Origin: Patescibacteria group bacterium
Lineage (GTDB): Bacteria > Patescibacteriota > Microgenomatia > UM-FILTER-40-11
Reading direction: 5' to 3'
Length of the DNA: 64,000 bases
Assembly: GCA_035530075.1 (NCBI GenBank)
Contig: DATKVM010000004.1
Coordinates: 2,132 to 66,131 of the forward strand
The notes under the pieces are model-generated. The model was not told the origin of the DNA and did not search any database. It worked only from the letters and a program-made list of their open reading frames with translations. The position numbers and the translations under genes were made by a program. Position 1 is the stretch's first letter. Each line of letters begins with the position of its first letter. Below, in pieces: positions 1-64,000 of this stretch.

Positions 1-301
1 TACCCCTATCCCACTCAGCATTCCATTTCATTACCAGCTTGTCGTCGGTAGAAGTGCCCAGATAAGCCCGACATTGAGCTTCTGTCCAGCCGAATTTACC
101 CTGACACCAGCCTAAACCAGTGCCGTTAAAAATCCTGGCCGTCCGGTTATAGCCAAACTCATCAAATCCTCTTTCAGTTTTCGCCGGTAAAATCTTTCCC
201 CTGGTATTATAAATAGAAATTACTAAAATCAAAACCGTTACCAGCAAGACTAAAACCCCCCACTTCTTAAGCATTTTCCTGATTTTTTTAAAAATTTTCA
301 C
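1..301 (-). CDS. Hypothetical membrane-anchored protein, partial; the gene continues past the window start
   Basis: The minus-strand ORF runs off the window edge. There is an AGGAGG SD at 309-314 and a GTG start at 299-301, with an in-frame ATG at 272-274 as an alternative. The N-terminal hydrophobic segment (WGVLVLLVTVLILVISIY) is followed by a soluble region. Confidence 0.4.
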   Translation of the reverse strand, partial: MKIFKKIRKMLKKWGVLVLLVTVLILVISIYNTRGKILPAKTERGFDEFGYNRTARIFNGTGLGWCQGKFGWTEAQCRAYLGTSTDDKLVMKWNAEWDRG

Positions 302-947
302 TTCATTTACCTCCTTTCCGTAATGGAAATGACATTCTTCTTCTATGCTAACAGGAAATTTTATCAGGAGTCAAACGGTAGTCTTTCCTCAAAAGAGGGG
401 TCAGCCCTTTCTTTCTCTTGCCGCCAATCCGCCTCTGAGAATTATCTTTATAATTCTTCCTTCTTCTAGCCCTCGCCGTTGAGCCTCTTCAGCATTCATC
501 ACTAAATTTTCTTTCGCTCTGGCAAACTCAAATGGATTTCCTCCATCAATACTTAGTCTCACGTGTTCGAAGGCAGAACAAAAAAGAACAAACATAAGAT
601 AAATAGAGCTACGGTCATCCTTTTTGTCTTCCATAAAAAAATTTTAGAAGATTTGTAAGAAAAAGGACAGTCCCAAGAAGAAAAAGAGCCACTTGAAAAT
701 GATAAATTTTGGGCTAAATTGGCCATAGATGGGTAAGATTCAACTGATTGCTGGCCGCGGTAACCCCCTCTTGGCCCAAAAGGTAAGTAGTTTCCCCACT
801 CTCCGGCTATGATACAATTCTTTTTATGGATAAAGTCTATTTTCTAAAAGATTTTGCCCCACAAAGATCCGCTGATACACATCAATTTTGCCGCCAAATA
901 TACGGGTAAAAGCAGTGAATACGAATTAATCGAAATTTGAGTCGAAG

Positions 948-1829
948 TCAAAAAGGCAAATCTTCCACTACTGGTGTTGGAGAAGTTAAAATAGATGGTT
1001 CTACCGCTACCGTCTCCTTCGGCAAAATGTAAATTTCCTGCTTGCGGTTAACCGGGTCCATCGAAACTAGTTTGCCTTTTCCTTGGACCACCGCCAACAT
1101 ATCCCGGCAAGCCCAACAGGATTCTTGGCCCGACTGGCATCGGAAAGAGTGAGTCTCCCGAACCATCTTAACAATCTCGCCTTTCTTCTTAAGATTGACC
1201 AAAGTTTCCTCTATGTCCACCGTCGGCACAGAGACCAAATCAGTGCCTTTGTCCAAATACCAGTAGCTGGTGCGGATTTTCTTGGTTCCTAAAAGGCGAC
1301 TGACTAAAAGGGCATAAATGGACAATTGCGGGGAATCCTCTCGCTCTTCCTTGCCGGTCTTAAAGTCAATAATATGATAGCCGTCAGCGTCTTTTTCAAT
1401 CCAATCCAGTTTGCCGGTCAGAATTAAATCATTCCCCAGCTCAACTTTAGGAAAACCGGGAATTTTAACCGGCTCGACCTCCCGAAAGTGCAAATTGGCC
1501 CAAAACCGCTCCAGCATCGAAAGCGCTCGTTCTCTAAAGCTTTTTTCCTCATCGGCAGCCGTAAAGCCACCTTTTTCACCGGTAAGATTTCTCCAAACAA
1601 ACTCAAAAATTCGGTTCAACTCCTCCTTGGTCCTCGGCTCACTGGACTTAAGAAACTGCTCTAAGGTATCATGAACCGCTTGACCCAAAGCTAAACTGGG
1701 ATTAATCAGCTGGATTTTAAGGCCCCGGGGGCTACGATAAACGTTGCGGTAATAATAAAGCTGGCCACATTTATCAAAGTCAGCTAGGGAAGAGGGGGAA
1801 ATAAAAATCGCATTCGGATTGAAGGCCAT
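948..1829 (-). CDS. PD-(D/E)xK nuclease, Cas4/RecB-like (DUF83-type), with a 4-Cys cluster
   Basis: The IDFKTGK motif follows the acidic residues (D...E.K nuclease core). One N-terminal Cys (DFDKCGQ) plus a C-terminal CQSGQESCWAC match the Cas4 Fe-S cysteine spacing. A roughly 40-aa C-terminal extension follows. Confidence 0.65.
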   Translation of the reverse strand: MAFNPNAIFISPSSLADFDKCGQLYYYRNVYRSPRGLKIQLINPSLALGQAVHDTLEQFLKSSEPRTKEELNRIFEFVWRNLTGEKGGFTAADEEKSFRERALSMLERFWANLHFREVEPVKIPGFPKVELGNDLILTGKLDWIEKDADGYHIIDFKTGKEEREDSPQLSIYALLVSRLLGTKKIRTSYWYLDKGTDLVSVPTVDIEETLVNLKKKGEIVKMVRETHSFRCQSGQESCWACRDMLAVVQGKGKLVSMDPVNRKQEIYILPKETVAVEPSILTSPTPVVEDLPF

Positions 1830-1916
1830 TGTTTTTCCACTCTACCACGGCCTAAGGAAGGACAGTCAAGCATTTTCGGGTTTTCTATGCGTCCCGAAAG
1901 GTGAGAGGAGACCGGG

Positions 1917-2222
1917 TTAGCGACCTGTAATCTGCCGCCAAAGATAATGGAACCAGGATTCCGGCTTCCGATTTTTAGAATAAACAAATTTTGACCAAAC
2001 CGATAAAACCACCCACTCTCCCCGCTCATTTGGTTTGGCGACCACTTCAATTCGAACATTGCCCCAAGTCCGGAAGTAAACCCAAGAGTCCTTAATTTGG
2101 CCGCGACGGCTTTCGTGAGGAGAATTTAAAGTGGTCAGAGCGTGCTCAATCTTAATCCCTCGCTCTTGCAGGCGCTTAAGCGCATGGTCGGTCCAAATAA
2201 CACCCCCGTACTTTTCCCCCAT
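1917..2222 (-). CDS. DUF4258-family small protein (toxin-like)
   Basis: The WTDHALKRLQERGI N-terminal motif is typical of the DUF4258 family. The protein is 101 aa. Confidence 0.45.
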   Translation of the reverse strand: MGEKYGGVIWTDHALKRLQERGIKIEHALTTLNSPHESRRGQIKDSWVYFRTWGNVRIEVVAKPNERGEWVVLSVWSKFVYSKNRKPESWFHYLWRQITGR

Positions 2223-2233
2223 GCTTAAATATG

Positions 2234-3028
2234 TTACACTCCCATCTCCAAAGCTCTCTTAATCTGAGGCAGTTCTTCCGGCTTTATCCGGCCCAAGGAG
2301 TTCCCGGGATAACCTTGAATAATTTTTATTCCCTCAACATCTACTGCCACTCGGTCAGTAGAAGCCAAAATTAAGTTCGGCTCCCTTGTTTCACCTTGAG
2401 ACGGTCCTTGGTTAATAAAGCATTTTCGAGCATCCATAATGACCAAATCGCAAGGAACAATTTTATTCAGTTCAGCAATTTTTTCTTGCAAATTTCTTAA
2501 ATGAAGAGAAACTCTTTCAAACGGCCGCAAAAAACCGATTGCCAGTTTCAAACTACCGGTAAACTGGGCTTGAGAATGGGTCTTTAAGCAGGGCAAAAAA
2601 ATTACCTTATCTGCTCTTTCCAAAACCGCCGGTAAAGAAGCGGTTTTTAAATATTTGGCGCCGGGGATTTCTTTCTTAACCCACCGGCCTTCTTCAAAAA
2701 TATAAATTCTTGGCGGCATTTTCATTTCCTGCAAGCGAAAAATCTCTTTTTCTTCCATTATCTTGCGGGTATTTAAAGACATTGTCGAAGAGTCGCCAAT
2801 CATTACCAGCTTCGCCCTCGCTTCATAAACAAGTTCCACCACCGTTTTTAAGAATTCCAAATCAGTTGAAGCAGGAAAAGGATCAGCCGTATTGAAGTTA
2901 GGCTTTAAAAAAACCACTTCCCCGGTTTTGACAAACTTTTTAAACCCACCAAGCTCATCCACTACCTTTTTAATAGTTTCCTTTAAGTTTCCAGAAAATG
3001 AAAATTTAGCGACCATTTTTCTCATCAC
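2234..3028 (-). CDS. DUF362 domain protein
   Basis: The LKPNFN, LPCLKTH and D-A-R motifs are characteristic of DUF362. The start is possibly at an internal Met a few codons downstream of the ORF start. Confidence 0.6.
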   Translation of the reverse strand: MMRKMVAKFSFSGNLKETIKKVVDELGGFKKFVKTGEVVFLKPNFNTADPFPASTDLEFLKTVVELVYEARAKLVMIGDSSTMSLNTRKIMEEKEIFRLQEMKMPPRIYIFEEGRWVKKEIPGAKYLKTASLPAVLERADKVIFLPCLKTHSQAQFTGSLKLAIGFLRPFERVSLHLRNLQEKIAELNKIVPCDLVIMDARKCFINQGPSQGETREPNLILASTDRVAVDVEGIKIIQGYPGNSLGRIKPEELPQIKRALEMGV

Positions 3029-3413
3029 TGATTAGTTTATCAATTAACTTAATATCAGCCAAGTCTTTTTCTCTCCCTAATCTTATCTTCCACTCCCTTA
3101 AAACCTCAAGCTTAACAAAACGGATGCCGTCGAAAATGTCTGCCCCTTTAATGACTTCGGAAGCGCTAAACCCAATCGCCGGCTTATCAATCGCTTCAAT
3201 ATTTTCCGTTAAATGTGCTTTTGGTCCCCAACCGCCCTCGGCCACAGGGTATTTCTTGGCTAAGACTTCCCAAAGCTCTGGCAAAACCACCAAGTCCAAA
3301 TCTTTTGCTTCTTTCTTTCCCCGAATTGCTAAACAACCGCTGCCAAAAATAGCGAATTCATCTTCCGGCAAATTTAACCTTCTTAATTCTACTAAAAGTT
3401 TATCAATTTCCAT
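3006..3413 (-). CDS. Minimal nucleotidyltransferase-fold protein
   Basis: FAIFGSGCLAIRG (hG[GS] motif) is followed by DLDLVV (DxD), the signature of the Pol-beta-like NTase superfamily. The protein is 135 aa. Confidence 0.5.
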   Translation of the reverse strand: MEIDKLLVELRRLNLPEDEFAIFGSGCLAIRGKKEAKDLDLVVLPELWEVLAKKYPVAEGGWGPKAHLTENIEAIDKPAIGFSASEVIKGADIFDGIRFVKLEVLREWKIRLGREKDLADIKLIDKLISDEKNGR

Positions 3414-3419
3414 TAATGG

Positions 3420-4013
3420 TCAAACTAGCTTGAAAATTCTTGTTACTTGTTGGGTAGGAAGCTTAACAAACTTGCCTTTCTCAAAAAGAAAAACCGCGGT
3501 TTTTTCCGAAAGCGGGAGCAAACCTTCAGCTCCATAGTCTGAAACCACCACCGAGATTAATCCCTCAAAAGGTAAAAAGCCCATTTCTTCCTCGGTCAAG
3601 TGGTGTCGCAAATCACTGCCTGGCGGCCGGCTGCTCACTTGGGCAATAATTTGCTCGCCCTTTTTAACCAGCTTTGTCATTATCCTGGCGTTTTCCTCGG
3701 CATTAACCCGGAAAGAAACCGGCGTCATCATCGCCCGCGGCGCCACCGCTTCGGTCACCAAAAAACCCTCAGGCGTTTCCTTACCGACCCAATAAACTAC
3801 TCCTTCAAAACGCTCACTGTCTTTAGCAAAACCCAAAAACAACCTTTCGGTCTCCAAGACAACGCTTCGGGGAATAAGAACAGTAGGAAAGCCGCTAAGC
3901 TTTTTCATAAGATTAACCACAATTCTATCGCAAACCGAAGCAAAAGTATAGCCAAAAGCCTCATTGACCGCTGTTTTCGGGAGTTCTTCTCGCCGGCGGA
4001 TTAATCTGGACAT
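3420..4013 (-). CDS. Hypothetical protein, possibly an MPN/JAB-like fold with a degenerate metal-binding motif
   Basis: A 197-aa ORF. The segment E...VSSRPPGSDLRHH sits where the JAMM motif H-x-H-x7-S-xx-D would be, but the His residues are replaced. This is a weak assignment. Confidence 0.35.
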   Translation of the reverse strand: MSRLIRRREELPKTAVNEAFGYTFASVCDRIVVNLMKKLSGFPTVLIPRSVVLETERLFLGFAKDSERFEGVVYWVGKETPEGFLVTEAVAPRAMMTPVSFRVNAEENARIMTKLVKKGEQIIAQVSSRPPGSDLRHHLTEEEMGFLPFEGLISVVVSDYGAEGLLPLSEKTAVFLFEKGKFVKLPTQQVTRIFKLV

Positions 4014-4398
4014 TCTGGGCCGTTACACTGCCATCGGGATTGTCACTACCAATGACCACCACCTTATCACCCACCTTTAAATCACCCTTCGACCCGCTTA
4101 AGGACTTTAAAAACTCCGTGCTTTCAGCAAGCAGAACAATTTTGCTGCTCCCATCCTGGAGTTTGACCGTAATTGACTTATCGTCGCTTCCGGTAATTTC
4201 TCCGCTCACCGGTCGAAAGCCCACTTGGCTCCCGTTTCCTCCTCCATTATTTCCTCCCATTCTTACCCCCAACTGACTACCGGCAAACTGCCTAGAGTTG
4301 CTTTTCTGTTTACCCTCCTGATATTTCATACCTCCCGCAAATCCTCCCGCAGCGGCGACTACCACCAAGATAATCAAAATCACGTTTAGGTTTTTCAT
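3961..4398 (-). CDS. Small secreted/membrane-anchored Gly-rich protein
   Basis: The start was moved to the Met at 4396-4398, which is preceded by a perfect AAGGAGGTGA SD. An N-terminal TM helix (LNVILIILVVVAAAGG) is followed by a G/N-rich linker and a beta-rich C-terminal region. Confidence 0.5.
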   Translation of the reverse strand: MKNLNVILIILVVVAAAGGFAGGMKYQEGKQKSNSRQFAGSQLGVRMGGNNGGGNGSQVGFRPVSGEITGSDDKSITVKLQDGSSKIVLLAESTEFLKSLSGSKGDLKVGDKVVVIGSDNPDGSVTAQNVQINPPARRTPENSGQ

Positions 4399-4438
4399 AA
4401 TCACCTCCTTAAAAATACTTAATACTAAATACTTGATA

Positions 4439-5659
4439 CTATTCGTAGCGTAATGCTTCAATGGGACTCAAATTGGCAGCACGTCGGGCTGGGTACCAAC
4501 CAAATAGAATTCCGATTCCTCCGGAAACGCTAATGGCTAAAATAACTGCCGTGGGTGAAAGAGCAAAGGGCATTTTTATTAGCGACGAAACCAAAAAGGA
4601 AAGGCCGATTCCCAAAAGCATTCCCAAAATTCCGCCGGCGAAGGTTAAAATAACCGCTTCAAACAAAAATTGAGTAATAATTGTTTTCTTCTTGGCCCCA
4701 AGAGCTTTGCGCAGACCGATTTCCCGGGTTCTTTCTGTTACCGTCACGAGCATAATATTCATAATCCCAATTCCCCCCACCAAAAGAGATATGGCGGCAA
4801 TTCCCGAAAGGAGCAGAGTGAAAGTACTGGTTATCTGCGAAGCGGCCCCTAAAATATCTGCCTGAGACATAATGCTGAAATCCGCCTGACTAGGATCATT
4901 TAATTTATGGCGGTTCAACAAAAAGTAACCAACTTCATTTTGAGCCTCGGTCATCACTTCTTTATTTCTAGTTTCTATCGAAATGGAACTAACATAGTCT
5001 ACTCCAAACAACTGTTTTTGAGCCGTAGTGAGAGGAACAAAGGCGATATCATCCTGATTCATAAAGCCACTGCCGCCTTTCGATTCGGTAACGCCAATCA
5101 CCCTAAAAGCAAGCTTACCAAGGCGAACGGTTTGCCCAACCGGATTAACCCCTTCGCCAAACAAATCGACGACAACTTGTGGCCCTAAAACCACCACCTT
5201 GCTTAAGCTATTAACGTCCTGTTGGGAAATAAAATTGCCCGAAGTGAGATTAATTTTCCTTACCTCAATGTAAGTGGGAATAACCCCCAAGATTTGAGTG
5301 TTGGTATTATTGCGACCGGCGCTCACTTGAGTGCGGCGGGAGAGTTCCGGAGAAATATTGACAATCGTGGTCAGACGGGCCACGACCAAAGCTTGAGCGT
5401 CTTCATAAGTCAAGCTGGTGGCTCCTCCAGCCGCTCCGCGGAGACCATCCGATGATTGAGCCCCTGGCAAAACGGTTAGCAAATTTGAGCCAAGAGACTC
5501 TATTTGAGCTTCGACTGATTTTTGACCGGATTGGCCTAAAGAAATCAAGGCAATGACGGCGCCAATGCCAATAATAATTCCTAAAGTCGCCAGACCGGTG
5601 CGCAGCCTATTGGTATTTAAGGCTTCGAGTGCAGACGTAATCAATTCTGAGATTTCCAT
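4439..5659 (-). CDS. ABC transporter permease, MacB/FtsX family
   Basis: An N-terminal TM is followed by a large periplasmic MacB-like domain and a C-terminal FtsX four-helix region. The gene overlaps the upstream ATPase gene. Confidence 0.85.
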   Translation of the reverse strand: MEISELITSALEALNTNRLRTGLATLGIIIGIGAVIALISLGQSGQKSVEAQIESLGSNLLTVLPGAQSSDGLRGAAGGATSLTYEDAQALVVARLTTIVNISPELSRRTQVSAGRNNTNTQILGVIPTYIEVRKINLTSGNFISQQDVNSLSKVVVLGPQVVVDLFGEGVNPVGQTVRLGKLAFRVIGVTESKGGSGFMNQDDIAFVPLTTAQKQLFGVDYVSSISIETRNKEVMTEAQNEVGYFLLNRHKLNDPSQADFSIMSQADILGAASQITSTFTLLLSGIAAISLLVGGIGIMNIMLVTVTERTREIGLRKALGAKKKTIITQFLFEAVILTFAGGILGMLLGIGLSFLVSSLIKMPFALSPTAVILAISVSGGIGILFGWYPARRAANLSPIEALRYE

Positions 5660-6330
5660 ATTTTTTGGTCGCTGACAATCCTCCCGTCTCGCAGAACGAT
5701 AGTTCTTTTGGCGTGCTTGGCAATATCCGACTCGTGAGTAATCATCACCACCGTATGTCCTTGCTGATTCAAGCTCTCAAAAATTTCCATTATTTCTTCT
5801 CCTTGAACTGTCGCCAAATTACCGGTAGGCTCATCGGCTAAAATAATTGCTGGGCCAAGCGCCAAGGCCCGGGCGATGGCAACTCTTTGCTGTTGCCCGC
5901 CGGAAAGCTGGTTAGGCCGGTGCTCAAGCCTATCTCCCAAACCGACCGTATCTAAAAGCTTTTTTGCTCTCATCTCTCTTTCTCCTCTGGGGACATCGCC
6001 ATAAACCATCGGCAACATCACATTTTTCAAAGCCGACGCTCGAGGCAAGAGGTTATAAGCTTGGAAAACAAATCCAATTTTCCTATTTCTAATATCGGCC
6101 AATTCGTCCTCGGCCAACGATTGAACTTTCTCGCCATCCAGGAAGTACTCTCCCTCGGTCGGCACATCCAAAGCCCCTAAGATATGCATTAAGGTGGATT
6201 TGCCGGAACCGGAAGGCCCCATAATCGCCACAAACTCGCCTTTGTCGATTCTGAAAGAAACTCCATCCAGAGCTTTCGTTTCAACCACCCCGGTACGATA
6301 GATTTTCGTTAAATTCTTAACCTGAATCAT
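5641..6330 (-). CDS. ABC transporter ATP-binding protein (MacB/LolD-like)
   Basis: Walker A is GPSGSGKST, the ABC signature is [15 protein letters not shown], and Walker B is [10 protein letters not shown]. Confidence 0.9.
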
Positions 6331-6347
6331 TTATCGAAAATTTAGCT

Positions 6348-7811
6348 TTAACGCGAACTTGCACCTGGTACTCTACCCGCGCCACCACTGCTCATTCCCC
6401 CCATTCTAAAGGTTCCAAAGGGGGAACTCGTCTCTGAAGAATTTCTGGAATTAGAGTTAACCACCGCCGTTACTACTTCCACTCCTTCAGTTATTCCCGA
6501 AAGGATTTCCGTTTGAGAATCCGAAGAGAGACCGATCTCAACCGGAATTTCCTGCAAAATTCCTTTATCTAAAACTCTCACCGTTATCTGCTCGCCTTGG
6601 CTTTGAATTGCCGAATTCGGAACCAAAAGCACATCGGTTTTCAAGTCGGTAATAATATTGGCGGTAACAGACATATTGGGATAGATTTTAACTTCTGTCA
6701 GGTCAAGCAAAATGGTGGTGGGGTAACTGGTCACGCCTGAGCTTACCTTTCCGAGGGTATCAATTGACAAAACCTGGCCGGTAAAAGTTTTCTCCGGAAA
6801 AGCGTCCAGAATTAAAGTCACTTTCTGGCCGGGATCAACTTTAGTTACATCGATTTCCGTTAAATTGACGACGGCCTGAAATCGAGCTCCAGGATTTTCT
6901 ATCGAACCAATTTTTTGGCTAGAAACAGAGTTCTGACTACCCGAAGAGTTCGAACCATTGCCGGAGTTCGAACTAGGGGCTGAAGTAGAAACAATCGATA
7001 ATCCAGAACCCAAGGCAAAGTTACTAACCACCCCCGAAGCTGGAGCCACAACTATCGCCGAAGCTCTTTGGTAATCTCGCCAGGCAGAAGCAATTTGAGC
7101 TTTAGCTTTGTTTATTTGAGCATCGGAATTTTTATAAGCCGTTTCCGACGCCTCAAATGCCTTCCTGGCTTGATCAACAGTTTTATCAATAATTGCTTTT
7201 TCCGAGTCGGTATATTCTTCTTTAGTCTCGGGGTTAATCGCATTGTTATTCTTATAATCCTGCTCCTCAAGAGAATCAAAAATTGCTTGCCGGTCTTTCC
7301 ACATTTGAATATCAGCCGTGACCTTATTTTTTTCGGCGGTTTTTTCGGCATTCACCATCTCAATGTAAGCGGCATAAGTAATTGTCTGTCTGGACTGAGC
7401 ATCGTCGTCAAGAGTCACCTCGGCAATTCTTTGCCCTTTAGCCACTGTTTCGCCATTTTTAACATAAACTTTTCTAACGACACCGGAAGCACTGGTCGTT
7501 ATATCAGTGGCGCCGCCAGCAGAAATAACCCCCGAAGCAGAAATTGAAGAAACCAAAGTCCCTTTCTGGACAGTCGCTGTCTGGTAAGTTGCCTTATTTT
7601 CACCCTGGGCAAAAATCCTCCAGCCGCAATATCCTAGGCCAAGCAGGACTACCAACCCAATCATTACCAATTTTTTCTTCCTTTTCAACAAAGGAAGAAT
7701 ATTTCCGAAGACTGATGGACGGGCGATATCTTCGCTCGGCAAAGAGGAAACAGTAGACGCTGATTCACCTTTCCGGAAGAATTTTGTTGATAACTTGTCC
7801 ATTTTCGGCAC
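6348..7811 (-). CDS. Efflux periplasmic adaptor (HlyD/MacA family) with a long S/N/G-rich low-complexity insert
   Basis: The protein has an N-terminal TM, coiled-coil-like K/E/A-rich segments and C-terminal beta-barrel-like regions. It sits directly upstream of the MacB-type ABC pair. Confidence 0.65.
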   Translation of the reverse strand: MPKMDKLSTKFFRKGESASTVSSLPSEDIARPSVFGNILPLLKRKKKLVMIGLVVLLGLGYCGWRIFAQGENKATYQTATVQKGTLVSSISASGVISAGGATDITTSASGVVRKVYVKNGETVAKGQRIAEVTLDDDAQSRQTITYAAYIEMVNAEKTAEKNKVTADIQMWKDRQAIFDSLEEQDYKNNNAINPETKEEYTDSEKAIIDKTVDQARKAFEASETAYKNSDAQINKAKAQIASAWRDYQRASAIVVAPASGVVSNFALGSGLSIVSTSAPSSNSGNGSNSSGSQNSVSSQKIGSIENPGARFQAVVNLTEIDVTKVDPGQKVTLILDAFPEKTFTGQVLSIDTLGKVSSGVTSYPTTILLDLTEVKIYPNMSVTANIITDLKTDVLLVPNSAIQSQGEQITVRVLDKGILQEIPVEIGLSSDSQTEILSGITEGVEVVTAVVNSNSRNSSETSSPFGTFRMGGMSSGGAGRVPGASSR

Positions 7812-7841
7812 TTAAATAAAGTTGATTATACCAATATTAAG

Positions 7842-7880
7842 AGATTATGCTTGTTTTTTTAATTTTTGCAAGCATAATCT
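7842..7880 (-). terminator. Stem-loop between the histidine-kinase operon and the efflux operon
   Basis: A perfect 12-bp inverted repeat (AGATTATGCTTG / CAAGCATAATCT) encloses a T-rich loop, with A/T-rich flanks on both sides. Confidence 0.35.
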
Positions 7881-7987
7881 TTATTTAATAAACCCTAATT
7901 TAATAAATCCTATATTCAAATAATAAAAGGTGAAGCTGAAAATAAGCTGAAAAAGCTTGTTTATCTCCGCCAACTGGCGGATCAAAA

Positions 7988-9040
7988 TTAGCTGAAAGAC
8001 AAAGGCAGGCTGACAGTAAAAACACTTCCCTTTCCAAGACGGCTTTTTGCAGCAATCGATCCTCGGTGTAAATCAACGATTTTCTTGGCAATAGATAAGC
8101 CCAGACCGTAACCGCCGGTATCAACCCGAGAGCGAGCGGAGTCAGCCCGGTAAAACCGGTCAAAAATATGAGGAAGGTCTTTTTTATCAATCCCCATGCC
8201 TTTATCTTCAACTGCTACCCGGACAAAGCCGTCAAGCCGCTGGGAAGAGATTTTAATGGTTTTGTCCTTGGGACTGTATTTAATGGCATTATCTAAAAGA
8301 ATCACCCAAAGGTCAGAAAGGCTGAAGGGGTTGCCTTCTATCTGGACGTCTTGGGCGCGGTTTCGAATAATAATACCCTTTTCTTTGGCCAAAGGCTCGA
8401 GTTTTTGGACCGCTTTGCTTATTGATTCCAAAAGTGAGATTTTTTCCCGCTTTGTGTCGGCCGATGGCTTCTGATATTGGGCCATTTGCAGAAGTCCATC
8501 GGCTAAAGAGTGAAGCTTATTTACCTCGGCAATACTTTCGGCAATCAAGCTTTTCGCTTCCTTAAGGTTCAGGCTCTTGTCGCGCAAGCCAACTTCCAAG
8601 GAACTTTTCAAGGCGGTCAGGGGAGTCCGCAACTCATGGGAAGAGTCGCTAATAAAGCGATTTTGCTCCTCCACCATTTCCCGAATGGGGTTAAGGGTTC
8701 TTCCCGCCAGAAAATATCCCGTTACTCCCGAAATCACCAAGATGCCGCTGTTAATAGCGACCAAGATTAAAAGTAAGCGGTTTTTGGTTTCCTGAACCAA
8801 AGCGGGGTCGAGGAAAGGCGGCAGGGTTCTCGGTCCCTCAAAGAGTCCGGGTATCCCCTCCAGTAGGTGTCTTTCTATGCGAGAACGCTGGAGCCGGTCA
8901 AACCGCTCCAGTTCCCTTGAAGAAACTTGGAAAATAACCGTGCTGAAGGAAACACTGATAAGCATGATAATCAGAAGATACCAAGCAGTCAGTTTTAATC
9001 GGGCGGAATTAAACATTGTTTTTGCCAATCTTATAGCCAA
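7988..9040 (-). CDS. Sensor histidine kinase
   Basis: Two TM segments and a HAMP-like linker are followed by the HisKA H-box (SHELRTPL) and the HATPase_c N, G1 (DKGMGI) and G2 (GYGLGLSI) boxes. Confidence 0.85.
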   Translation of the reverse strand: MAIRLAKTMFNSARLKLTAWYLLIIMLISVSFSTVIFQVSSRELERFDRLQRSRIERHLLEGIPGLFEGPRTLPPFLDPALVQETKNRLLLILVAINSGILVISGVTGYFLAGRTLNPIREMVEEQNRFISDSSHELRTPLTALKSSLEVGLRDKSLNLKEAKSLIAESIAEVNKLHSLADGLLQMAQYQKPSADTKREKISLLESISKAVQKLEPLAKEKGIIIRNRAQDVQIEGNPFSLSDLWVILLDNAIKYSPKDKTIKISSQRLDGFVRVAVEDKGMGIDKKDLPHIFDRFYRADSARSRVDTGGYGLGLSIAKKIVDLHRGSIAAKSRLGKGSVFTVSLPLSFS

Positions 9041-9692
9041 AACCCCTCACTGTTTGAATTAAAGCTGGGCCTTCCTTAAATGGTAAATCGATTTTGCGTC
9101 TAAGATTCCGAATATAGACTTCCACGGTGTTGGGAAGAATATCGGCGTCATAATTCCAAACATGGCTGATAATCTGTTCTTTGGTTAATATCCGTTCTGG
9201 ATGACGCATTAAATACTCCAGAAGAGAAAATTCCTTGCCGGAAAGATTCACTGGTTTGCCTCCTCTTTTCACTTCATAAGTTTTCGCATCAAGAGTTAAA
9301 TCAGCCACTGAAAGAACTGAGCTGAGATTGTTTTGCGGTCTTCGGGAAAGTGCTCTGACTCTGGCCACCAGTTCTTCAAAAGAGAAAGGTTTAGTCAAAT
9401 AATCATCCGCGCCGGAATCCAACCCCTCTACTTTATCCTGGACTTGGCCTTTGGCGGTTAAAATCAGAACCGGGGTGTGGATTTGTTTTTGGCGCAATTG
9501 CCTACAAATGGAGAGTCCATCCATTCCGGGGAGCATCAGATCAAGGATAATGACATCGTATTCTTCTTCGGAAGCCAAATCAAAGCCTTCATTACCAGTA
9601 TAAGCCACATCAACGGCGAAATGCTCCTGCCCTAGGCCTTTTTTAATTGAGCCAGCGATGTGGTGTTCGTCCTCAACGAGTAGCACTCTCAT
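9009..9692 (-). CDS. OmpR-family response regulator
   Basis: A receiver domain (DDE...D...LTAKG) is followed by a winged-helix trans_reg_C domain (RVRALSRR, VRGFGY). The gene overlaps the kinase gene, an operon-type arrangement. Confidence 0.9.
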   Translation of the reverse strand: MRVLLVEDEHHIAGSIKKGLGQEHFAVDVAYTGNEGFDLASEEEYDVIILDLMLPGMDGLSICRQLRQKQIHTPVLILTAKGQVQDKVEGLDSGADDYLTKPFSFEELVARVRALSRRPQNNLSSVLSVADLTLDAKTYEVKRGGKPVNLSGKEFSLLEYLMRHPERILTKEQIISHVWNYDADILPNTVEVYIRNLRRKIDLPFKEGPALIQTVRGFGYKIGKNNV

Positions 9693-9749
9693 GGCTCAAG
9701 ATTATATCACCAAAGCTGAAGAATAGCTGAAAAACGAGCAAGATGAAGT

Positions 9750-10466
9750 TTAGTTCTTTTTTCCGGTCAACAACTTTTTTCTGGTCTCTCTAATCGCTAT
9801 CTTGGGAAGCAAGTCTTCATTTTTGCCTAAATAAGTCTCAACTTCCCGTCGGTGAGATTTAATTAGATCCCTTAAAAGCCAGGAAATTGCTTTGGTTATC
9901 AGAATGTCCTTTTCCTTTTTCAGCTTATCGATGTTTTTGAAGGCTAAACTGGACAACCTAGAATCACCGGAATCTCTAACCGTTTTAGTTAGTAAAACTA
10001 AACTCGCTCGCCTTTTGTGGACATTTGGACTAGCCACTAAGCTCTTCAAAAGAATCACCCAATCTTCCCATCTGGTAAGCACCTCTTCGGAAGAAAAGTT
10101 GGATTGACAAATCGAATCCACTTCTGCCCAACCTTCAACTTTATTTAACCAAGCATCAAGATATTTAGGCTTAATTTGCTTTCGTAGTTTAGGGAGAAGC
10201 TCTAAGAGTTTTCCCGCCAGAGAAATTTCCTCGTGTGAATTTCCCTGATAAAGTAGATTAAGAAGCTCCAGATATTCTGGAAAAGAAAGGTCTTTATGTT
10301 TTTTAATCCAATCCTTAATTATCTGCTTTTTTACTCCACTTCTAATTCCATAACAGAATTTAGTGGAGCCAATATAACCTTTATTTCTTTCCTCTTGATG
10401 TTTTGTTCCTTCGCCTGAATACTTTTTCAGTTTAAACAGAAGCTCTTGATAATGAATATTCGTCAT
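9750..10466 (-). CDS. DNA alkylation repair protein (AlkC/AlkD-like HEAT-repeat glycosylase family)
   Basis: A helical repeat protein of 238 aa whose YGIRSGVKKQIIKDW region resembles the DNA_alkylation family. Confidence 0.5.
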   Translation of the reverse strand: MTNIHYQELLFKLKKYSGEGTKHQEERNKGYIGSTKFCYGIRSGVKKQIIKDWIKKHKDLSFPEYLELLNLLYQGNSHEEISLAGKLLELLPKLRKQIKPKYLDAWLNKVEGWAEVDSICQSNFSSEEVLTRWEDWVILLKSLVASPNVHKRRASLVLLTKTVRDSGDSRLSSLAFKNIDKLKKEKDILITKAISWLLRDLIKSHRREVETYLGKNEDLLPKIAIRETRKKLLTGKKN

Positions 10467-10722
10467 TTAGTCAACTTTGGTATAAAAACAAAAAACGCTT
10501 GTTTTTCATCCTTCTCTACTATTCCCATCGGCCAAACCCCCATCTTGGCTAGTTCGACTAATCGAGTAAAATGTAGCTATAAAAAGATTGTTGGTCCGAC
10601 AGAGGGGAAGATCGTCTAAATCTTTGTCCAAAAAGCCATATCTCTATTATATAATTTCGACTCAAGATGAGGATACCGAGGAAAGCCATGGGAATTTTAA
10701 AAACGAATCCCTTCTCAAATTG

Positions 10723-10796
10723 TGAACTGTGGTGGACTCGAACCACCGACCTGTCCGATGTGAACGGACCGCTCTAACCAACTGAGCTAACAGTTC
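10723..10796 (-). tRNA. tRNA-Val (anticodon CAC)
   Basis: The minus-strand sequence GAACTGTTAGCTCAGTTGGTTAGAGCGGTCCGTTCACATCGGACAGGTCGGTGGTTCGAGTCCACCACAGTTCA folds into a cloverleaf. It has a 7-bp acceptor stem, D-arm GCTC/GAGC, anticodon stem GTCCG/CGGAC with loop TTCACAT, and T-arm GGTGG-TTCGAGT-CCACC. CCA is not encoded. Confidence 0.8.
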
Positions 10797-10947
10797 AAAA
10801 GGCTAGTCTTATCCTTCCCGCCTAAATTCCCTTCAAGAAAAGTTTTGCTTTTTTAATGAACAAAACTAGATTATAATGTAACTGAGCCTAAAAACATTAA
10901 TTTTGGCGGGTTGACTCCAATTATACCAGAAGCTAAACTCAGAGAAT

Positions 10948-11529
10948 ATGGTGAACTTTTTCAAAAAAGTCGCTCAATTTTTTTTGGACACAATCCAGGC
11001 AATTGTCTTGGCTCTCTCGATTTTTATTATCGTTTATCTTTTTCTATTTCAACCGCACCAGGTCAAAGGCGGTTCGATGTACCCCAGCTTTCACAACGGT
11101 GAATTTCTGCTTACAAATAAGATTTCCTACCGTTTTGATCTTCCCCAAAGAGGAGATGTCATTGTTTTTAAGGCGCCGGAAAGTGAGCCGTGCGCGGAAA
11201 TTGAATGCGAATACATTAAAAGAATCATTGCCTTGCCGGGAGAGAGGGTTAAAGTAGAAAATGGCCAGATTTTTATTGATGAACGGCCACTGGATGAATC
11301 GGATTATCTTTCGCGGGAAGTAATAACGAGCGCGGGCTCTTTCTTAGGTGAAGGAACGGAAAGGGTTATTCCCGAAGGCTATTATCTGCCCTTGGGAGAC
11401 AACCGCGCTTATTCCCGGGACGGTCGTGAATTTGGACCGATTCCTCGAGAGTCAATCGTTGGCAAAGCCTGGCTAAGGTATTGGCCTTTGCCAAAAACCG
11501 GGTTGGTCAAACACGAAGACTACCCCTAG
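10948..11529 (+). CDS. lepB: Signal peptidase I
   Basis: The protein has an N-terminal TM and a catalytic Ser box (GGSMYPSF). The Lys box and GDNRAYSRDGREFGPIP match S26-family motifs. Confidence 0.85.
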   Translation: MVNFFKKVAQFFLDTIQAIVLALSIFIIVYLFLFQPHQVKGGSMYPSFHNGEFLLTNKISYRFDLPQRGDVIVFKAPESEPCAEIECEYIKRIIALPGERVKVENGQIFIDERPLDESDYLSREVITSAGSFLGEGTERVIPEGYYLPLGDNRAYSRDGREFGPIPRESIVGKAWLRYWPLPKTGLVKHEDYP

Positions 11530-11531
11530 AA

Positions 11532-12374
11532 CTACTGACAGATACTTTTGTAAACTTTTTGGAGTTTCTCTTCCGTTTCTTCTAAACTGCCGAAAAGAGA
11601 AATGGTAATTCTGGTCTCAACGCGAGAACGCGTTAATTTCACTCCGGTCTTCTTCTCTTGACGGTCAATAGAAACAAGGGCTCTTTCAATATCATCCCGA
11701 ATCTGATCAATCGTTTCGTTGACAATCCGCTGAATTTTTTGTTTGGGAGCAATTCCTTGAGTTTGCTGCTTCATCCGCCGAGCCAAATCTTCCGCTCTTC
11801 TCACCGAACTCGACTCTCGTAAAACAATCTTGTAAGCCTCAATCATTAACCTCGGGTCAGAAATCGCGGCCAGCGCCCGGGCATGACCCTCAGTTATTAG
11901 TCCCGAAAGAATCCCGTCTTTAATCGCGTCCGGCAGGGATAAAAGCCGTAACGAATTAGAAACATAAGCTTGACTTTTGCCCACTCGGCGAGCAATTTCC
12001 GCCGTGGAAAGATTAAATTCGTCAATTAACCGCTGGAAAGCCCTAGCCCGCTCCAACGGGTTTAAATCCACCCGCTGAACATTCTCCACAATGGCCATTT
12101 CCAGCATACCCCGCGGGGTGGTTTCTTTAATAATTGCGGGAATCGTCTTTAAACCAACAATTTTCGCCGATCGCCAGCGCCTCTCCCCAGCAATAATTTG
12201 AAAACCGGCAGGAGTTTTAGCTACCACTAGCGGCTCCAAGATGCCATGCTCGCGAACCGAATCAACTAAATCAACCAGACTTTCGGGAGTAATAACACCG
12301 CGGGGCTGAAGAGGGTTTGATTGGAGCTCGTCAATCAAAAGCTGGACTATCACCATATTGCTGTCATCAGACAT
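11532..12374 (-). CDS. parB: ParB/Spo0J-family partition protein
   Basis: A ParB N-terminal box (GILEPLVV...IIAGERRWRSAK) is followed by an HTH region. Confidence 0.85.
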   Translation of the reverse strand: MSDDSNMVIVQLLIDELQSNPLQPRGVITPESLVDLVDSVREHGILEPLVVAKTPAGFQIIAGERRWRSAKIVGLKTIPAIIKETTPRGMLEMAIVENVQRVDLNPLERARAFQRLIDEFNLSTAEIARRVGKSQAYVSNSLRLLSLPDAIKDGILSGLITEGHARALAAISDPRLMIEAYKIVLRESSSVRRAEDLARRMKQQTQGIAPKQKIQRIVNETIDQIRDDIERALVSIDRQEKKTGVKLTRSRVETRITISLFGSLEETEEKLQKVYKSICQ

Positions 12375-12375
12375 T

Positions 12376-12621
12376 TTAGACTACCTCCACTATTTTTCTC
12401 CCTTTCAGGGTTTTAAAATTAACTTGACCGCCTTTTAAGGCAAAAAGGGTGTAGTCCCGCCCCACCCTGACGCCAATTCCCGGCAAAAAGGTAGATCCTC
12501 TCTGACGCACAATAATACTTCCCACCTTAACCGGTCGTCCACTGGAAACTTTTATCCCTAAACGTCGACCTCTTCGGGGAGTCCCTTGTCTTGCTCGTCC
12601 ACCAGCTTTAACGTGTGCCAT
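12376..12621 (-). CDS. rpmA: 50S ribosomal protein L27
   Basis: The sequence MAHVKAGG...IIVRQRGS...G.D.TLFAL is the conserved L27 sequence. Confidence 0.9.
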   Translation of the reverse strand: MAHVKAGGRARQGTPRRGRRLGIKVSSGRPVKVGSIIVRQRGSTFLPGIGVRVGRDYTLFALKGGQVNFKTLKGRKIVEVV

Positions 12622-12678
12622 ATCTATTAAAGACTATAAATTAACTTTTCACGGAAGTCAAGTCCAATTGTTAGCGGA

Positions 12679-12993
12679 TTATAAGCTGATTTTCTCGACT
12701 TGAATTAATGTTTTTTGAGGACGAAAACCCATCTTCCGCCGATAACCAGTTTTGGCTTTAAACTTAAAAATATCCAATTTTGGACCCAAGAATTGTTTTA
12801 TCACTTTGGCAGTCACTTGGCTCCCTTTTACTACCGGCCGACCAATTTTCACTTGGCCATCCTCTTTAACCAGCAAAACTTCGGCAAATTCAACTTTCTC
12901 GCCTTCCTTTCCCGGCAACCGATTAACCGCCAGCTGGTCACCCTCACTGACTTTAAATTGCATTCCCTGAATTTTCACCACGGCGTATTTCAT
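12679..12993 (-). CDS. rplU: 50S ribosomal protein L21
   Basis: MKYAVVKIQGMQFKVSEGD matches the L21 N-terminus. The start was moved to internal Met codon 15 of the ORF. Confidence 0.85.
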   Translation of the reverse strand: MKYAVVKIQGMQFKVSEGDQLAVNRLPGKEGEKVEFAEVLLVKEDGQVKIGRPVVKGSQVTAKVIKQFLGPKLDIFKFKAKTGYRRKMGFRPQKTLIQVEKISL

Positions 12994-13042
12994 AAAGTGA
13001 TATTTTACTTCAACTGCCGGCAATTTGCAATTCAAAGTTACC

Positions 13043-14113
13043 TTATTTTATCTCTAGGACTCTCTCCTCTCCTTTTTGGCGGGAAATCGCTTCTAAAATA
13101 CCCAAACTTATCATCGTCGCCAAAATCGAGCTACCGCCGTAAGAAATTAGCGGCAGAGTAATCCCCGTTATCGGCAGCAAACCGATATTCATTCCCAAAT
13201 TAACCGTCGTCTGGAAAAAGAGGGAGAAAAATAGACCCATCGCTAAAAGGAAAAGCGGTCGCTGACGGGTTTGTTGAGCAATCTTCAAAATCCGCCAGAA
13301 AAGCAGTAAATAGAGACCAAAAACTATTCCCGACCCCACCAGTCCCAGCTCTTCCGCCAAAGAAGCAAAAATAAAATCGGTGTGTTTTTCCGGCAGGAAA
13401 GCGAGATGGCTTTGCGTCCCTCGACCTAAGCCTCGACCGAAAATTCCGCCACTACCGATAGCAATTTTTGACTGAATCAAATTATAGCCCTCACCCAACG
13501 GGTCAGAATAAGGGTTAGGGAAATGAACAATTCTCATTTTTTGATAATCATGAAGAGTAAACCAAGCTAAAGGAAAAATCACCCCCACGACCAAAACTAA
13601 GAGCAAAAGCTGGCGCCATTTAATACCAGAAAAAAGGAGAACCCCGCCAAAGATGCTTAAAACCACCAAGGCGCTCCCCAAGTCCGGCTGCAGAAAAATT
13701 AAGAGAACCGCTGGAAAAAAAATACCGCTAAAGAAAAAAAGCCTTTTAAGACTAAAGTTTTCCTTCGTCCAAAACCAAGCTGCCAGAAGTGACAAAAAAG
13801 GTTTAACTATTTCCGAGGGCTGAATCGTAAAACTACCCAAGGGAATCCAGCGCACCGAGCCCCGAGTAACTGTCCCAACCAAAAAAGGCAAAATAAGGAA
13901 AAGAAGAGATAAAAGATAAATTAAAGGGGAAAGCGGAAAAAGAATATCCAAATCAAAAAAGGAAAAAAAGAGAAAAAATCCCAAGGCCAAAAGAATATAT
14001 AAGAGATGCTGGGGTAAATGAGAAGGGGAAACGCTGGCAATAATGCCAAGACCAAAACCAAGCAAAAACAAAGCGGGTAAAATCAAATACCAATCAAATT
14101 TAGGCCGAAGCAT
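13043..14113 (-). CDS. SEDS-family peptidoglycan glycosyltransferase (RodA/FtsW-like)
   Basis: Ten predicted TM segments with conserved SEDS motifs in the C-terminal half (FIFA, PEKHTDFIFA, GLLP.TG..LPLISYGGSS). This is a second SEDS paralogue besides the dcw-cluster ftsW, so it is likely RodA. Confidence 0.8.
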   Translation of the reverse strand: MLRPKFDWYLILPALFLLGFGLGIIASVSPSHLPQHLLYILLALGFFLFFSFFDLDILFPLSPLIYLLSLLFLILPFLVGTVTRGSVRWIPLGSFTIQPSEIVKPFLSLLAAWFWTKENFSLKRLFFFSGIFFPAVLLIFLQPDLGSALVVLSIFGGVLLFSGIKWRQLLLLVLVVGVIFPLAWFTLHDYQKMRIVHFPNPYSDPLGEGYNLIQSKIAIGSGGIFGRGLGRGTQSHLAFLPEKHTDFIFASLAEELGLVGSGIVFGLYLLLFWRILKIAQQTRQRPLFLLAMGLFFSLFFQTTVNLGMNIGLLPITGITLPLISYGGSSILATMISLGILEAISRQKGEERVLEIK

Positions 14114-14160
14114 TACCTAAAAGTATCACAAGTATCAAAAGTATCACAAGTATTAAAAGC

Positions 14161-16977
14161 TTATTTACTACCCCTAATACCCTTCACTTCAAGTTTTTCC
14201 GCAGGATAAAGTTTCTTGGCTAATGTTTTTCTTTTAATCTCCCCCTCAAACTTCTTGGGCCAAGAAGGAAGACCCACTTCAATTAAATCAGAGAGTTCGC
14301 AGCCGGCTTCTTTTCTCGCTTCCTGAATCATCCTGACAATTTCTCGCGCTTCTCCCTCCTCCTTCAGCTCGGCAGTAATGGTGGTGTCCAGCTCCACCGA
14401 AAGCTCCCCTTTGCCTGTCTCTACCACGACTTTTTTGACGTTAAGTTCATCCTTAATCAAGTCTAAAAACGGCTCTTCAAGGGAAATCGGCAAATTTAAA
14501 ACGGTCAATTTTCTTAAAGGCTGTCTGGATTTAATCCCCGCTAACCTTCTCTTAGAATTACCTTGTTCGCTTAATTCTCTAACCAAGGCCATTTTTCCTT
14601 CCAGCCCTTTATCAATCTGACTCACCTTTACCTTTGGCCAGTCTTCCAAATGAACCGAAAGGTTGCCAGTCAGGTTTTTATAAATTTCCTCGCTTATAAA
14701 AGGCGCGAGAGGCGCCACCGCCTTAGCAAAAACAGTTAGCACTTCATAAAGAGTGGTCAAAGCTTTTTCGTCTCCCTCTTGAAACCGTTCTCGAGAACGA
14801 CGGATATACCAACGGGAAAGGTCATCAATAAAGCCAGGCACTAGCCCTACCGCTTTTTGAACATTATATTTCCCAAAAAAATCGCTATATTCTTTTAAGA
14901 AAGACCAAAGCCGGCTTTCCAGCCAGCGGTCCAAAACATTCTCGCTCACCGTTCTTCGCGGACACCAGTCTTTAGCTTCTGCTAGAGTGACGAAATAGCG
15001 ATAGGAATTCCAAAGCGGCAAGAGGATATTCCTTACTTGATTGGCTATCTCCTCCTCAGAAACAATCAGATCCTCTCCCGCCATGACCTGGCTATTAATC
15101 AGATAAAGCCTCAAAGCGTCGCCGCCGTATTTTAAAAGAACTTCCTTCGGGTCAGGAAAATTACCCAGGGACTTGCTCATCTTCTTACCGTCTGACCCCA
15201 AAATCACCCCGGTAACTAAGGCATTTTTAAAACAGTTCGTTCCTAAAAGCGCATTGGAGAGGACATGCAGATAGTAAAACCAGGCCCGAAGCTGACCAGT
15301 ATACTCGGAAATAAAATCGGCCGGGAAACTTCGTTCAAACTGTTCCTTATTTTCAAAAGGATAGTGCCACTCGCCGTATGGCATCGCTCCTGACTCCATC
15401 CAACAATCCAAAACTTCTAGCACTCGTTTTGCTTCTCCCTGGCAGCGGCGGCATTTGACCGTAATCTTGTCAATATCCGGCCGATGAAGGTCGGTAACTT
15501 TTTGGCCTGATGCTTCCTCAATTTCCTTAATTGAACCAAAAACATACCGCTCGCCGCACTGACATTCCCAAACCGGGAGCGGCGTCCCCCAGTAGCGGGT
15601 CCGGGAAATACACCAATGGGGGGCAGATTTAATATTGATGGTAAAGCGGCCATATTTAAAGTAAGTTGGGAACCAATAAATCTTCTTGTTACTCTCAAGC
15701 ATGCTTTTCCTTATCTGGTCAATATCTACATACCACGCTTCCTGAGATTTATAAATTAAAGGGGTATCACAGCGATAGCAGAAAGGGTAACTATGGACAA
15801 TCTTCTCTTCCTTAAAAAGCAACCCCCTCTCCCGTAAGTTATTAGTCACTAATGGGTCAGCATCCTTAATAAAGGTGCCCGTCCAAGGCTTAACTCGGTC
15901 AATATATCTCCCTTCATCATCCAGCGAGTCAGCCAAGCTTAAGTGAAATCTTTCCCCTAAAAGGCTGTCGTCCTCGCCGAAACCCGGCGCAATATGAACT
16001 ACGCCGGTCCCTTCATCCATGGCGACAAAAGTTGCCGGATAGACCTTAAAATCGTTTTCATTACCGGCAAAAAAGTCAAACAATGGCTCATATTCCTTAC
16101 CCACTAACTCCTCCCCTTTGAGCTTTCGCAAAACTCTCTCTTCGGGAAAATATTCTTTATATCTTTTTTGGGCCAGAAGATATTTTTCGCCTTCTTGCTC
16201 CACCTCAACATAAACCTGCCGCGGGTCAACGGCTAAGGCGAAATTGGTCGGCAAAGTCCAGGGGGTGGTCGTCCAGGCTAAAATGGAAGTATTAGGCTCT
16301 CCTTTGACTTTAAATTTTATCGTAATCGCCGGGTCGCTTACATTCCGGTAGCAACCTTCATCCATCGTAATCTCAAACTTGGAAAGCGGGGTGGCACAGC
16401 GGGGACAATACAAAGAAACCCGTCTTCCTTTATAAATCAGCCCTCTATCGTAAAGCTCTTTAAAAACCCAAAGGACCGTTTCCATATAATCCCGATCCAT
16501 GGTCCGGTAAGCATTTTTAAAATCCACCCAGCGGCCGATATGGTCAACATACCACTCCCATTCAGAGGAAGTTTTGCTCACAAAATCGCGACAAGCTTCG
16601 ATGAAATTGCCTACGCCCATCTCCTCAATATCCCGCTTGCATTTCAGCTTTAAATTCTTCTCCACCGCTGTTTCTGCCGGTAAGCCATGGCAATCCCATC
16701 CCCAAACTCTTCTAATCCGATAACCTTTCATGGTCCAGAAGCGCAGAACGACATCTTTGGCAACGCTGGATAAGAGCGAACCATAATGAGGCAAGCCAGT
16801 GATGAAAGGAGGACCATCATAGAAAGAATAAACCTTATCTTTAGGCTTTTCTTCAATCGATTGTTCGAAAATATGACCCTCTTTCCAAAAGCTCAAAATT
16901 CGCTCATCCAGTTCAGCAAAATTTAATTCTGCCGGCACAGTGGTAAATTTTATTCTTTTAGTGGTTTTCTTTTCCAT
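14161..16977 (-). CDS. ileS: Isoleucyl-tRNA synthetase
   Basis: A class I aaRS with a HIGH-region variant (PPFITGLPHYGS), KMSKS and an Ile-type editing domain. The 938-aa length fits IleRS. Confidence 0.85.
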   Translation of the reverse strand: MEKKTTKRIKFTTVPAELNFAELDERILSFWKEGHIFEQSIEEKPKDKVYSFYDGPPFITGLPHYGSLLSSVAKDVVLRFWTMKGYRIRRVWGWDCHGLPAETAVEKNLKLKCKRDIEEMGVGNFIEACRDFVSKTSSEWEWYVDHIGRWVDFKNAYRTMDRDYMETVLWVFKELYDRGLIYKGRRVSLYCPRCATPLSKFEITMDEGCYRNVSDPAITIKFKVKGEPNTSILAWTTTPWTLPTNFALAVDPRQVYVEVEQEGEKYLLAQKRYKEYFPEERVLRKLKGEELVGKEYEPLFDFFAGNENDFKVYPATFVAMDEGTGVVHIAPGFGEDDSLLGERFHLSLADSLDDEGRYIDRVKPWTGTFIKDADPLVTNNLRERGLLFKEEKIVHSYPFCYRCDTPLIYKSQEAWYVDIDQIRKSMLESNKKIYWFPTYFKYGRFTINIKSAPHWCISRTRYWGTPLPVWECQCGERYVFGSIKEIEEASGQKVTDLHRPDIDKITVKCRRCQGEAKRVLEVLDCWMESGAMPYGEWHYPFENKEQFERSFPADFISEYTGQLRAWFYYLHVLSNALLGTNCFKNALVTGVILGSDGKKMSKSLGNFPDPKEVLLKYGGDALRLYLINSQVMAGEDLIVSEEEIANQVRNILLPLWNSYRYFVTLAEAKDWCPRRTVSENVLDRWLESRLWSFLKEYSDFFGKYNVQKAVGLVPGFIDDLSRWYIRRSRERFQEGDEKALTTLYEVLTVFAKAVAPLAPFISEEIYKNLTGNLSVHLEDWPKVKVSQIDKGLEGKMALVRELSEQGNSKRRLAGIKSRQPLRKLTVLNLPISLEEPFLDLIKDELNVKKVVVETGKGELSVELDTTITAELKEEGEAREIVRMIQEARKEAGCELSDLIEVGLPSWPKKFEGEIKRKTLAKKLYPAEKLEVKGIRGSK

Positions 16978-16984
16978 AATTGTC

Positions 16985-17200
16985 TTTCCTTAATAATACC
17001 AAAAAAGCCCACCCGCCAAAGGGTGAGCTTGCTCACGGTACCACCTTTTATAACTTATTCTCGCTTTAACGGGCTTACCCGGCTTGGTCTAATTTCCCAA
17101 ATGGTGAGCCTGTCGAACCACTCAGGATTTCTTCAAGCAGCTTGGTGTTGATTGCAATCAGCTAAGCTGACACACCTCAAATGCTTTTACCACAATTATG
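16985..17200 (-). promoter_or_regulatory. Putative T-box riboswitch leader of ileS
   Basis: The minus strand reads AAAAGGTGGTACCGTGAGC, a T-box-like AGGGTGGNACCGCG element. It is immediately followed by a terminator hairpin GCTCACCC-TTTGGC-GGGTGGGC plus TTTTTTGG, just before the ileS start. A candidate specifier GCAATCAAC (AUC followed by A) lies upstream. Confidence 0.5.
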
Positions 17201-17205
17201 AGTCT

Positions 17206-17234
17206 ATTATACTAAAAAATCTTTCCTGCAGCAA
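17206..17234 (-). promoter_or_regulatory. Sigma70-like promoter for the ileS leader
   Basis: The minus strand reads TTGCTG, a 17-nt spacer, then TATAAT. Confidence 0.4.
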
Positions 17235-17295
17235 CTTACGATAATTGGAATTTTGGATTTTGGAATTGTTTAGAAATTAGGATTTAGAAATTTAG

Positions 17296-18432
17296 CTAGT
17301 GTTGTCTCCCTAATCTCAAGAAGGCGGGGACTTCGTACTCTTCACCCATTTCATCCAAGGGGGCCTCGGTATCCGTCTCGCCGTTTCCTCCGGGAGTTGA
17401 CGTTTTAGTCGTTGGAGAAGCGGTAGAAAAGACTTTCGCCGCCGGTGGCTGAACCATTCGCCGTAAATTCAGCTTTGATTCATCGAAACCGGTAGCGATG
17501 ACCGAAACTTTAATTTGGTCAACCATTTTTTGATCAATACTCGCGCCAAAGATAATATTAGCATCAGCATCCGCATTCTCCGTAATAATTTTCGAGGCCT
17601 CTTCTACCTCCGCCATCGTTAAATCCGAGCCACCAGTAATGGTGAAAAGAATCCCCCGGGCGCCGTTAATGGAAACTTCCAGCAGGGGAGAAGCAATCGC
17701 ATTTCGAGCCCCGGCTTGGGCCCGATTTTCACCTATGCCAACTCCAATACCCATAAAGGCACTCCCGGCGTCTTTCATAATCGATTTAATATCAGCAAAA
17801 TCTCGGTTAATCAGCCCGGGGAGAGTAATGATGTCCGAAATTCCATGGACCCCTTGAGCCAAAACCGAATCTACCGTCTTAAAGGCTTCGACTAAGGTAA
17901 TTTTGCGGTCAATTGAATCGAGTAGTTTCTGATTGGGAATAACAATCAAGGCATCGACCTTGTCTTTCAATTTGACAATCCCCTCCTCCGCCGCTACCAT
18001 TCGCCGTGTTCCCTCAAATAAAAAGGGTTTCGTCACAACCGCAATTGTCAGAGCCCCTTGTTCCTTGGCGATTTCGGCAATAATCGGGGATGCTCCCGTC
18101 CCTGTTCCGCCCCCCATCCCGGCGGTGATAAAAACCATATCCGTGTCGGCCAACATCTCCTTAATTTTTTCCCGAGATTCTTCGGCTGATTGGCTTCCAA
18201 TCTCCGGATTACCACCAACTCCCAAACCACGAGTCAAATTCTCTCCAATTTGGAGTTTAATCCCCGCCTGATTAGCTAAAAGTGCCTGAGCGTCAGTATT
18301 GATGGCGACAAAATCTACCCCCGCAATTAAGTCCTCGAACACCATGGTATTAATCGCATTACTACCACCGCCACCAATTCCTAAAACTTTAATTTTGGCA
18401 AAACGGGCAACATCAGGTTTAACTAAAGCCAT
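17296..18432 (-). CDS. ftsZ: Cell division GTPase FtsZ
   Basis: The GGGTGTG tubulin signature, the T7 loop and a C-terminal tail are present. Confidence 0.95.
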   Translation of the reverse strand: MALVKPDVARFAKIKVLGIGGGGSNAINTMVFEDLIAGVDFVAINTDAQALLANQAGIKLQIGENLTRGLGVGGNPEIGSQSAEESREKIKEMLADTDMVFITAGMGGGTGTGASPIIAEIAKEQGALTIAVVTKPFLFEGTRRMVAAEEGIVKLKDKVDALIVIPNQKLLDSIDRKITLVEAFKTVDSVLAQGVHGISDIITLPGLINRDFADIKSIMKDAGSAFMGIGVGIGENRAQAGARNAIASPLLEVSINGARGILFTITGGSDLTMAEVEEASKIITENADADANIIFGASIDQKMVDQIKVSVIATGFDESKLNLRRMVQPPAAKVFSTASPTTKTSTPGGNGETDTEAPLDEMGEEYEVPAFLRLGRQH

Positions 18433-18554
18433 AACTTTTCTCTCGCCGAATCTTTAATAGAAGCTGCTTTTTTATTCCTAAAATTGCCATCACCAAAAGA
18501 AAAACATCGCGCCTCTTTCATTCACCAAATTATACCATATCAGAGAAAAGCAAT

Positions 18555-19919
18555 TTAAGGCAAAAAGGACTTGACAAAATTGCCAACCTTTCCAGCCAAA
18601 CCTCTAATGGGGATCTTCCGACCGATTTCTCCCAATTTAGAGAAACCGTTGACGGAAGAAAGGGAATCGTCTTTCTTGCTCCCGTAAAGAAGTAAACCGA
18701 TGACGGAAGCAAAAGAAGGATCCATAATATCATCGATAAGCCCGCTAACTTGGCCCGGCATCCCCACTCTCACCGGCAAAGATAAGCTCTTGCGACAAGT
18801 ATCGGTTGCCCCAATTGTCATTGCCCCTCCCCCAGCCAAAACAATGCCTGAAGGAGTTAAACCGGCAAAACCACTTCTCTGAATCTCAGCCGCCACCATA
18901 CCAAAAATCTCATTCAACCGCGGCTTAATAATTCCTTCTACCAGAGTTTTTTTGGACACTTTTTTGGTTTCTTCATAAATTCCCAATCGATTTAAATCAA
19001 TCTCATCCTCTTTTCTCTCTCCTTCTTTTTTCTCCTCACTTTTTTTATTTTTTTCTTCGCTCTTTTCCCCTTTGTCTGTCTCTTCTTCCAATAACCGTCC
19101 CTCAAAAATGGGAACTTTTTCTTTTACTTTATCCGAAAGAGCCACTTTTAACCTTTCCGCTCCTTCTATAGAAAGCCGCAAACCAATCGCTAAATCATTA
19201 GTAACATTTCTAGCCCCAATTGGCAGGACGGCCGTATAAGCCGGGGCGCCGTCCAGGAAAACCACCACACTGGTTGTCCCTCCACCGATATCTACTAAAA
19301 CTACTCCCAATTCTTTTTCCGTTTCCGTTAGCACTGTCTCCGCCGCCGCCACGCCGGAAAAAACCAGCCCTTCAATGTTAGCTCCCACTTCAGAAACGCA
19401 TTTAGTCAAATTTTTAATCGCGGTATTGGAACCAGTTATAATGTGAGTCTCTACTTCCAACCGCACTCCGCTCATCCCGACTGGGTCCGCCACTCCCTCT
19501 TGAGAATCAACCGCATAAGTGCGAGGAATAACATGAAGAATTTCCCGCGAAGAGGGCAAAGAAATCGCTCGCGCCGCTTCAATTACCCGTCGAACATCCT
19601 CAGGAGTAATTTCTCCCTGAGGCTCGGCCACCGCGACAATCCCATGAGAATTTTGCGAGGCAATATGAGCTCCACCAACAGAAACCAGGGTTTTAGATAA
19701 GGAAAAACCGGCCATTCTCTCCGCCGCTTCGACGCTTTTGACAATTGTATCCGCCGCCTCCTCAATATTAACGATTTGGCCCTTTCTCACCCCTAAAGAA
19801 GGAATAGAAGAAGCCCCAACAACATTAATTCTTTCTCTGCTTTCGTCAACTTGCCCAATTAAAGTGGCAATTTTCGTGCTGCCAACATCAATGGCAGCAA
19901 TAATTCTGCTTCGATTCAT
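18555..19919 (-). CDS. ftsA: Cell division protein FtsA, with a K/E-rich low-complexity insertion
   Basis: The protein has an actin-like ATPase fold with a DVGS phosphate-1 motif (IAAIDVGSTKI) and a VDIGGGTT phosphate-2 motif. The inserted segment reads EEETDKGEKSEEKNKKSEEKKEGERKEDE. Confidence 0.85.
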   Translation of the reverse strand: MNRSRIIAAIDVGSTKIATLIGQVDESRERINVVGASSIPSLGVRKGQIVNIEEAADTIVKSVEAAERMAGFSLSKTLVSVGGAHIASQNSHGIVAVAEPQGEITPEDVRRVIEAARAISLPSSREILHVIPRTYAVDSQEGVADPVGMSGVRLEVETHIITGSNTAIKNLTKCVSEVGANIEGLVFSGVAAAETVLTETEKELGVVLVDIGGGTTSVVVFLDGAPAYTAVLPIGARNVTNDLAIGLRLSIEGAERLKVALSDKVKEKVPIFEGRLLEEETDKGEKSEEKNKKSEEKKEGERKEDEIDLNRLGIYEETKKVSKKTLVEGIIKPRLNEIFGMVAAEIQRSGFAGLTPSGIVLAGGGAMTIGATDTCRKSLSLPVRVGMPGQVSGLIDDIMDPSFASVIGLLLYGSKKDDSLSSVNGFSKLGEIGRKIPIRGLAGKVGNFVKSFLP

Positions 19920-19964
19920 CTTTCCTTAGCTTATCTTTTAGGTTATTTTATCTCTAATAAAGAA

Positions 19965-20025
19965 TTTATCCTTAATAAAGGATTTATCCTTATAAAGGAT
20001 TTTACCCAGATAAAGAAACGGTTGT
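19965..20025. repeat. Three tandem roughly 18-bp direct repeats in the ftsA / amrBA divergent promoter region
   Basis: The units are TAATAAAGAATTTATCCT, TAATAAAGGATTTATCCT and TATAAAGGATTTTACCC. Confidence 0.5.
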
Positions 20026-20070
20026 AAAGTAGTTTCTAAGAAAAACATCAAGATAGGTTCAGTGTAGCAT

Positions 20071-21618
20071 ATGAAGAAAAGAAAAACACTTTTTTACTTT
20101 TGCTTGCTTTTATGGTTCAGCCTGCTACTATCTTACTTAGTGATTAGCAAAATCAAAAAGAAACCAGCTCCGACAGCCGAAATCTTTACCCGAACCCCCA
20201 CCTTTGCCGGCTCTTTTTATCCGGTTGAACCCCAAAACTTAAAAACCAAAATTACTTCTCTTCTTAACCAAGCTCCTCGGTTGGAGAGAAAAGGCAAACT
20301 GCAGATTTTAATCGTTCCCCACGCCGGCCTTGATTATTCCGGGCCGATTGCCGCCGCCGGTTTTAAGCAATTAGGGGGAACTGACTATCAACGGGTAATT
20401 CTTTTGGGCACCAGTCACCGGGCTTTTTTTGAAGGAATCGCGGTTTTCGACCAAGGCGCCTGGGAAACGCCATTGAAAAAAACAATAATCGATGAAGATC
20501 TGGCTAAAAAATTGGTATCTCCCAACGAAGGCATCGTGGCTAACCCTCCCGTCCATCGCGAGGAACATTCTCTGGAAGTCCAATTGCCGTTTTTACAGAC
20601 CGTTCTTCCCCAAGCTAAAATTGTTCCCATTCTTATTGGCCAGCCAACAAAGGAGACTCTTGCCTCTCTGGCTCAAAAAATCGCCGATAACCTCGATTCC
20701 TTCACTCTCCTCCTAATTAGCTCCGACCTTTCTCATTATCCGCCTTATAAAGTTGCCAATCAGGTAGATAAAAAAACCACTCAAGCCGTTGTTTCCGGCC
20801 AAGCGGAGAATTTAGAAAAGAGCTTAACCGAAGCTGAAAGCCAACATTATCCTGGCTTGGATACCTGCGCTTGCGGTTATCAGGCAATTTTAGTTGCCCT
20901 CCAAGCAGCGGAGAAGTTAAATAATTTCAATTTTGAGGAAATAAAATACGCTAATTCGGGTGACATTACCGGCGAGAAAGAACAAGTTGTCGGTTACGCC
21001 GCAATTGGCGGCTGGCGGCGAAATAATCCCTCCAGCTTAACGCTTGACCAGAAAGCCCAGGAAGAAGCCCTTGCTCTGGCCCGCCAAACTCTCAAGGCTC
21101 ATCTTTCCGGTTTACCTCTCCGAACCCCGCCAAAGGCGGGGGAAGGGGGACCCAGATCCCCCATTCTTCTCAAACCACTCGGAGCCTTCGTTACTCTGAA
21201 AAAAAACGGCGAGCTGCGCGGTTGTATTGGTGAATTTGAACCGAAAGTGCCGCTTTGGCAAGTAATTCAAAAGATGAGTATCGCGGCGGCGACCGAAGAC
21301 CCACGCTTCCCTAAAGTCACCGCCGAGGAACTCCCCGACATTGAAATCGAGATTTCCGTGATGACTCCCCGGAAGAAAATTGATAATTGGGAAAAAATAA
21401 GATTGGGGGTTGACGGTGTAATGATGCAATACGGCAATCGAGGAGGCACTTTCCTTCCCCAAGTGGCGACAGAAACCGGCTGGAGTTTAGAAGAATTCTT
21501 AAGCCAACTTTGCTTCCAAAAAGCCGGTCTGCCACCCCATTGTTATAAAAGCCCCCAAACAAATCTTTATACTTTCGAGGTTCAAATTCTTAAAGAAAGA
21601 TCAGAGATCATCCCCTAA
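20071..21618 (+). CDS. Fusion protein: AmmeMemoRadiSam system protein B (Memo-like) N-terminal and AMMECR1 domain (AmrA) C-terminal, with an N-terminal TM anchor
   Basis: AGSFYP...ILIVPHAGLDYSG matches the Memo/AmrB family. The C-terminal half (GAFVTLKKNGELRGCIGEFEP) matches the AMMECR1 core. A hydrophobic helix is at residues 7-27. Confidence 0.75.
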   Translation: MKKRKTLFYFCLLLWFSLLLSYLVISKIKKKPAPTAEIFTRTPTFAGSFYPVEPQNLKTKITSLLNQAPRLERKGKLQILIVPHAGLDYSGPIAAAGFKQLGGTDYQRVILLGTSHRAFFEGIAVFDQGAWETPLKKTIIDEDLAKKLVSPNEGIVANPPVHREEHSLEVQLPFLQTVLPQAKIVPILIGQPTKETLASLAQKIADNLDSFTLLLISSDLSHYPPYKVANQVDKKTTQAVVSGQAENLEKSLTEAESQHYPGLDTCACGYQAILVALQAAEKLNNFNFEEIKYANSGDITGEKEQVVGYAAIGGWRRNNPSSLTLDQKAQEEALALARQTLKAHLSGLPLRTPPKAGEGGPRSPILLKPLGAFVTLKKNGELRGCIGEFEPKVPLWQVIQKMSIAAATEDPRFPKVTAEELPDIEIEISVMTPRKKIDNWEKIRLGVDGVMMQYGNRGGTFLPQVATETGWSLEEFLSQLCFQKAGLPPHCYKSPQTNLYTFEVQILKERSEIIP

Positions 21619-21671
21619 TTTGATTTATACTTCCAGGTGGGCTATATTCGGTATTAATTGTCACTTTCGCA

Positions 21672-22793
21672 ATGATTGGAGACATTGAGCGCCGTTTAGG
21701 CAGAGACTCCTTTACCAGTCAACGAAAAAGATTCGATTTCCAGGAGGGAAACCTCTCACCAGGAATCCGTCTAGGCAGTTATTGGGCTGAAGCTCAGGCG
21801 GTTCTTGGAGCCTTAAAAGAAATAACCCCACCATCACCCGGATTTGCCAACGCCATTATTCTTCAAAACAGTGGACCAGGACCTGATTCCCTTCAAATTT
21901 ATACTCGACGGGCAGTGGACCGAAATGGCCAGACAATCCCAAACAAAATCTTGATTGGTATTGTTCATGGCCTTTCTCCTTTTGTAGATGTTGTAGTTCT
22001 TGAGGGTGAAGAATCCAGCCTTCAAAACGCCAGCGGGTATTGGCAACATCATCAGTCTGGAATTGAATATCCTATTCAAAACATCCAAGTGATTAAAGCC
22101 GGCCGATTAGAAGAAAAAGTGAGTGGTAAAAAACCAAGGGGAAGACTCCTTGTTCGCGAAGCAGCCTGGGAAAGATGGGAAGAATTAAAAACTGTTTATG
22201 ATTGGGGGGCAAAAGTCAGTCGTATCTCGCTTTTAATTCCAGCGCTGACTGTCGACCAAAACAGATTAAGAGAACAAAGTTTTTTTGACTTCTTGGAACA
22301 ATCACTGCGACGGTCAATTCTCAAAATGTCCATGGAACACGAAGAATCTTGGCGAATCGCCAGATCTCTGATTAACACCTGTGATACTGATGGATTCGTC
22401 CATAGTTCAAGAGAAGGACCGAAACCAGGAACAATCGAAATATATGGGGCAATCGACGAACGAAGATTACTTGGCAAAGTGGGAATTGTCCGAATCGTGT
22501 CTCCCCAACAAGTGCATCATTTTATTATTAGATGCCGGCTTGAGCAAGAAAACAAAGGGCCCGAATGGCAACCATTCGGTACATCAAGATACTGGTGTTC
22601 AATTGGCTTTTGGGACGGAGGTTGGATTATGTCTAGATACAAGGGGCGGGGACCAAGCCCTTCCAGAGAATGGTACACCGCCGGCCAAGGGTGGCTAAGA
22701 TGGTGCTACACCAAAAAGATTGAAGGATTAAATATCCGTTTAGACTCATTTCAGCTCCCCCCTATTCCTCCCCACATTCTCCGCCAAAGCTAA
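21672..22793 (+). CDS. Hypothetical protein, no recognisable domain, with a Trp-rich C-terminus
   Basis: A 373-aa ORF whose codon usage and GC content differ from the flanking core genes. It overlaps the following gene in convergent orientation. Confidence 0.45.
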   Translation: MIGDIERRLGRDSFTSQRKRFDFQEGNLSPGIRLGSYWAEAQAVLGALKEITPPSPGFANAIILQNSGPGPDSLQIYTRRAVDRNGQTIPNKILIGIVHGLSPFVDVVVLEGEESSLQNASGYWQHHQSGIEYPIQNIQVIKAGRLEEKVSGKKPRGRLLVREAAWERWEELKTVYDWGAKVSRISLLIPALTVDQNRLREQSFFDFLEQSLRRSILKMSMEHEESWRIARSLINTCDTDGFVHSSREGPKPGTIEIYGAIDERRLLGKVGIVRIVSPQQVHHFIIRCRLEQENKGPEWQPFGTSRYWCSIGFWDGGWIMSRYKGRGPSPSREWYTAGQGWLRWCYTKKIEGLNIRLDSFQLPPIPPHILRQS

Positions 22794-23867
22794 GGCGCTC
22801 TTATTGACTGATAATAAAAAGTAAGGATCTAAGGCTCCTAAATATTGAGGTTGACCCTCAACCTCCACGGCCGCTCCATAAACGCTAAGCGGCATTTTTA
22901 GATTATCATTAAACCACTTTTCGACCATTGTTTCATAACCCACCGCTTTGAGGATGTGTCTAAAGATATCTTGTTCTGTCCACCCAGACATGGCGACTAA
23001 CTCCTCTTCCTTTAAATCTCTCAAAGTGTCATTTGCTCCCGTAACTAAATTTCTATATGTTTTGACAATGTCTTGAATAACTAGCGGATCTCGGACACAA
23101 TAACCGACTCGAGGAAAGCAAGAAATAATAAACGAGGGTTTCGTTCTGGCAATTTTAGTGATAATATCCTTCCAAGGAAGATATGTCTCCACCACATCCA
23201 GTGGTCCGGGGTTGGGGAAAACCACCAAATCAGGCTGCACCTTCTCCCAAAGCACTTCTCTTAAATCAGCTTCCCTCGGAGTTACCGTTGAAACGTTGAA
23301 AGCCAAAAGCTCTTTAATTTTCTCAATTTTTCCCGGATCTCTCGGGTCGACAACAAATAAATCGATGGGAACTTGAGGGAAGTTTCGATTAAAAAATCCC
23401 AGCAGGCCAGCGACACCCTGGCCGTCTTCGCCACCCGCAACTCCTACTGTCAATCTCCCGCTCTCTTTCGAATGAGTCGGAATCCTGGCGATTCCAGCGA
23501 CTCTGAAAAGCTCGGTCAGCCCCTGTTCCCACCGACTCCTAGCCGCCTGGGCAATTTTATCCTGATTGGACTCAGCTACCTCACCGGCTTCCATTTCCCG
23601 GCCGTCCTGAGCCTTAACCTTCATTTCATCAATTTCCGGAAATCTTTTCATTTCCAAATATTCCGGAAAAACAGGGTCGCTCGCGGGTCTGCCTGAATTT
23701 ACCTTAGTGAGAGCAGAACACACCCTGGCGCTTGAGTCAGGAGAAAGTAAAATATAATCAGGAGAACGGGGGAGAGATTCACCATTCCAGTTCAAAGCTT
23801 TTATCTCCACTGCTCCCGGCCATATCCGGGCTGGCTCATCTGGAGTCACAATCTCTGCCTCAGTCAT
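22746..23867 (-). CDS. Hypothetical protein; a Gly-rich LTVGVAGGEDGQGVAGLLG motif is faintly CofD/YvcK-like
   Basis: A 373-aa ORF. The glycine-rich loop followed by DLFVVDPRD suggests a nucleotide or phosphate-binding fold, but I could not make a confident family assignment. Confidence 0.45.
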   Translation of the reverse strand: MTEAEIVTPDEPARIWPGAVEIKALNWNGESLPRSPDYILLSPDSSARVCSALTKVNSGRPASDPVFPEYLEMKRFPEIDEMKVKAQDGREMEAGEVAESNQDKIAQAARSRWEQGLTELFRVAGIARIPTHSKESGRLTVGVAGGEDGQGVAGLLGFFNRNFPQVPIDLFVVDPRDPGKIEKIKELLAFNVSTVTPREADLREVLWEKVQPDLVVFPNPGPLDVVETYLPWKDIITKIARTKPSFIISCFPRVGYCVRDPLVIQDIVKTYRNLVTGANDTLRDLKEEELVAMSGWTEQDIFRHILKAVGYETMVEKWFNDNLKMPLSVYGAAVEVEGQPQYLGALDPYFLLSVNKSALALAENVGRNRGELK

Positions 23868-24306
23868 TGCTTTAATTCAAAATTGTATCCTTGCTTTGAA
23901 GATATTTTCTCTTCTGCTAAAAGTCAAGCAAAAGCTCCGAAGCCTTGACATTCTTTTAACATAAAGGTCTTATCCTTACACATTTGTTACACATTGAATG
24001 CATCTCAGTTTGAGCCCTTCGATTAGCCGAAGTTAACTCAAATTCAGGACTTTTAAAACTCAAGCACGATAAACTTCCGAGGGCTTTTAACCCTCGGTAT
24101 TGATTTTAAGTTTTCAAGAGTTGGCAGGACTCTCAAACTTGTTCTTCCTTTAGGCTCGGAAGTTTGAAAGAGATTGGCATTCATTCTGCCAACTCTTATA
24201 AAAGACGCGGCCGTCGGCTTGGAGGTAATCTCTTTGCTTCCAGCCCGACGGTCTGCGTCTCTAAGGTGCGGATGTACCACGCGGGCCGGACAAAACAATA
24301 GGAGGT

Positions 24307-24999
24307 TTGGCAATGAGAGGCAAGAAGCTGCTTCTCGCCATCACCCTGGTGGCGTTTCTGAATGCCACCTTGATTACCCCCCTGGTGCTGGCCGACAGAC
24401 GGACGGACCCGGTGGAGCTTTTTCAGAACGACACCTTACCGGATGAATCCGTCGACCAGCAACCTCTCGGAACCGGCCCATTGCCGCCCCCCTACGTCTC
24501 CGGCCTATATCCACACCCTTTTTTCCCGAAATACTACCCCCAAGTCACCTGGGAGCAGGTCGGGACGTTTCTCTCAAGGGCCAAGCCCGTCACCATTCCG
24601 TTGTTCCTCTTGTGGATGACGTTTGGCCTTCAATCATCCGACAATCCCGACCTCCACCGACACACCCTGGAGGGAGAACGGGCAGACCATCGTCAGGACC
24701 TATATAGGAGACTGCCGAACAGACGACCGGATGACTGTTTAGCCAGGGATGCCGATTGGTACGACGGCAAATGGCACAGTAATGCCGTCCTACTAATCTA
24801 CTATATCCCAGGCTTCAAGTCAGGGAACCGGAGCGGCGGCATACAGTTTGTCTACAATAAAGACAATCCCGATCGCTCCACCTGCCTGGCCGGCGTCAAA
24901 CCACCGCCTCACTTCCACTGCAGTCGCGAAGATCAGCAGAGCTGGTGTCCGGAGGCAGAGGCATTCCTGATGGAGGTACCTCCAACAATACTATCCTGA
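24307..24999 (+). CDS. Hypothetical secreted protein encoded in a GC-rich (about 58%) segment
   Basis: A strong SD (AGGAGG) sits 7 nt upstream of the ATG. The protein has a signal peptide (MAMRGKKLLLAITLVAFLNATLITPLVLA) and is Pro/Trp/Cys-containing with no known domain. Its composition differs sharply from the rest of the window. Confidence 0.5.
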   Translation: MAMRGKKLLLAITLVAFLNATLITPLVLADRRTDPVELFQNDTLPDESVDQQPLGTGPLPPPYVSGLYPHPFFPKYYPQVTWEQVGTFLSRAKPVTIPLFLLWMTFGLQSSDNPDLHRHTLEGERADHRQDLYRRLPNRRPDDCLARDADWYDGKWHSNAVLLIYYIPGFKSGNRSGGIQFVYNKDNPDRSTCLAGVKPPPHFHCSREDQQSWCPEAEAFLMEVPPTILS

Positions 25000-25035
25000 C
25001 GCGTTCTAGAGGCATCTTAGTCGTGCTTGAGGCCA

Positions 25036-25081
25036 AGGAGTGCACTCCTATTCCCATTCTCTGCAGGAGTGCACTCCCCTC
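25036..25081. repeat. Two copies of the perfect palindrome GGAGTGCACTCC in the convergent gap
   Basis: AGGAGTGCACTCCT lies at 25036-25049 and GGAGTGCACTCC at 25068-25079. Both sit between the converging ends of the 24307..24999 and 25094..26098 genes. Confidence 0.6.
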
Positions 25082-25093
25082 GTTCTTTCTCAA

Positions 25094-26098
25094 TTAGAGC
25101 TTGGCGCCAACTTCCTTAAAAGCCTCAAAGAGCCCCGGAAGAAAATCGGTAAGGCTTTCTCGACCAGCAATTTTTTCTATTTCAGTCGTTGGATTAAGGC
25201 AATCTTTACTTCTAGCAATTTCCTCTCCTGCCGCTAATATTTCATCCCATTTTTGCAAACCGTCTTCAACCATATACAGAAAAAGCAAGTCCATTGCGTT
25301 CATCATTACTGCTCTCTCGTTAGGCGAAGAGTGTCTCTCGTCAATATAATCTCTCAAAGTAGGGCCAAAGGTTTCTCCTACCACGCCTCCGCCCCTAACT
25401 CCCCCGACCCAACCCATTCCTCCCAGCCAACTGAAATTATCGGTCCAAACGGGATGGTTTTCAAAAAAGTTCACCATGCTCAATTGAGAAACCCTTCGAC
25501 CGGCTACTCTTATTCCCATGCTGACTATTTCCTCTATCGCAATACCGATCGCTGCCGTATAGTCAGAATCATTAGCAACATAGATTCTAAGATCCCGTGC
25601 CAAACCCCTTCTCTCTACCCGCCTGGCAATTAAACCAGCCTTTTCTTGACTAAACTTATTATCTTCCTGCAACCAGTGACGGTAATTTTCCTCCAATCGC
25701 TGATATTCAGGCATCTTTCTAACACTAGGATCTTCTTGAAAGTCGATCCTTTCCGGATTAAGTTCTGGATTTCTGACAAAGCGGTAAATAACATCCCAAC
25801 CAATCCTTACCACCAGAGTTTTTTGGGCCATTTCTTTTGCCACCGAAGGATGTTGCCCACGATACCCCGACAGTGTCCCCCAAAAAATTAACGAACCGGC
25901 TGGTTTAAGCAAAATAATTAAATCAGGATTCCCTTCGATTAATTTTCGAAAGTTTCCTTTTAGCTCTTCTTGAAGCTCTGGTGGAATTTTTACCTCAACT
26001 GATGATTCTCTCGCCATTCGTTCCAGCGGCTGAATAGGAGCCTCTTCCGACCCAAGAGAAAAAGACGGGGCGCGTGCCTTATAATCAAGCTCGGTCAT
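25094..26098 (-). CDS. Hypothetical protein, no recognisable domain
   Basis: A 334-aa ORF, the last gene of the anomalous block, lying immediately downstream of murG. Confidence 0.45.
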   Translation of the reverse strand: MTELDYKARAPSFSLGSEEAPIQPLERMARESSVEVKIPPELQEELKGNFRKLIEGNPDLIILLKPAGSLIFWGTLSGYRGQHPSVAKEMAQKTLVVRIGWDVIYRFVRNPELNPERIDFQEDPSVRKMPEYQRLEENYRHWLQEDNKFSQEKAGLIARRVERRGLARDLRIYVANDSDYTAAIGIAIEEIVSMGIRVAGRRVSQLSMVNFFENHPVWTDNFSWLGGMGWVGGVRGGGVVGETFGPTLRDYIDERHSSPNERAVMMNAMDLLFLYMVEDGLQKWDEILAAGEEIARSKDCLNPTTEIEKIAGRESLTDFLPGLFEAFKEVGAKL

Positions 26099-26128
26099 CT
26101 TGCCCTAATTATAAGGCATACATATTGG

Positions 26129-27220
26129 TTACATCAGTTCTTCGACTTCAAAGAGGATTCTTGCAGTGGCGTCAACCTCGATCTTAGGAGAAGCGGGGGA
26201 AACCTTCTTGCTTGACAAATTTTTCTCAAATTCCAAAATTGTTTCCCAAAGCTTACCTGCCTCCAAATCCTTTTGAGGCAAAATTATCCCCAAACCGGCC
26301 GCCACCAGCACTTTGGCATTTTCTTCTTGCTCATTGCCGCTCGCCCAAGGAATGGGGATTAAAATCGCCGGCTTTTTCAAAGCCAAAAGCTCATAAACCG
26401 TATGGGCCCCGGCTCGGGAAATGATAAAATCCGCTGTTCGGAAAACTGAGCCAATTTCGTCTTCAAAAAAATATTCTTTCACCAGATAATCTTCTCCCTT
26501 GTCGCCTAAGTTTTCCTTAATCTCCCTCGCTTTTTTTATATCATTAAAAAGGGTGGTCGAGCCGCATTGATGGATAACATTAAATCTTTCCAACAACTGA
26601 GGCAGAATGGCAAAAACAGCCTCGTTAATTACGTGGGCCCCCTGTTTGCCGCCAGTAATATAAATCGTTTTTTTGGCATTTTGGAAAAGTTTTTTACCCT
26701 TTTTTAAAATCTCCCTTCTTATTGGCAAACCAGTCACTACTACCTTTTCTTGGGGAAAATATTTACTCGAAGAAGGGTAGGTAATAAAAACCTTTTTAGC
26801 AATTTTGGCAATCATCTTATTCGCCCAACCGGAAACGGTTGTTTGCTCATGAGTCACCACTGGAATACCAAGAAGCCAGCCGGAATAAGCCACCGGCAGA
26901 GCCAAATAGCCACCGAAGGAAAAAATCAAATCCGGCTTAATTTTTTTGAGACCGACAAAACTTTGCCAAAAGCCCAAAGGAATTCGGAGTAGATTAGACC
27001 AAAATTGATAACGGGGCTGGAATTTACCGGCTTTGATTTCGGTGAAAGGAAAACCCTTTTGAGTTACTTCCAAATATTCGGCGCTAGGATTTTCATCGCC
27101 AATCATTGAATATTTATGACCAAACCAAAAAACCTGATGGCCTTTCTCCCGCAAACCCTCTGCCACTACCAAAGCGCTGTTATGATGACCCCCGCAAAAC
27201 ACTATTTTCTTTTGATACAT
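26129..27220 (-). CDS. murG: UDP-GlcNAc:undecaprenyl-PP-MurNAc-pentapeptide GlcNAc transferase
   Basis: The protein has the GT28 two-domain architecture, with N-terminal VFCGGHHNSAL and C-terminal ISRAGAHTVYELLALKKPAILIP motifs. It lies at the dcw-cluster position. Confidence 0.85.
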   Translation of the reverse strand: MYQKKIVFCGGHHNSALVVAEGLREKGHQVFWFGHKYSMIGDENPSAEYLEVTQKGFPFTEIKAGKFQPRYQFWSNLLRIPLGFWQSFVGLKKIKPDLIFSFGGYLALPVAYSGWLLGIPVVTHEQTTVSGWANKMIAKIAKKVFITYPSSSKYFPQEKVVVTGLPIRREILKKGKKLFQNAKKTIYITGGKQGAHVINEAVFAILPQLLERFNVIHQCGSTTLFNDIKKAREIKENLGDKGEDYLVKEYFFEDEIGSVFRTADFIISRAGAHTVYELLALKKPAILIPIPWASGNEQEENAKVLVAAGLGIILPQKDLEAGKLWETILEFEKNLSSKKVSPASPKIEVDATARILFEVEELM

Positions 27221-27241
27221 TTGATGCTTTTGATACTTTTA

Positions 27242-28330
27242 CTACCTTTTGCTGTTCTTAGAAATATTGTACACAATTCCCATCCCGCTTAAGGAAACCA
27301 AAAGTGAGGAACCGCCATAGGAAATAAATGGCAAAGGCACACCAGTCAAAGGCACTAAAGCCACCATTGCTCCCAGATTAACAATAGCCTGAAATCCTAA
27401 AGAAAAAATAATTCCTGCCACAAGCAGTTGAGCAAATCGGTCTTTCAAATAAATCGCCAGCCTCATCCCCCGTAAAACCAATATTAAAAACAAAAAAACT
27501 AAGCTCCCAGCTCCTAAAAATCCAAACTCTTCAGCGATTACGGCAAAAATCGAATCGGTGGTCACCTCCGGCAAAAATAGAAATTTCTGGCGCGACTGGC
27601 CTAATCCTCGGCCAAAAATTCCCCCACTACCCAAGGCAATCAAGACTTGACGAATATGATAAGAAGCGTCCTGAGCATCCCAGGAAGAGTTTAAAAAACT
27701 AAGCAGTCTCTGTCGACGATAAGGGGAGAACCAAATTAAAATAGGACCCACAATAGCAATTGCTACTCCTAAGCTCAGTACTTCTTTCCAAGGTGCGCCA
27801 GCAATAAAATAAAGGCCAAAAGCAGTGGCGGCAATAATTGTGGCTGTCCCTAAATCAGGCTCCAAGAGTAGCAAAGCCAAAGATAAGCCTACCACGGCGA
27901 CAAAAACCGAGAAACTCCTTTTTTTTTCAAAAAAAGTGGCTAAATAAATAACTAAAGACAGCTTGATTAATTCTCCTGGTTGAAAACCAAGAGGTCCAAT
28001 TTGCAACCAGCGCCGACCGCCATAAATTTCTCTACCAATACCAGGAATTAAAACCGCTAATAAAAAAGCAAAACTGAGCAATAAAAAAGGAAGGGCAATT
28101 TTTTTGAGCAAACGATAATCAAGAAAAGCGAAAAAGAAAAACAAAACCAAACCCAAGACTAGCCAAATTGACTGATGTTTCAAATAATAAAACTTATCGC
28201 CAAAATCAGCCAAAGCCGTCACTGAAGAAGCATCAAATATCATAAACAGGCCGAAAATGCTTAGGATTAAGGCGAAGAAAAAAAACCAACGGTCACCAAT
28301 TTTAAGCGATAGGCTTCGGGGTTTCAGCAT
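27242..28330 (-). CDS. ftsW: SEDS-family lipid II flippase/polymerase FtsW
   Basis: A 10-TM SEDS protein between the ATP-grasp gene and murG in the dcw cluster. Confidence 0.8.
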   Translation of the reverse strand: MLKPRSLSLKIGDRWFFFFALILSIFGLFMIFDASSVTALADFGDKFYYLKHQSIWLVLGLVLFFFFAFLDYRLLKKIALPFLLLSFAFLLAVLIPGIGREIYGGRRWLQIGPLGFQPGELIKLSLVIYLATFFEKKRSFSVFVAVVGLSLALLLLEPDLGTATIIAATAFGLYFIAGAPWKEVLSLGVAIAIVGPILIWFSPYRRQRLLSFLNSSWDAQDASYHIRQVLIALGSGGIFGRGLGQSRQKFLFLPEVTTDSIFAVIAEEFGFLGAGSLVFLFLILVLRGMRLAIYLKDRFAQLLVAGIIFSLGFQAIVNLGAMVALVPLTGVPLPFISYGGSSLLVSLSGMGIVYNISKNSKR

Positions 28331-29667
28331 TTTTCCAGTTTAACCTCATTCCTAATTTTTTCCGCTAATTGAACATACTCCTTCCGCAAAGCTCCTTTTT
28401 CATCGCTCACCTTCTCCAGGGTATCGAAACGCGCCAACTCAATTTCCGGATTCACTTGACGACCTTCAGCCGCCACCGTTAACCAAAGTTCTTCCCGGTT
28501 TTTAGTGGAAAGAAAATAGCTTTCTTTAATAAATTCCAGCGGCAGTCGGTAAAGACCGCTCGGCAAGCTCTGCCGGACTTTTTGGGGCAAACTAGTGGTA
28601 TTACGCAGAACCACTTCGCTTCCGACCACCGAAGGAGGTTCCCATTCATCGATTTCAGCCTTGAAAGGTAAGAAAGCCAGTAAATGATAGGCCAAAAGGG
28701 GCAAAACACCAACCCCTAGTTCCAATTTAGTGTAAAAAGGAACTGAAGCAGTTAAACGAGCATTGTTCTCCGAAACAAAAATCTCTCCGTTCTCTTCGTC
28801 AATTAAGAAATCAAGCCCAAAAAAACCACGGTAACCTTCCTTGGCCATTAATCGGCCGACTTTCCGCGTGATTGCCTCTATCTTACTTTCCTGCTTAGTT
28901 ATCCCGGCTACCGGCCATTGGCGACCTCCAGTACCGCCGGTCGCGGCGGTTAAGAGAGGATGAGATTTTACTTGCAACGCCGGCCGGCTAATTAATATTT
29001 GGTTATCCCAAATTACCGCGTTATTAAGAAACGTCCTTCCTTTGACAAAACGACCGACTTTTACCCGCAACGAACCATAATCTTTCTTCAACCTTTCCAA
29101 TTCTTCCGGGCTCCTAACAAAAAAAGTAGAGCTGCCTGCCCAACCCCGGCCGAACTGTAAGACCAGAATCTCTCCGTACAAGCGAGCCATTTCATTAAAC
29201 GAGAGGCCGGCCAGTTCGGCAATTTCACCCGGCGCAGTCCGAATCCCCACTTTTTGGCAAAATTCAAAAAAGGCAACCTTGTCCTCAAAGCGGCGGTTTA
29301 ACTCCACCGGATTGCCCAGAAGGTTAAAATGGTGCTCTTGAGCTAAAACTTCAATCTTTTTTTGCGGCTTAAAAAACAAAATTTGAGGAGTTCTCCCTCC
29401 GGCTTTCTCTTTAATGAATGTCAAGACTGCTGGCTGAGATAAAATATTACCGCTCACTCGGGCAAGAACATTTTTCTTACCCACGCTCCTTTCAAGACAA
29501 AAAACTGAAACTCCATTCTTTTGCAAAATATCTACCAAAGGATGATCGTCCAGGCAAACAATATGATAGTTGGGCAAAAGATTTTCCAAACCGATTCCCT
29601 GCCCTACATCATTCGTGACATAAAAAATCGGCTGGGTTAGATTGTGCAAATAATCAATTTCTACCAT
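28324..29667 (-). CDS. ATP-grasp domain ligase of unknown specificity, at the position where murD normally sits
   Basis: The C-terminal ATP-grasp core is GYRGFFGLDFLIDEENGEIFVSENNARLTAS, preceded by Gly-rich ATP-binding loops. The N-terminal roughly 150 aa are unassigned. Confidence 0.65.
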   Translation of the reverse strand: MVEIDYLHNLTQPIFYVTNDVGQGIGLENLLPNYHIVCLDDHPLVDILQKNGVSVFCLERSVGKKNVLARVSGNILSQPAVLTFIKEKAGGRTPQILFFKPQKKIEVLAQEHHFNLLGNPVELNRRFEDKVAFFEFCQKVGIRTAPGEIAELAGLSFNEMARLYGEILVLQFGRGWAGSSTFFVRSPEELERLKKDYGSLRVKVGRFVKGRTFLNNAVIWDNQILISRPALQVKSHPLLTAATGGTGGRQWPVAGITKQESKIEAITRKVGRLMAKEGYRGFFGLDFLIDEENGEIFVSENNARLTASVPFYTKLELGVGVLPLLAYHLLAFLPFKAEIDEWEPPSVVGSEVVLRNTTSLPQKVRQSLPSGLYRLPLEFIKESYFLSTKNREELWLTVAAEGRQVNPEIELARFDTLEKVSDEKGALRKEYVQLAEKIRNEVKLEKC

Positions 29668-29678
29668 TGCTCAATGCT

Positions 29679-30623
29679 TTAATACTTTTTCCCGGTTAAT
29701 AAACAAACGGCTTTCCCTACTGGCCAACCGCCAGTTTTGGCTTTTTTCCAGGCAGCATAAGCCAAGGCGCCTTCGGCCGAAGTAATAATTTCTTTCTTTC
29801 CTAAATCTTCTTGTGCTTCTTTAACCTCTTGATTGCTGATTACCCAACCAGTTCCTCCTGATTCTCTGACTAAACCGGCCACTTTTTGCCGCAAAGGAGT
29901 ATATTTGGCGACTAAAGCTTCTGACAAACTGGCCTCCTCCGGCTGAAAATTCTTAGTAAAAAGGGAGGCAATCGGACAGACGGCCGCCGGCTGGCAAACA
30001 TGCAACCGAGGTAAAAAGCCGATTTTTTTAAAGCCTTCGGCCATTCCTACCAGCGCTACTCCACTGGAAACCGGGATAAAAATGTCCTCCACTGCTCCCT
30101 CACTTTCTGCCAACTCAAAAGCAATCGTCTGATAGCCCTCTGGGCCGAATTTATTTCGTGATGGCCTTAAATTCAAAACCCCTTTTCGACGGCTGAATTT
30201 TACCGCCTCACTCACCGGTCTGTCTGAAGAACTAATCACTACCCCCGCCTTCCTCAACTGCGCCAATTTCCCTTCATTAATTTTCGGTGAAACAAAAACA
30301 TGAAGGTCAATCCCCGCCAAGCGGCAATATTGGCTGGCGGCAACAGCAGCGTTGCCGGATGAAGAAAGTACTACCTCTTTCTTACCCAAACTTTTAGCCC
30401 AACTAACCAGATAAGCCATCCCTCGGTCCTTAAGCGAGCCGTTGGGATTCTCATCCTCCCGCTTTAAAGTCAGTCCTTCTCCCAAAGCGACCTCGGCTGT
30501 CCCCCCTTCTCCTAATGAGAGTTTAAATTCATCCGGCAGGGGTGAGAGATAGGCCGAATATTGCCAAATTCCCTTCCCTTGATTGTCCTTCAAAAGTCCA
30601 ATTTTTAGCTTGCTTTTTATCAC
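29679..30623 (-). CDS. PLP-dependent enzyme of the threonine synthase / Trp-synthase-beta fold family
   Basis: NPNGSLKDRGMAYLV matches the PLP-lysine motif (S-F/L-K-D-R-G) of threonine synthase-like enzymes, and there is a Gly-rich SSGNAAVA loop. At 314 aa it is shorter than canonical ThrC. Confidence 0.6.
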   Translation of the reverse strand: MIKSKLKIGLLKDNQGKGIWQYSAYLSPLPDEFKLSLGEGGTAEVALGEGLTLKREDENPNGSLKDRGMAYLVSWAKSLGKKEVVLSSSGNAAVAASQYCRLAGIDLHVFVSPKINEGKLAQLRKAGVVISSSDRPVSEAVKFSRRKGVLNLRPSRNKFGPEGYQTIAFELAESEGAVEDIFIPVSSGVALVGMAEGFKKIGFLPRLHVCQPAAVCPIASLFTKNFQPEEASLSEALVAKYTPLRQKVAGLVRESGGTGWVISNQEVKEAQEDLGKKEIITSAEGALAYAAWKKAKTGGWPVGKAVCLLTGKKY

Positions 30624-30687
30624 CGAGTATCCTAATATCTTAATATCCTAGTATCCTAATGACCTATTATAGTATAAGGAGGGTTAA

Positions 30688-30846
30688 ATGACGAAAACAA
30701 TTCAATGTCCTGACTGTGAAACCGTCATCATTGTTCCTGACGATGCCCAAGCCGGCGATATTGTCGAATGCGAAGACTGCGGTAACGAATTTGAGATTGT
30801 CTCCACTAATCCTCTTCAAGTGGCAATGGTGGTGGAAGAAAAATAA
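30688..30846 (+). CDS. LysW-like zinc-ribbon amino-group carrier protein (52 aa), absent from the ORF track
   Basis: A strong SD (AAGGAGGG) lies 7 nt upstream. The protein MTKTIQCPDCETVIIVPDDAQAGDIVECEDCGNEFEIVSTNPLQVAMVVEEK matches the LysW pattern CPxC-x14-GE/D-l-V-x-C-x-D/E-CG-x-E-l-E-V-V-S-x-D/N-P-L and has an acidic C-terminal EEK. Confidence 0.5.
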   Translation: MTKTIQCPDCETVIIVPDDAQAGDIVECEDCGNEFEIVSTNPLQVAMVVEEK

Positions 30847-30851
30847 TTCTC

Positions 30852-31610
30852 TCAAGCCCAAATTTTCAGCCTTTTAAGGCCGTCGCCCTGAGAAGAAAGA
30901 AGCATTTGTTTGTAACTATCACCGTTAGGAAGAGTTTCCTCCCATTCTTGATCAGCTAATCCTCCTTCCAGATTGGTAATCTTAATTAGGCCACTATGAA
31001 CCCCTGGTACAGCCGTCTTTTCTGATGAGTGGACATACTCTATTTCCCTCACTTTCCCCAAATCCCTTACCACTTTTATGACGACAGCGATATGTTTTCC
31101 CCCATGTAAACGGATAGTGTCGCCCACTCGAATCTCATCTATCTTTTTCACCGGAATAGACAAATTCTTACCGGTCAGCTTATCGGCACTGACCTGGCGT
31201 TGGGCTAAAGTGCCCGGGAGACGGGGAATAAGGTCAGCTATCCCCCTCCCGCCTCTTCCTCTATCCAAAGCGTCCAGCATCCAAAAAACAAAGCCGGAGC
31301 AATCAACACCAATTTTTTTTCTTTTCATAAAAGCCAAAATTTCTTCTTCTGACATCTGATTAAGATTAACTGCCGCTTTTTTGGCTGCTGACTCTGTTGC
31401 TTCTACGATCTGTTCTGGTTTTCCTTTACCCCCAAACGGCCCAGTGATAGCCAATGAAAGCCTATTGCGCCAATAAGGGCAGCTAATTTCCTTCCCGCCA
31501 ATAGGCAAGTGAGTATATTGATAAAACAGACTCTCTAAAGCCTTCGAATTTTGCACTTTGCACTCTTGTCCTGAGCTTTGTCGAAGGATTGCACTTTGCA
31601 CTTTCGTCAT
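30852..31610 (-). CDS. NlpC/P60 (C40) family cell-wall peptidase
   Basis: The catalytic Cys motif (GVDCSGFVFW) and a downstream His (HIAVVIK) are present. The start was moved to the Met at 31608-31610, forming an ATGA overlap with the mraY stop. The N-terminus is encoded by repeat element copy A. Confidence 0.6.
   Translation of the reverse strand: MTKVQSAILRQSSGQECKVQNSKALESLFYQYTHLPIGGKEISCPYWRNRLSLAITGPFGGKGKPEQIVEATESAAKKAAVNLNQMSEEEILAFMKRKKIGVDCSGFVFWMLDALDRGRGGRGIADLIPRLPGTLAQRQVSADKLTGKNLSIPVKKIDEIRVGDTIRLHGGKHIAVVIKVVRDLGKVREIEYVHSSEKTAVPGVHSGLIKITNLEGGLADQEWEETLPNGDSYKQMLLSSQGDGLKRLKIWA
31551..31604. repeat. Intragenic repeat element, copy A (core CTTGTCCTGAGCTTTGTCGAAGGAT flanked by TGCACTTTGCACT tandems)
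   Basis: An exact 25-nt core is shared with copies at 36846 and 63353. Here it encodes the N-terminus MTKVQSAILRQSSGQECKVQ of the NlpC/P60 gene. Confidence 0.75.
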
Positions 31611-32641
31611 ATGTATGCTAGCCAAAGCCCAATAATGGCCAACATAATTGCTGCCAACCAAGCCCGCATCACGATTTTCGGCTCTTCCCAACCCTGGTTT
31701 TGTAGCCAAAGATGAAAAGGAGCAACCGCAAAGGCTTTTCTTTTTAAAAATTTCTTGGAAAGAATTTGAATTAAGCTTGAAGTGACTTCAACCACAAAAA
31801 TACCCCCAATGACCAGCAAAGCGACCACTTTACCAATTAAAAGTCCCACTACGGCCAAGGTAGCCCCAAAAGATAAAGCGCCAACATCCCCCAGAATAAT
31901 TCTGGCCGGATAAACATTGAAGTACAGGAAGGCGATTAAACTCCCTATCCAAAGAGCGATAAAAACCGAAAGCGGGGTATCCAAGACTGAATGAGAAAGC
32001 AACCAAAAGGCAAAAAGGCAAATTAAGAGCACCCCCGAAGACAAACCATCCAAGCCATCAGTGATATTAAAAGCATTGGCAAAAGCCACAATCGCCAAAG
32101 CTGCCAGTGGGATAAAAATGGGGCCTAATTTCAAGACCCCTAAAGAAGGAATATTGATAATGTCAATCTTCAAATTGAAATACATTAAAGAGCTGATAAT
32201 AAAGGCCAAAATCCATTGAATGGCAAATTTGTGCCGTAACCTTAGGCCAAAAAAGCCGCTTTTTTCAAAACCAAAGAATTTTTTGATATCATCATAAAGT
32301 CCTAAAAGACCAAAGGAAACAAAGGTAAAAAAAAGAATGTTAAGCTCATCCGTCATTCGGTAGGCACTCCGAATATAGGTCCCCAGAAAAGAAAGCAAGG
32401 GGAAAAGGATTAAATACAAAAGAAAAGTGACGCCGATAACTAATAAACCCCCTCCGACTGGCGTACCTGCTTTGGGATTATTAAATTTGTCAAAAATGCG
32501 GGTCCGTTGGCCCTCCATATCACGAGTTTGTTGAACCCGACGATAAAATTTCAATTTATAGAGAAGATTAATAAACGGCACCACCAGAATACTGGTGATT
32601 AAAAAAGAAAAGATAAGTAGCCCGAGATACAACGCAATCAT
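31607..32641 (-). CDS. mraY: Phospho-N-acetylmuramoyl-pentapeptide transferase
   Basis: A polytopic membrane protein carrying the NITDGLDGL motif, the Asp-rich loops and the C-terminal HH motif region. Confidence 0.9.
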   Translation of the reverse strand: MIALYLGLLIFSFLITSILVVPFINLLYKLKFYRRVQQTRDMEGQRTRIFDKFNNPKAGTPVGGGLLVIGVTFLLYLILFPLLSFLGTYIRSAYRMTDELNILFFTFVSFGLLGLYDDIKKFFGFEKSGFFGLRLRHKFAIQWILAFIISSLMYFNLKIDIINIPSLGVLKLGPIFIPLAALAIVAFANAFNITDGLDGLSSGVLLICLFAFWLLSHSVLDTPLSVFIALWIGSLIAFLYFNVYPARIILGDVGALSFGATLAVVGLLIGKVVALLVIGGIFVVEVTSSLIQILSKKFLKRKAFAVAPFHLWLQNQGWEEPKIVMRAWLAAIMLAIIGLWLAYI

Positions 32642-32648
32642 GTAAAAT

Positions 32649-33860
32649 TCATTTTACACACTCTCGTAGTTTAGGACAAGTTAAACAAGGTTGGTAATGG
32701 TGGCAAACAACTTCCGGGCAACCAACCTCTTTTCCCTCTAAGAGTAAAAGGATTCTTTCTAAGTGACGCAATAAGGAAGCTTTCAAGTAAAGCAAATCGT
32801 CTTTTTTAAGAATAGTTTTTAAAGTTTCGGCCGCTTCTTGAACGTCTTTTGTCCAAAAGAGCTGGTTTTTTTTCATTCCTGCCTTTTGGGCCGCCTCAAT
32901 GATTAATTTAGTCAAAGGCCCAACGCCCACAATAACATCCAGCTTCAACTTCGCCGCCTCTTCACCCACCAGGCGATGCATTTTTTCACCATATTCTCCC
33001 AACTCACCCATCTCACCCAAAACCGCCACTTTCCTCCCCGGAAATTCTGTCAAAGACCTTAAACCCGCCATGGTTGAGGCCGGATTTGCCCGTCTGGCAT
33101 CGTTTATCAGAATAGTTCCTAGCGGTCCCGGCTCTAAACTAAATCTTCCCGACAACGGCTTTAGTCCTGCCAATCTCTCAACTGTCTTATCCTTCTTGAC
33201 TCCCTGCTCCCTTCCGACAAGGTAGGCCACCAAGCAAGCATAAACTGCCGGATAGCCGAGCAATCCCGTCTTGACCATCAGCTTTTCTTTGCCCTCGTGA
33301 AGCTCAAATTCAGTTCCCCCAAGTGAAATCTCGACTTTATCTGCCCAGACATCAGCTTTCTTATCAAGACCGTAAAAAAACTTCTTTCCCTTAAATTCCT
33401 GACCAACTTTTCTTACCGTCTCATCATCATAATTAAAAACCGCCAGGCCGCCCTCGGGGATTGCCTCCACCAGCTTCCTTTTTTCCGCGACTACATTTTC
33501 CAAAGAACCCAAGTGTTCCTCATCTGCATGAACCGGAGTAATGCCAGTTAAAATCGCTATCTTAGGCTTAACCAGGGAAAGGTGAAGGTCCATCTCGCCT
33601 CGATGGTCAACTCCATACTCCAAAACTAAAACTTCATTCCAAATTTTAGTTTTCAAAATCGTGATTGGCAAGTTATAAATCGTGTCCAGATTAAGATCAG
33701 TCCGATTAACCGAATACTTAGCCGAAAGCACTTCGGCAATCGCCCGAACCGCGGCAGTTTTCCCATAACTGCCGGTAACCCCGACCACTGTCAGCTGCAA
33801 ATTAACGTCCAGCCACAATTTGGCCAAAGTCCTTCTTGCTTGATGAAAAAGATTCTTCAT
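32649..33860 (-). CDS. murF: UDP-MurNAc-tripeptide--D-alanyl-D-alanine ligase (MurF-like), lacking the usual N-terminal domain and carrying a Cys-rich C-terminal tail
   Basis: The Mur ligase central domain reads VVGVTGSYGKT. TDLNLDTIYNLPITIL resembles the MurF N-N-x-I-G-x-P loop, and the C-terminal KASLL region resembles MurF KGSR. It sits immediately upstream of mraY, as in the canonical order. Confidence 0.65.
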   Translation of the reverse strand: MKNLFHQARRTLAKLWLDVNLQLTVVGVTGSYGKTAAVRAIAEVLSAKYSVNRTDLNLDTIYNLPITILKTKIWNEVLVLEYGVDHRGEMDLHLSLVKPKIAILTGITPVHADEEHLGSLENVVAEKRKLVEAIPEGGLAVFNYDDETVRKVGQEFKGKKFFYGLDKKADVWADKVEISLGGTEFELHEGKEKLMVKTGLLGYPAVYACLVAYLVGREQGVKKDKTVERLAGLKPLSGRFSLEPGPLGTILINDARRANPASTMAGLRSLTEFPGRKVAVLGEMGELGEYGEKMHRLVGEEAAKLKLDVIVGVGPLTKLIIEAAQKAGMKKNQLFWTKDVQEAAETLKTILKKDDLLYLKASLLRHLERILLLLEGKEVGCPEVVCHHYQPCLTCPKLRECVK

Positions 33861-34873
33861 GATTTTTTTTCTAAAGAGAGTCCAATTATCCGATCTAAAA
33901 GCTTTTCATAACTAATACCTGCTACTGCCGCTTCTTTAGGAAGCAAAGAAGCTGGTGTTAATCCGGGAATAGTATTGATCTCTAAAACATACGGTTTACC
34001 GCTGGAAATGATCATATCCACTCTCCCAAACCCCTGACAGCCAATGGCCTTATATACTTTTATAGCAACATCCTGTATTTCCTTAGTCAACTTCGGGGCA
34101 ATCCGGGCAGGAACAATCTCGTCGCACTTTCCATCAGTATACTTGGCCTCATAATCAAAAAATTCATTTTTAGGGACTATTTCCACCACCGGTAAGGCTA
34201 TCGGGTCTTCATTGCCCAAAACTCCACAGCTTACTTCAGTTCCAGAAAGATATTCCTCCACCAAAACTCTTGGACCATATTGAAATGCTTTTTCCAAGGC
34301 TTTCCCCAACTCCTCCCTTTTATGAACAATGCTAACTCCCACGCTTGACCCCTGAGATGAAGGTTTGACTACCACTGGCAGCGGAAAATTTTCCCAAACT
34401 AAACTTTCGTTGTCTGTCTTCTTGAGCATCAATGCCTTCGCCATGGAAATTTTTTCGCCAGCCATAACTTTTCTGAACATCGATTTATCCATTCCTATGG
34501 CTGAGGCCAAAACTCCTGCTCCGGTATAAGGAATGCCGATCATTTCCAGCATCCCTTGAACGATCCCGTCCTCACCAAAAGGCCCATGCATGACAATAAA
34601 AACCACGTCTGCTCTTTGGGGTGCTTCTTCTGGTCGAATTACCTCTTGTGTGGGTGTCAAATCTTTAGCTGAAGAAACTTCCTGCCGATATGCCAAAAGT
34701 CCTTCTTTTTTCTTTAACTGCCACCTCTGACCGTCGTTAGAAATTACCAAAGGTAGAACCTCGTATTTGGCTGGGTCTAAATGTCTTACCACTTCTCTCC
34801 CACCAACTAAGGAGACCTCGTGCTCTGGGCTCTTCCCACCCATTAAGACAATGACACGAATCTTTTTCTTCAT
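33857..34873 (-). CDS. ddl: D-alanine--D-alanine ligase
   Basis: An ATP-grasp Ddl with N-terminal VLMGGKSPEHEVSL, a central region and the C-terminal E-x-N motif (LEINTIPG). Confidence 0.9.
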   Translation of the reverse strand: MKKKIRVIVLMGGKSPEHEVSLVGGREVVRHLDPAKYEVLPLVISNDGQRWQLKKKEGLLAYRQEVSSAKDLTPTQEVIRPEEAPQRADVVFIVMHGPFGEDGIVQGMLEMIGIPYTGAGVLASAIGMDKSMFRKVMAGEKISMAKALMLKKTDNESLVWENFPLPVVVKPSSQGSSVGVSIVHKREELGKALEKAFQYGPRVLVEEYLSGTEVSCGVLGNEDPIALPVVEIVPKNEFFDYEAKYTDGKCDEIVPARIAPKLTKEIQDVAIKVYKAIGCQGFGRVDMIISSGKPYVLEINTIPGLTPASLLPKEAAVAGISYEKLLDRIIGLSLEKKS

Positions 34874-36192
34874 ATGTTTACCCTCTTAATATCTGCCCCT
34901 AAAGATTTCAAACGGCCGTCCAGATTTTCATAACCTCTATCAACATGCTCCACGTTCAAAAGTTCACTCTGGCCTCGGGCAATTAAAGAGGCGAGAATTA
35001 GAGAGGCGCCGGCCCGCAAATCGGTAATTTCTTCGGTCATTGCCCTTAGGGGAGTGGGGCCGACAATTCTGGCCGCATGTATATATTCCGGCCGGTCATC
35101 TTCCAAATTAAAGACATAAATTTCTTCTGGGTTTTCTACTACCGGATTAAAAAGCTCGATCTTAGCTCCCATTTTTTTAAGTTCATTAACGAAGGCAAAG
35201 CGATTTTCAAAAATCGTTTCGTGAATAACTGATTCTCCTTCCGCCTGAGTCATTAAAATTCCCCAAAGGGGCATCCAGTCAGTCATAAAACCCGGATGGG
35301 GTCGGGTAGTAATATTAACCGCTTTTAAGGGGTCCTTGTAAAAAAATCTAATGCCCCGTCTTTCAACCTCAAAACCACCACCCGCTTTTTTAACTGCCAT
35401 CAAAAAAGCGCCTAAGTCTTTCTCCTCCGCATGGAGAACAAAAACATCGCCTTTGGTAGCCAAAGCAGCGCAGCCAAAAGTGACCGCTTCATTGCGGTCA
35501 TACATGACGGTATAATCGGTTCCGTGAAGCTTATCCACCCCTTCAATCACAATTGTTCTCGGCTCCACCCGATTAATTTTTGCCCCCATTTGATTTAAAA
35601 AGGCAATTAAATCATCTACTTCCGGCTCTTGAGCCGCATTTTCTAAAATTGTTTTCCCTTTTGCTGCCGCAGCGGCAATAATCATAATATCTGTCCCCCC
35701 ATGAGTATTCTTGGGGAAAGTAAAGTGCCCACCAGAAAGTTGCTTTGCTACAATTTCATAGCGATCGGGAAAGCTTCTAATCTCCGCCCCTAAAGCCTGC
35801 AACCCCTCCAAATGTCGGTCAATTGGCCGCCGGCCGATTTTGCAGCCACCAGGGTTGGGGATAATCGCCTTACCAAAATGATGGAGAAGGGGACCGATAA
35901 AATAGGTGGCCGCCCGGGAGAGTTCGCCGCTTTTTTGGGAAAGGTTATATCTAGATAAACCTCGGGGGGTCACTTGCATCACATGATTTTCCCCAAAGGT
36001 CACCTCCCCACCCAACTCCCGGATTACTTCCGCCGTGGATAGAACATCGCCAATTTTAGAGAAATTATGGAGCGTCGTTGGTTCATCCGCATATAAGGCG
36101 GCAATCATTAGTTTAAAGCCGGAATTTTTCGCTCCGCAAAGGCTAACTTCACCAGAAAGAGGCTTCCCCCCGGTAATGATAAATTTATCCAT
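34870..36192 (-). CDS. murA: UDP-N-acetylglucosamine 1-carboxyvinyltransferase
   Basis: An EPSP-synthase-like fold with the catalytic Cys loop region (KNTHGGTDIMI). The N-terminus MDKFIITGGKPLSGEVSLCGAKNS is typical of MurA. Confidence 0.9.
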   Translation of the reverse strand: MDKFIITGGKPLSGEVSLCGAKNSGFKLMIAALYADEPTTLHNFSKIGDVLSTAEVIRELGGEVTFGENHVMQVTPRGLSRYNLSQKSGELSRAATYFIGPLLHHFGKAIIPNPGGCKIGRRPIDRHLEGLQALGAEIRSFPDRYEIVAKQLSGGHFTFPKNTHGGTDIMIIAAAAAKGKTILENAAQEPEVDDLIAFLNQMGAKINRVEPRTIVIEGVDKLHGTDYTVMYDRNEAVTFGCAALATKGDVFVLHAEEKDLGAFLMAVKKAGGGFEVERRGIRFFYKDPLKAVNITTRPHPGFMTDWMPLWGILMTQAEGESVIHETIFENRFAFVNELKKMGAKIELFNPVVENPEEIYVFNLEDDRPEYIHAARIVGPTPLRAMTEEITDLRAGASLILASLIARGQSELLNVEHVDRGYENLDGRLKSLGADIKRVNI

Positions 36193-36195
36193 AGA

Positions 36196-37137
36196 TTAAA
36201 ATTCTCCTACTTTTACAATTTCTTCTTTTAAGTCAACGCCAAACTTTTCTTTAACCTTAGCCCTGGCTAAATCCATCAGAGCCACAACATCAGCCGCTTT
36301 TGCCTGGCCCACATTGACAATGAAATTAGCGTGCTTTTCGGAAATTTTTGCCCCGCCAATTTGGGCACCTTTAAGCCCGCATTGTTCAATCATCTCGCCC
36401 GCCGACTGCGGTTTGGGATTAACAAAGACGCTCCCGGCCGAAGGCTCTTTCGGCTGAGCGCTTCTTTTTTCCAAATTTTCTTGGATTTTTTTCTTAATTT
36501 CCTCTGGCTCCCCCCGCGACAGTTCAAACTCTGCCGTCAAAACGATTTCGCCACCGCCCCTCTTAAAACGGCTGGTTCGATAATCAAACTGACATTCGTC
36601 TTTCGTTAGCCAAGAAATCTTGCCATCTAGAAAAAGAACTTTAACTCTTAAAACTTTGTCGCCAATATTCTGTTGCCACGCTCCGCCGTTCCCCCTTATC
36701 GCTCCTCCAATCGTCCCGGGAATTCCTGCCATAAATTCCAATCCGGCGACGGAATTTTTAACTAGTTCGTTTAATAAAACACTTATCGGCACCCCTGCCT
36801 CCACCGTTACTAAATATTTTCCGTTCAAACTTTGAACTTTGAACTCTTGTCCTGAGCTTTGTCGAAGGATTGAATTTCGAATTTTTATTACGATTCCCCT
36901 AAACCCCTTATCTCCTACGAGCAAATTAGAGCCACCACCAAGAATTAAGTAGACCACTCCTGCCTCTCTGGCAACCTTGACTGCTTTAATTAAATCCTCC
37001 TCCGTTTCTGCCACCAAAAACAAATCCGCCAGTCCACCGATTTTAAAAGTCGTATGGCTAGCCAAAGGCTCACCCACCTTCACCTTGCCTTCTCCAAGCA
37101 AATCAATTATTTTTTGATATCTTTCTTCCATCTTCAC
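36196..37137 (-). CDS. murB: UDP-N-acetylenolpyruvoylglucosamine reductase
   Basis: An FAD-binding domain (FKIGGLADLFL, GGGSNLL) followed by a MurB C-terminal domain. It contains repeat element copy B in frame (ILRQSSGQEFKVQSL). Confidence 0.85.
   Translation of the reverse strand: MKMEERYQKIIDLLGEGKVKVGEPLASHTTFKIGGLADLFLVAETEEDLIKAVKVAREAGVVYLILGGGSNLLVGDKGFRGIVIKIRNSILRQSSGQEFKVQSLNGKYLVTVEAGVPISVLLNELVKNSVAGLEFMAGIPGTIGGAIRGNGGAWQQNIGDKVLRVKVLFLDGKISWLTKDECQFDYRTSRFKRGGGEIVLTAEFELSRGEPEEIKKKIQENLEKRSAQPKEPSAGSVFVNPKPQSAGEMIEQCGLKGAQIGGAKISEKHANFIVNVGQAKAADVVALMDLARAKVKEKFGVDLKEEIVKVGEF
36827..36886. repeat. Intragenic repeat element, copy B
   Basis: AAACTTTGAACTTTGAACT, then the 25-nt core, then TGAATTTCGAATTTTT, all inside the murB coding sequence. 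Confidence 0.75.
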
Positions 37138-37157
37138 CTATGTAACATATATATATG

Positions 37158-38606
37158 TTACACTTCTACCCCCTGGAACTTTTGAGTTATTTCCTCTATT
37201 AAGTTGCTAAATCTTAAACCTCCGGACGACATAAAGACAATTATGTCTCCTTCCTTGGTCTGGTGGGTCAGGTATCCAATTAGTTTTTCATCCACCGGTT
37301 CGTAAAAAACCTTCGGTTGGGTTTCGCCAATCGCTCCAACAATATCCGAACCGGTTACTCTTTGCTCTTTAGGTATTTCTTTCAAAAAACTTACCTTACT
37401 GACAATCACCTGGTCAGCGCTATCAAAGACAGTGGAATACCACTGCAAGCTCTCTCTGAACTTTAACGCGGTTGCGAATGGATTAAAAACACAAATAATC
37501 CTGCTTTCTGGGAAAAAATCTCGCAGTGCCAAAAGAGACCCTTTAACTTTTTCTTGGAATTGGGCAATATCTGAAAAAAGATATCTTCCCCCAAATTTTC
37601 CTAATAACTCTAACCTGCTTTTAACTCCCTTAAACGTCTTTAAGGCTTTCTTGATCGTCCCCGAATCAATTCCTAGTTCAAGCGACATGGCGACCGCACC
37701 ACAAATGTTCTGCAGGTTATGTTTCCCAATCAAAATCGTTTCCAGGTCAATTTCTTGGTTTTTAAATGAAATGGTGAATTTTGTTTTTCCGTTCTCAATC
37801 GAATAGTTTTTAACATAACAATCCGCATTGGTTGAATCAAAAGAATAACTAATCTTCCGACTGGGATATTGTTCCGCAACTTCAGGTCTGACATTTTCCA
37901 ATTCATAAACCAAAATTCCATCTTCGGGAAGTAGTTTAACAAGTTCAATAAAAGCCTTTAAATATTGCTCTTCAGATTTGTACACCTCAGGATGATCCCA
38001 AATGGTCGCGGTCAAGAGAAGATACTTCGGTTTGTAATACATAAATTTTGGCAAATCACAAGGACCAAGGGCCGGGCATTCATCACCCTCCGTTACTGAA
38101 TATCCAGAGTTAGTAATTTGGATTCCATCGGGAAAATTAATCGGGATATCTGAAATCATATATGAGGGATTCTTTCCAGCCACTTTTAAAATCCAGGTTA
38201 TAATAGCCGAAGTGGTTGTCTTACCAAAACTGCCCGCTACCACAACAGAGTTTTCTTTAATTAGGTACTTCTCAAAAGCTTCTGGGAATGACATTACTGG
38301 ACAAGAAAGCTTCTTTGCTTCCAAGTATTCGGGGTTATCAAGATCAATCATTCTCGCACTTCGGCCAATGATTACCAAATTAGCATCTTTGGGCACATTT
38401 CTAGCATCATAACCCTTAATATAGGGGATTTTATTCTCTCGGAGATAGGTGGAAATGGGAGGGTAAACGTTTTTCTGGTCCGATCCTGAAACTTCCCAAC
38501 CCATACCTTTAAAGGCCTTAGCCAAAGGGGCCATAGTTTTACCAGCGATCCCGATAAAATAGACTTTTCTCAAATAAGCTTTTTTCAAATAAGCTTTTTT
38601 TGCCAT
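37158..38606 (-). CDS. murC: UDP-N-acetylmuramate--L-alanine ligase (MurC/Mpl-type)
   Basis: The N-terminal VYFIGIAGKTMAPLAKAFKGMGWEVSGSD matches the MurC/Mpl Rossmann-like domain, followed by the Mur ligase central and C-terminal domains. The N-terminus carries a tandem duplication (KKAYLKKAYL) from a 12-bp DNA repeat. Confidence 0.65.
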   Translation of the reverse strand: MAKKAYLKKAYLRKVYFIGIAGKTMAPLAKAFKGMGWEVSGSDQKNVYPPISTYLRENKIPYIKGYDARNVPKDANLVIIGRSARMIDLDNPEYLEAKKLSCPVMSFPEAFEKYLIKENSVVVAGSFGKTTTSAIITWILKVAGKNPSYMISDIPINFPDGIQITNSGYSVTEGDECPALGPCDLPKFMYYKPKYLLLTATIWDHPEVYKSEEQYLKAFIELVKLLPEDGILVYELENVRPEVAEQYPSRKISYSFDSTNADCYVKNYSIENGKTKFTISFKNQEIDLETILIGKHNLQNICGAVAMSLELGIDSGTIKKALKTFKGVKSRLELLGKFGGRYLFSDIAQFQEKVKGSLLALRDFFPESRIICVFNPFATALKFRESLQWYSTVFDSADQVIVSKVSFLKEIPKEQRVTGSDIVGAIGETQPKVFYEPVDEKLIGYLTHQTKEGDIIVFMSSGGLRFSNLIEEITQKFQGVEV

Positions 38607-38613
38607 ATTCGGA

Positions 38614-39399
38614 CTAAAGATTTACTCGAATACCGTAATTGCTCAATAGCTCGTGTAAATCCCCTTCGTGAAAACTCTCAAGATAATCCTTATCTCTTAG
38701 GAGGTATTCTTCGCTTCCTCTCTTTAGAAGAGCCTTTAATTCGGCTAAATTCTTTGACCAACTAAAGCCATTAAAAAACTCAACTCCACTAAATTCGGTT
38801 TTATAAAGCGCTCCTTCATCATAACAAGTTCCTAAATAAACAAACTCACAACCTTTGTCTTTGGCCCAGGAAACCGCCTCTAGCATCATGCGTGCCCCCA
38901 AACTCCCGCTTAGATACTTCAAATCATAAAATGCGTGAGCGTATTGCAACAGTTGGTTGTTAGCAAAACAAACAGCATAGCCTACTGGTTTTTTGTCTTG
39001 GTCTTTAAAGACAAAAACTCGGTTGTAAACTTGGCCAGTAAAAACACTTCTGATGGCTGGTACCGGGAAAATATCTTTCCCCAACCTTTCTTCGGCATAA
39101 TCTCGACAAAGCTTCTGGACATCAGCGCGGTAATCAAACTCCGTTAAAGAGACCATTTTGGCCGTGAAGTTCTCAGTCTTTTTCAAAATTCGCCGATTTT
39201 CACTCGAAAGCTCAAATTGGCTTAAGTTCACCCTGAGACCGCGAGAAAGATAATAAACATTTGGCAAGCTCCTGATAGGCAAGAAACCATTCTCATAGAT
39301 TTTGTTCTCTTCATCCCCCTCCTCTTTTAAGAGCCAAACTTGATAAGGGAAATGATATTTATCATAATCAGCTTTAAATTCACTGAAAAACAGTTTCAT
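38614..39399 (-). CDS. ATE/Bpt-family (arginyl/leucyl-tRNA--protein transferase-like) protein with an ATE_C-like domain
   Basis: QYAHAFYDLKYLSGSLG...EFVYLGTCYDEGALYKTEFSGVEFFNGFSW matches the ATE_C consensus (SAVYxFYDP..SLG...YVYLGYWI....YK..F.P.E...GW). No ATE_N Cys motif is present. Confidence 0.55.
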   Translation of the reverse strand: MKLFFSEFKADYDKYHFPYQVWLLKEEGDEENKIYENGFLPIRSLPNVYYLSRGLRVNLSQFELSSENRRILKKTENFTAKMVSLTEFDYRADVQKLCRDYAEERLGKDIFPVPAIRSVFTGQVYNRVFVFKDQDKKPVGYAVCFANNQLLQYAHAFYDLKYLSGSLGARMMLEAVSWAKDKGCEFVYLGTCYDEGALYKTEFSGVEFFNGFSWSKNLAELKALLKRGSEEYLLRDKDYLESFHEGDLHELLSNYGIRVNL

Positions 39400-40025
39400 A
39401 TTATTCCTTTCTGGATGGCGGCACTAATTCCTTTTGCCATCCATCTTGCAATCTTTTGCTGATTTTGTGTGTTTTTAATCCACTGGGCATCTTTTGGATT
39501 ACTAAGATAAACCATCTCGACTAAAATAGTGGGGATACCATACTTATTTGCCTCCTTGGTTCCCAGCAACATTCCCAACTTAGGATCAATATTAGCTTTC
39601 GTTTCATCTACTATCCCTCCGTCCTTTAAATCCAGCTCCTTAACTATTGTCCCGTGCACTATTTTTGCTATTTCTAAACTTTTTTCGGATATACTTTCTG
39701 CCATTGGGGGAGGGAAAAAAGTCCTTATGCCACGAATAGTCGGATTCCCATCTTTCGTTTGGTCGCAGTGAATCCTAAAGATAAAATCTGCCTCATTGTC
39801 TTTAGCAATCTTCACCCTCTTAATATTATCTATGACTTCGTCGTTGTCTTCTCTTGTCATCACCACTTGATAACCTTCCTCTTCCAACTTCTGCTTTAGG
39901 AATTCAGCCACCCTCAGATTTATCTCAACCTCACGAATCTCATCTTTACTCACAGCTCCATAGTTAACCTTCCCATCATTAAAGTAGGATGGATGTCCAG
40001 GGTCAAGGCAAATTTTCTTATTCAT
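39396..40025 (-). CDS. N-acetylmuramoyl-L-alanine amidase (Amidase_3 family)
   Basis: LDPGH...N, the FIFRIHCD region and E residues are consistent with the zinc amidase CwlV/AmiC family. Confidence 0.7.
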   Translation of the reverse strand: MNKKICLDPGHPSYFNDGKVNYGAVSKDEIREVEINLRVAEFLKQKLEEEGYQVVMTREDNDEVIDNIKRVKIAKDNEADFIFRIHCDQTKDGNPTIRGIRTFFPPPMAESISEKSLEIAKIVHGTIVKELDLKDGGIVDETKANIDPKLGMLLGTKEANKYGIPTILVEMVYLSNPKDAQWIKNTQNQQKIARWMAKGISAAIQKGII

Positions 40026-41250
40026 TTTTAGGTTTCAGCTGTTGCAGGGCTTTCTTAATTGCTTCTTGATCTGACCAGGGATATTCCTTTTTACCGAAAC
40101 ACATTGATTTTTCGTGGCCTTTACCGCAAATAACGACAATGTCACCCTTCTTGGCATTTTTAATGGCAAATTCGATGGCTTCTTGTCGGTTAGAAATAAT
40201 CGTTGGCTCCACGCCAACACGGCGGCAGCCAACGGCAATTTGGTTACAAATATCAACCACTTTTTCCGTCCGTGGGTCCTCGGCTGTCAAAACCACTAAA
40301 TCCGCCAGTTTCCCGGCAATTTTCCCCATCATTGGCCGTTTCCCTCGATCACGCAAGCCGGCCGCCCCGAAAACCACAATCAAACGCTGGTCTTTTTTTA
40401 AGTCCTCTCTTAAGGTTTTAAGAACTTGTTCCAAAGCATTGGGCGTATGGGCAAAATCGACCATCACTCGAAAACTTTTAGCTCTCCCCCCACTTACAAT
40501 CTCCTCCATCCGGCCGACTATTCCCCGAAAAGAAGCGACAGCTTTCCCGACTACCTCTTTATTTAAACCAAGAGCAGAAGCGGCCGCAATTGCCGCCAAA
40601 ATATTATAACGATTATATTCGCCCCTCAATGGGGTTTCAAAAGGGAAGTTGCGGGGAGTGAAATCCGCTTCTTGACTAATCCCATAAGAAAGCAAACGGC
40701 CCCCTTTTCCGCTGACCAATGATTCTAAAAAAGAGAAAGAGCCGTCGTCCCGATTGAGCACGGCAATTCTCGCCCGAGCAAAAAGTTTTGCTTTAGTTTG
40801 AAGATAGTGGGCAAAAGTCTGATGATAGTCCAAATGTTCGTGGGTAACATTAGTCAAAACCCCAATTTCATAGTTAATTCCCAAAAACCGGAATTGGTCC
40901 AAACCGTGGGAAGTCACTTCCATCACGACATACTTTATTCCACTTTGAACCATTTTCCTTAACAGCCTTTGGAGCAACTGCGGATTAGGTGAAGTTACAT
41001 GGAAACCGGTGTCAATCTCTTTCTCGCCAATTTTAGCCGAAACCGTGGAAACCATCCCGACTGACAAACCGGCCTCCTTAAGAATGTGGTAAATGAGGCT
41101 AACGGTAGTCGTTTTACCATCAGTCCCGGTAACGCCGACAATTTTAAGCTGTCGAGAAGGAAAACGATAGCGTAAAAGAGCCCATAAGGCTAAGGGCAAG
41201 TGCTTCCCGTAATTAATCGCTGCCTGCGGAATTAACGCTCGAACTCCCAT
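40018..41250 (-). CDS. murE: UDP-MurNAc-L-Ala-D-Glu--diamino acid ligase (MurE-like), lacking the usual N-terminal domain
   Basis: VGVTGTDGKTTT, DFAHTPNAL and CGKGHE are present. The fourth-residue specificity motif reads EDPR rather than the DNPR of meso-DAP-type enzymes. Confidence 0.7.
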   Translation of the reverse strand: MGVRALIPQAAINYGKHLPLALWALLRYRFPSRQLKIVGVTGTDGKTTTVSLIYHILKEAGLSVGMVSTVSAKIGEKEIDTGFHVTSPNPQLLQRLLRKMVQSGIKYVVMEVTSHGLDQFRFLGINYEIGVLTNVTHEHLDYHQTFAHYLQTKAKLFARARIAVLNRDDGSFSFLESLVSGKGGRLLSYGISQEADFTPRNFPFETPLRGEYNRYNILAAIAAASALGLNKEVVGKAVASFRGIVGRMEEIVSGGRAKSFRVMVDFAHTPNALEQVLKTLREDLKKDQRLIVVFGAAGLRDRGKRPMMGKIAGKLADLVVLTAEDPRTEKVVDICNQIAVGCRRVGVEPTIISNRQEAIEFAIKNAKKGDIVVICGKGHEKSMCFGKKEYPWSDQEAIKKALQQLKPKNE

Positions 41251-41322
41251 CGTTTATCCTTGACTATTATATCACTCTATAAGCTTCCCCGAACCAAAAG
41301 CCGCCATTATAGCCCGTTTCCC

Positions 41323-42996
41323 CTAATAATCAGGGGCAATCCCCCAAAGCCGAAATATCTCCTTGGCGATTTCAAACCAAAGCGGGGCCGCTGTTTCCGA
41401 GCCCCAAGGAGAGGTTTTAGGCTCTCTTAGGCTCACCAGCATCGCAAATTTCGGATTGTTCACCGGAGCAAAGCCAATAAAAGAAGCAATGGTCTTTTCC
41501 GGGTCATAATGGCCAGCAATGGGAATTTGGGCTGTTCCGGTTTTGCCAGCAATCTGATAGCCTTTTGGTTGCGCCCACTTAGCCTCTCCCTTTTCCACCG
41601 CCTCTACCATCATCTGAGTGATTATCTTGGCCGTCGAAGCAGAAATCGAGTTTCCCCGTTTTATGGGCTCAATCGTTATTGTTCGACTATCTTCGAAGAT
41701 TTTTTTCACTACTTGCGGTTGATAAAGCTTACCACCGTTGGCAATCACCGATACCGCCTCAAGCATCTGAATTGGCGTCACCGCAATTCCTTGACCGAAT
41801 GTCGCCGCCGCTAAATCAAGATCATACCAATCCTTCTTTTCTCGCAAAGAAGGGACGACCTCCCCTTGTAAATCAATATTAGTCTTTTCTCCCAGACCAA
41901 ATTTCTTCAAATAATCATAAAAACGGTTAAGGCCCAATTTTTCGCCCACATAAACCATTCCCACATTGTCCGAATGAACAATAATCTCTTCCATCGAAGA
42001 ATCGGGGAAATATTTATCGTTCCAGGTCTTAATGGTGTAATCACCAATCCGCCGTGGCCCATCACAAGAGGGGCAAATATCATCCGCTTTCACCACCCGA
42101 GCATCAATCGCGGCGGCCATCACCAGCACTTTAAAAATTGATCCCGGCTCAAAGGCAGAAGAAATAAGAGGATTGCGGAACAAATCTGGTTCGAAACGGG
42201 AATACTGGCTGGGGTCATAAGAAGGATAAGCGGCCATTGCCAAGACGGCTCCGTTTTGAGGATCCATAACCGCCACCCAACCAGAAGAAGCGCCATATTT
42301 CTCAATTCCCTTTTTTAAATAACTCTCTACTATAAACTGCAATGGTCGATCTAAATTGAGAAACAAATTTCGCCCGGCAATCGAACGCTCCTCCCATTCC
42401 TCTGCTAGCGGTAGCGGTCGACCCAAAGCATCTTGCTCAAAAAGGCGCTGGCCGGCTTTCCCCTTTAATTCATTATCATAATAACCTTCTAGACCAAAGT
42501 AGCCTTTAGGCTGGCCTTTATCATCTTCGCCGACAAATCCCAAAAGCTGAGCTGACATTGAAGCTTCTGGATAAAATCTTTTTTCAGACTCTTCAAAACC
42601 CAAGCCGGTAATCTGCAAATTTTCAATCGCTTTCTTGGTTTCTTCATTAAGGTCCTTCAGGAGAGGAAACCAAGCCACATTAGGAGGAAAGTCTTTTATT
42701 TCCTCTCCTTCCTTAACGAAAGCTTTCAATTTACTTTTTAATCCTGCCGAAGACAGCTTAATTTGCTGCGGATTAACATACAGGAGAAAAGCTTTCCGAT
42801 TAAGAGCTAGGGGGAAGTCATCTTTGCTAAATATCTTGCCTCGTGCTGCCGTTACTTCTTGGCGAGCATAGTGCTGACGAGTGGCCAAAGCGCTCAAATT
42901 TTTTTTCTGAAGGACCTGCCAATAAAAAAGCTTACCTCCGACGAAGAAAAAAGCGATTAAGAAGAAAAGCGCAACTAGCTTTAGCCTCTGCTCCAT
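41323..42996 (-). CDS. ftsI: Class B penicillin-binding protein / FtsI transpeptidase
   Basis: An N-terminal TM and dimerisation domain are followed by the SxxK (SIFK), SxN (SDN) and KTGT motifs. Confidence 0.85.
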   Translation of the reverse strand: MEQRLKLVALFFLIAFFFVGGKLFYWQVLQKKNLSALATRQHYARQEVTAARGKIFSKDDFPLALNRKAFLLYVNPQQIKLSSAGLKSKLKAFVKEGEEIKDFPPNVAWFPLLKDLNEETKKAIENLQITGLGFEESEKRFYPEASMSAQLLGFVGEDDKGQPKGYFGLEGYYDNELKGKAGQRLFEQDALGRPLPLAEEWEERSIAGRNLFLNLDRPLQFIVESYLKKGIEKYGASSGWVAVMDPQNGAVLAMAAYPSYDPSQYSRFEPDLFRNPLISSAFEPGSIFKVLVMAAAIDARVVKADDICPSCDGPRRIGDYTIKTWNDKYFPDSSMEEIIVHSDNVGMVYVGEKLGLNRFYDYLKKFGLGEKTNIDLQGEVVPSLREKKDWYDLDLAAATFGQGIAVTPIQMLEAVSVIANGGKLYQPQVVKKIFEDSRTITIEPIKRGNSISASTAKIITQMMVEAVEKGEAKWAQPKGYQIAGKTGTAQIPIAGHYDPEKTIASFIGFAPVNNPKFAMLVSLREPKTSPWGSETAAPLWFEIAKEIFRLWGIAPDY

Positions 42997-42997
42997 G

Positions 42998-43258
42998 TTA
43001 ACGCCTTAAAGCAACTGAAAGGTCAACTTTGGGTTCCGCCTTAAGCGTCAGGGCATAACCAGCTTGGGTGGCTTTCTGAGCAATCGTCGCACAAGAAACT
43101 TGAGAAGCAACCAATAACTCCAGTTCTTGATTATCATTAACCAAACCATTAATCTTCCTCTCAAATTCTGAAACTGACCCACCATAAGTCACTGTCTTAC
43201 TGGTAAGGATTGTTTGGATAACAAAACAAATTAATAAGATAAGAAACAATTTTTTCAT
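42998..43258 (-). CDS. FtsL-like small bitopic membrane protein
   Basis: An 86-aa protein with one N-terminal TM. Its position between rsmH and ftsI is the conserved ftsL slot. Confidence 0.5.
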   Translation of the reverse strand: MKKLFLILLICFVIQTILTSKTVTYGGSVSEFERKINGLVNDNQELELLVASQVSCATIAQKATQAGYALTLKAEPKVDLSVALRR

Positions 43259-43263
43259 AAATT

Positions 43264-44217
43264 TTAATCCTCTAACTTTTCCGCGGCTCTTAATTTCGCG
43301 CTCCGCGCGCGTGGGTTTTGACGGACTTCACTCTCAGTCGGCTCAACCGGTTTTTCAGTTAAAATATTCAGCTTCCCAACCAATTCCATTTCTTGAAAAA
43401 ACCGCTTGATTATTCCATCTTCTAAAGAATGAAAAGACAGAACAACCAGCCTGCCTTTCGGTTCTAAAAGCGCTACTGCCTGCGGTAGCGCTTCTCTTAG
43501 ACTCTCTAGCTCATCGTTAACCGCAATTCGCAGCGCCTGAAAAACTCGCGTTGCCGGATGAGTCCAATCAAACTTTCCGCGAGGCGGGGCTACGCATAAG
43601 ATAATTTGAGCCAGTTCGTTGACCGTTTCAATTTTCTTTTTTTCTCGAGCTCGGCAAACTGCTCGGGCATAACGCCGCCGATATTTCTCCTCTCCAAACC
43701 GCCAAAATAGTTCCGCCAGTTCCTTTTCGCTCAAAGCGTTAACTAAGTCTTTGGCCGTCACCGCCAGCCGTGGATCCATTCTCATATCTAAGGGGCCTTC
43801 CAAATTAAAGGAAAACCCCCGGTAAGCCGCCTCCAGCTGATGACTGGAAACCCCCAAGTCAAAAAGAATCCCATTCACTCTCTCAAAGCCGTTTTCCCGG
43901 GCCAGTTTACCAATATCGGCAAAATTACCCCTCACTACCTTAGGGGGTGGAATTTTGCCCTGTACCATCTGGTGCAGGGCTGGGCAGGCCTTTTTTAATC
44001 TTTCACCGGCATACTCAATCGCTTCGGGGTCACGGTCAATCGCTAAAAGCTCTCCACCGCGTTTTAAAATCTCTAAACTGTGGCCTCCACCTCCCAAGGT
44101 AGCATCAATAAATTTTTTTCCCGGCTCAACTTTCAGGTAGTCGACTGTTTCTTTTAAAAGAGCAGGTGTGTGGTACTCACCCTTAACCAACATTTGTCTG
44201 TCCCAGTTTTTCGGCAA
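43264..44217 (-). CDS. rsmH: 16S rRNA (cytosine1402-N4)-methyltransferase RsmH/MraW
   Basis: The SAM-binding motif (DATLGGGGHS) and the conserved DLGVSS and FHSLED motifs are present. Confidence 0.9.
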   Translation of the reverse strand: MPKNWDRQMLVKGEYHTPALLKETVDYLKVEPGKKFIDATLGGGGHSLEILKRGGELLAIDRDPEAIEYAGERLKKACPALHQMVQGKIPPPKVVRGNFADIGKLARENGFERVNGILFDLGVSSHQLEAAYRGFSFNLEGPLDMRMDPRLAVTAKDLVNALSEKELAELFWRFGEEKYRRRYARAVCRAREKKKIETVNELAQIILCVAPPRGKFDWTHPATRVFQALRIAVNDELESLREALPQAVALLEPKGRLVVLSFHSLEDGIIKRFFQEMELVGKLNILTEKPVEPTESEVRQNPRARSAKLRAAEKLED

Positions 44218-44617
44218 TCTGACCGATGTTTTCGTGCAAATATTTCTGGTATTCTTCCCAAATTCCTTTATCCCAAACTTCTACATATTGATTCAAGCCC
44301 AGAAAAACCACTTCTTCATTCATCTTGGCGTACTCTCGCAAATAACCGGGAAGGACAAACCTCCCTTGTTCGTCCAGGCCAATTTCGCTCGCTTCCCCCA
44401 AAAGGAATCGATTCGTATCTCGGGCGGAACCAAAGATAAACGGTTTATTTTGAGTTACTCCCACTAATGATTGCCAATCTTTAGTTGAAACTACCATTAA
44501 AGAATTCTCGTAGCCAACTGTCACTACTAAGTTATCACCCAATTCTTCCCGAAACTTTTTAGGGAAAGCAATTCGGCCTTTCGGGCTAATTTTAGAACGA
44601 TATTGACCAATTAGCAT
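44183..44617 (-). CDS. mraZ: Transcriptional regulator MraZ
   Basis: The two-repeat MraZ fold has the characteristic DxxxR elements (DEQGRFVLP; GSARDTNRF). It is the first gene of the dcw cluster. Confidence 0.85.
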   Translation of the reverse strand: MLIGQYRSKISPKGRIAFPKKFREELGDNLVVTVGYENSLMVVSTKDWQSLVGVTQNKPFIFGSARDTNRFLLGEASEIGLDEQGRFVLPGYLREYAKMNEEVVFLGLNQYVEVWDKGIWEEYQKYLHENIGQIAEKLGQTNVG

Positions 44618-44757
44618 GTGCCACTTTTCACCACTTTACACCACTTTTTTCCATTATGAGGGGGAGAATAGAGCTTGTCAAGAGGTAAAAGACCAAAAAT
44701 ACCTTTAACCTCAATGAAGCGGAAAAATCAGATGAGCAAGAACCAAAAGGAGGCGGT

Positions 44758-45573
44758 TTACTGAGTGAGAATAAAGATAGAAGCGCTACTAGCAGCCGCC
44801 ACCGCTTCCCCGTTACTAACGGTGGTACTCAGCTTTTGCCAACTGCGACCATTATAAGCGTAAATTGTCGCTTCCGCCAAATCAGTTTTGAAAGTGACTT
44901 CCGCCTTACCCGCTATCGAAGGGAAAACTCCATAAGGGACACTTTTAGCCGTCACTTCGGCGGGCAAAGGGACAGGGACACCAATAGTGGAAGTAGTCAA
45001 ATAAAGAGTTTTGGCTGGCAAGCTGGCAGCGGTCAGCCGAAAGTTACCGTCACCGGTACTAAAACCATCGGTTTTGGCTTCCTCCCCGCGCTGCAGGCGG
45101 TAAGCGGTCTCATATTTCACTGTCTGCGCCCCAATAACTTTAATCATTAATGTCCCTTCGGTGACATTTTCATCGTATTTATATTTGCAAACCCCGGTCG
45201 TGCAGCTGGCGCTACCAAAAAGCATCTTTTTCGTATACTCAACGGCACCGTTCAGTTCAATCGGCTGGCCACCAGTGGTGACTCCTCTTTCAATTTTACT
45301 TTCTTCCACTTCCGCCAAGTAAATCAAGTCATATTCAATCCCGCTTGTCCCTTTGGGAAGATTTTTTACTTCGAGCGTTACCCAATGACCGTCGGTGGTT
45401 GGCAAAAGCGAAACAAACGGCCTTTCTTTAATTGATTCTTCAATCGGCCGAGCGGGAATTGGAGTTGGTTCAGCGGAAGTAGCGCCACCACGACCACTAA
45501 TTTTCTTTAAACTAAAGACCGCCAGCACTATAACTGCCACCAAAAGGACGGTAATAACCCCAATCTTCTTCAT
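44758..45573 (-). CDS. Hypothetical secreted/membrane-anchored beta-rich protein
   Basis: An N-terminal TM/signal sequence (IGVITVLLVAVIVLAVF) and no recognisable domain. Confidence 0.45.
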   Translation of the reverse strand: MKKIGVITVLLVAVIVLAVFSLKKISGRGGATSAEPTPIPARPIEESIKERPFVSLLPTTDGHWVTLEVKNLPKGTSGIEYDLIYLAEVEESKIERGVTTGGQPIELNGAVEYTKKMLFGSASCTTGVCKYKYDENVTEGTLMIKVIGAQTVKYETAYRLQRGEEAKTDGFSTGDGNFRLTAASLPAKTLYLTTSTIGVPVPLPAEVTAKSVPYGVFPSIAGKAEVTFKTDLAEATIYAYNGRSWQKLSTTVSNGEAVAAASSASIFILTQ

Positions 45574-46863
45574 TTATTTAAGATTATTTTGAAAGTAAGT
45601 GCTTAATTTGTCAATTGGGAATCTTTCCTGCTTCATGGTATCGCGGTCACGCACGGTCACGGTTCCATCTTCTAGAGTTTGATAATCCACCGTCACGCAC
45701 CAAGGAGTGCCAATTTCATCCTGAGAAAAGTAGCGCTTCCCGATGTTACCCCGATCGTCAAAGGTAACCGGGAGCTCTAGCTTAAGATCATCATAGATTT
45801 TCTTTGCCTTATTCACCAGCTCTTCTTTGTTTGCCAATAAAGGAAAAACTGCCACCTTAAAAGGGGCTAATTTAGGATTCAGTTTCAAAACGACTCGTTT
45901 TTCTTCCTCAACATACGCATCAAGCAAAATAACCAGGAAGGTTCTTTCGACTCCCATTGACGGCTCAACCACATGAGGATAAAATCTTTCCCCCCTAACC
46001 GGATCCTGATAAGTCAAGTCCTGACCCGAATACTTGGTGTGATTTTTCAGATCAAAATCAGTGCGATATGCCAAACCATAAAGCTCTTTGGTGCCGAAAG
46101 GAAATTTATATTCCAAATCTTCAGTTCTTTTTGAGTAATGCGACAATTCTTCGGCAGAATGCCTTCTCCAAGAAAGATTTTCTTTCTTTACTCCCAAACC
46201 GGTTATCCAGCCTTCCATTGCCTCTTTCCATTGATCATAAGTTTTTTCCCATTCTTCCGCCCGGATAAAATATTCGATTTCCATTTGTTCAAACTCCAGG
46301 TCGCGAAAAATAAAATTCCCCAAAGTGATTTCGTTGCGGAAGACTTTCCCGATTTGAGCGATGCCAAACGGCAGCTTAGGATGAAACGAATCGACAATGT
46401 TTTTAAAATTAACAAAAATAGCTTGCGCTGTTTCTGGCCGCAAAAAAGCTACGGAAGCGGAATTCTCCACTGGGCCGATAAAGGTCTTAAACATGGGTAC
46501 AAATCGCCGCGGCTCAGTTAATTCCCCGGTACATTCCGGACATTTCTTTGCTTTCCCTAGATGATCCATCCGAAAGCGTTTATGGCACTTTTTACATTCT
46601 ACTAAAATATCGATAAAACCCTTAACATGACCAGAAGCTTCCCAGATCCTAGGGTTCATCAAAATTCCCCCATCCAAACCAAACATATTTCCTTTGGTTT
46701 GGACAAAAGCTTTCCACCAACTGTCCTTTAGGTTTTTTTTAAGTTCCACTCCCAGTGGTCCGTAATCCCAGGTATTGGCCAAGCCGCCATAAATCTCTGA
46801 ACCGGGATAAACGAAACCTCTTCTTTTACAAAGAGAGACAACTTTTTCCGTTAAATCCATCAT
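45574..46863 (-). CDS. glyQS: Glycyl-tRNA synthetase, alpha2 dimeric (GlyQS) type
   Basis: The class II motifs are present, with an N-terminus [25 protein letters not shown] typical of GlyRS, and a C-terminal anticodon-binding domain. Confidence 0.9.
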
Positions 46864-46900
46864 TCGAGTATATCAATTCCCCTCTTAAAAAACAAAAAAA

Positions 46901-47449
46901 CTAAATCCTTTTCAAAAACCGTCGGCTTTTTAATTCTCTTTCGATAATTTCTTCAATAAAGAGAGGGATATCGAAATGCGGAGGAAAGGGCTTTTCTTTC
47001 GGCCAGAAACCGAGCATTTTCAAAAGTGAGCCGCCAAAATTTTCAGCTAACTCCGGTAAAGATTCCCGACGGACAATTACCAACTTCTTTAGAGCCGTCA
47101 CCAATCGCTCATAAACTTCCTCTTGTTCCGCTCCCTCGGCCGTTAGTTTGTCCACCATCTCACAAAGCTCGTAAGCTACCACGATTCTTTTTAAATCTTT
47201 TCGCCAACTGCTGAAACTATTCAAAACCTCTGCTTCGGTAACAATATCCATACCTTTTCCCCTGGCCGCAAAAAAAGCAACTTGATTGAAAATTTCTAAC
47301 GCTCCTCGTTTGCGGGAAGTAATTTTACGGATGCCCTTCGCCAGCGCGGTTATCTTACCGTGATGTTTAGTGAAAAAGGTAATTAATTTATCCGCTTCCC
47401 CGAAGTTATTTCTTTTTAGCACCACTCCCTCGGTTTTATAGCTATTCAT
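46901..47449 (-). CDS. recO: DNA repair protein RecO
   Basis: TEGVVLKRNNFGEADKLITFFT matches the N-terminal OB fold. The start was moved to the internal Met so the upstream overlap is short. Confidence 0.65.
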   Translation of the reverse strand: MNSYKTEGVVLKRNNFGEADKLITFFTKHHGKITALAKGIRKITSRKRGALEIFNQVAFFAARGKGMDIVTEAEVLNSFSSWRKDLKRIVVAYELCEMVDKLTAEGAEQEEVYERLVTALKKLVIVRRESLPELAENFGGSLLKMLGFWPKEKPFPPHFDIPLFIEEIIERELKSRRFLKRI

Positions 47450-47480
47450 CCTTATTTTAGCCTTCACGGAGTTTCGGAAG

Positions 47481-49523
47481 TTACCACCGCAATTCTTTGT
47501 CTCCTCGCAGCTCAAACTCTTCTTTTTTGCCGTTAAAGTCAATCACCAGGTCGTACTTCTCTACTCCCGCCTGTTTTTGAATAAGGAGTTTATAAGGTTT
47601 GCCTTTCCCCGCCTTAAACGGCAACTTATATTTAAAAGAAACTTTGGTGACACTTTGCGGTCTAAGGGGATACTTGTCTCCGTAAAAGCCTTCGAAGACA
47701 GTTTTCCCCGCTTCCTCATAAACATTGGGCTTAATCTCCGAGCCGGTCATTTCGATAAGCTCACTCCCTTTGGGGACATAAAGCCGAATCCAATCGCGAT
47801 AAAGACCGTTTAGACAAAGACCGCCGGATAAAAGACCGCAATCGGAAGCGGGAAAAGGATTATTATAAGTAATATTTAGGGTTTTGGTTACCTGGCCGTC
47901 ACCGGCCACCTCAATCTTCTCTTCGATTTTCTGGCTAATGAAAAGATTGGATTTCGCCCCGGCAAAGTTAGTGTCAACTAAGAGCTGGTAATCTCCATCA
48001 TATTCTCTGATCCGTCCCGCCAAATTAAATGCCTCCGCCGCCTTTTGAGATTTCTCGTCAAAAAGGTACAAAAGCAAGTGCTTTTCCTGAACAGCGGTTA
48101 AGCCCGCTTTAAAAAGGTCAGCCATTTTTGATTTGGGGCTATTAAAGGCATTGGCTAAAATGGAATGCATCAGTGGCCCAATGACGGCCTTACGCGAAGT
48201 ATTAAGAGTACTCACTGGCTTATCGGCAATCTCTTCCAGTCGATAAACTACCTGCGGGCAATCGCAACGTTTATCCGTCTCGGCGGTGAAAGTACCCCAT
48301 TCAGGGACGCCAATTGGTCCTAACACTTTTATTAAAGCTACCAGCATTTTGGTGTCCACCGCAATTACCCCGTCAACCTTTTTTGCTCCGGCCACATTTT
48401 CTTGATAATGGCCCATAAATAACTTCATTGACTCAGCAAAATCCGGAGACAAGTTCATATCGCGCAGATAAAAATAGGGAACATTCTTATGAAACTTTTT
48501 AATTGGTTCCGGGGCTGGTAGCCTCTTACGGAAAGCGGCATCTAAGGAATAAATATCTTCGGATAAGACCGGCGTAACTTTGCCCTTATCTACTTTCAAA
48601 ATACCGTAGGCAGTCATAAAGCCACCCGTTGGTCTTAATTCAGCATCATTTTGAAAAAGAACAAAGTAATACCGAGGCGAATTCACGCCCAAAAGGTCAG
48701 GGGCGACCTCTAAAAGAGGTTTGGCGTCGTTAACAAAAGCCGCTACTTGGTCCAGCGAAGAAATGGCCAAAACTAAATTATGGCGCACTTTCATCCCCCG
48801 AAATTCTTCCGGGTAACGATTGGGGTCTATTTGGTCCATCTCTTTACGGGCCGTTTCCAATTCCTTACCGACTTCATCCAATTGAGGTCGAATCTTATCC
48901 AGAGTGGTTACAAGGAAAGTCACTCGGTCCAAAGTAGTCTTACCGCTCGCAGTGGCCGATTTATCACCACCGAGACCTAAGATGTCAGTATAAGGGGAGA
49001 TCGCTTCAATCACCAAGTCAGTCGCCTGTAATCCCGCCAGTCCAGCCTTTAAGCCATGTTGAGCATCTGAATAGTAATTTCTTACCACCGGGATAAAAGC
49101 GGCCAGTTTAAAAGCGTTAAGTTTTTTCTGGACCGTCTCCAAATCACCCTTTAAAGCGGTCGTCTTTTCTTTAGTCTTAACTAAATCCTGTTCCTTAAGC
49201 GCCAGTTTAAGCTCATTTAAATCGCGAGATATCACTTCTTTTTGAGCCCAAAGCGGTCTTAGAAAAACGAAAGATAGGCCGGCGACTACTCCTAAAAGCA
49301 AAACTAACCCCAATAAAACTCCTCCCGCTTTGAGAAGAATTTTTTGGGAGCCGACACCGGCTTTAAAATGTAAGGGGAATCTTTTTTTCTCCGGGTTCTC
49401 TAATCCCCCCGCTTTTTCTGTCTCGACCATCTTTTCCGTCTTTCCCGGAATATCCCCGACATTAATTTTCGTAATGGTGGCTTCTTCTGTCATACGGCTC
49501 CTTCCCCCGAAATCATCGCCCAA
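47481..49523 (-). CDS. Large membrane-anchored extracytoplasmic protein (DUF4012-like), first gene of a glycan cluster
   Basis: An N-terminal TM, coiled-coil K/E-rich segments and a NDAELRPTGGF motif, which is typical of the DUF4012 proteins found next to polysaccharide loci. Confidence 0.45.
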   Translation of the reverse strand: MGDDFGGRSRMTEEATITKINVGDIPGKTEKMVETEKAGGLENPEKKRFPLHFKAGVGSQKILLKAGGVLLGLVLLLGVVAGLSFVFLRPLWAQKEVISRDLNELKLALKEQDLVKTKEKTTALKGDLETVQKKLNAFKLAAFIPVVRNYYSDAQHGLKAGLAGLQATDLVIEAISPYTDILGLGGDKSATASGKTTLDRVTFLVTTLDKIRPQLDEVGKELETARKEMDQIDPNRYPEEFRGMKVRHNLVLAISSLDQVAAFVNDAKPLLEVAPDLLGVNSPRYYFVLFQNDAELRPTGGFMTAYGILKVDKGKVTPVLSEDIYSLDAAFRKRLPAPEPIKKFHKNVPYFYLRDMNLSPDFAESMKLFMGHYQENVAGAKKVDGVIAVDTKMLVALIKVLGPIGVPEWGTFTAETDKRCDCPQVVYRLEEIADKPVSTLNTSRKAVIGPLMHSILANAFNSPKSKMADLFKAGLTAVQEKHLLLYLFDEKSQKAAEAFNLAGRIREYDGDYQLLVDTNFAGAKSNLFISQKIEEKIEVAGDGQVTKTLNITYNNPFPASDCGLLSGGLCLNGLYRDWIRLYVPKGSELIEMTGSEIKPNVYEEAGKTVFEGFYGDKYPLRPQSVTKVSFKYKLPFKAGKGKPYKLLIQKQAGVEKYDLVIDFNGKKEEFELRGDKELRW

Positions 49524-50128
49524 GGGGTTTTTAATAAAATTAGGATATCATAAATAATCGACCTTTTTCTAGCATAACAAGCATCCATTTGAATTCTCTT
49601 GTCAAAATCAACTTCACTCCGGCCGGAAACCTGCCATCGGCCAGTTATCCCAGGCTTTATCGTCAAAACTTCCTTGACTAATTCTTTGGTTTGCGGATAT
49701 TTTCTTTGCTGCTCCTCCAGCTCAAAAGGATAATAAGCCCGGGGGCCTACCAGGCTCATTTCCCCTCGCAAGACATTAATAAATTGGGGAATTTCGTCAA
49801 TAGAGTGCTTTCGGATGAATTTGCCAACTTTAGTCACCCGCGGATCCTCGTGAAGCTTGTAGCTTGATTTTTTGTACTCTTCTAATAACTTTTTATATTT
49901 GGGATCGGTATGCAAAAGAGCGTGAGCGTTAGGAATCATCGAGCGAAATTTAAGGAAACGAAAGAGTTTACCGCCTTCACCTACTCGCTTGGGAGTATCG
50001 GCCAGAAGCGGGCCGGGGGACTCCAGTTCAATGGCAATCGCTGTCACTGTAATTACAGGCAAAAACCCCACTAAACCAATCATCGCTCCCACCATATCGA
50101 TAATTCTTTTGACGACTTTGTAAAACAT
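49490..50128 (-). CDS. Polyprenyl-phosphate sugar-1-phosphate transferase (bacterial sugar transferase, WbaP C-terminal-domain type)
   Basis: PF02397-like core: KFRSM, DEIPQFINVLRGEMSLVGPR, and the PGITG and RWQV tails. Confidence 0.85.
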   Translation of the reverse strand: MFYKVVKRIIDMVGAMIGLVGFLPVITVTAIAIELESPGPLLADTPKRVGEGGKLFRFLKFRSMIPNAHALLHTDPKYKKLLEEYKKSSYKLHEDPRVTKVGKFIRKHSIDEIPQFINVLRGEMSLVGPRAYYPFELEEQQRKYPQTKELVKEVLTIKPGITGRWQVSGRSEVDFDKRIQMDACYARKRSIIYDILILLKTPWAMISGEGAV

Positions 50129-50129
50129 T

Positions 50130-51239
50130 TTAAAGATATTCTTCTTTCTCTTTTTCTTTCAAAGAATTAACGATTTTTTTGACATCTTGAGCTTTATCCT
50201 TAGCGCAAACCAAGATGGCATCCTTTGTTTCCACAATCACCAAATCAGAAACCCCTACAGTCGCAATCAGACGGTTCTCCGCTTCCACCAGACAATTTTT
50301 CGTCTCTATTCCCATATGCCAACCATCCTTGCCAAAAACCTCAACGACGTTTCGGTCAGCATCTTTTTCCTTTAAATCATAAACCACTTTCCAATCGCCG
50401 ATATCGCTCCAAGTGAAATCGCCGGGAACCAAGAGAAGATTACCCGCCTTTTCCGAAACGGCGTATTCAATAGAAATATTTTCCGCTTGCTCATAGGCCT
50501 TTTGCAATTCTTCCCTTTCCTGCCCCGTATCAATGGCAGCAAAAACTTTTTCAAGCAAATTATAAATTTCCGGCGAATATTTCGAAAAGGCCTCAAAAAT
50601 CGCTCTGGCTGACCAAACAAGAATACCAGTGTTCCAAAAAAAGTTACCTTTTTGAATAAATTCTCTGGCTGTCTTTAAATCAGGTTTTTCCTTAAATGAA
50701 CTTACTCGATAAACCGCTTCTGCCATCCCCGAAAGCTTTTCCCCCACCTCAATATATCCCAGACCGGTATGGGGAAAAGCGGGTTGCAAACCGATTATGA
50801 CCAGATAGTTTCCCTGATTCGCTACTTTCACCGCCAGATTTAAGCGATCGACAAAAAGTTCATTTGTCCCAATCGCCGCATCCGACCAAAAATTCATAAT
50901 CATTGCTTCCGGATCAGCTTTTTTAATATAAGCGGCACCGACTCCGATCGCCATGGCGGTATTTTTCCCAAATGGCTCGGTAATAATATTTTTGGCCGGA
51001 ATTGCTTCTCCTTGCTGCAGAACCTCATCAGCATAATCATTAGTCGTAATCACAAAAATTTTGTCACTCGGGGTAAGCAGGTTAGCTCTTTCAACTGTTT
51101 GAGTAAAGAGGGTCTTTTCGCCATAAAATTTTTCCAGAAACTGTTTAGGAGTTTTTTGTCGGGAACGAGGCCACAATCGAGTCCCGCTGCCGCCACACAC
51201 AATTAAAGCGTAAAGGTGGTCCTTAAGTGTCCCTTCCAT
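50130..51239 (-). CDS. Mannose-1-phosphate guanylyltransferase-like sugar nucleotidyltransferase
   Basis: The NTP_transferase N-terminus (ALIVCGGSGTRLWP) is followed by the ManC-type middle region. Confidence 0.75.
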   Translation of the reverse strand: MEGTLKDHLYALIVCGGSGTRLWPRSRQKTPKQFLEKFYGEKTLFTQTVERANLLTPSDKIFVITTNDYADEVLQQGEAIPAKNIITEPFGKNTAMAIGVGAAYIKKADPEAMIMNFWSDAAIGTNELFVDRLNLAVKVANQGNYLVIIGLQPAFPHTGLGYIEVGEKLSGMAEAVYRVSSFKEKPDLKTAREFIQKGNFFWNTGILVWSARAIFEAFSKYSPEIYNLLEKVFAAIDTGQEREELQKAYEQAENISIEYAVSEKAGNLLLVPGDFTWSDIGDWKVVYDLKEKDADRNVVEVFGKDGWHMGIETKNCLVEAENRLIATVGVSDLVIVETKDAILVCAKDKAQDVKKIVNSLKEKEKEEYL

Positions 51240-52321
51240 TTTTTCTCTGCCAAACTCTTAAATTCCTTGGCAAATCTTGCTTGGCCAAATTTTTCCGCCT
51301 GCCGACGGCAGTCTTCTTCCAAAAAATCTTTCGTTTTAAATTGTCCTAAGGCTTTAACCAGCCCCTCAGCCGTCTGGGGGTAAAAAAAGAGGCCGGTTTT
51401 CCCTTCGGCAATCGTCTCGGTCGCCCCGCCGGAACGATAAGCAATCACCGGTTTCCCGCAAGCTTGCGCTTCCAACGGCACCAACCCAAAATCTTCTTCT
51501 TGCGGAAAGATAACCGCCTGGCAATTTTGATAGTAATCTAAAAGTAATTCATCTGTCAAATGCCCCATAAACCGGATATTCTCCCCCGCTTTTTTTCTCA
51601 ACTTCCCCATTTCTCTTCCTCCCCCCACAATCCGCAACTCCCATTTTAGCTGATTAAACGCTTCCACCACTAAATCAACCTTTTTGTACTTTACCAATCT
51701 CGAAACCATCAAAAAAAACTTTGAATTTTGAATTTTAGCTTTGCATTTTGAACTTTGAACTTTGAATTTATTTATATCTACCGGCGGATAAACAACTTCA
51801 CTCTCCCGGCTATAATATTTTTTAATTCTCTCCTGAACGGTTTTGGAAATCGCCAAATAGTCATCCGGTCTTTGCGCTGCCACTAAATCCCATTTCTTTA
51901 AATTCTCAATTAAGGGTAAGCTAAGGGTCTTTTTTAAGGGGGTATCAAAGTGCTGATTATAACCGCTCCAAAGATAACGCGTAGGAGTTAAGCAATAGCA
52001 AAGATGTAAAGTTTTCGGCTTGGTAATAATACCCTTAGCCGCCTCGCTTGTGACCGAAATGACGACATCATAATCATCAAAATTAAAGTTCTCAAAGGCC
52101 AAAGGCATCAGCGGCGCATAAAATTCGTGATTGCTTTTGACAGCGGGAAAGCCCTGCAAAAATGAGGGGATCACCTTAAAAACTTTGGCCCAAGGAGCGG
52201 TTTTTGGATTGTAAACCGAAGTATAAAGCGGCGCTTCCGGCCAGATTTCACGCAGGGCCAAAAGCACTCTTTCCGCCCCACCCCATTTATTAACTCGATC
52301 ATAAACCAAAGCGACTTTCAT
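51203..52321 (-). CDS. Glycosyltransferase family 4 (GT-B)
   Basis: The C-terminal GT4 motif (E.FGLVPLEAQACGKPVIA) is present. It contains a degenerate repeat copy encoding KFKVQSSKCKAKIQNSK. Confidence 0.75.
   Translation of the reverse strand: MKVALVYDRVNKWGGAERVLLALREIWPEAPLYTSVYNPKTAPWAKVFKVIPSFLQGFPAVKSNHEFYAPLMPLAFENFNFDDYDVVISVTSEAAKGIITKPKTLHLCYCLTPTRYLWSGYNQHFDTPLKKTLSLPLIENLKKWDLVAAQRPDDYLAISKTVQERIKKYYSRESEVVYPPVDINKFKVQSSKCKAKIQNSKFFLMVSRLVKYKKVDLVVEAFNQLKWELRIVGGGREMGKLRKKAGENIRFMGHLTDELLLDYYQNCQAVIFPQEEDFGLVPLEAQACGKPVIAYRSGGATETIAEGKTGLFFYPQTAEGLVKALGQFKTKDFLEEDCRRQAEKFGQARFAKEFKSLAEKKWKGHLRTTFTL
51717..51775. repeat. Degenerate copy D of the intragenic repeat; only the TTGAAYTTTGAA tandem flanks are kept and the core is largely lost
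   Basis: AAACTTTGAATTTTGAATTTTAGCTTTGCATTTTGAACTTTGAACTTTGAATTT lies inside the GT4 coding sequence. Confidence 0.5.
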
Positions 52322-52821
52322 TTTAAATTAACTTCGTAATCTATTTCGCCAAAGTCTTTATCGTCTTCCCGACGTCTTTTGGCCTCTTTAAAGCCACCGC
52401 TAAGATACATTTTTTGAGCCGGAACGAAGAATGGATGATCACCGGTAGTAACTTTAGCTACCCGACAGTGGTTTTCTTTGAAAATTCTCAATATTTCTAA
52501 AACTTGTTTTTCCCCAATCTCCTGACCTTGAGATGAAGGGATAACGCAGTTTTGGCCAATCACTCCATATTCCGGAAAATTTCTCGGATCATAAGAAACC
52601 ACCCCTACCGGCTTCCCATTGCAACAAGTGACGAAAACACACTTTCCAATATCTAGATTGTTAAAAGCATTTTTGTCAAATTTTTTCCATTCACCGATAT
52701 ATTTTTGCCTATTCTTTGGAGAATAGCCTTTTATCAACTCTTTGTAACTGGAGTAAATCAGATTAAAAAGGTCACCAGGTTGATATCTGTTCACTGGCGT
52801 AAAGCTCAACTTATCTTTCAT
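52318..52821 (-). CDS. Small GNAT-like acyltransferase (putative)
   Basis: A 167-aa protein with a central beta-strand and a Q/R-x-x-G-x-G/A-like segment (QGQEIGEKQVLEIL). This is a weak family call. Confidence 0.4.
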   Translation of the reverse strand: MKDKLSFTPVNRYQPGDLFNLIYSSYKELIKGYSPKNRQKYIGEWKKFDKNAFNNLDIGKCVFVTCCNGKPVGVVSYDPRNFPEYGVIGQNCVIPSSQGQEIGEKQVLEILRIFKENHCRVAKVTTGDHPFFVPAQKMYLSGGFKEAKRRREDDKDFGEIDYEVNLK

Positions 52822-52841
52822 TTAAAAAATCTTTGGCTACC

Positions 52842-53645
52842 TTAATTAGTGTTAATCGCTAGTCCAAACCAGAGTTTGTAATATTCTTGAAAGACATATT
52901 TTATGCCCTCTTCGTTGGTAAACCAATCGTTCTCCCTTAGTCCTTCCCGGGCTAGGCAGTTAACCCGATAAATCCTGGTCCCTACTGGAGTATATTTTTG
53001 AAGGTGACTGTAACCCCTTCGCTGCGAGTAAGGAGAATTGACCACAATTATACTTTTATATTCTATCCCTAGCTTGTCTAGCAGATTAAGAGTTGAGCGA
53101 ACATTATCAGCTAAAGTAATTGATTTATTCTCAATGAGAATATCGCCCGGTGGTACTCCCATTTCAATTGCAACTTGGCGATACTCTTCTGCCTCCGATT
53201 TTGTTTTAATAAAAAGCGGATGGCCGCCGGAAAAAAGAACTTTTGAGGCAAGACCTTTTTCATACAGTTCAACCGCCTTCTCTGCCCTTGCCAGTGTTTT
53301 CGCTCCAAAGGTAATAATTAAATCAGATTTCCCCGGCTTGTCTTCTTCAGCCAAATAGCCGTAAAGTGATTTTGCTTGCTTAGCAACCCGCGGAGGATTT
53401 TCCAGTATTTTCTCAATCCCTTCATTCATAATCCGTCCAGAAAGTTTTCTCACTTCCTGCCAGGATTTATCCAGAGTCACTTCACCTGTTTCGATTCCCA
53501 AGAAATTTAAAAATTCAATGAATGGATCAATTGAGACCCAATGGAGATTTTTTTTCCCTTCGGGAATTGGCCTTTGGGCCTCAGTCCTTAAAGTCTGCCA
53601 AAGCTCGGCAATCGTCGGCAGCTCAATGTAACTTTTTCTTCTCAT
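52842..53645 (-). CDS. DUF218 (YdcF/ElyC-like) domain protein
   Basis: LITFGAKT...VLFSGG...NS.TLADN...IVVNSPYSQRR matches the DUF218 fold motifs. The start was moved to the Met at 53643-53645. Confidence 0.55.
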   Translation of the reverse strand: MRRKSYIELPTIAELWQTLRTEAQRPIPEGKKNLHWVSIDPFIEFLNFLGIETGEVTLDKSWQEVRKLSGRIMNEGIEKILENPPRVAKQAKSLYGYLAEEDKPGKSDLIITFGAKTLARAEKAVELYEKGLASKVLFSGGHPLFIKTKSEAEEYRQVAIEMGVPPGDILIENKSITLADNVRSTLNLLDKLGIEYKSIIVVNSPYSQRRGYSHLQKYTPVGTRIYRVNCLAREGLRENDWFTNEEGIKYVFQEYYKLWFGLAINTN

Positions 53646-53677
53646 TTTGTAATATATGTAAATATATGTTACATGAC

Positions 53678-54526
53678 TTAGCCAAAAGGATTTTCTTGGC
53701 AAAAATCGGGATTGAGACATTCAACCGCTCCCCCAAATCCCTGAATCCAACCAGATTTAAAGTCTAAATCTTTCACCCTCTTTAAAACCTGCTCCCATTC
53801 TTCCTTCTTTAACACCCGGTTGATTTCCGGAAACTCTCTGGCCCGGTAAGTAGGATTATACTGGCTCATTAAACTTAAATGCACCTGGTCGGAAATTGAT
53901 CTGATAAACTCTAAACATTTTCTAGTGTTCTCCAAACACCCCGGCAAAACCAAGTGCCGAACAATTAGGCCTTTTTTAGCGACACCATTTTCGTTAACCA
54001 CTAAATCGTCAACTTGTCGCTGCATCTCTAAGATCGCCAAAGAGGCGATTTTTGGATATCCCGGACAACGAGAATATCTTACCGCCAGCTCCTCCTCACT
54101 ATATTTATAATCCGGCAAATAAATATCAACTAGGCCTTCCAGCTTTTGCAAGGACTTGACAGTTTCATAAGCGTTTGAATTCCAGAGAATGGGAACTTTT
54201 AAACCCTTCTTTTTGGCCGTTTTAAGGACTTCCCTTAACCCAGAAGTCCAAAAGGTAGGAGAAACCAGGTTGATATTGTGACAACCTTTTTCTTGAAGCT
54301 CAAACATCATTTTCAACAGTTCGACTTCGTTTACACTGAGTGAAACCGAAGTGCTCACTGTCTCGCAAGAAATTTTTTCTTGCGAGATCTGCCAATTTTG
54401 ACAATAAACACACTTCAAATTGCAGCGGCAGAAAAAGATAGTACCCGATCCGCCAACTGGCGGACCAGAAATCGGTGGTTCCTCGCCAAAGTGCGGGCCG
54501 AACCAAGAGATTTCAAAATTAGTCAT
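53678..54526 (-). CDS. AmmeMemoRadiSam system radical SAM enzyme (AmrS-like)
   Basis: The N-terminal SWFGPHFGEEPPISG...GTIFFCRCNLKCVYCQNWQIS contains the CxxxCxxC radical-SAM cluster in the arrangement typical of the AmrS family. The protein is 282 aa. Confidence 0.7.
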   Translation of the reverse strand: MTNFEISWFGPHFGEEPPISGPPVGGSGTIFFCRCNLKCVYCQNWQISQEKISCETVSTSVSLSVNEVELLKMMFELQEKGCHNINLVSPTFWTSGLREVLKTAKKKGLKVPILWNSNAYETVKSLQKLEGLVDIYLPDYKYSEEELAVRYSRCPGYPKIASLAILEMQRQVDDLVVNENGVAKKGLIVRHLVLPGCLENTRKCLEFIRSISDQVHLSLMSQYNPTYRAREFPEINRVLKKEEWEQVLKRVKDLDFKSGWIQGFGGAVECLNPDFCQENPFG

Positions 54527-55644
54527 CTTAGGGCGTTATTGTAGACCAAAAGCGTTTCCGAAGCCATCTTTTCCCAGGAGTACCCTTTGACCAGCTCAGA
54601 GCCCTGTTTTTTCATTTTTTCCTGAAGGTTTTTATCACTTATGACTAATTTTATTTTATCCGCCATGTCACCGGAATCGAGCGGGTTAAAGTACACCGCC
54701 GCTTCTTTATATATCTCTTGAAAAACGGGAATCTTCGAAGCGACGACTGGCGTCCCTTGAGCCATCGCTTCCAACCCAGGCAGGCCAAATCCTTCTGACA
54801 GACTCGGAAAAACAAACACTTGCGTCCCCCTTAATAAGACCGTCAACTCTTCTTCCGGCACAAAACCCACTAAATTCACCTCATTTTCTGCTCTCACCTC
54901 CTGAATTTTCTTTTTTAATTTCTCCCAAAAAACACTTCTCGCACAGACAATCACTAGTTGTAGTCTGAAGTCCATAAGCCACAAGCTCTTTACTGCTTCA
55001 ATCAATCTTTCAACGTTTTTATGCGGATAAACGCTTCCGACATAGAGAAGAAAAGGTTTTTCAATATGATATTTTTTCAAAACATCCTCGCTTTTGATAC
55101 TTTTGATACCTTTATCCACTCCCTCGTAGGTCACAACGATTTTTTCCGCCTCAAGACCGTACTGCCTAGCTAGCTCATTTTTGACAGACTGGCTGGGCAC
55201 TAAAATCCGGCTTGCCCTTTTAACCGTCAGGCCAAAAACCACTTTGTAACCTAAATACTTTAACCAATAAATCAAGGGGTTTTTGGTTGTCGTTGCCGCT
55301 CCCCGCGAAGTGTGCTTAATTAGATCATGAATTGTCACCACAAAGCGGCCAAAATAAAAAACAGGAACATTGAAATGGGGAAAATGCATTAGATCAACTT
55401 TTTCCTTAGCGATTAACCCCGGTAGCAAAAATTGCTCCTTTAGAGAGTAATGAGAGGCTTCCGCCACTACTAATTTAACGTTGGGGCTTGCAAATTCAGC
55501 CTTCGGAGTAAATTCTTTCCGCGTAAACAAAATATACTCATTGTCCTTGTCTGTTTTCAGAAGTTCTGTCACTAAATTCTCCACATACCGGCCAATGCCC
55601 GCGTGCTTAAGCCCCATCATTCGACAATCAATTCCGATTCTCAT
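54523..55644 (-). CDS. Glycosyltransferase family 4
   Basis: A GT-B fold with the C-terminal EGFGLPGLEAMAQGTPVVAS motif. It contains an in-frame TTTTGATAC tandem repeat. Confidence 0.8.
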   Translation of the reverse strand: MRIGIDCRMMGLKHAGIGRYVENLVTELLKTDKDNEYILFTRKEFTPKAEFASPNVKLVVAEASHYSLKEQFLLPGLIAKEKVDLMHFPHFNVPVFYFGRFVVTIHDLIKHTSRGAATTTKNPLIYWLKYLGYKVVFGLTVKRASRILVPSQSVKNELARQYGLEAEKIVVTYEGVDKGIKSIKSEDVLKKYHIEKPFLLYVGSVYPHKNVERLIEAVKSLWLMDFRLQLVIVCARSVFWEKLKKKIQEVRAENEVNLVGFVPEEELTVLLRGTQVFVFPSLSEGFGLPGLEAMAQGTPVVASKIPVFQEIYKEAAVYFNPLDSGDMADKIKLVISDKNLQEKMKKQGSELVKGYSWEKMASETLLVYNNALR

Positions 55645-56555
55645 GAAGGTTTAAGATAATGATAAACCACCCTAATTGTTCCCTTAATTCTAATGCCTAA
55701 AAGAATTAAAGAAGTCATCCAGGCAGGGTAAACACCTTGATAAAATTTGCGATAAAAAATCTCCATTGCTTTCACCGAAGCTCGGGCTACCTTTAAACGG
55801 TTCTCTTTGGAATTTCGACTGATTTTTTCAGTCTCCCGGCGCAAACCTGAACTGGCTCCCTTAAAGTGAGTCAATAAGGGCCGGGCATAAAACATAACTT
55901 TAAAACCAGCCCGCTTAATCCGATAAAAAAAATCTAAATCCTCGCCATAAAAAAAATACTCCTCATCCCAAGCGCCCACTTTTTCAACTACTTCCCGTCG
56001 GATCATCATAAAGGCCCCCGCCCCGGCATCAATTTCGTGATTTTGATTTAAGTCCAAATAAAACCGGTGATATTGTCCAAAAAGCCGGCTTTGAGGAAAG
56101 ATTCTCTCCAAACCCAAAAAATAAGTTATCGAGGCCCAAGGAGTGGGAAAGCCCCGGTGGCAATCAGGGTCTATCTTCCCCGAAGCCAATAAGGTTTTAG
56201 CCGTTAAGGCACCCATGTTCTCGTCGGTCCGCATAAACCCAATCGCTTCCTCAAGGGCATTCGGTTCAAGTCGAGTATCGGAATTAAGAAAAAGGATAAA
56301 ATCTCCCTTCGCTTCTTTTAAGCCAATATTATTGCCCCGAGCAAAGCCGACATTAGTTTTATTAATGATTAATTTAACCCTGGGAAATTCCTTCCTAACC
56401 ATTTGGGGGCTGCCGTCAGAAGAAGCATTATCGACCACAATTACTTCCGCTGTCAAAGAAGGAGAATGTTTTAAGCTAGCCAGGCATTCCCGCAAGAAAT
56501 CCCGAGTATTATAGCTTAAAACAACAACTGATAAATTAATTTTTTTTTCTCGCAT
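55641..56555 (-). CDS. Glycosyltransferase family 2
   Basis: GT-A N-terminus LSVVVLSYNTRDFL with DxD (LNSDT). The start was set at the internal Met at 56553-56555 to give a short overlap with the upstream gene; the ORF continues to 56645. Confidence 0.8.
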   Translation of the reverse strand: MREKKINLSVVVLSYNTRDFLRECLASLKHSPSLTAEVIVVDNASSDGSPQMVRKEFPRVKLIINKTNVGFARGNNIGLKEAKGDFILFLNSDTRLEPNALEEAIGFMRTDENMGALTAKTLLASGKIDPDCHRGFPTPWASITYFLGLERIFPQSRLFGQYHRFYLDLNQNHEIDAGAGAFMMIRREVVEKVGAWDEEYFFYGEDLDFFYRIKRAGFKVMFYARPLLTHFKGASSGLRRETEKISRNSKENRLKVARASVKAMEIFYRKFYQGVYPAWMTSLILLGIRIKGTIRVVYHYLKPS

Positions 56556-57750
56556 TAGTGGCCTCTTCATAAAGCCGGTCAAGCTGCTTAGCGCTGCTTT
56601 CCCAGGTATATTCCCTTTTAACCAACTCTTGAGCTTTTTTGCCAATCGCTTCCCTTAATCTTTTCCCCTGGAGCAACTTAATCGCTTCCTCGGCCAGCTT
56701 ATCAAGATTGTCCCTAATAATGGCTTCTTTGTTATTCACTGCCATAATGCCTTCAATTCCGTGGCCAGTAGTAACGATGGGTAATCCCGAGGCCATTGCT
56801 TCAAAAAATTTCGTTCGGCTACCTCCACCACTCCTTATTGGAGCAACCAAAATCCAAGCTTTTTGATACGCTTCTCGACTATCCTCAATTTCTTCAATTA
56901 AAACATCTTTTTCCCCCAAATATTGAGACAAAACCTGAGGAGCAATTTTACCGACAATCCAAAGCTTAGCGTTCTTTACTTCACTTTTAATTTTTGGCCA
57001 AATACTCTTCATTAAAATTTCCACTCCCTCTTTATTTTGCATCCAATGAAAGTCCGCTAAACCAAAAAGGACGACCGGAGTTTTACTTTTCTCATACCGC
57101 CGTTCACTAAATTGTTTAAAGTCAACTCCGTTAGGAACAATATAAATTTTCTTTCTTCCGGTCAATTCCTGAATATGCTGACGGTCTTCTTCTGAAACCG
57201 CCGCCGTAAAGTGGGCCGTTTTTAAAAAGTGGTTTTCCCAATATCTCAACTTCCGAATATCGAGCATAAAAATCGGTTTAAGCCAGCAAAGGTACCAAGG
57301 TAATGATTCAGCATAGTGTTGGTAAACCCGATAAAAAATAGTTTGTTCAATAAAAACTACCGGAATTTCCGTTTCGGGAATATAAGGCATAGTGTAAAAA
57401 TTCTCGGCATGAATTAAATCATATTTCTCATTTTTCAACTCGTCTGAAACCGCCTTCTTTTCTTCATCGGCAAAATTTCTAATGACTAAGAACGGATAAT
57501 TACTAAAAGCGGTTCTCAAGACGTTTTTTATGGTCCATGGTTTGGGAGGACGGGCAAAAATCCTGACCTTTTTACAGTACTTCTGTAGTTCTCCAATATA
57601 CTGCCGCTCGCTCTCATCCTTAATTAAGGAAAAAAGAGTAATTTCGTGTTTTTCTCCCAGATGTTTAATTAGATTATATGACCGGGTCTGACCCCCGGAA
57701 TGAGGAGGATAAGGGAAATATGGGGTTAACATTAAAATTTTCATAACCAA
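56536..57750 (-). CDS. Glycosyltransferase family 4
   Basis: A GT-B fold with the C-terminal GGGSRTKFFEAMASGLPIVTT motif. Confidence 0.8.
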   Translation of the reverse strand: MVMKILMLTPYFPYPPHSGGQTRSYNLIKHLGEKHEITLFSLIKDESERQYIGELQKYCKKVRIFARPPKPWTIKNVLRTAFSNYPFLVIRNFADEEKKAVSDELKNEKYDLIHAENFYTMPYIPETEIPVVFIEQTIFYRVYQHYAESLPWYLCWLKPIFMLDIRKLRYWENHFLKTAHFTAAVSEEDRQHIQELTGRKKIYIVPNGVDFKQFSERRYEKSKTPVVLFGLADFHWMQNKEGVEILMKSIWPKIKSEVKNAKLWIVGKIAPQVLSQYLGEKDVLIEEIEDSREAYQKAWILVAPIRSGGGSRTKFFEAMASGLPIVTTGHGIEGIMAVNNKEAIIRDNLDKLAEEAIKLLQGKRLREAIGKKAQELVKREYTWESSAKQLDRLYEEATNARKKN

Positions 57751-57763
57751 AGCAACTGGCTAA

Positions 57764-59215
57764 TCAGTGATTAGTAATTAGAGAAAAAATTACATATTGA
57801 TTAGTCTCCTCTAAGAGTTGGTATTTACTTATCATGTACTTGCCAAAATCAGATTTTTTATCAAATTTGGTAGTTACATAAACTGATCCATCCATACTCT
57901 TAATCTTTTCTATCACCTCGGGAGAATTAGGAAAATTAGAGGCATAACCCCCAGTCCATCCCCAACGATTAGTATTGTATAAAAGAGTGGCATCGTTGCT
58001 GTCACCCGTTAGAACTAAAGCATCTTTTGGAGTTAGCTTGTCAACGGCAGCCCCGGCTAAATCTACCCCTCCTTGAATATTATAAAAGTTGCGTACTTCA
58101 TACCATGAAAAAGCAGTCATAAATAAAAAGCAAATAGCAAAAAGCAAATAGCAAAAAGTTTTATTAAAAATTTCCCTGCTTTCAAAAAGCAATAAATTTG
58201 CTCCCTTTGCCAGAAAAATACAAAAGATAGGAACCAGAGGAATCTGATAATAATCGTGAGTTACATTCCCGGCGGCAAAGACGGCAATATAAATAAAAAT
58301 AGAGAGTAACCAAAAATGAAAAAACCAGCCCTCTTTTTTGGGTTTTTGAATAATCCCTAAAACCAAAAATGGTAATCCCCAATAGCCCGAGATAAGCTCT
58401 CCGATTCTTTTGGCAAAAATCCAGTAGAAAAAAGCACCAGTAAAACGGATGTTTCCTTGATTGAAAAGCCAAAAGCTGGCAGGGACTCCCTCTGGGAAAT
58501 GATTAATCCACCATCGCCAAAAGACAAGTGGCAAAAAAGAAATCGCCAGCCAAATATAAAGCCTCGGTTGTTTGAGAAAGCGGAGACCAAACTTATTAAA
58601 AATTAAGAAAAAGAGCGGTAAAAGAAAAAATAAAGGAAATGTTTTTTGAGAAAAAGACAACGTTGAAAGAAAAATGAAAGATGAAAAATGAAGGATTGAA
58701 TTTGTCTCTAACCATTTAATACAAAAATAAAACATACCTAAAGTGAAAAAGACTATCATTGGCTCAGGCAAAACTACCCGGGAATAAAAAATACTGTAGG
58801 GTAAGACCGCCAAAAAGAAAGCAGCTAAAAGACCAACGGCATCACCCAAATAATTGGCGGTAATTAAATAGAGAAAGGCGATTGCACCCAAAGAAAAAAT
58901 TACTGATACCAACCGGGCATATTTAATATGAATGCCAAAGATTCGATAAATGCCGGCGACAAGACTGTTGTAAACTGGCGGCTCAACCAAGAAAAGCCGC
59001 TGGTCATTAGGCTTCCCCGAGTGAAGAGAAGTCATATTATCAATTTTCGGCCGGAAAAAATCCCATCCTTCTTTAATAAAATTACGGGCCACCGCCGCGG
59101 TGTCAGCCTGACGCCAGGAGTGATGGTCAGCCAAAGGAATATCAATTTTATAAAGTCTTAGACCACAGGCCAAAATCAAAATGAGAAAAAGAAAAAATTT
59201 TTTTATTTTAAACAT
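57764..59215 (-). CDS. GT39/ArnT-like polytopic membrane glycosyltransferase (PMT_2 family)
   Basis: The N-terminal loop DHHSWRQADTAAVARNF carries the DE/RxxD-type motif of undecaprenyl/dolichyl-phosphate-sugar-dependent GT-C enzymes. About 11 TM segments follow. Confidence 0.65.
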   Translation of the reverse strand: MFKIKKFFLFLILILACGLRLYKIDIPLADHHSWRQADTAAVARNFIKEGWDFFRPKIDNMTSLHSGKPNDQRLFLVEPPVYNSLVAGIYRIFGIHIKYARLVSVIFSLGAIAFLYLITANYLGDAVGLLAAFFLAVLPYSIFYSRVVLPEPMIVFFTLGMFYFCIKWLETNSILHFSSFIFLSTLSFSQKTFPLFFLLPLFFLIFNKFGLRFLKQPRLYIWLAISFLPLVFWRWWINHFPEGVPASFWLFNQGNIRFTGAFFYWIFAKRIGELISGYWGLPFLVLGIIQKPKKEGWFFHFWLLSIFIYIAVFAAGNVTHDYYQIPLVPIFCIFLAKGANLLLFESREIFNKTFCYLLFAICFLFMTAFSWYEVRNFYNIQGGVDLAGAAVDKLTPKDALVLTGDSNDATLLYNTNRWGWTGGYASNFPNSPEVIEKIKSMDGSVYVTTKFDKKSDFGKYMISKYQLLEETNQYVIFSLITNH

Positions 59216-59226
59216 TTGGCAGTCAA

Positions 59227-60693
59227 TTAAGCTCGACTTTTTATGGTCATTTCCTTGTTTAAATCAACAACCTTCAAGGCAATTCCTACTAAAATCCAGA
59301 AGAAAAAAGCCACTTTTGAGGCCTCCAGAACATCAATAAACGAAGCGTTCATAAAATAACCGACGGCCGCCCCGATTACCCCCAAAACTATCAGTTCCTC
59401 ATTCCGCTTTGGTCCTCTGGTTAAAAAGGCCACTAAGCGCCGAGCTATTTCGGCGATTACGGCCAAAAAGGCCAGTGAACCCAGAAGGCCAACTTCACCT
59501 AGCATCCGCAAATAATCGTTATCCGTTGCGAGAGTGATAGAAGAATAACCGGTTCCCAGTAAAGGATTTTTCAAAAAGGCTCGAATAGCGCGCGGCCACT
59601 CCACCTTAAGACGAATATCGGTTGAACGGCCAACCGCTAATTCAGTCGACTCAATGGGCGGATATTCTCCCGGCTTAAGTTCGGGGATTGGAGTGGGGGT
59701 AGCAGTCGGAGTCAGCGTCGGTAAAAAGCCCGGCTTAGTCGTCACCGGGGGAAGCATTAGGGTAGGAGTGGGAGTAGTCGTCGGCCCCTGCGCTATTCGG
59801 GGAGGTCTAATTTTCACCTGCCCGGAAAGAAAACTTAAATCAATCTTAAAAGTCGCCGCATATCTTTGACCCAGATCGCCCGCAAACACCATCCCGAGAA
59901 TGGATATCGCTAAAAAGGGCACCAGCCAAACTTTTTTCTTCGCTAAAAACAAGACTAAACTAACTCCCACCAGGTAGGCGCCAAAAGAAATCCGCGAAGC
60001 CGTGAGAAGTAAAATGTAGTAAGAAAAAAGGCCTAAGAAAAAAATCGGTAACTTTACCCGCCACTTTTTAACTATCATTAAAGCGACCACGACCAAAGGT
60101 AAAATAAGAACCATATAGGCAGCCAAATCATAATGACCGGCAAAAGTGGAATTTACTCTTGCCCACCAGGTTAATTGCAAAACTAAACCCCTAGAGAATT
60201 CTTCATTCATCGTTGAAATTACCGGCCAACCGAAAAATTTCTGTCCCAAGGCATAAAATATTATTCCCGAAGCAGCCACTAAAACTGTCCAGCCATAAAG
60301 ACGAAGTTGCTTAATATTTTTGAAAGAATAATAAGCCACAAAAAGCAAAGAGAAATATTCCACCCTTCTTAAAAAATGCAGCAGAGCCAAATGAGGCACT
60401 ACATTTTTAGTAATGAAAACCGCGCTTAAGATTGAAAGCAAACCGACCCCGAAATACAGGCTAATCAACTGAACCAACGAATCTTTAAGCAAGGAGAAAT
60501 CTCTTTTTATCAGCAACCGTAAACCGAACAAGCCAACAATTAAAGCCACGAAGAGGTCTTCCAGTCTAATCGAAACATATGTCCCCGAAACTCCAAAAAG
60601 AGGCAATTTCGGATAGAGCGGAATAAAAAACAAGAGAAAAGTCACCGCCCCTAAAAGCCAATTTTCTTTAACTGATTTTAAGCGCTTCCCCAT
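59227..60693 (-). CDS. O-antigen ligase/polymerase-like (Wzy_C family) membrane protein with a Pro/Thr-rich linker
   Basis: A multi-TM protein whose periplasmic loop region resembles Wzy_C. An inserted segment reads PTTTPTPTLMLPPVTTKPGFLPTLTPTATPTPIP. Confidence 0.55.
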   Translation of the reverse strand: MGKRLKSVKENWLLGAVTFLLFFIPLYPKLPLFGVSGTYVSIRLEDLFVALIVGLFGLRLLIKRDFSLLKDSLVQLISLYFGVGLLSILSAVFITKNVVPHLALLHFLRRVEYFSLLFVAYYSFKNIKQLRLYGWTVLVAASGIIFYALGQKFFGWPVISTMNEEFSRGLVLQLTWWARVNSTFAGHYDLAAYMVLILPLVVVALMIVKKWRVKLPIFFLGLFSYYILLLTASRISFGAYLVGVSLVLFLAKKKVWLVPFLAISILGMVFAGDLGQRYAATFKIDLSFLSGQVKIRPPRIAQGPTTTPTPTLMLPPVTTKPGFLPTLTPTATPTPIPELKPGEYPPIESTELAVGRSTDIRLKVEWPRAIRAFLKNPLLGTGYSSITLATDNDYLRMLGEVGLLGSLAFLAVIAEIARRLVAFLTRGPKRNEELIVLGVIGAAVGYFMNASFIDVLEASKVAFFFWILVGIALKVVDLNKEMTIKSRA

Positions 60694-61540
60694 AAGTCTC
60701 CTTTAGGTAATTATCGTTCTTCAGGTGACCAATTATCAAGGCTAAAAAGGCTTTTGTCTTAAGCATTAATCTTAAAATAAAAAGTTCCGGAAAATTTTTG
60801 TGTTTCCGATAAAAATATAAAAGCCCTCGGTAAATATTAATAATGGGGTCCTTTTTGCCGTGCTTGGCACTGCCACGACCCAAATGGATAATCTCTGCCT
60901 CTTTAAAAAAGTAGGTTAAGAAACCGGCTTTTCGAGAGCGATAAAACCATTCCACTTCTTCCATATACATAAAAAGTTGTTCGTCTAACCCGCCAATTTT
61001 TTCAAAAACTTCTTTTCTAGCCATAAAAGCTGCCCCCATCAGCCAATCAGCTAATCCCGATTTGGCTGGGGAACAACGAACAAAGTTGTCCGCTCCCCAA
61101 TGCTCGGCGAAAAGCATTACCAGAGCCACCAGTAAATTAGGAAAACGGCCACAATTAGATTGAGGACTCCCATCCTGATTTAAAAGTTTCGGCCCTACAA
61201 TCCCAATTTCCGAATGCTCATCTAAAAAATTTATCAGCTTCTCAATTGCCCCCTTTTTTATTAAGGTATCGGAATTCAAAAGCATAATATAATCCCCCTG
61301 GGCTCTTTTAATCCCCTCGTTATTTCCCTTGGAAAAACCCAAATTTTCTTTATTAATGATTAATTTAACCCCGGGAAATTCTTTCTTTACCGCCTGAGCA
61401 CTGCCGTCAGTCGAACCATTATCTACGACGATCACTTCTACCTCTGGACCCAGTTCCAAGCTTTTAAGACACTGGTTTAAAAGCTCTCTCGTGTTCCAGG
61501 AAAGAATAATAATAGAAAGCTTTACTTTACTTTTTGCCAT
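60668..61540 (-). CDS. Glycosyltransferase family 2
   Basis: KLSIIILSWNTRELL, a DxD (LNSDT) and the PGV/GFS motif. The start was moved to the Met at 61538-61540. Confidence 0.8.
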   Translation of the reverse strand: MAKSKVKLSIIILSWNTRELLNQCLKSLELGPEVEVIVVDNGSTDGSAQAVKKEFPGVKLIINKENLGFSKGNNEGIKRAQGDYIMLLNSDTLIKKGAIEKLINFLDEHSEIGIVGPKLLNQDGSPQSNCGRFPNLLVALVMLFAEHWGADNFVRCSPAKSGLADWLMGAAFMARKEVFEKIGGLDEQLFMYMEEVEWFYRSRKAGFLTYFFKEAEIIHLGRGSAKHGKKDPIINIYRGLLYFYRKHKNFPELFILRLMLKTKAFLALIIGHLKNDNYLKETYGEALKIS

Positions 61541-62112
61541 CTTTGGAAAAGTTCCCAATAAGCGCGATAAAGAAGATAAGTTACTCCCAAGGTCAAATAA
61601 AAAATAAGTAGCCGTTGCCATACTTTTGATTCTTGATAAAAGAGAGTGACCTTAAACTGATAAACTTTACCGTCAACAATTAAAATATTTTTCACTCTTC
61701 TTTCAGGCCGAGTAAAAGGGTCATTGTCCCACTCAAAACCACTCACAAAAAGCGATTCCCTAAAAGGGTGAACAAATTCTTCCACATAAGTCGTTTGCTG
61801 AGTCTCGCGGAGGATTTCTTTAATTCTTTCTGGCGGGTGATTCAGTTTATAAGTAATTAAGGGGATATCTAAAAAAGGAGATCGAGAAAAATAATCTTGG
61901 TAAAAATCTACCACCTCTTTCCGTAAAGTGTCTGTATAGTAGGCGGAAACATTGGCAATCTGCACCGTATCCCCCGGCTCTGTTGATTTCACCGACGAAG
62001 GTAAAGGGGGAAAGTCTTTAGGGGCCGGTAAAACTAAATAAATCGTTCCGATTGAAAAAATTAAAAAAAAGAGAATTTGGCCTGCTCTCTTCATCTTATT
62101 TCTTGAAATCAT
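61522..62112 (-). CDS. Hypothetical membrane-anchored protein
   Basis: An N-terminal TM (ILFFLIFSIGTIYLVL) and a second C-terminal TM, with no recognisable domain. Confidence 0.4.
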   Translation of the reverse strand: MISRNKMKRAGQILFFLIFSIGTIYLVLPAPKDFPPLPSSVKSTEPGDTVQIANVSAYYTDTLRKEVVDFYQDYFSRSPFLDIPLITYKLNHPPERIKEILRETQQTTYVEEFVHPFRESLFVSGFEWDNDPFTRPERRVKNILIVDGKVYQFKVTLFYQESKVWQRLLIFYLTLGVTYLLYRAYWELFQRWQKVK

Positions 62113-62118
62113 CTTAAT

Positions 62119-62772
62119 TTACTGAAATAGTCTTGAACGACCTAAACGATAACGAAGCTCTTTATTTTTTCTCTCGCCGATTTCTTTCGCCGGAACACCG
62201 GCAACAATCTTAAAAGGAGCGACTTCTTTAGTTACCACCGCTCCCGCCGCGACAACCGCCCCTTTGCCGATTTTCACTCCCGGCAGGATTATTGCCCGCG
62301 GACCGACAAAAACATAATCTTCAATTTCCACCGGCTGGACCACCACCCGAAAATCATCGCTTTCTAAATCATGCTCGGAGTTATAAATTAAGACCTGAGA
62401 GGCAATATCGACATGATTACCGATTTTTAGCAGCGCCCGACCATCCAGAAAAGCAAACTCCCCCACTAAAGCATCCTCACCAATGCTGACACCCTTAGGA
62501 TTAAAAAATCTCGCCCCAAAATGAATCTTAGATTTTCTCCCAATCTTAAGGCCGGCCAGAGAATAAATAAATTTTCGCCAAAACCAAAAAGGGCAATAGC
62601 CTGTCCAGTCAACAATAAGTAAAACAAAATCCTCCCCCCAGGAAGTCACTCTCCTTAAAGCCTTGCTTATCGCCTCTCCTAATGAAAGTAAACGGTCGTT
62701 CTTGTCGGTGAAGCTCAGACCACGTGAGGAAAGATGGATATTGTTAGAGTAAAACATATTAGTTGGCGCCAT
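62119..62772 (-). CDS. Hexapeptide-repeat (LbH) sugar O-acetyltransferase, WcaF/WbbJ-like
   Basis: Repeated [LIV]G-x4 hexapeptides (IGNHVDIASQVLI, VGPRAIILPGVKIGKGAVVAAGAVV) are present. Confidence 0.75.
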   Translation of the reverse strand: MAPTNMFYSNNIHLSSRGLSFTDKNDRLLSLGEAISKALRRVTSWGEDFVLLIVDWTGYCPFWFWRKFIYSLAGLKIGRKSKIHFGARFFNPKGVSIGEDALVGEFAFLDGRALLKIGNHVDIASQVLIYNSEHDLESDDFRVVVQPVEIEDYVFVGPRAIILPGVKIGKGAVVAAGAVVTKEVAPFKIVAGVPAKEIGERKNKELRYRLGRSRLFQ

Positions 62773-63901
62773 CTAGACTTTCAAGTGTTTCCAGAACTTT
62801 TCTCGCACATTTCTCCCACGAAAACTGCTTTACTTGCCCCCGCCCTCTAGCAATTATCGCATCTCTTTGGCTTTTATTCAAACTCAGAACTTTCTCTATT
62901 GCGGCGGCGATACTTTCCGTCTGGCGAGGATTACAGTAAATTGCGGCTTCCCCACCTACCTCCGGCAAGCTTGCCATATTGGCGGCCACTACCGGCACCC
63001 CCAAAGCCATTGCTTCCGCCACCGGAATCCCGAATCCTTCATAAAAAGAAGGCAAAATATAAGCCTTGGCTCCCTCTATCAAATATGGTTTTTCTTCTTC
63101 CTCCACAAAGCCAGTAAAAACAACTTTATCCGCTAACCCCAAGTCTTTTACTTTCTGAAAAATTTCTCCATAAAGCCACCCTTTCCTACCGGCAATGACC
63201 AAGTTAACTTCATTATTTCTCTTGGCCACCAAGGTAAAAGCCTCCAGCAGACCCTTCAAATTCTTCTTTGGTTGCAGTGTCCCCAGATAAAGCAAATAGT
63301 CTCCTTCAATTCCATACTTTTGCTTGATTCCTTCAACTTTGAACTTTGAACTCTTGTCCTGAGCTTTGTCGAAGGATTGAACTTTGAACTTCTCGTATCC
63401 TGGATAGGCGACCATAATCTTTTCCGGCGGGTACTGGTATATCTTGACTATTTCCGATTTGGAAAATTCAGAGATGGTAACAATTCGGCTGGCTCTTTTG
63501 ACTGAATAGCTTTCCCATTTCCTTAATTGATAGAGGTCCTTTTTGGCAAATTGCTCCGGATGACGGTGATGCCAAAGGTCCATAATGGAAATGACGGTTG
63601 GAAAAGGGGAGAGGCGAGGAGCATAATGGCTGGGGCTATAAAAAACGCTTAGCTTTTCTCTTTGAGTAAATAGTTTCAACGGAAGAGCTACTTGAGTCCA
63701 TAATTTACTCGGCCCAAAAACTCGGTATCGCCACCCTTCTCTTTCCTTCGGTAAGTCAGGCAAAGCTGGCTCTTTTAAATAAAGAAGATAGGAATTTCTT
63801 TTATCAATTTTTTCCAGCTGTCTAATCACATTAAAAGCAAACTGGCCGACTCCTACCCGATTTTTTTGGTTTGCCTCATTGGCATCAACCCCGATTAGCA
63901 T
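62759..63901 (-). CDS. Glycosyltransferase family 4
   Basis: The C-terminal EGFGIPVAEAMALGVPVVA motif is present. Repeat copy C is in frame (KFKVQSFDKAQDKSSKFKVEG). Confidence 0.8.
   Translation of the reverse strand: MLIGVDANEANQKNRVGVGQFAFNVIRQLEKIDKRNSYLLYLKEPALPDLPKEREGWRYRVFGPSKLWTQVALPLKLFTQREKLSVFYSPSHYAPRLSPFPTVISIMDLWHHRHPEQFAKKDLYQLRKWESYSVKRASRIVTISEFSKSEIVKIYQYPPEKIMVAYPGYEKFKVQSFDKAQDKSSKFKVEGIKQKYGIEGDYLLYLGTLQPKKNLKGLLEAFTLVAKRNNEVNLVIAGRKGWLYGEIFQKVKDLGLADKVVFTGFVEEEEKPYLIEGAKAYILPSFYEGFGIPVAEAMALGVPVVAANMASLPEVGGEAAIYCNPRQTESIAAAIEKVLSLNKSQRDAIIARGRGQVKQFSWEKCARKVLETLESLDGAN
63334..63392. repeat. Intragenic repeat element, copy C
   Basis: CAACTTTGAACTTTGAACT, then the exact 25-nt core, then TGAACTTTGAACTTC, all inside the GT4 coding sequence. 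Confidence 0.75.
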
Positions 63902-64000
63902 AATTCGAAAATTAGTTTTTAAAACAAAAGGTTTGTCGATGCTAGATACTAAATACTATTATTCTTTTAATTCGTTAACTTATATATTACTGTATTTTCA

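What the first reader, a model, noticed from the sequence alone, without database searches (positions are those of the whole stretch)
38614..39399. An ATE/Bpt-family aminoacyl-tRNA--protein transferase homologue sits inside the mur operon between murC and an amidase
The protein carries a clear ATE_C-like core (YAHAFYD...SLG...FVYLGTCY...YKTEFSGVEFFNGFSW) but lacks the ATE_N cysteine motif. ATE/Bpt enzymes share the GNAT-like fold of the FemABX transferases, which use aminoacyl-tRNA to build peptidoglycan cross-bridges. Its position inside the mur operon suggests a tRNA-dependent amino-acid addition to a peptidoglycan precursor rather than N-degron tagging.
Basis: partly seen in the sequence, partly recalled or inferred. 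Interest (0 to 1): 0.6.

Follow-up and report, generated by a model that had tools for sequence, protein, structure and literature searches.

The report
ATE-like transferase in cell-wall operon
A small enzyme of the kind that normally uses charged tRNA to tag proteins for destruction is instead built into the cell-wall synthesis gene cluster of an ultra-small (Patescibacteria/CPR) bacterium, next to, and in relatives fused to, a peptide-ligase-like Mur enzyme, which points to an undescribed tRNA-dependent step in making the wall peptide.

Summary
The ORF (38614-39399, minus strand, 261 aa) is real and strongly conserved. It is a cysteine-free, Bpt-sized member of the ATE/Bpt branch of aminoacyl-tRNA transferases. 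Evidence: Pfam ATE_C just above threshold, NCBIfam arginyltransferase E 3e-14 but far below cut-off, and an AlphaFold model whose best PDB matches are ATE1, then MprF, FemX and L/F-transferase. The catalytic Tyr-Lys pair is invariant.

It belongs to a small uncharacterised family of about 350-680 clusters at 50% identity. In CPR genomes down to 30% identity the gene sits directly upstream of one particular MurC/Mpl-family ligase. One lineage has the two fused. In a Bacteroidota-like group the gene occupies the usual murC slot. Elsewhere it travels with an amino-acid racemase and an ATP-grasp ligase.

The partner ligase resembles Mpl, the murein-peptide ligase, more than MurC. No MurD-type ligase occurs in the window or in any held related locus.

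Best reading (0.4): it uses aminoacyl-tRNA to make or extend a D-amino-acid-containing peptide, most simply L-Ala-D-Glu, which the Mpl-like ligase then joins to UDP-MurNAc. N-degron tagging is unlikely. I found no published description of this family.

The parts
38614..39399 (-). ATE/Bpt-like transferase ('ATEL'), 261 aa. Predicted cytoplasmic. It has an N-terminal beta-rich domain without cysteines, one GNAT-like domain and a C-terminal helical tail.
   Evidence: ORF and translation. Pfam ATE_C 27.8 bits. NCBIfam arginyltransferase E 3e-14. AlphaFold pLDDT 84. Foldseek top hits are ATE1. NCBI names the identical protein HUW24303.1 'GNAT family N-acetyltransferase'.
38800..38805 (-). Codons of Tyr199-Lys200, the putative catalytic pair. 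They correspond to klAte1 Tyr303-Lys304 and FemX Phe304-Lys305.
   Evidence: The + strand reads tttata, which is TAT AAA on the minus strand. These are the only two invariant columns in a 112-sequence family alignment. The roles of the ATE1 and FemX residues come from PMC9351520. The family profile aligns this segment to ATE1 residues 234-307.
39178..39204 (-). Codons of Ser66-Lys74 (SSENRRILKK). This is a basic helix matching the positively charged alpha3 helix that binds tRNA in aminoacyl-tRNA transferases.
   Evidence: The model has a helix at residues 66-74. S66, E67, N68, R69 and R70 are each conserved in 81-88% of 130 family members. The role of the helix comes from PMC9351520. Its function here is inferred.
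37158..38606 (-). MurC/Mpl-family ligase, 482 aa, Mpl-like. It is the constant partner of ATEL.
   Evidence: NCBIfam murC 250 bits against a cut-off of 335; mpl 187 bits against 389. It scores 155 bits against E. coli Mpl and 112 against E. coli MurC. It carries Mpl-type motifs (motif definitions from PMC3060825).
39396..40025 (-). Amidase_3 N-acetylmuramoyl-L-alanine amidase, 209 aa, with no evident signal peptide. It is a strain-specific insertion between murE and ATEL.
   Evidence: Pfam 138 bits. It is present only in contigs identical to the window (L001-L003). In all other relatives murE overlaps ATEL directly.
40018..41250 (-). MurE, meso-diaminopimelate type, 410 aa, lacking the N-terminal domain.
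   Evidence: NF001126 scores 384.7 bits against a cut-off of 373; the lysine-type model scores 232 against 536. The sequence has ..AEDPRTE.., which retains the Arg of the DNPR motif.
28324..29667 (-). ATP-grasp ligase, 447 aa. It is a co-conserved member of the CPR gene set.
   Evidence: NCBIfam PRK06524 'biotin carboxylase'-like, 112 bits, E 2e-32. Orthologues are present in L008-L016, L094 and L179.
29679..30623 (-). PLP enzyme of the PALP fold, threonine-synthase-like, 314 aa. It is a possible source of the unusual or D-amino acid.
   Evidence: Pfam PALP 158 bits. Threonine synthase models score below cut-off. It is co-conserved with ATEL in two CPR lineages.
30688..30846 (+). LysW-like zinc-ribbon protein, 52 aa, with a conserved ...EEEK C-terminus.
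   Evidence: ORF. Orthologues are present in 9 loci. Pfam Zn_ribbon_LysW is on record for the orthologues in L007, L094 and L179.
30852..31709 (-). NlpC/P60-like protein (CSGFV...GKHIAVV). The listed TTG start overlaps mraY, so the real start is probably further downstream.
   Evidence: Translation. The orthologue in L094 hits PF00877 at 21 bits against a cut-off of 23. It is co-conserved with ATEL.
31607..37137 (-). mraY, murF, ddl, murA and murB, the remaining precursor genes of the same minus-strand cluster.
   Evidence: Translations. Precomputed Pfam families for the identical contigs. NCBIfam murF.

Best explanation
The gene encodes a cytoplasmic aminoacyl-tRNA-dependent transferase of the ATE/Bpt lineage that has been recruited to peptidoglycan-precursor synthesis. 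It works as a pair with the adjacent Mpl-like ligase.

Proposed mechanism:
1. A racemase or PLP enzyme supplies a D-amino acid.
2. The transferase takes an L-amino acid from its tRNA and puts it on the free alpha-amino group of that D-amino acid, or of a short peptide that begins with it. In this organism the simplest case is Ala-tRNA plus D-Glu giving L-Ala-D-Glu.
3. The Mpl-like ligase joins the ready-made peptide to UDP-MurNAc with ATP.
4. MurE (DAP type), Ddl, MurF, MraY and MurG then proceed as usual.

This would make a separate MurD step unnecessary.

Shown here: homology and fold; conservation of the catalytic Tyr-Lys and of the basic helix; conserved adjacency and fusion with the ligase; the Mpl-like features of the ligase; absence of a MurD-type gene from all sequence held.

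Inferred: use of aminoacyl-tRNA, the identity of donor and acceptor, and the peptide specificity of the ligase.

The broader claim, that this is a tRNA-dependent transferase acting in peptidoglycan precursor synthesis, I put at about 0.7. The specific peptide-for-the-ligase mechanism I put at 0.4.
For: Enzyme class:
- NCBIfam arginyltransferase models align over residues 54-217 at E 3e-14.
- The best structural matches are all aminoacyl-tRNA transferases: ATE1 E 5e-9, then MprF, FemX and LFTR.
- Tyr199-Lys200 are the only invariant columns in 112 sequences. They correspond to the catalytic Tyr303-Lys304 of klAte1 and Phe304-Lys305 of FemX.
- The basic helix SSENRRILKK is conserved.
- The acetyl-CoA motif [QR]xxGx[GA] is present in only 5 of 112 members.

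Coupling to the ligase:
- ATEL lies immediately upstream of the ligase in 11 distinct Microgenomates-type loci of 43-70% identity.
- In a distant CPR lineage (30% identity) the arrangement differs, mraY-ATEL-ligase.
- L115 holds a stand-alone ligase-ATEL pair with a 4-nt overlap outside any dcw cluster.
- A 630-654 aa ATEL::ligase fusion forms a cluster of 7 sequences, on record from more than 3 assemblies.
- In 19 Bacteroidota-like loci ATEL sits between murG and ftsQ, the usual murC slot.

Ligase type:
- All 9 ATEL-associated ligases score higher against E. coli Mpl (127-200 bits) than against E. coli MurC (90-122 bits).
- They carry Mpl-specific features defined in PMC3060825: Tyr35 in a (V/I/F)YPP motif (8 of 9), the 7-residue loop after the DExD motif (8 of 9; 6 residues in L179), and an MSxGG-type motif in most.
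- They lack the equivalents of HiMurC Tyr346 and Arg377 in 9 of 9, and of His348 in 8 of 9. These residues contact the incoming L-Ala.
- Mpl is known to accept L-Ala-D-Glu, though poorly.

Missing MurD:
- No ORF in the 64-kb window or in any of 179 held loci has MurD as its best E. coli Mur-ligase match.
- MurE is a bona fide DAP ligase and so needs UDP-MurNAc-L-Ala-D-Glu.

D-amino-acid link, in three non-orthologous versions:
- PurD-like ATP-grasp, alanine racemase and ATEL in 52 of 68 Verrucomicrobiota, KSB1 and related loci.
- Asp-type racemase, ATEL and a CphA/Ngg-like ATP-grasp in L096.
- PALP enzyme, ATP-grasp and ATEL in CPR.

ATE1 and Bpt themselves acylate the alpha-amine of an acidic N-terminal residue.
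Against: - No experiment exists. tRNA use is inferred from homology alone.
- A broad family profile hits an ordinary GNAT acetyltransferase (3d8p, E 1.3e-5) better than ATE1 (E 0.17) at sequence level.
- MurD may simply be encoded elsewhere. In L179 murB, murF and ddl are also missing from the cluster, so absence from a cluster is weak evidence.
- The ligase scores higher on the TIGR murC model than on the mpl model (250 against 187 bits). The Mpl-versus-MurC comparison uses only the E. coli pair as references.
- The D-amino acid implied by neighbours differs between lineages (Ala, Asp-type, unknown). That fits variable cross-bridges better than the invariant D-Glu of position 2.
- The role of the co-conserved ATP-grasp, LysW-like, PALP and NlpC/P60-like genes is unexplained. 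They could themselves replace MurD.
- The acidic-pocket Arg80 of klAte1 has no clearly conserved counterpart.
Confidence: 0.4

Rival explanations
1. FemX-like branch addition. The transferase uses aminoacyl-tRNA to add an L-amino acid or glycine to a side-chain amino group of a finished nucleotide or lipid precursor. The target could be position 3, or a D-amino acid previously attached there by the ATP-grasp ligase. The result is a cross-bridge.
For: - Fem transferases are a direct precedent, and the catalytic Lys is shared with FemX.
- The gene is embedded in dcw clusters in two phylum-level groups.
- It is translationally coupled to murE in Microgenomates-type loci, with a 4-nt overlap.
- From my own knowledge, not verified here: the recurring racemase plus ATP-grasp neighbours mirror the Enterococcus faecium aspartate racemase and D-aspartate ligase pair that builds D-Asp bridges.
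- The implied D-amino acid varies between lineages, as bridges do.
Against: - The constant partner, and the fusion partner, is the first ligase of the pathway. It is not MurE or MurF, whose products a Fem enzyme uses.
- That ligase has an altered, Mpl-like amino-substrate site, which this model does not explain.
- MurE is of the meso-DAP type, where interpeptide bridges are uncommon.
- The protein has no FemAB Pfam match and only one GNAT domain. It lacks the second domain with which FemX holds UDP-MurNAc-pentapeptide. TM to FemX is only 0.35-0.38.
Confidence: 0.25
2. An acyl-CoA-dependent GNAT N-acyltransferase, as NCBI names it. It would acetylate or acylate an amino acid, dipeptide or precursor, with an ATP-grasp partner, in the manner of the GNAT/ATP-grasp enzyme that makes N-acetylglutaminylglutamine amide.
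For: - Pfam Acetyltransf_1 scores 22.6 bits against a cut-off of 20.7.
- The family profile's best PDB sequence hit is a GNAT acetyltransferase, E 1.3e-5.
- NCBI annotates the protein as a GNAT family N-acetyltransferase.
- The ATP-grasp next to ATEL in L096 resembles the N-acetylglutaminylglutamine synthetase ATP-grasp (78 bits).
Against: - The acetyl-CoA pyrophosphate-binding motif is present in only 5 of 112 members.
- NCBIfam arginyltransferase models align over 160 residues, including the N-terminal region outside the GNAT core.
- The whole-chain structural matches are ATE1, not acetyltransferases.
- The invariant Tyr-Lys pair and the basic helix are hallmarks of tRNA-dependent transferases.
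Confidence: 0.1
3. A divergent but ordinary Bpt-type N-degron enzyme. It would add Leu or Arg to N-terminal Asp/Glu of proteins for ClpS/ClpAP degradation, and its position in the operon would be incidental.
For: It is homologous to Bpt/ATE over most of its length and is Bpt-sized.
Against: - Scores are 30-53 bits against equivalog cut-offs of 170-358.
- The ATE_N cysteine motifs are absent.
- The family is small and distinct.
- Its neighbours are cell-wall, division, racemase and ATP-grasp genes in every lineage examined. I saw no clpS, clpA or aat neighbour.
- It is fused to a Mur ligase.
Confidence: 0.04

Closest known systems
Bpt (bacterial leucyl-tRNA-protein transferase) and eukaryotic ATE1 arginyltransferase (Pfam ATE_N + ATE_C)
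   Same: - Detectable sequence homology over about 160 residues.
- Best structural matches.
- Bpt-like size.
- Conserved Tyr-Lys catalytic pair, FYD and YLG motifs and the basic tRNA-binding helix.
- The chemistry proposed here is the same: an aminoacyl group moves from tRNA to an alpha-amine next to a carboxylate.
   Different: - No ATE_N match and no cysteine/Fe-S motifs.
- Far below family cut-offs.
- Separate small family.
- Genomic context is peptidoglycan synthesis and D-amino-acid supply rather than proteolysis.
- The proposed acceptor is a small molecule, not a protein.
FemX / FemABX / MurM aminoacyl-tRNA-dependent peptidoglycan branch transferases (Pfam FemAB)
   Same: - Same superfamily fold and the same catalytic lysine.
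- Same general logic of diverting aminoacyl-tRNA to cell-wall synthesis.
   Different: - No FemAB Pfam hit.
- One GNAT domain instead of two, and no coiled-coil.
- TM only about 0.36.
- Fem genes are not partners of the first Mur ligase.
- The acceptor is probably not the position-3 side chain.
[quoted passage not shown] The comparison concerns the partner ligase.
   Same: - The ATEL-associated ligases score higher against E. coli Mpl than against MurC.
- They share Tyr35/YPP (8 of 9), the Mpl-specific loop and, in most, an MSxGG-type motif.
- Mpl attaches ready-made peptides and accepts L-Ala-D-Glu weakly.
   Different: - Below the NCBIfam mpl cut-off (187 against 389 bits).
- It sits in the dcw cluster as the only MurC-family ligase, rather than as a stand-alone recycling gene.
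- The His-His and EPRSNT motifs of Mpl are not kept.
Aspartate racemase plus D-aspartate ligase (ATP-grasp) of Enterococcus faecium and Lactococcus, which build D-Asp cross-bridges. This is from my own knowledge and was not checked here.
   Same: A racemase and an ATP-grasp ligase are encoded together for a D-amino-acid addition to peptidoglycan. Analogous pairs flank ATEL in three lineages.
   Different: - Those systems have no tRNA-dependent partner of the ATE type.
- The ATP-grasp and racemase families differ here between lineages.
MurD2/MurL alternative route to UDP-MurNAc-L-Ala-D-Glu in Xanthomonas (PMC8788868, seen by title and abstract)
   Same: It is a precedent that the D-Glu step of stem-peptide synthesis can be done in a non-canonical way.
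   Different: That route still uses a MurD-type ligase (adding L-Glu) followed by an epimerase. It has no tRNA-dependent enzyme and no Mpl-like ligase.

Membership tests
ATE/Bpt aminoacyl-tRNA-protein transferases | ATE_C domain (Pfam PF04377) above the gathering score | tested here: met
   27.8 bits against 25, E 4.4e-6, residues 116-207. This is marginal. Other family members reach 33-44 bits.
ATE/Bpt aminoacyl-tRNA-protein transferases | ATE_N domain with conserved cysteine motifs | tested here: not met
   No ATE_N hit at E<=0.01. There is no Cys in residues 1-97. CxxC is present in 4 of 112 members. The segment GFLP..YYL.R..RV.L..F..SSENRR looks like a cysteine-free remnant, which is inference.
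ATE/Bpt aminoacyl-tRNA-protein transferases | Score above the NCBIfam arginyltransferase equivalog cut-offs | tested here: not met
   The best score is 53 bits against a cut-off of 170. Six other models score 30-39 bits against 205-358.
ATE/Bpt aminoacyl-tRNA-protein transferases | ATE1-like fold (N-terminal domain plus GNAT core) | tested here: met
ATE/Bpt aminoacyl-tRNA-protein transferases | Catalytic Lys preceded by Tyr (klAte1 Tyr303-Lys304), and a basic tRNA-binding helix | tested here: met
   Y199 and K200 are invariant in 112 sequences. The helix 66-74, SSENRRILKK, is conserved. Residue roles come from PMC9351520. The correspondence rests on motif and profile alignment, not on a superposition.
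ATE/Bpt aminoacyl-tRNA-protein transferases | Function: transfer to N-terminal Asp/Glu of proteins in an N-degron pathway | not testable with these tools
   Context argues against it. I saw no clpS or clpA neighbours. The neighbours are mur, fts, racemase and ATP-grasp genes.
FemABX peptidoglycan branch transferases | FemAB Pfam domain with two GNAT-like domains | tested here: not met
   No PF02388 hit. The model shows one GNAT core in 261 aa. TM to FemX is 0.35-0.38.
FemABX peptidoglycan branch transferases | Acceptor is a UDP-MurNAc-pentapeptide or lipid II side-chain amine | not testable with these tools
   Only indirect evidence is available. The partner is the first ligase, and MurE is of the DAP type.
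GNAT acyl-CoA N-acyltransferases | Acetyl-CoA pyrophosphate-binding motif [QR]xxGx[GA] in motif A | tested here: not met
   Absent from the window protein (..YLSGSLGARMM..). Present in 5 of 112 members. Pfam Acetyltransf_1 is only marginally above cut-off, 22.6 against 20.7 bits.
Mpl murein peptide ligases (partner gene 37158-38606) | NCBIfam mpl equivalog cut-off | tested here: not met
   187 bits against 388.7. The murC model gives 250 bits against 335.1, also not met. The same pattern holds for L004, L094, L115 and the fusion.
Mpl murein peptide ligases (partner gene 37158-38606) | Mpl-specific residues: Tyr35, the loop after DExD, and Ser-Asn-Gly in the C-terminal domain (PMC3060825) | tested here: inconclusive
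   Tyr35/YPP is present in 8 of 9. A loop insertion of Mpl length is present in 8 of 9 (one residue shorter in L179), with partial sequence similarity. An MSSGG-type motif, close to Mpl MSNGG, is present in most. The FAHH and EPRSNT motifs are only partly kept. All 9 score higher against E. coli Mpl than against MurC. Only E. coli references were available.
Canonical MurC (partner gene 37158-38606) | Residues contacting the incoming L-Ala (HiMurC Tyr346, His348, His376, Arg377, Arg380) | tested here: not met
   The Tyr346 equivalent is F/I/L in 9 of 9. His348 is Q or S in 8 of 9. Arg377 is S/T/F in 9 of 9. His376 is kept in 5 of 9. Arg380 is K or R in 7 of 9.

The most novel reading that the evidence does not exclude
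These Patescibacteria, and possibly the other lineages that carry the transferase/Mpl-like-ligase pair, have no MurD at all. They make UDP-MurNAc-L-Ala-D-Glu by a tRNA-dependent route. The ATE-like enzyme condenses Ala-tRNA with D-Glu, and the Mpl-like ligase attaches the dipeptide. The co-conserved LysW-like carrier, ATP-grasp, PALP and NlpC/P60-like genes would supply or salvage the D-amino acid. This would be a new way of building the otherwise universal first two residues of the peptidoglycan stem, and the first ATE/Bpt-type enzyme with a small-molecule biosynthetic role.
Probability: 0.25. Interest if true: 0.9.

Novelty: new variant of a known kind. Interest (0 to 1): 0.72.

Why it matters
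The cytoplasmic steps of peptidoglycan synthesis (MurA-F) are regarded as nearly invariant and are antibiotic targets. The only known tRNA-dependent steps are the Fem-type branch additions.

The family described here would change that picture in four ways:
- It would be the first ATE/Bpt-type enzyme working outside protein degradation.
- It would show a second, independent recruitment of aminoacyl-tRNA into wall synthesis.
- It would possibly reveal a MurD-independent route to the stem peptide.
- It would explain a set of unannotated genes that sit in the most conserved gene cluster of a very large, mostly uncultured part of bacterial diversity.

The hypothesis can be tested directly with two recombinant proteins, aminoacyl-tRNA and commercially available substrates.

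Tried and rejected
- Sequence searches of the PDB with the protein, with a 31-sequence profile and with a more ATE-like member gave no useful hit. A 112-sequence profile gave only weak hits: GNAT 1.3e-5, ATE1 0.17.
- Literature searches found nothing on this family, on MurD absence in Microgenomates, or on LysW-like proteins in CPR cell-wall clusters. The search term ATE_C was swamped by an unrelated acronym.
A 12-sequence alignment worked.
- BLASTP finds no similarity between the CPR ATP-grasp and the Verrucomicrobial PurD-like ATP-grasp. I treat them as non-orthologous analogues.
- I considered that ATEL replaces MurC, because it sits in the murC slot of the Bacteroidota-like loci. I rejected this on chemistry. 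An aminoacyl-tRNA donor cannot acylate the lactyl carboxylate of UDP-MurNAc without separate carboxyl activation.
- Genome-wide absence of murD could not be tested.
- Only one tRNA gene (Val) is in the window, at 10722-10796, so there is no nearby tRNA clue to the donor.
Full report
**1.

- The minus strand carries an ATG-started ORF at exactly 38614..39399 (261 aa).
- Its start overlaps the stop of an Amidase_3 gene by 4 nt. Its stop lies 7 nt before the start of a Mur ligase gene.
- Both genes sit in a long minus-strand division/cell-wall cluster: mraZ, rsmH, ftsL, PBP, murE, amidase, ORF, ligase, murB, murA, ddl, murF, mraY, four further genes, ftsW, murG and, further on, ftsA and ftsZ.
- Pfam ATE_C is just above its gathering score (27.8 against 25 bits). 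There is no ATE_N match.
- Seven NCBIfam arginyltransferase models align over residues 54-217, best E 3e-14. Scores are 30-53 bits against cut-offs of 170-358.
- The N-terminal 97 residues have no cysteine.
- The ORF is under strong selection. It has 468 homologues. Thirty-one sequences of 56-81% identity share 58 invariant columns.
- NCBI holds the identical protein as HUW24303.1, 'GNAT family N-acetyltransferase [Patescibacteria group bacterium]'.

**2. Enzyme class**

- An AlphaFold model built on 31 homologues is confident (pLDDT 84, pTM 0.82).
- Foldseek against the PDB ranks ATE1 from human, yeast and K. lactis first (E 5e-9 to 1e-6, TM 0.5-0.58, about 290 aligned columns). The C-terminal domain of MprF aminoacyl-phosphatidylglycerol synthases, FemX and L/F-transferase follow. 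All of these use aminoacyl-tRNA.
- In a 112-sequence alignment spanning the whole family, the only invariant columns are Tyr199 and Lys200. G38, R53, S54, R56, G168, Y188, G190 and W214 are nearly invariant.
- The K. lactis Ate1 structure paper shows that Lys304, preceded by Tyr303, is essential. It is the equivalent of FemX Lys305 (preceded by Phe304) and of the catalytic lysines of the MprF domains. The paper also shows that a basic alpha3 helix binds tRNA (PMC9351520).
- The window protein's LYKTEF and its helix SSENRRILKK (residues 66-74) fit these two features. The family profile aligns the region ending at the YK pair to ATE1 residues 234-307.
- The acetyl-CoA-binding motif of ordinary GNATs is present in only 5 of 112 members.
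- I therefore take it as an aminoacyl-tRNA transferase of the ATE/Bpt lineage. By three of its own defining criteria (ATE_N, cysteines, equivalog score) it is not a member of the canonical family.
- A profile search of 1.84 billion cluster representatives finds only 679 clusters at E<=1e-3 and 352 at E<=1e-10. This is a small, separate family.

**3. Mur linkage is conserved and specific**

- A scan of one genome per species found 238 relatives.
- Every Microgenomates/Shapirobacteria-type locus with enough flank has murE-ATEL-ligase. That is 11 distinct loci of 43-70% identity. The amidase is present only in the window's own strain.
- A distant CPR lineage (30% identity) has a different order: ATP-grasp, NlpC/P60-like, mraY, ATEL, ligase, then further on the LysW-like and PALP genes. 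ATEL is still immediately upstream of the ligase.
- In another lineage the two are one gene of 630-654 aa. The cluster has seven sequences from more than three assemblies, one on a 234-kb NCBI contig. The gene sits in the same dcw position.
- A metagenome scan seeded with a third, Bacteroidota-like subgroup gave two recurring contexts. In 19 loci the order is ftsW-murG-ATEL-ftsQ-ftsA-ftsZ with overlapping stop and start codons, which places ATEL in the slot murC normally occupies. The other recurring context is murB, EF-G-like, ATEL, GT2, sigma factor. One further locus (L115) has a stand-alone ligase-ATEL pair with a 4-nt overlap, outside any dcw cluster.

**4. The other half of the family**

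- Sixty-eight loci from Verrucomicrobiota subdivision 3/Limisphaerales, KSB1, Calditrichota and others (about 40% identity, full length) have no Mur ligase within 10 kb.
- Fifty-two of them have alanine racemase directly upstream on the same strand. Thirty-seven to 43 of them, depending on the method, also have a PurD-like ATP-grasp ligase (117 bits against a cut-off of 288 for purD).
- In yet another branch (L096) ATEL lies between an Asp-type amino-acid racemase (TIGR00035, 137 bits against 93) and an ATP-grasp resembling that of cyanophycin synthetase and N-acetylglutaminylglutamine synthetase. This locus is next to ftsA and ftsZ.
- The CPR clusters contain a PALP-fold PLP enzyme and a third type of ATP-grasp (PRK06524-like).
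- So three non-orthologous versions of 'D-amino-acid or PLP enzyme plus ATP-dependent ligase plus ATEL' exist.
- One member is fused to a PPDK_N ATP-grasp and a PEP-utilizer domain.

**5. The partner ligase is not a canonical MurC**

- All ATEL-associated ligases tested score 209-260 bits on TIGR01082 murC, against a cut-off of 335.
- Against the E. coli pair, all nine score higher with Mpl (127-200 bits) than with MurC (90-122 bits).
- They share features that the Mpl structure paper lists as Mpl-specific: Tyr35 (here in DQKNVYPPIST, 8 of 9), the loop inserted after the DExD motif (Mpl length in 8 of 9), and in most an MSSGG-type motif close to Mpl MSNGG.
- They lack the equivalents of HiMurC Tyr346 and Arg377 (9 of 9) and His348 (8 of 9), which contact the incoming L-alanine (PMC3060825).
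- They are also more similar to each other across phyla (26-37% identity for the cross-lineage pairs, 150-280 bits) than to E. coli MurC (21-28%).
- Mpl attaches ready-made peptides to UDP-MurNAc and accepts L-Ala-D-Glu at a low rate.

**6. No MurD**

- The window contains three Mur ligases: DAP-type MurE above its equivalog cut-off, the Mpl-like ligase, and MurF. It contains no racemase of the Alr or MurI type.
- No ORF in any of the 179 held loci has MurD as its best E. coli Mur-ligase match.
- Where murD normally lies, between mraY and ftsW, these CPR have four other genes: an NlpC/P60-like gene, a 52-aa LysW-like zinc ribbon with a conserved EEEK end, the PALP enzyme and the ATP-grasp.
- Caution: in L179 murB, murF and ddl are also missing from the cluster. 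Absence from a cluster does not prove absence from the genome.

**7. Interpretation**

- The conservative conclusion (about 0.7) is that this is an aminoacyl-tRNA-dependent transferase dedicated to cytoplasmic peptidoglycan-precursor synthesis.
- For the specific step I favour (0.4) a role upstream of the Mpl-like ligase. ATEL would acylate the alpha-amine of a D-amino acid, or of a peptide beginning with one, using aminoacyl-tRNA. The chemistry parallels what Bpt and ATE1 do to N-terminal Asp/Glu. The ligase would then attach the product to UDP-MurNAc.
- With L-Ala-D-Glu as the product, the gene set in the cluster is complete without MurD. This reading accounts for the adjacency, the fusion and its domain order, the altered ligase pocket, the racemase neighbours and the missing murD.
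- The FemX-like reading (0.25) has a direct biochemical precedent. It fits the racemase plus ATP-grasp neighbours and their variability. It does not explain why the partner is always the first ligase, or why that ligase is Mpl-like.
- An acyl-CoA GNAT (0.1) and a true N-degron Bpt (0.04) are less likely, for the reasons given under the rival explanations.
- The remaining probability is for a role I have not thought of, for example one involving the LysW-like carrier.

**8. Novelty**

I found no paper describing this family or its linkage. Public annotation calls the protein a hypothetical protein, a GNAT acetyltransferase or an arginyltransferase. tRNA-dependent transferases in wall synthesis and the ATE/Bpt fold are both known. 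An ATE/Bpt-type enzyme wired to an Mpl-like ligase inside the dcw cluster is a new variant, and in its strong form (a MurD-independent stem-peptide route) it would be a substantial finding.

Noticed in passing
window 28324-31709 (between mraY and ftsW): The interval where murD normally lies holds four other genes: an NlpC/P60-like protein, a LysW-like zinc ribbon on the opposite strand, a threonine-synthase-like PALP enzyme and a PRK06524-like ATP-grasp ligase. The set is conserved in Microgenomates-type loci, in the fusion lineage (L179) and, reordered, in a distant CPR lineage (L094). It may be an amino-group-carrier-protein-like system or a MurD substitute.
   Followed up: partly
window 30688-30846 (+): A 52-aa ORF, MTKTIQCPDCETVIIVPDDAQAGDIVECEDCGNEFEIVSTNPLQVAMVVEEK. 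It has a CPxC...CxxCG zinc ribbon like the lysine-biosynthesis carrier LysW, but ends in a conserved (E/I/V)EEK instead of EDWGE. Orthologues occur in 9 related loci.
   Followed up: partly
window 31543-31604, 36824-36885 and about 63331-63392: A roughly 60-nt element, AACTTTGAAC repeats flanking TCTTGTCCTGAGCTTTGTCGAAGGAT, occurs three times with an identical 29-nt core (0 expected by chance). Each copy lies inside a minus-strand ORF: the mraY end / NlpC-P60-like start, murB, and a GT4 glycosyltransferase. In the two copies translated (murB and the mraY end / NlpC-P60-like start) it is read in frame as ..ILRQSSGQE[FC]KVQ..; the third copy was not translated. It looks like a small mobile insertion tolerated within coding sequence.
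   Followed up: partly
window 39396-40025 (-): The Amidase_3 gene between murE and the transferase has no obvious signal peptide. It is present only in contigs identical to the window. All other relatives have murE overlapping the transferase gene directly. It is a recent insertion of a possibly cytoplasmic MurNAc-L-Ala amidase, which would fit peptide salvage.
   Followed up: partly
window 40018-41250 (-): MurE is only 410 aa. It matches the MurE profiles from about position 96 onward, so it lacks the usual N-terminal UDP-binding domain. It still passes the DAP-ligase equivalog cut-off.
   Followed up: no
L105-L126 (for example L111 4747-11321): In 19 Bacteroidota-like metagenome loci the order is MscL, ftsW, murG, ATE-like gene, ftsQ, ftsA, ftsZ. 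The ATE-like gene occupies the canonical murC slot. Neither murC nor murD flanks ftsW-murG.
   Followed up: partly
L115 3351-5581: A stand-alone Mpl-like ligase plus ATE-like gene pair with a 4-nt overlap. It is flanked by xylose-isomerase-like TIM-barrel genes and an MFS transporter, with no other cell-wall genes.
   Followed up: partly
L091 8001-10430 (protein P0190, 809 aa): The ATE-like domain is fused to a PPDK_N ATP-grasp domain and a PEP-utilizer swivel domain, an architecture like rifampicin phosphotransferase. A MurE-like ligase lies 4.4 kb upstream.
   Followed up: no
L132, L146, L155, L162, L173 and others (about 20 loci): A second conserved context in the Bacteroidota-like subgroup: murB, an EF-G paralogue (700 aa) ending about 70 nt before the ATE-like gene, then a GT2 glycosyltransferase and an ECF sigma factor.
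   Followed up: no
window 13043-14113 (-) and 27242-28330 (-): There are two FtsW/RodA/SpoVE-family genes in the window, one in the dcw cluster and one beside an isoleucyl/valyl-type tRNA synthetase. The 47-64 kb part of the window is a glycosyltransferase-rich surface-polysaccharide region.
   Followed up: no
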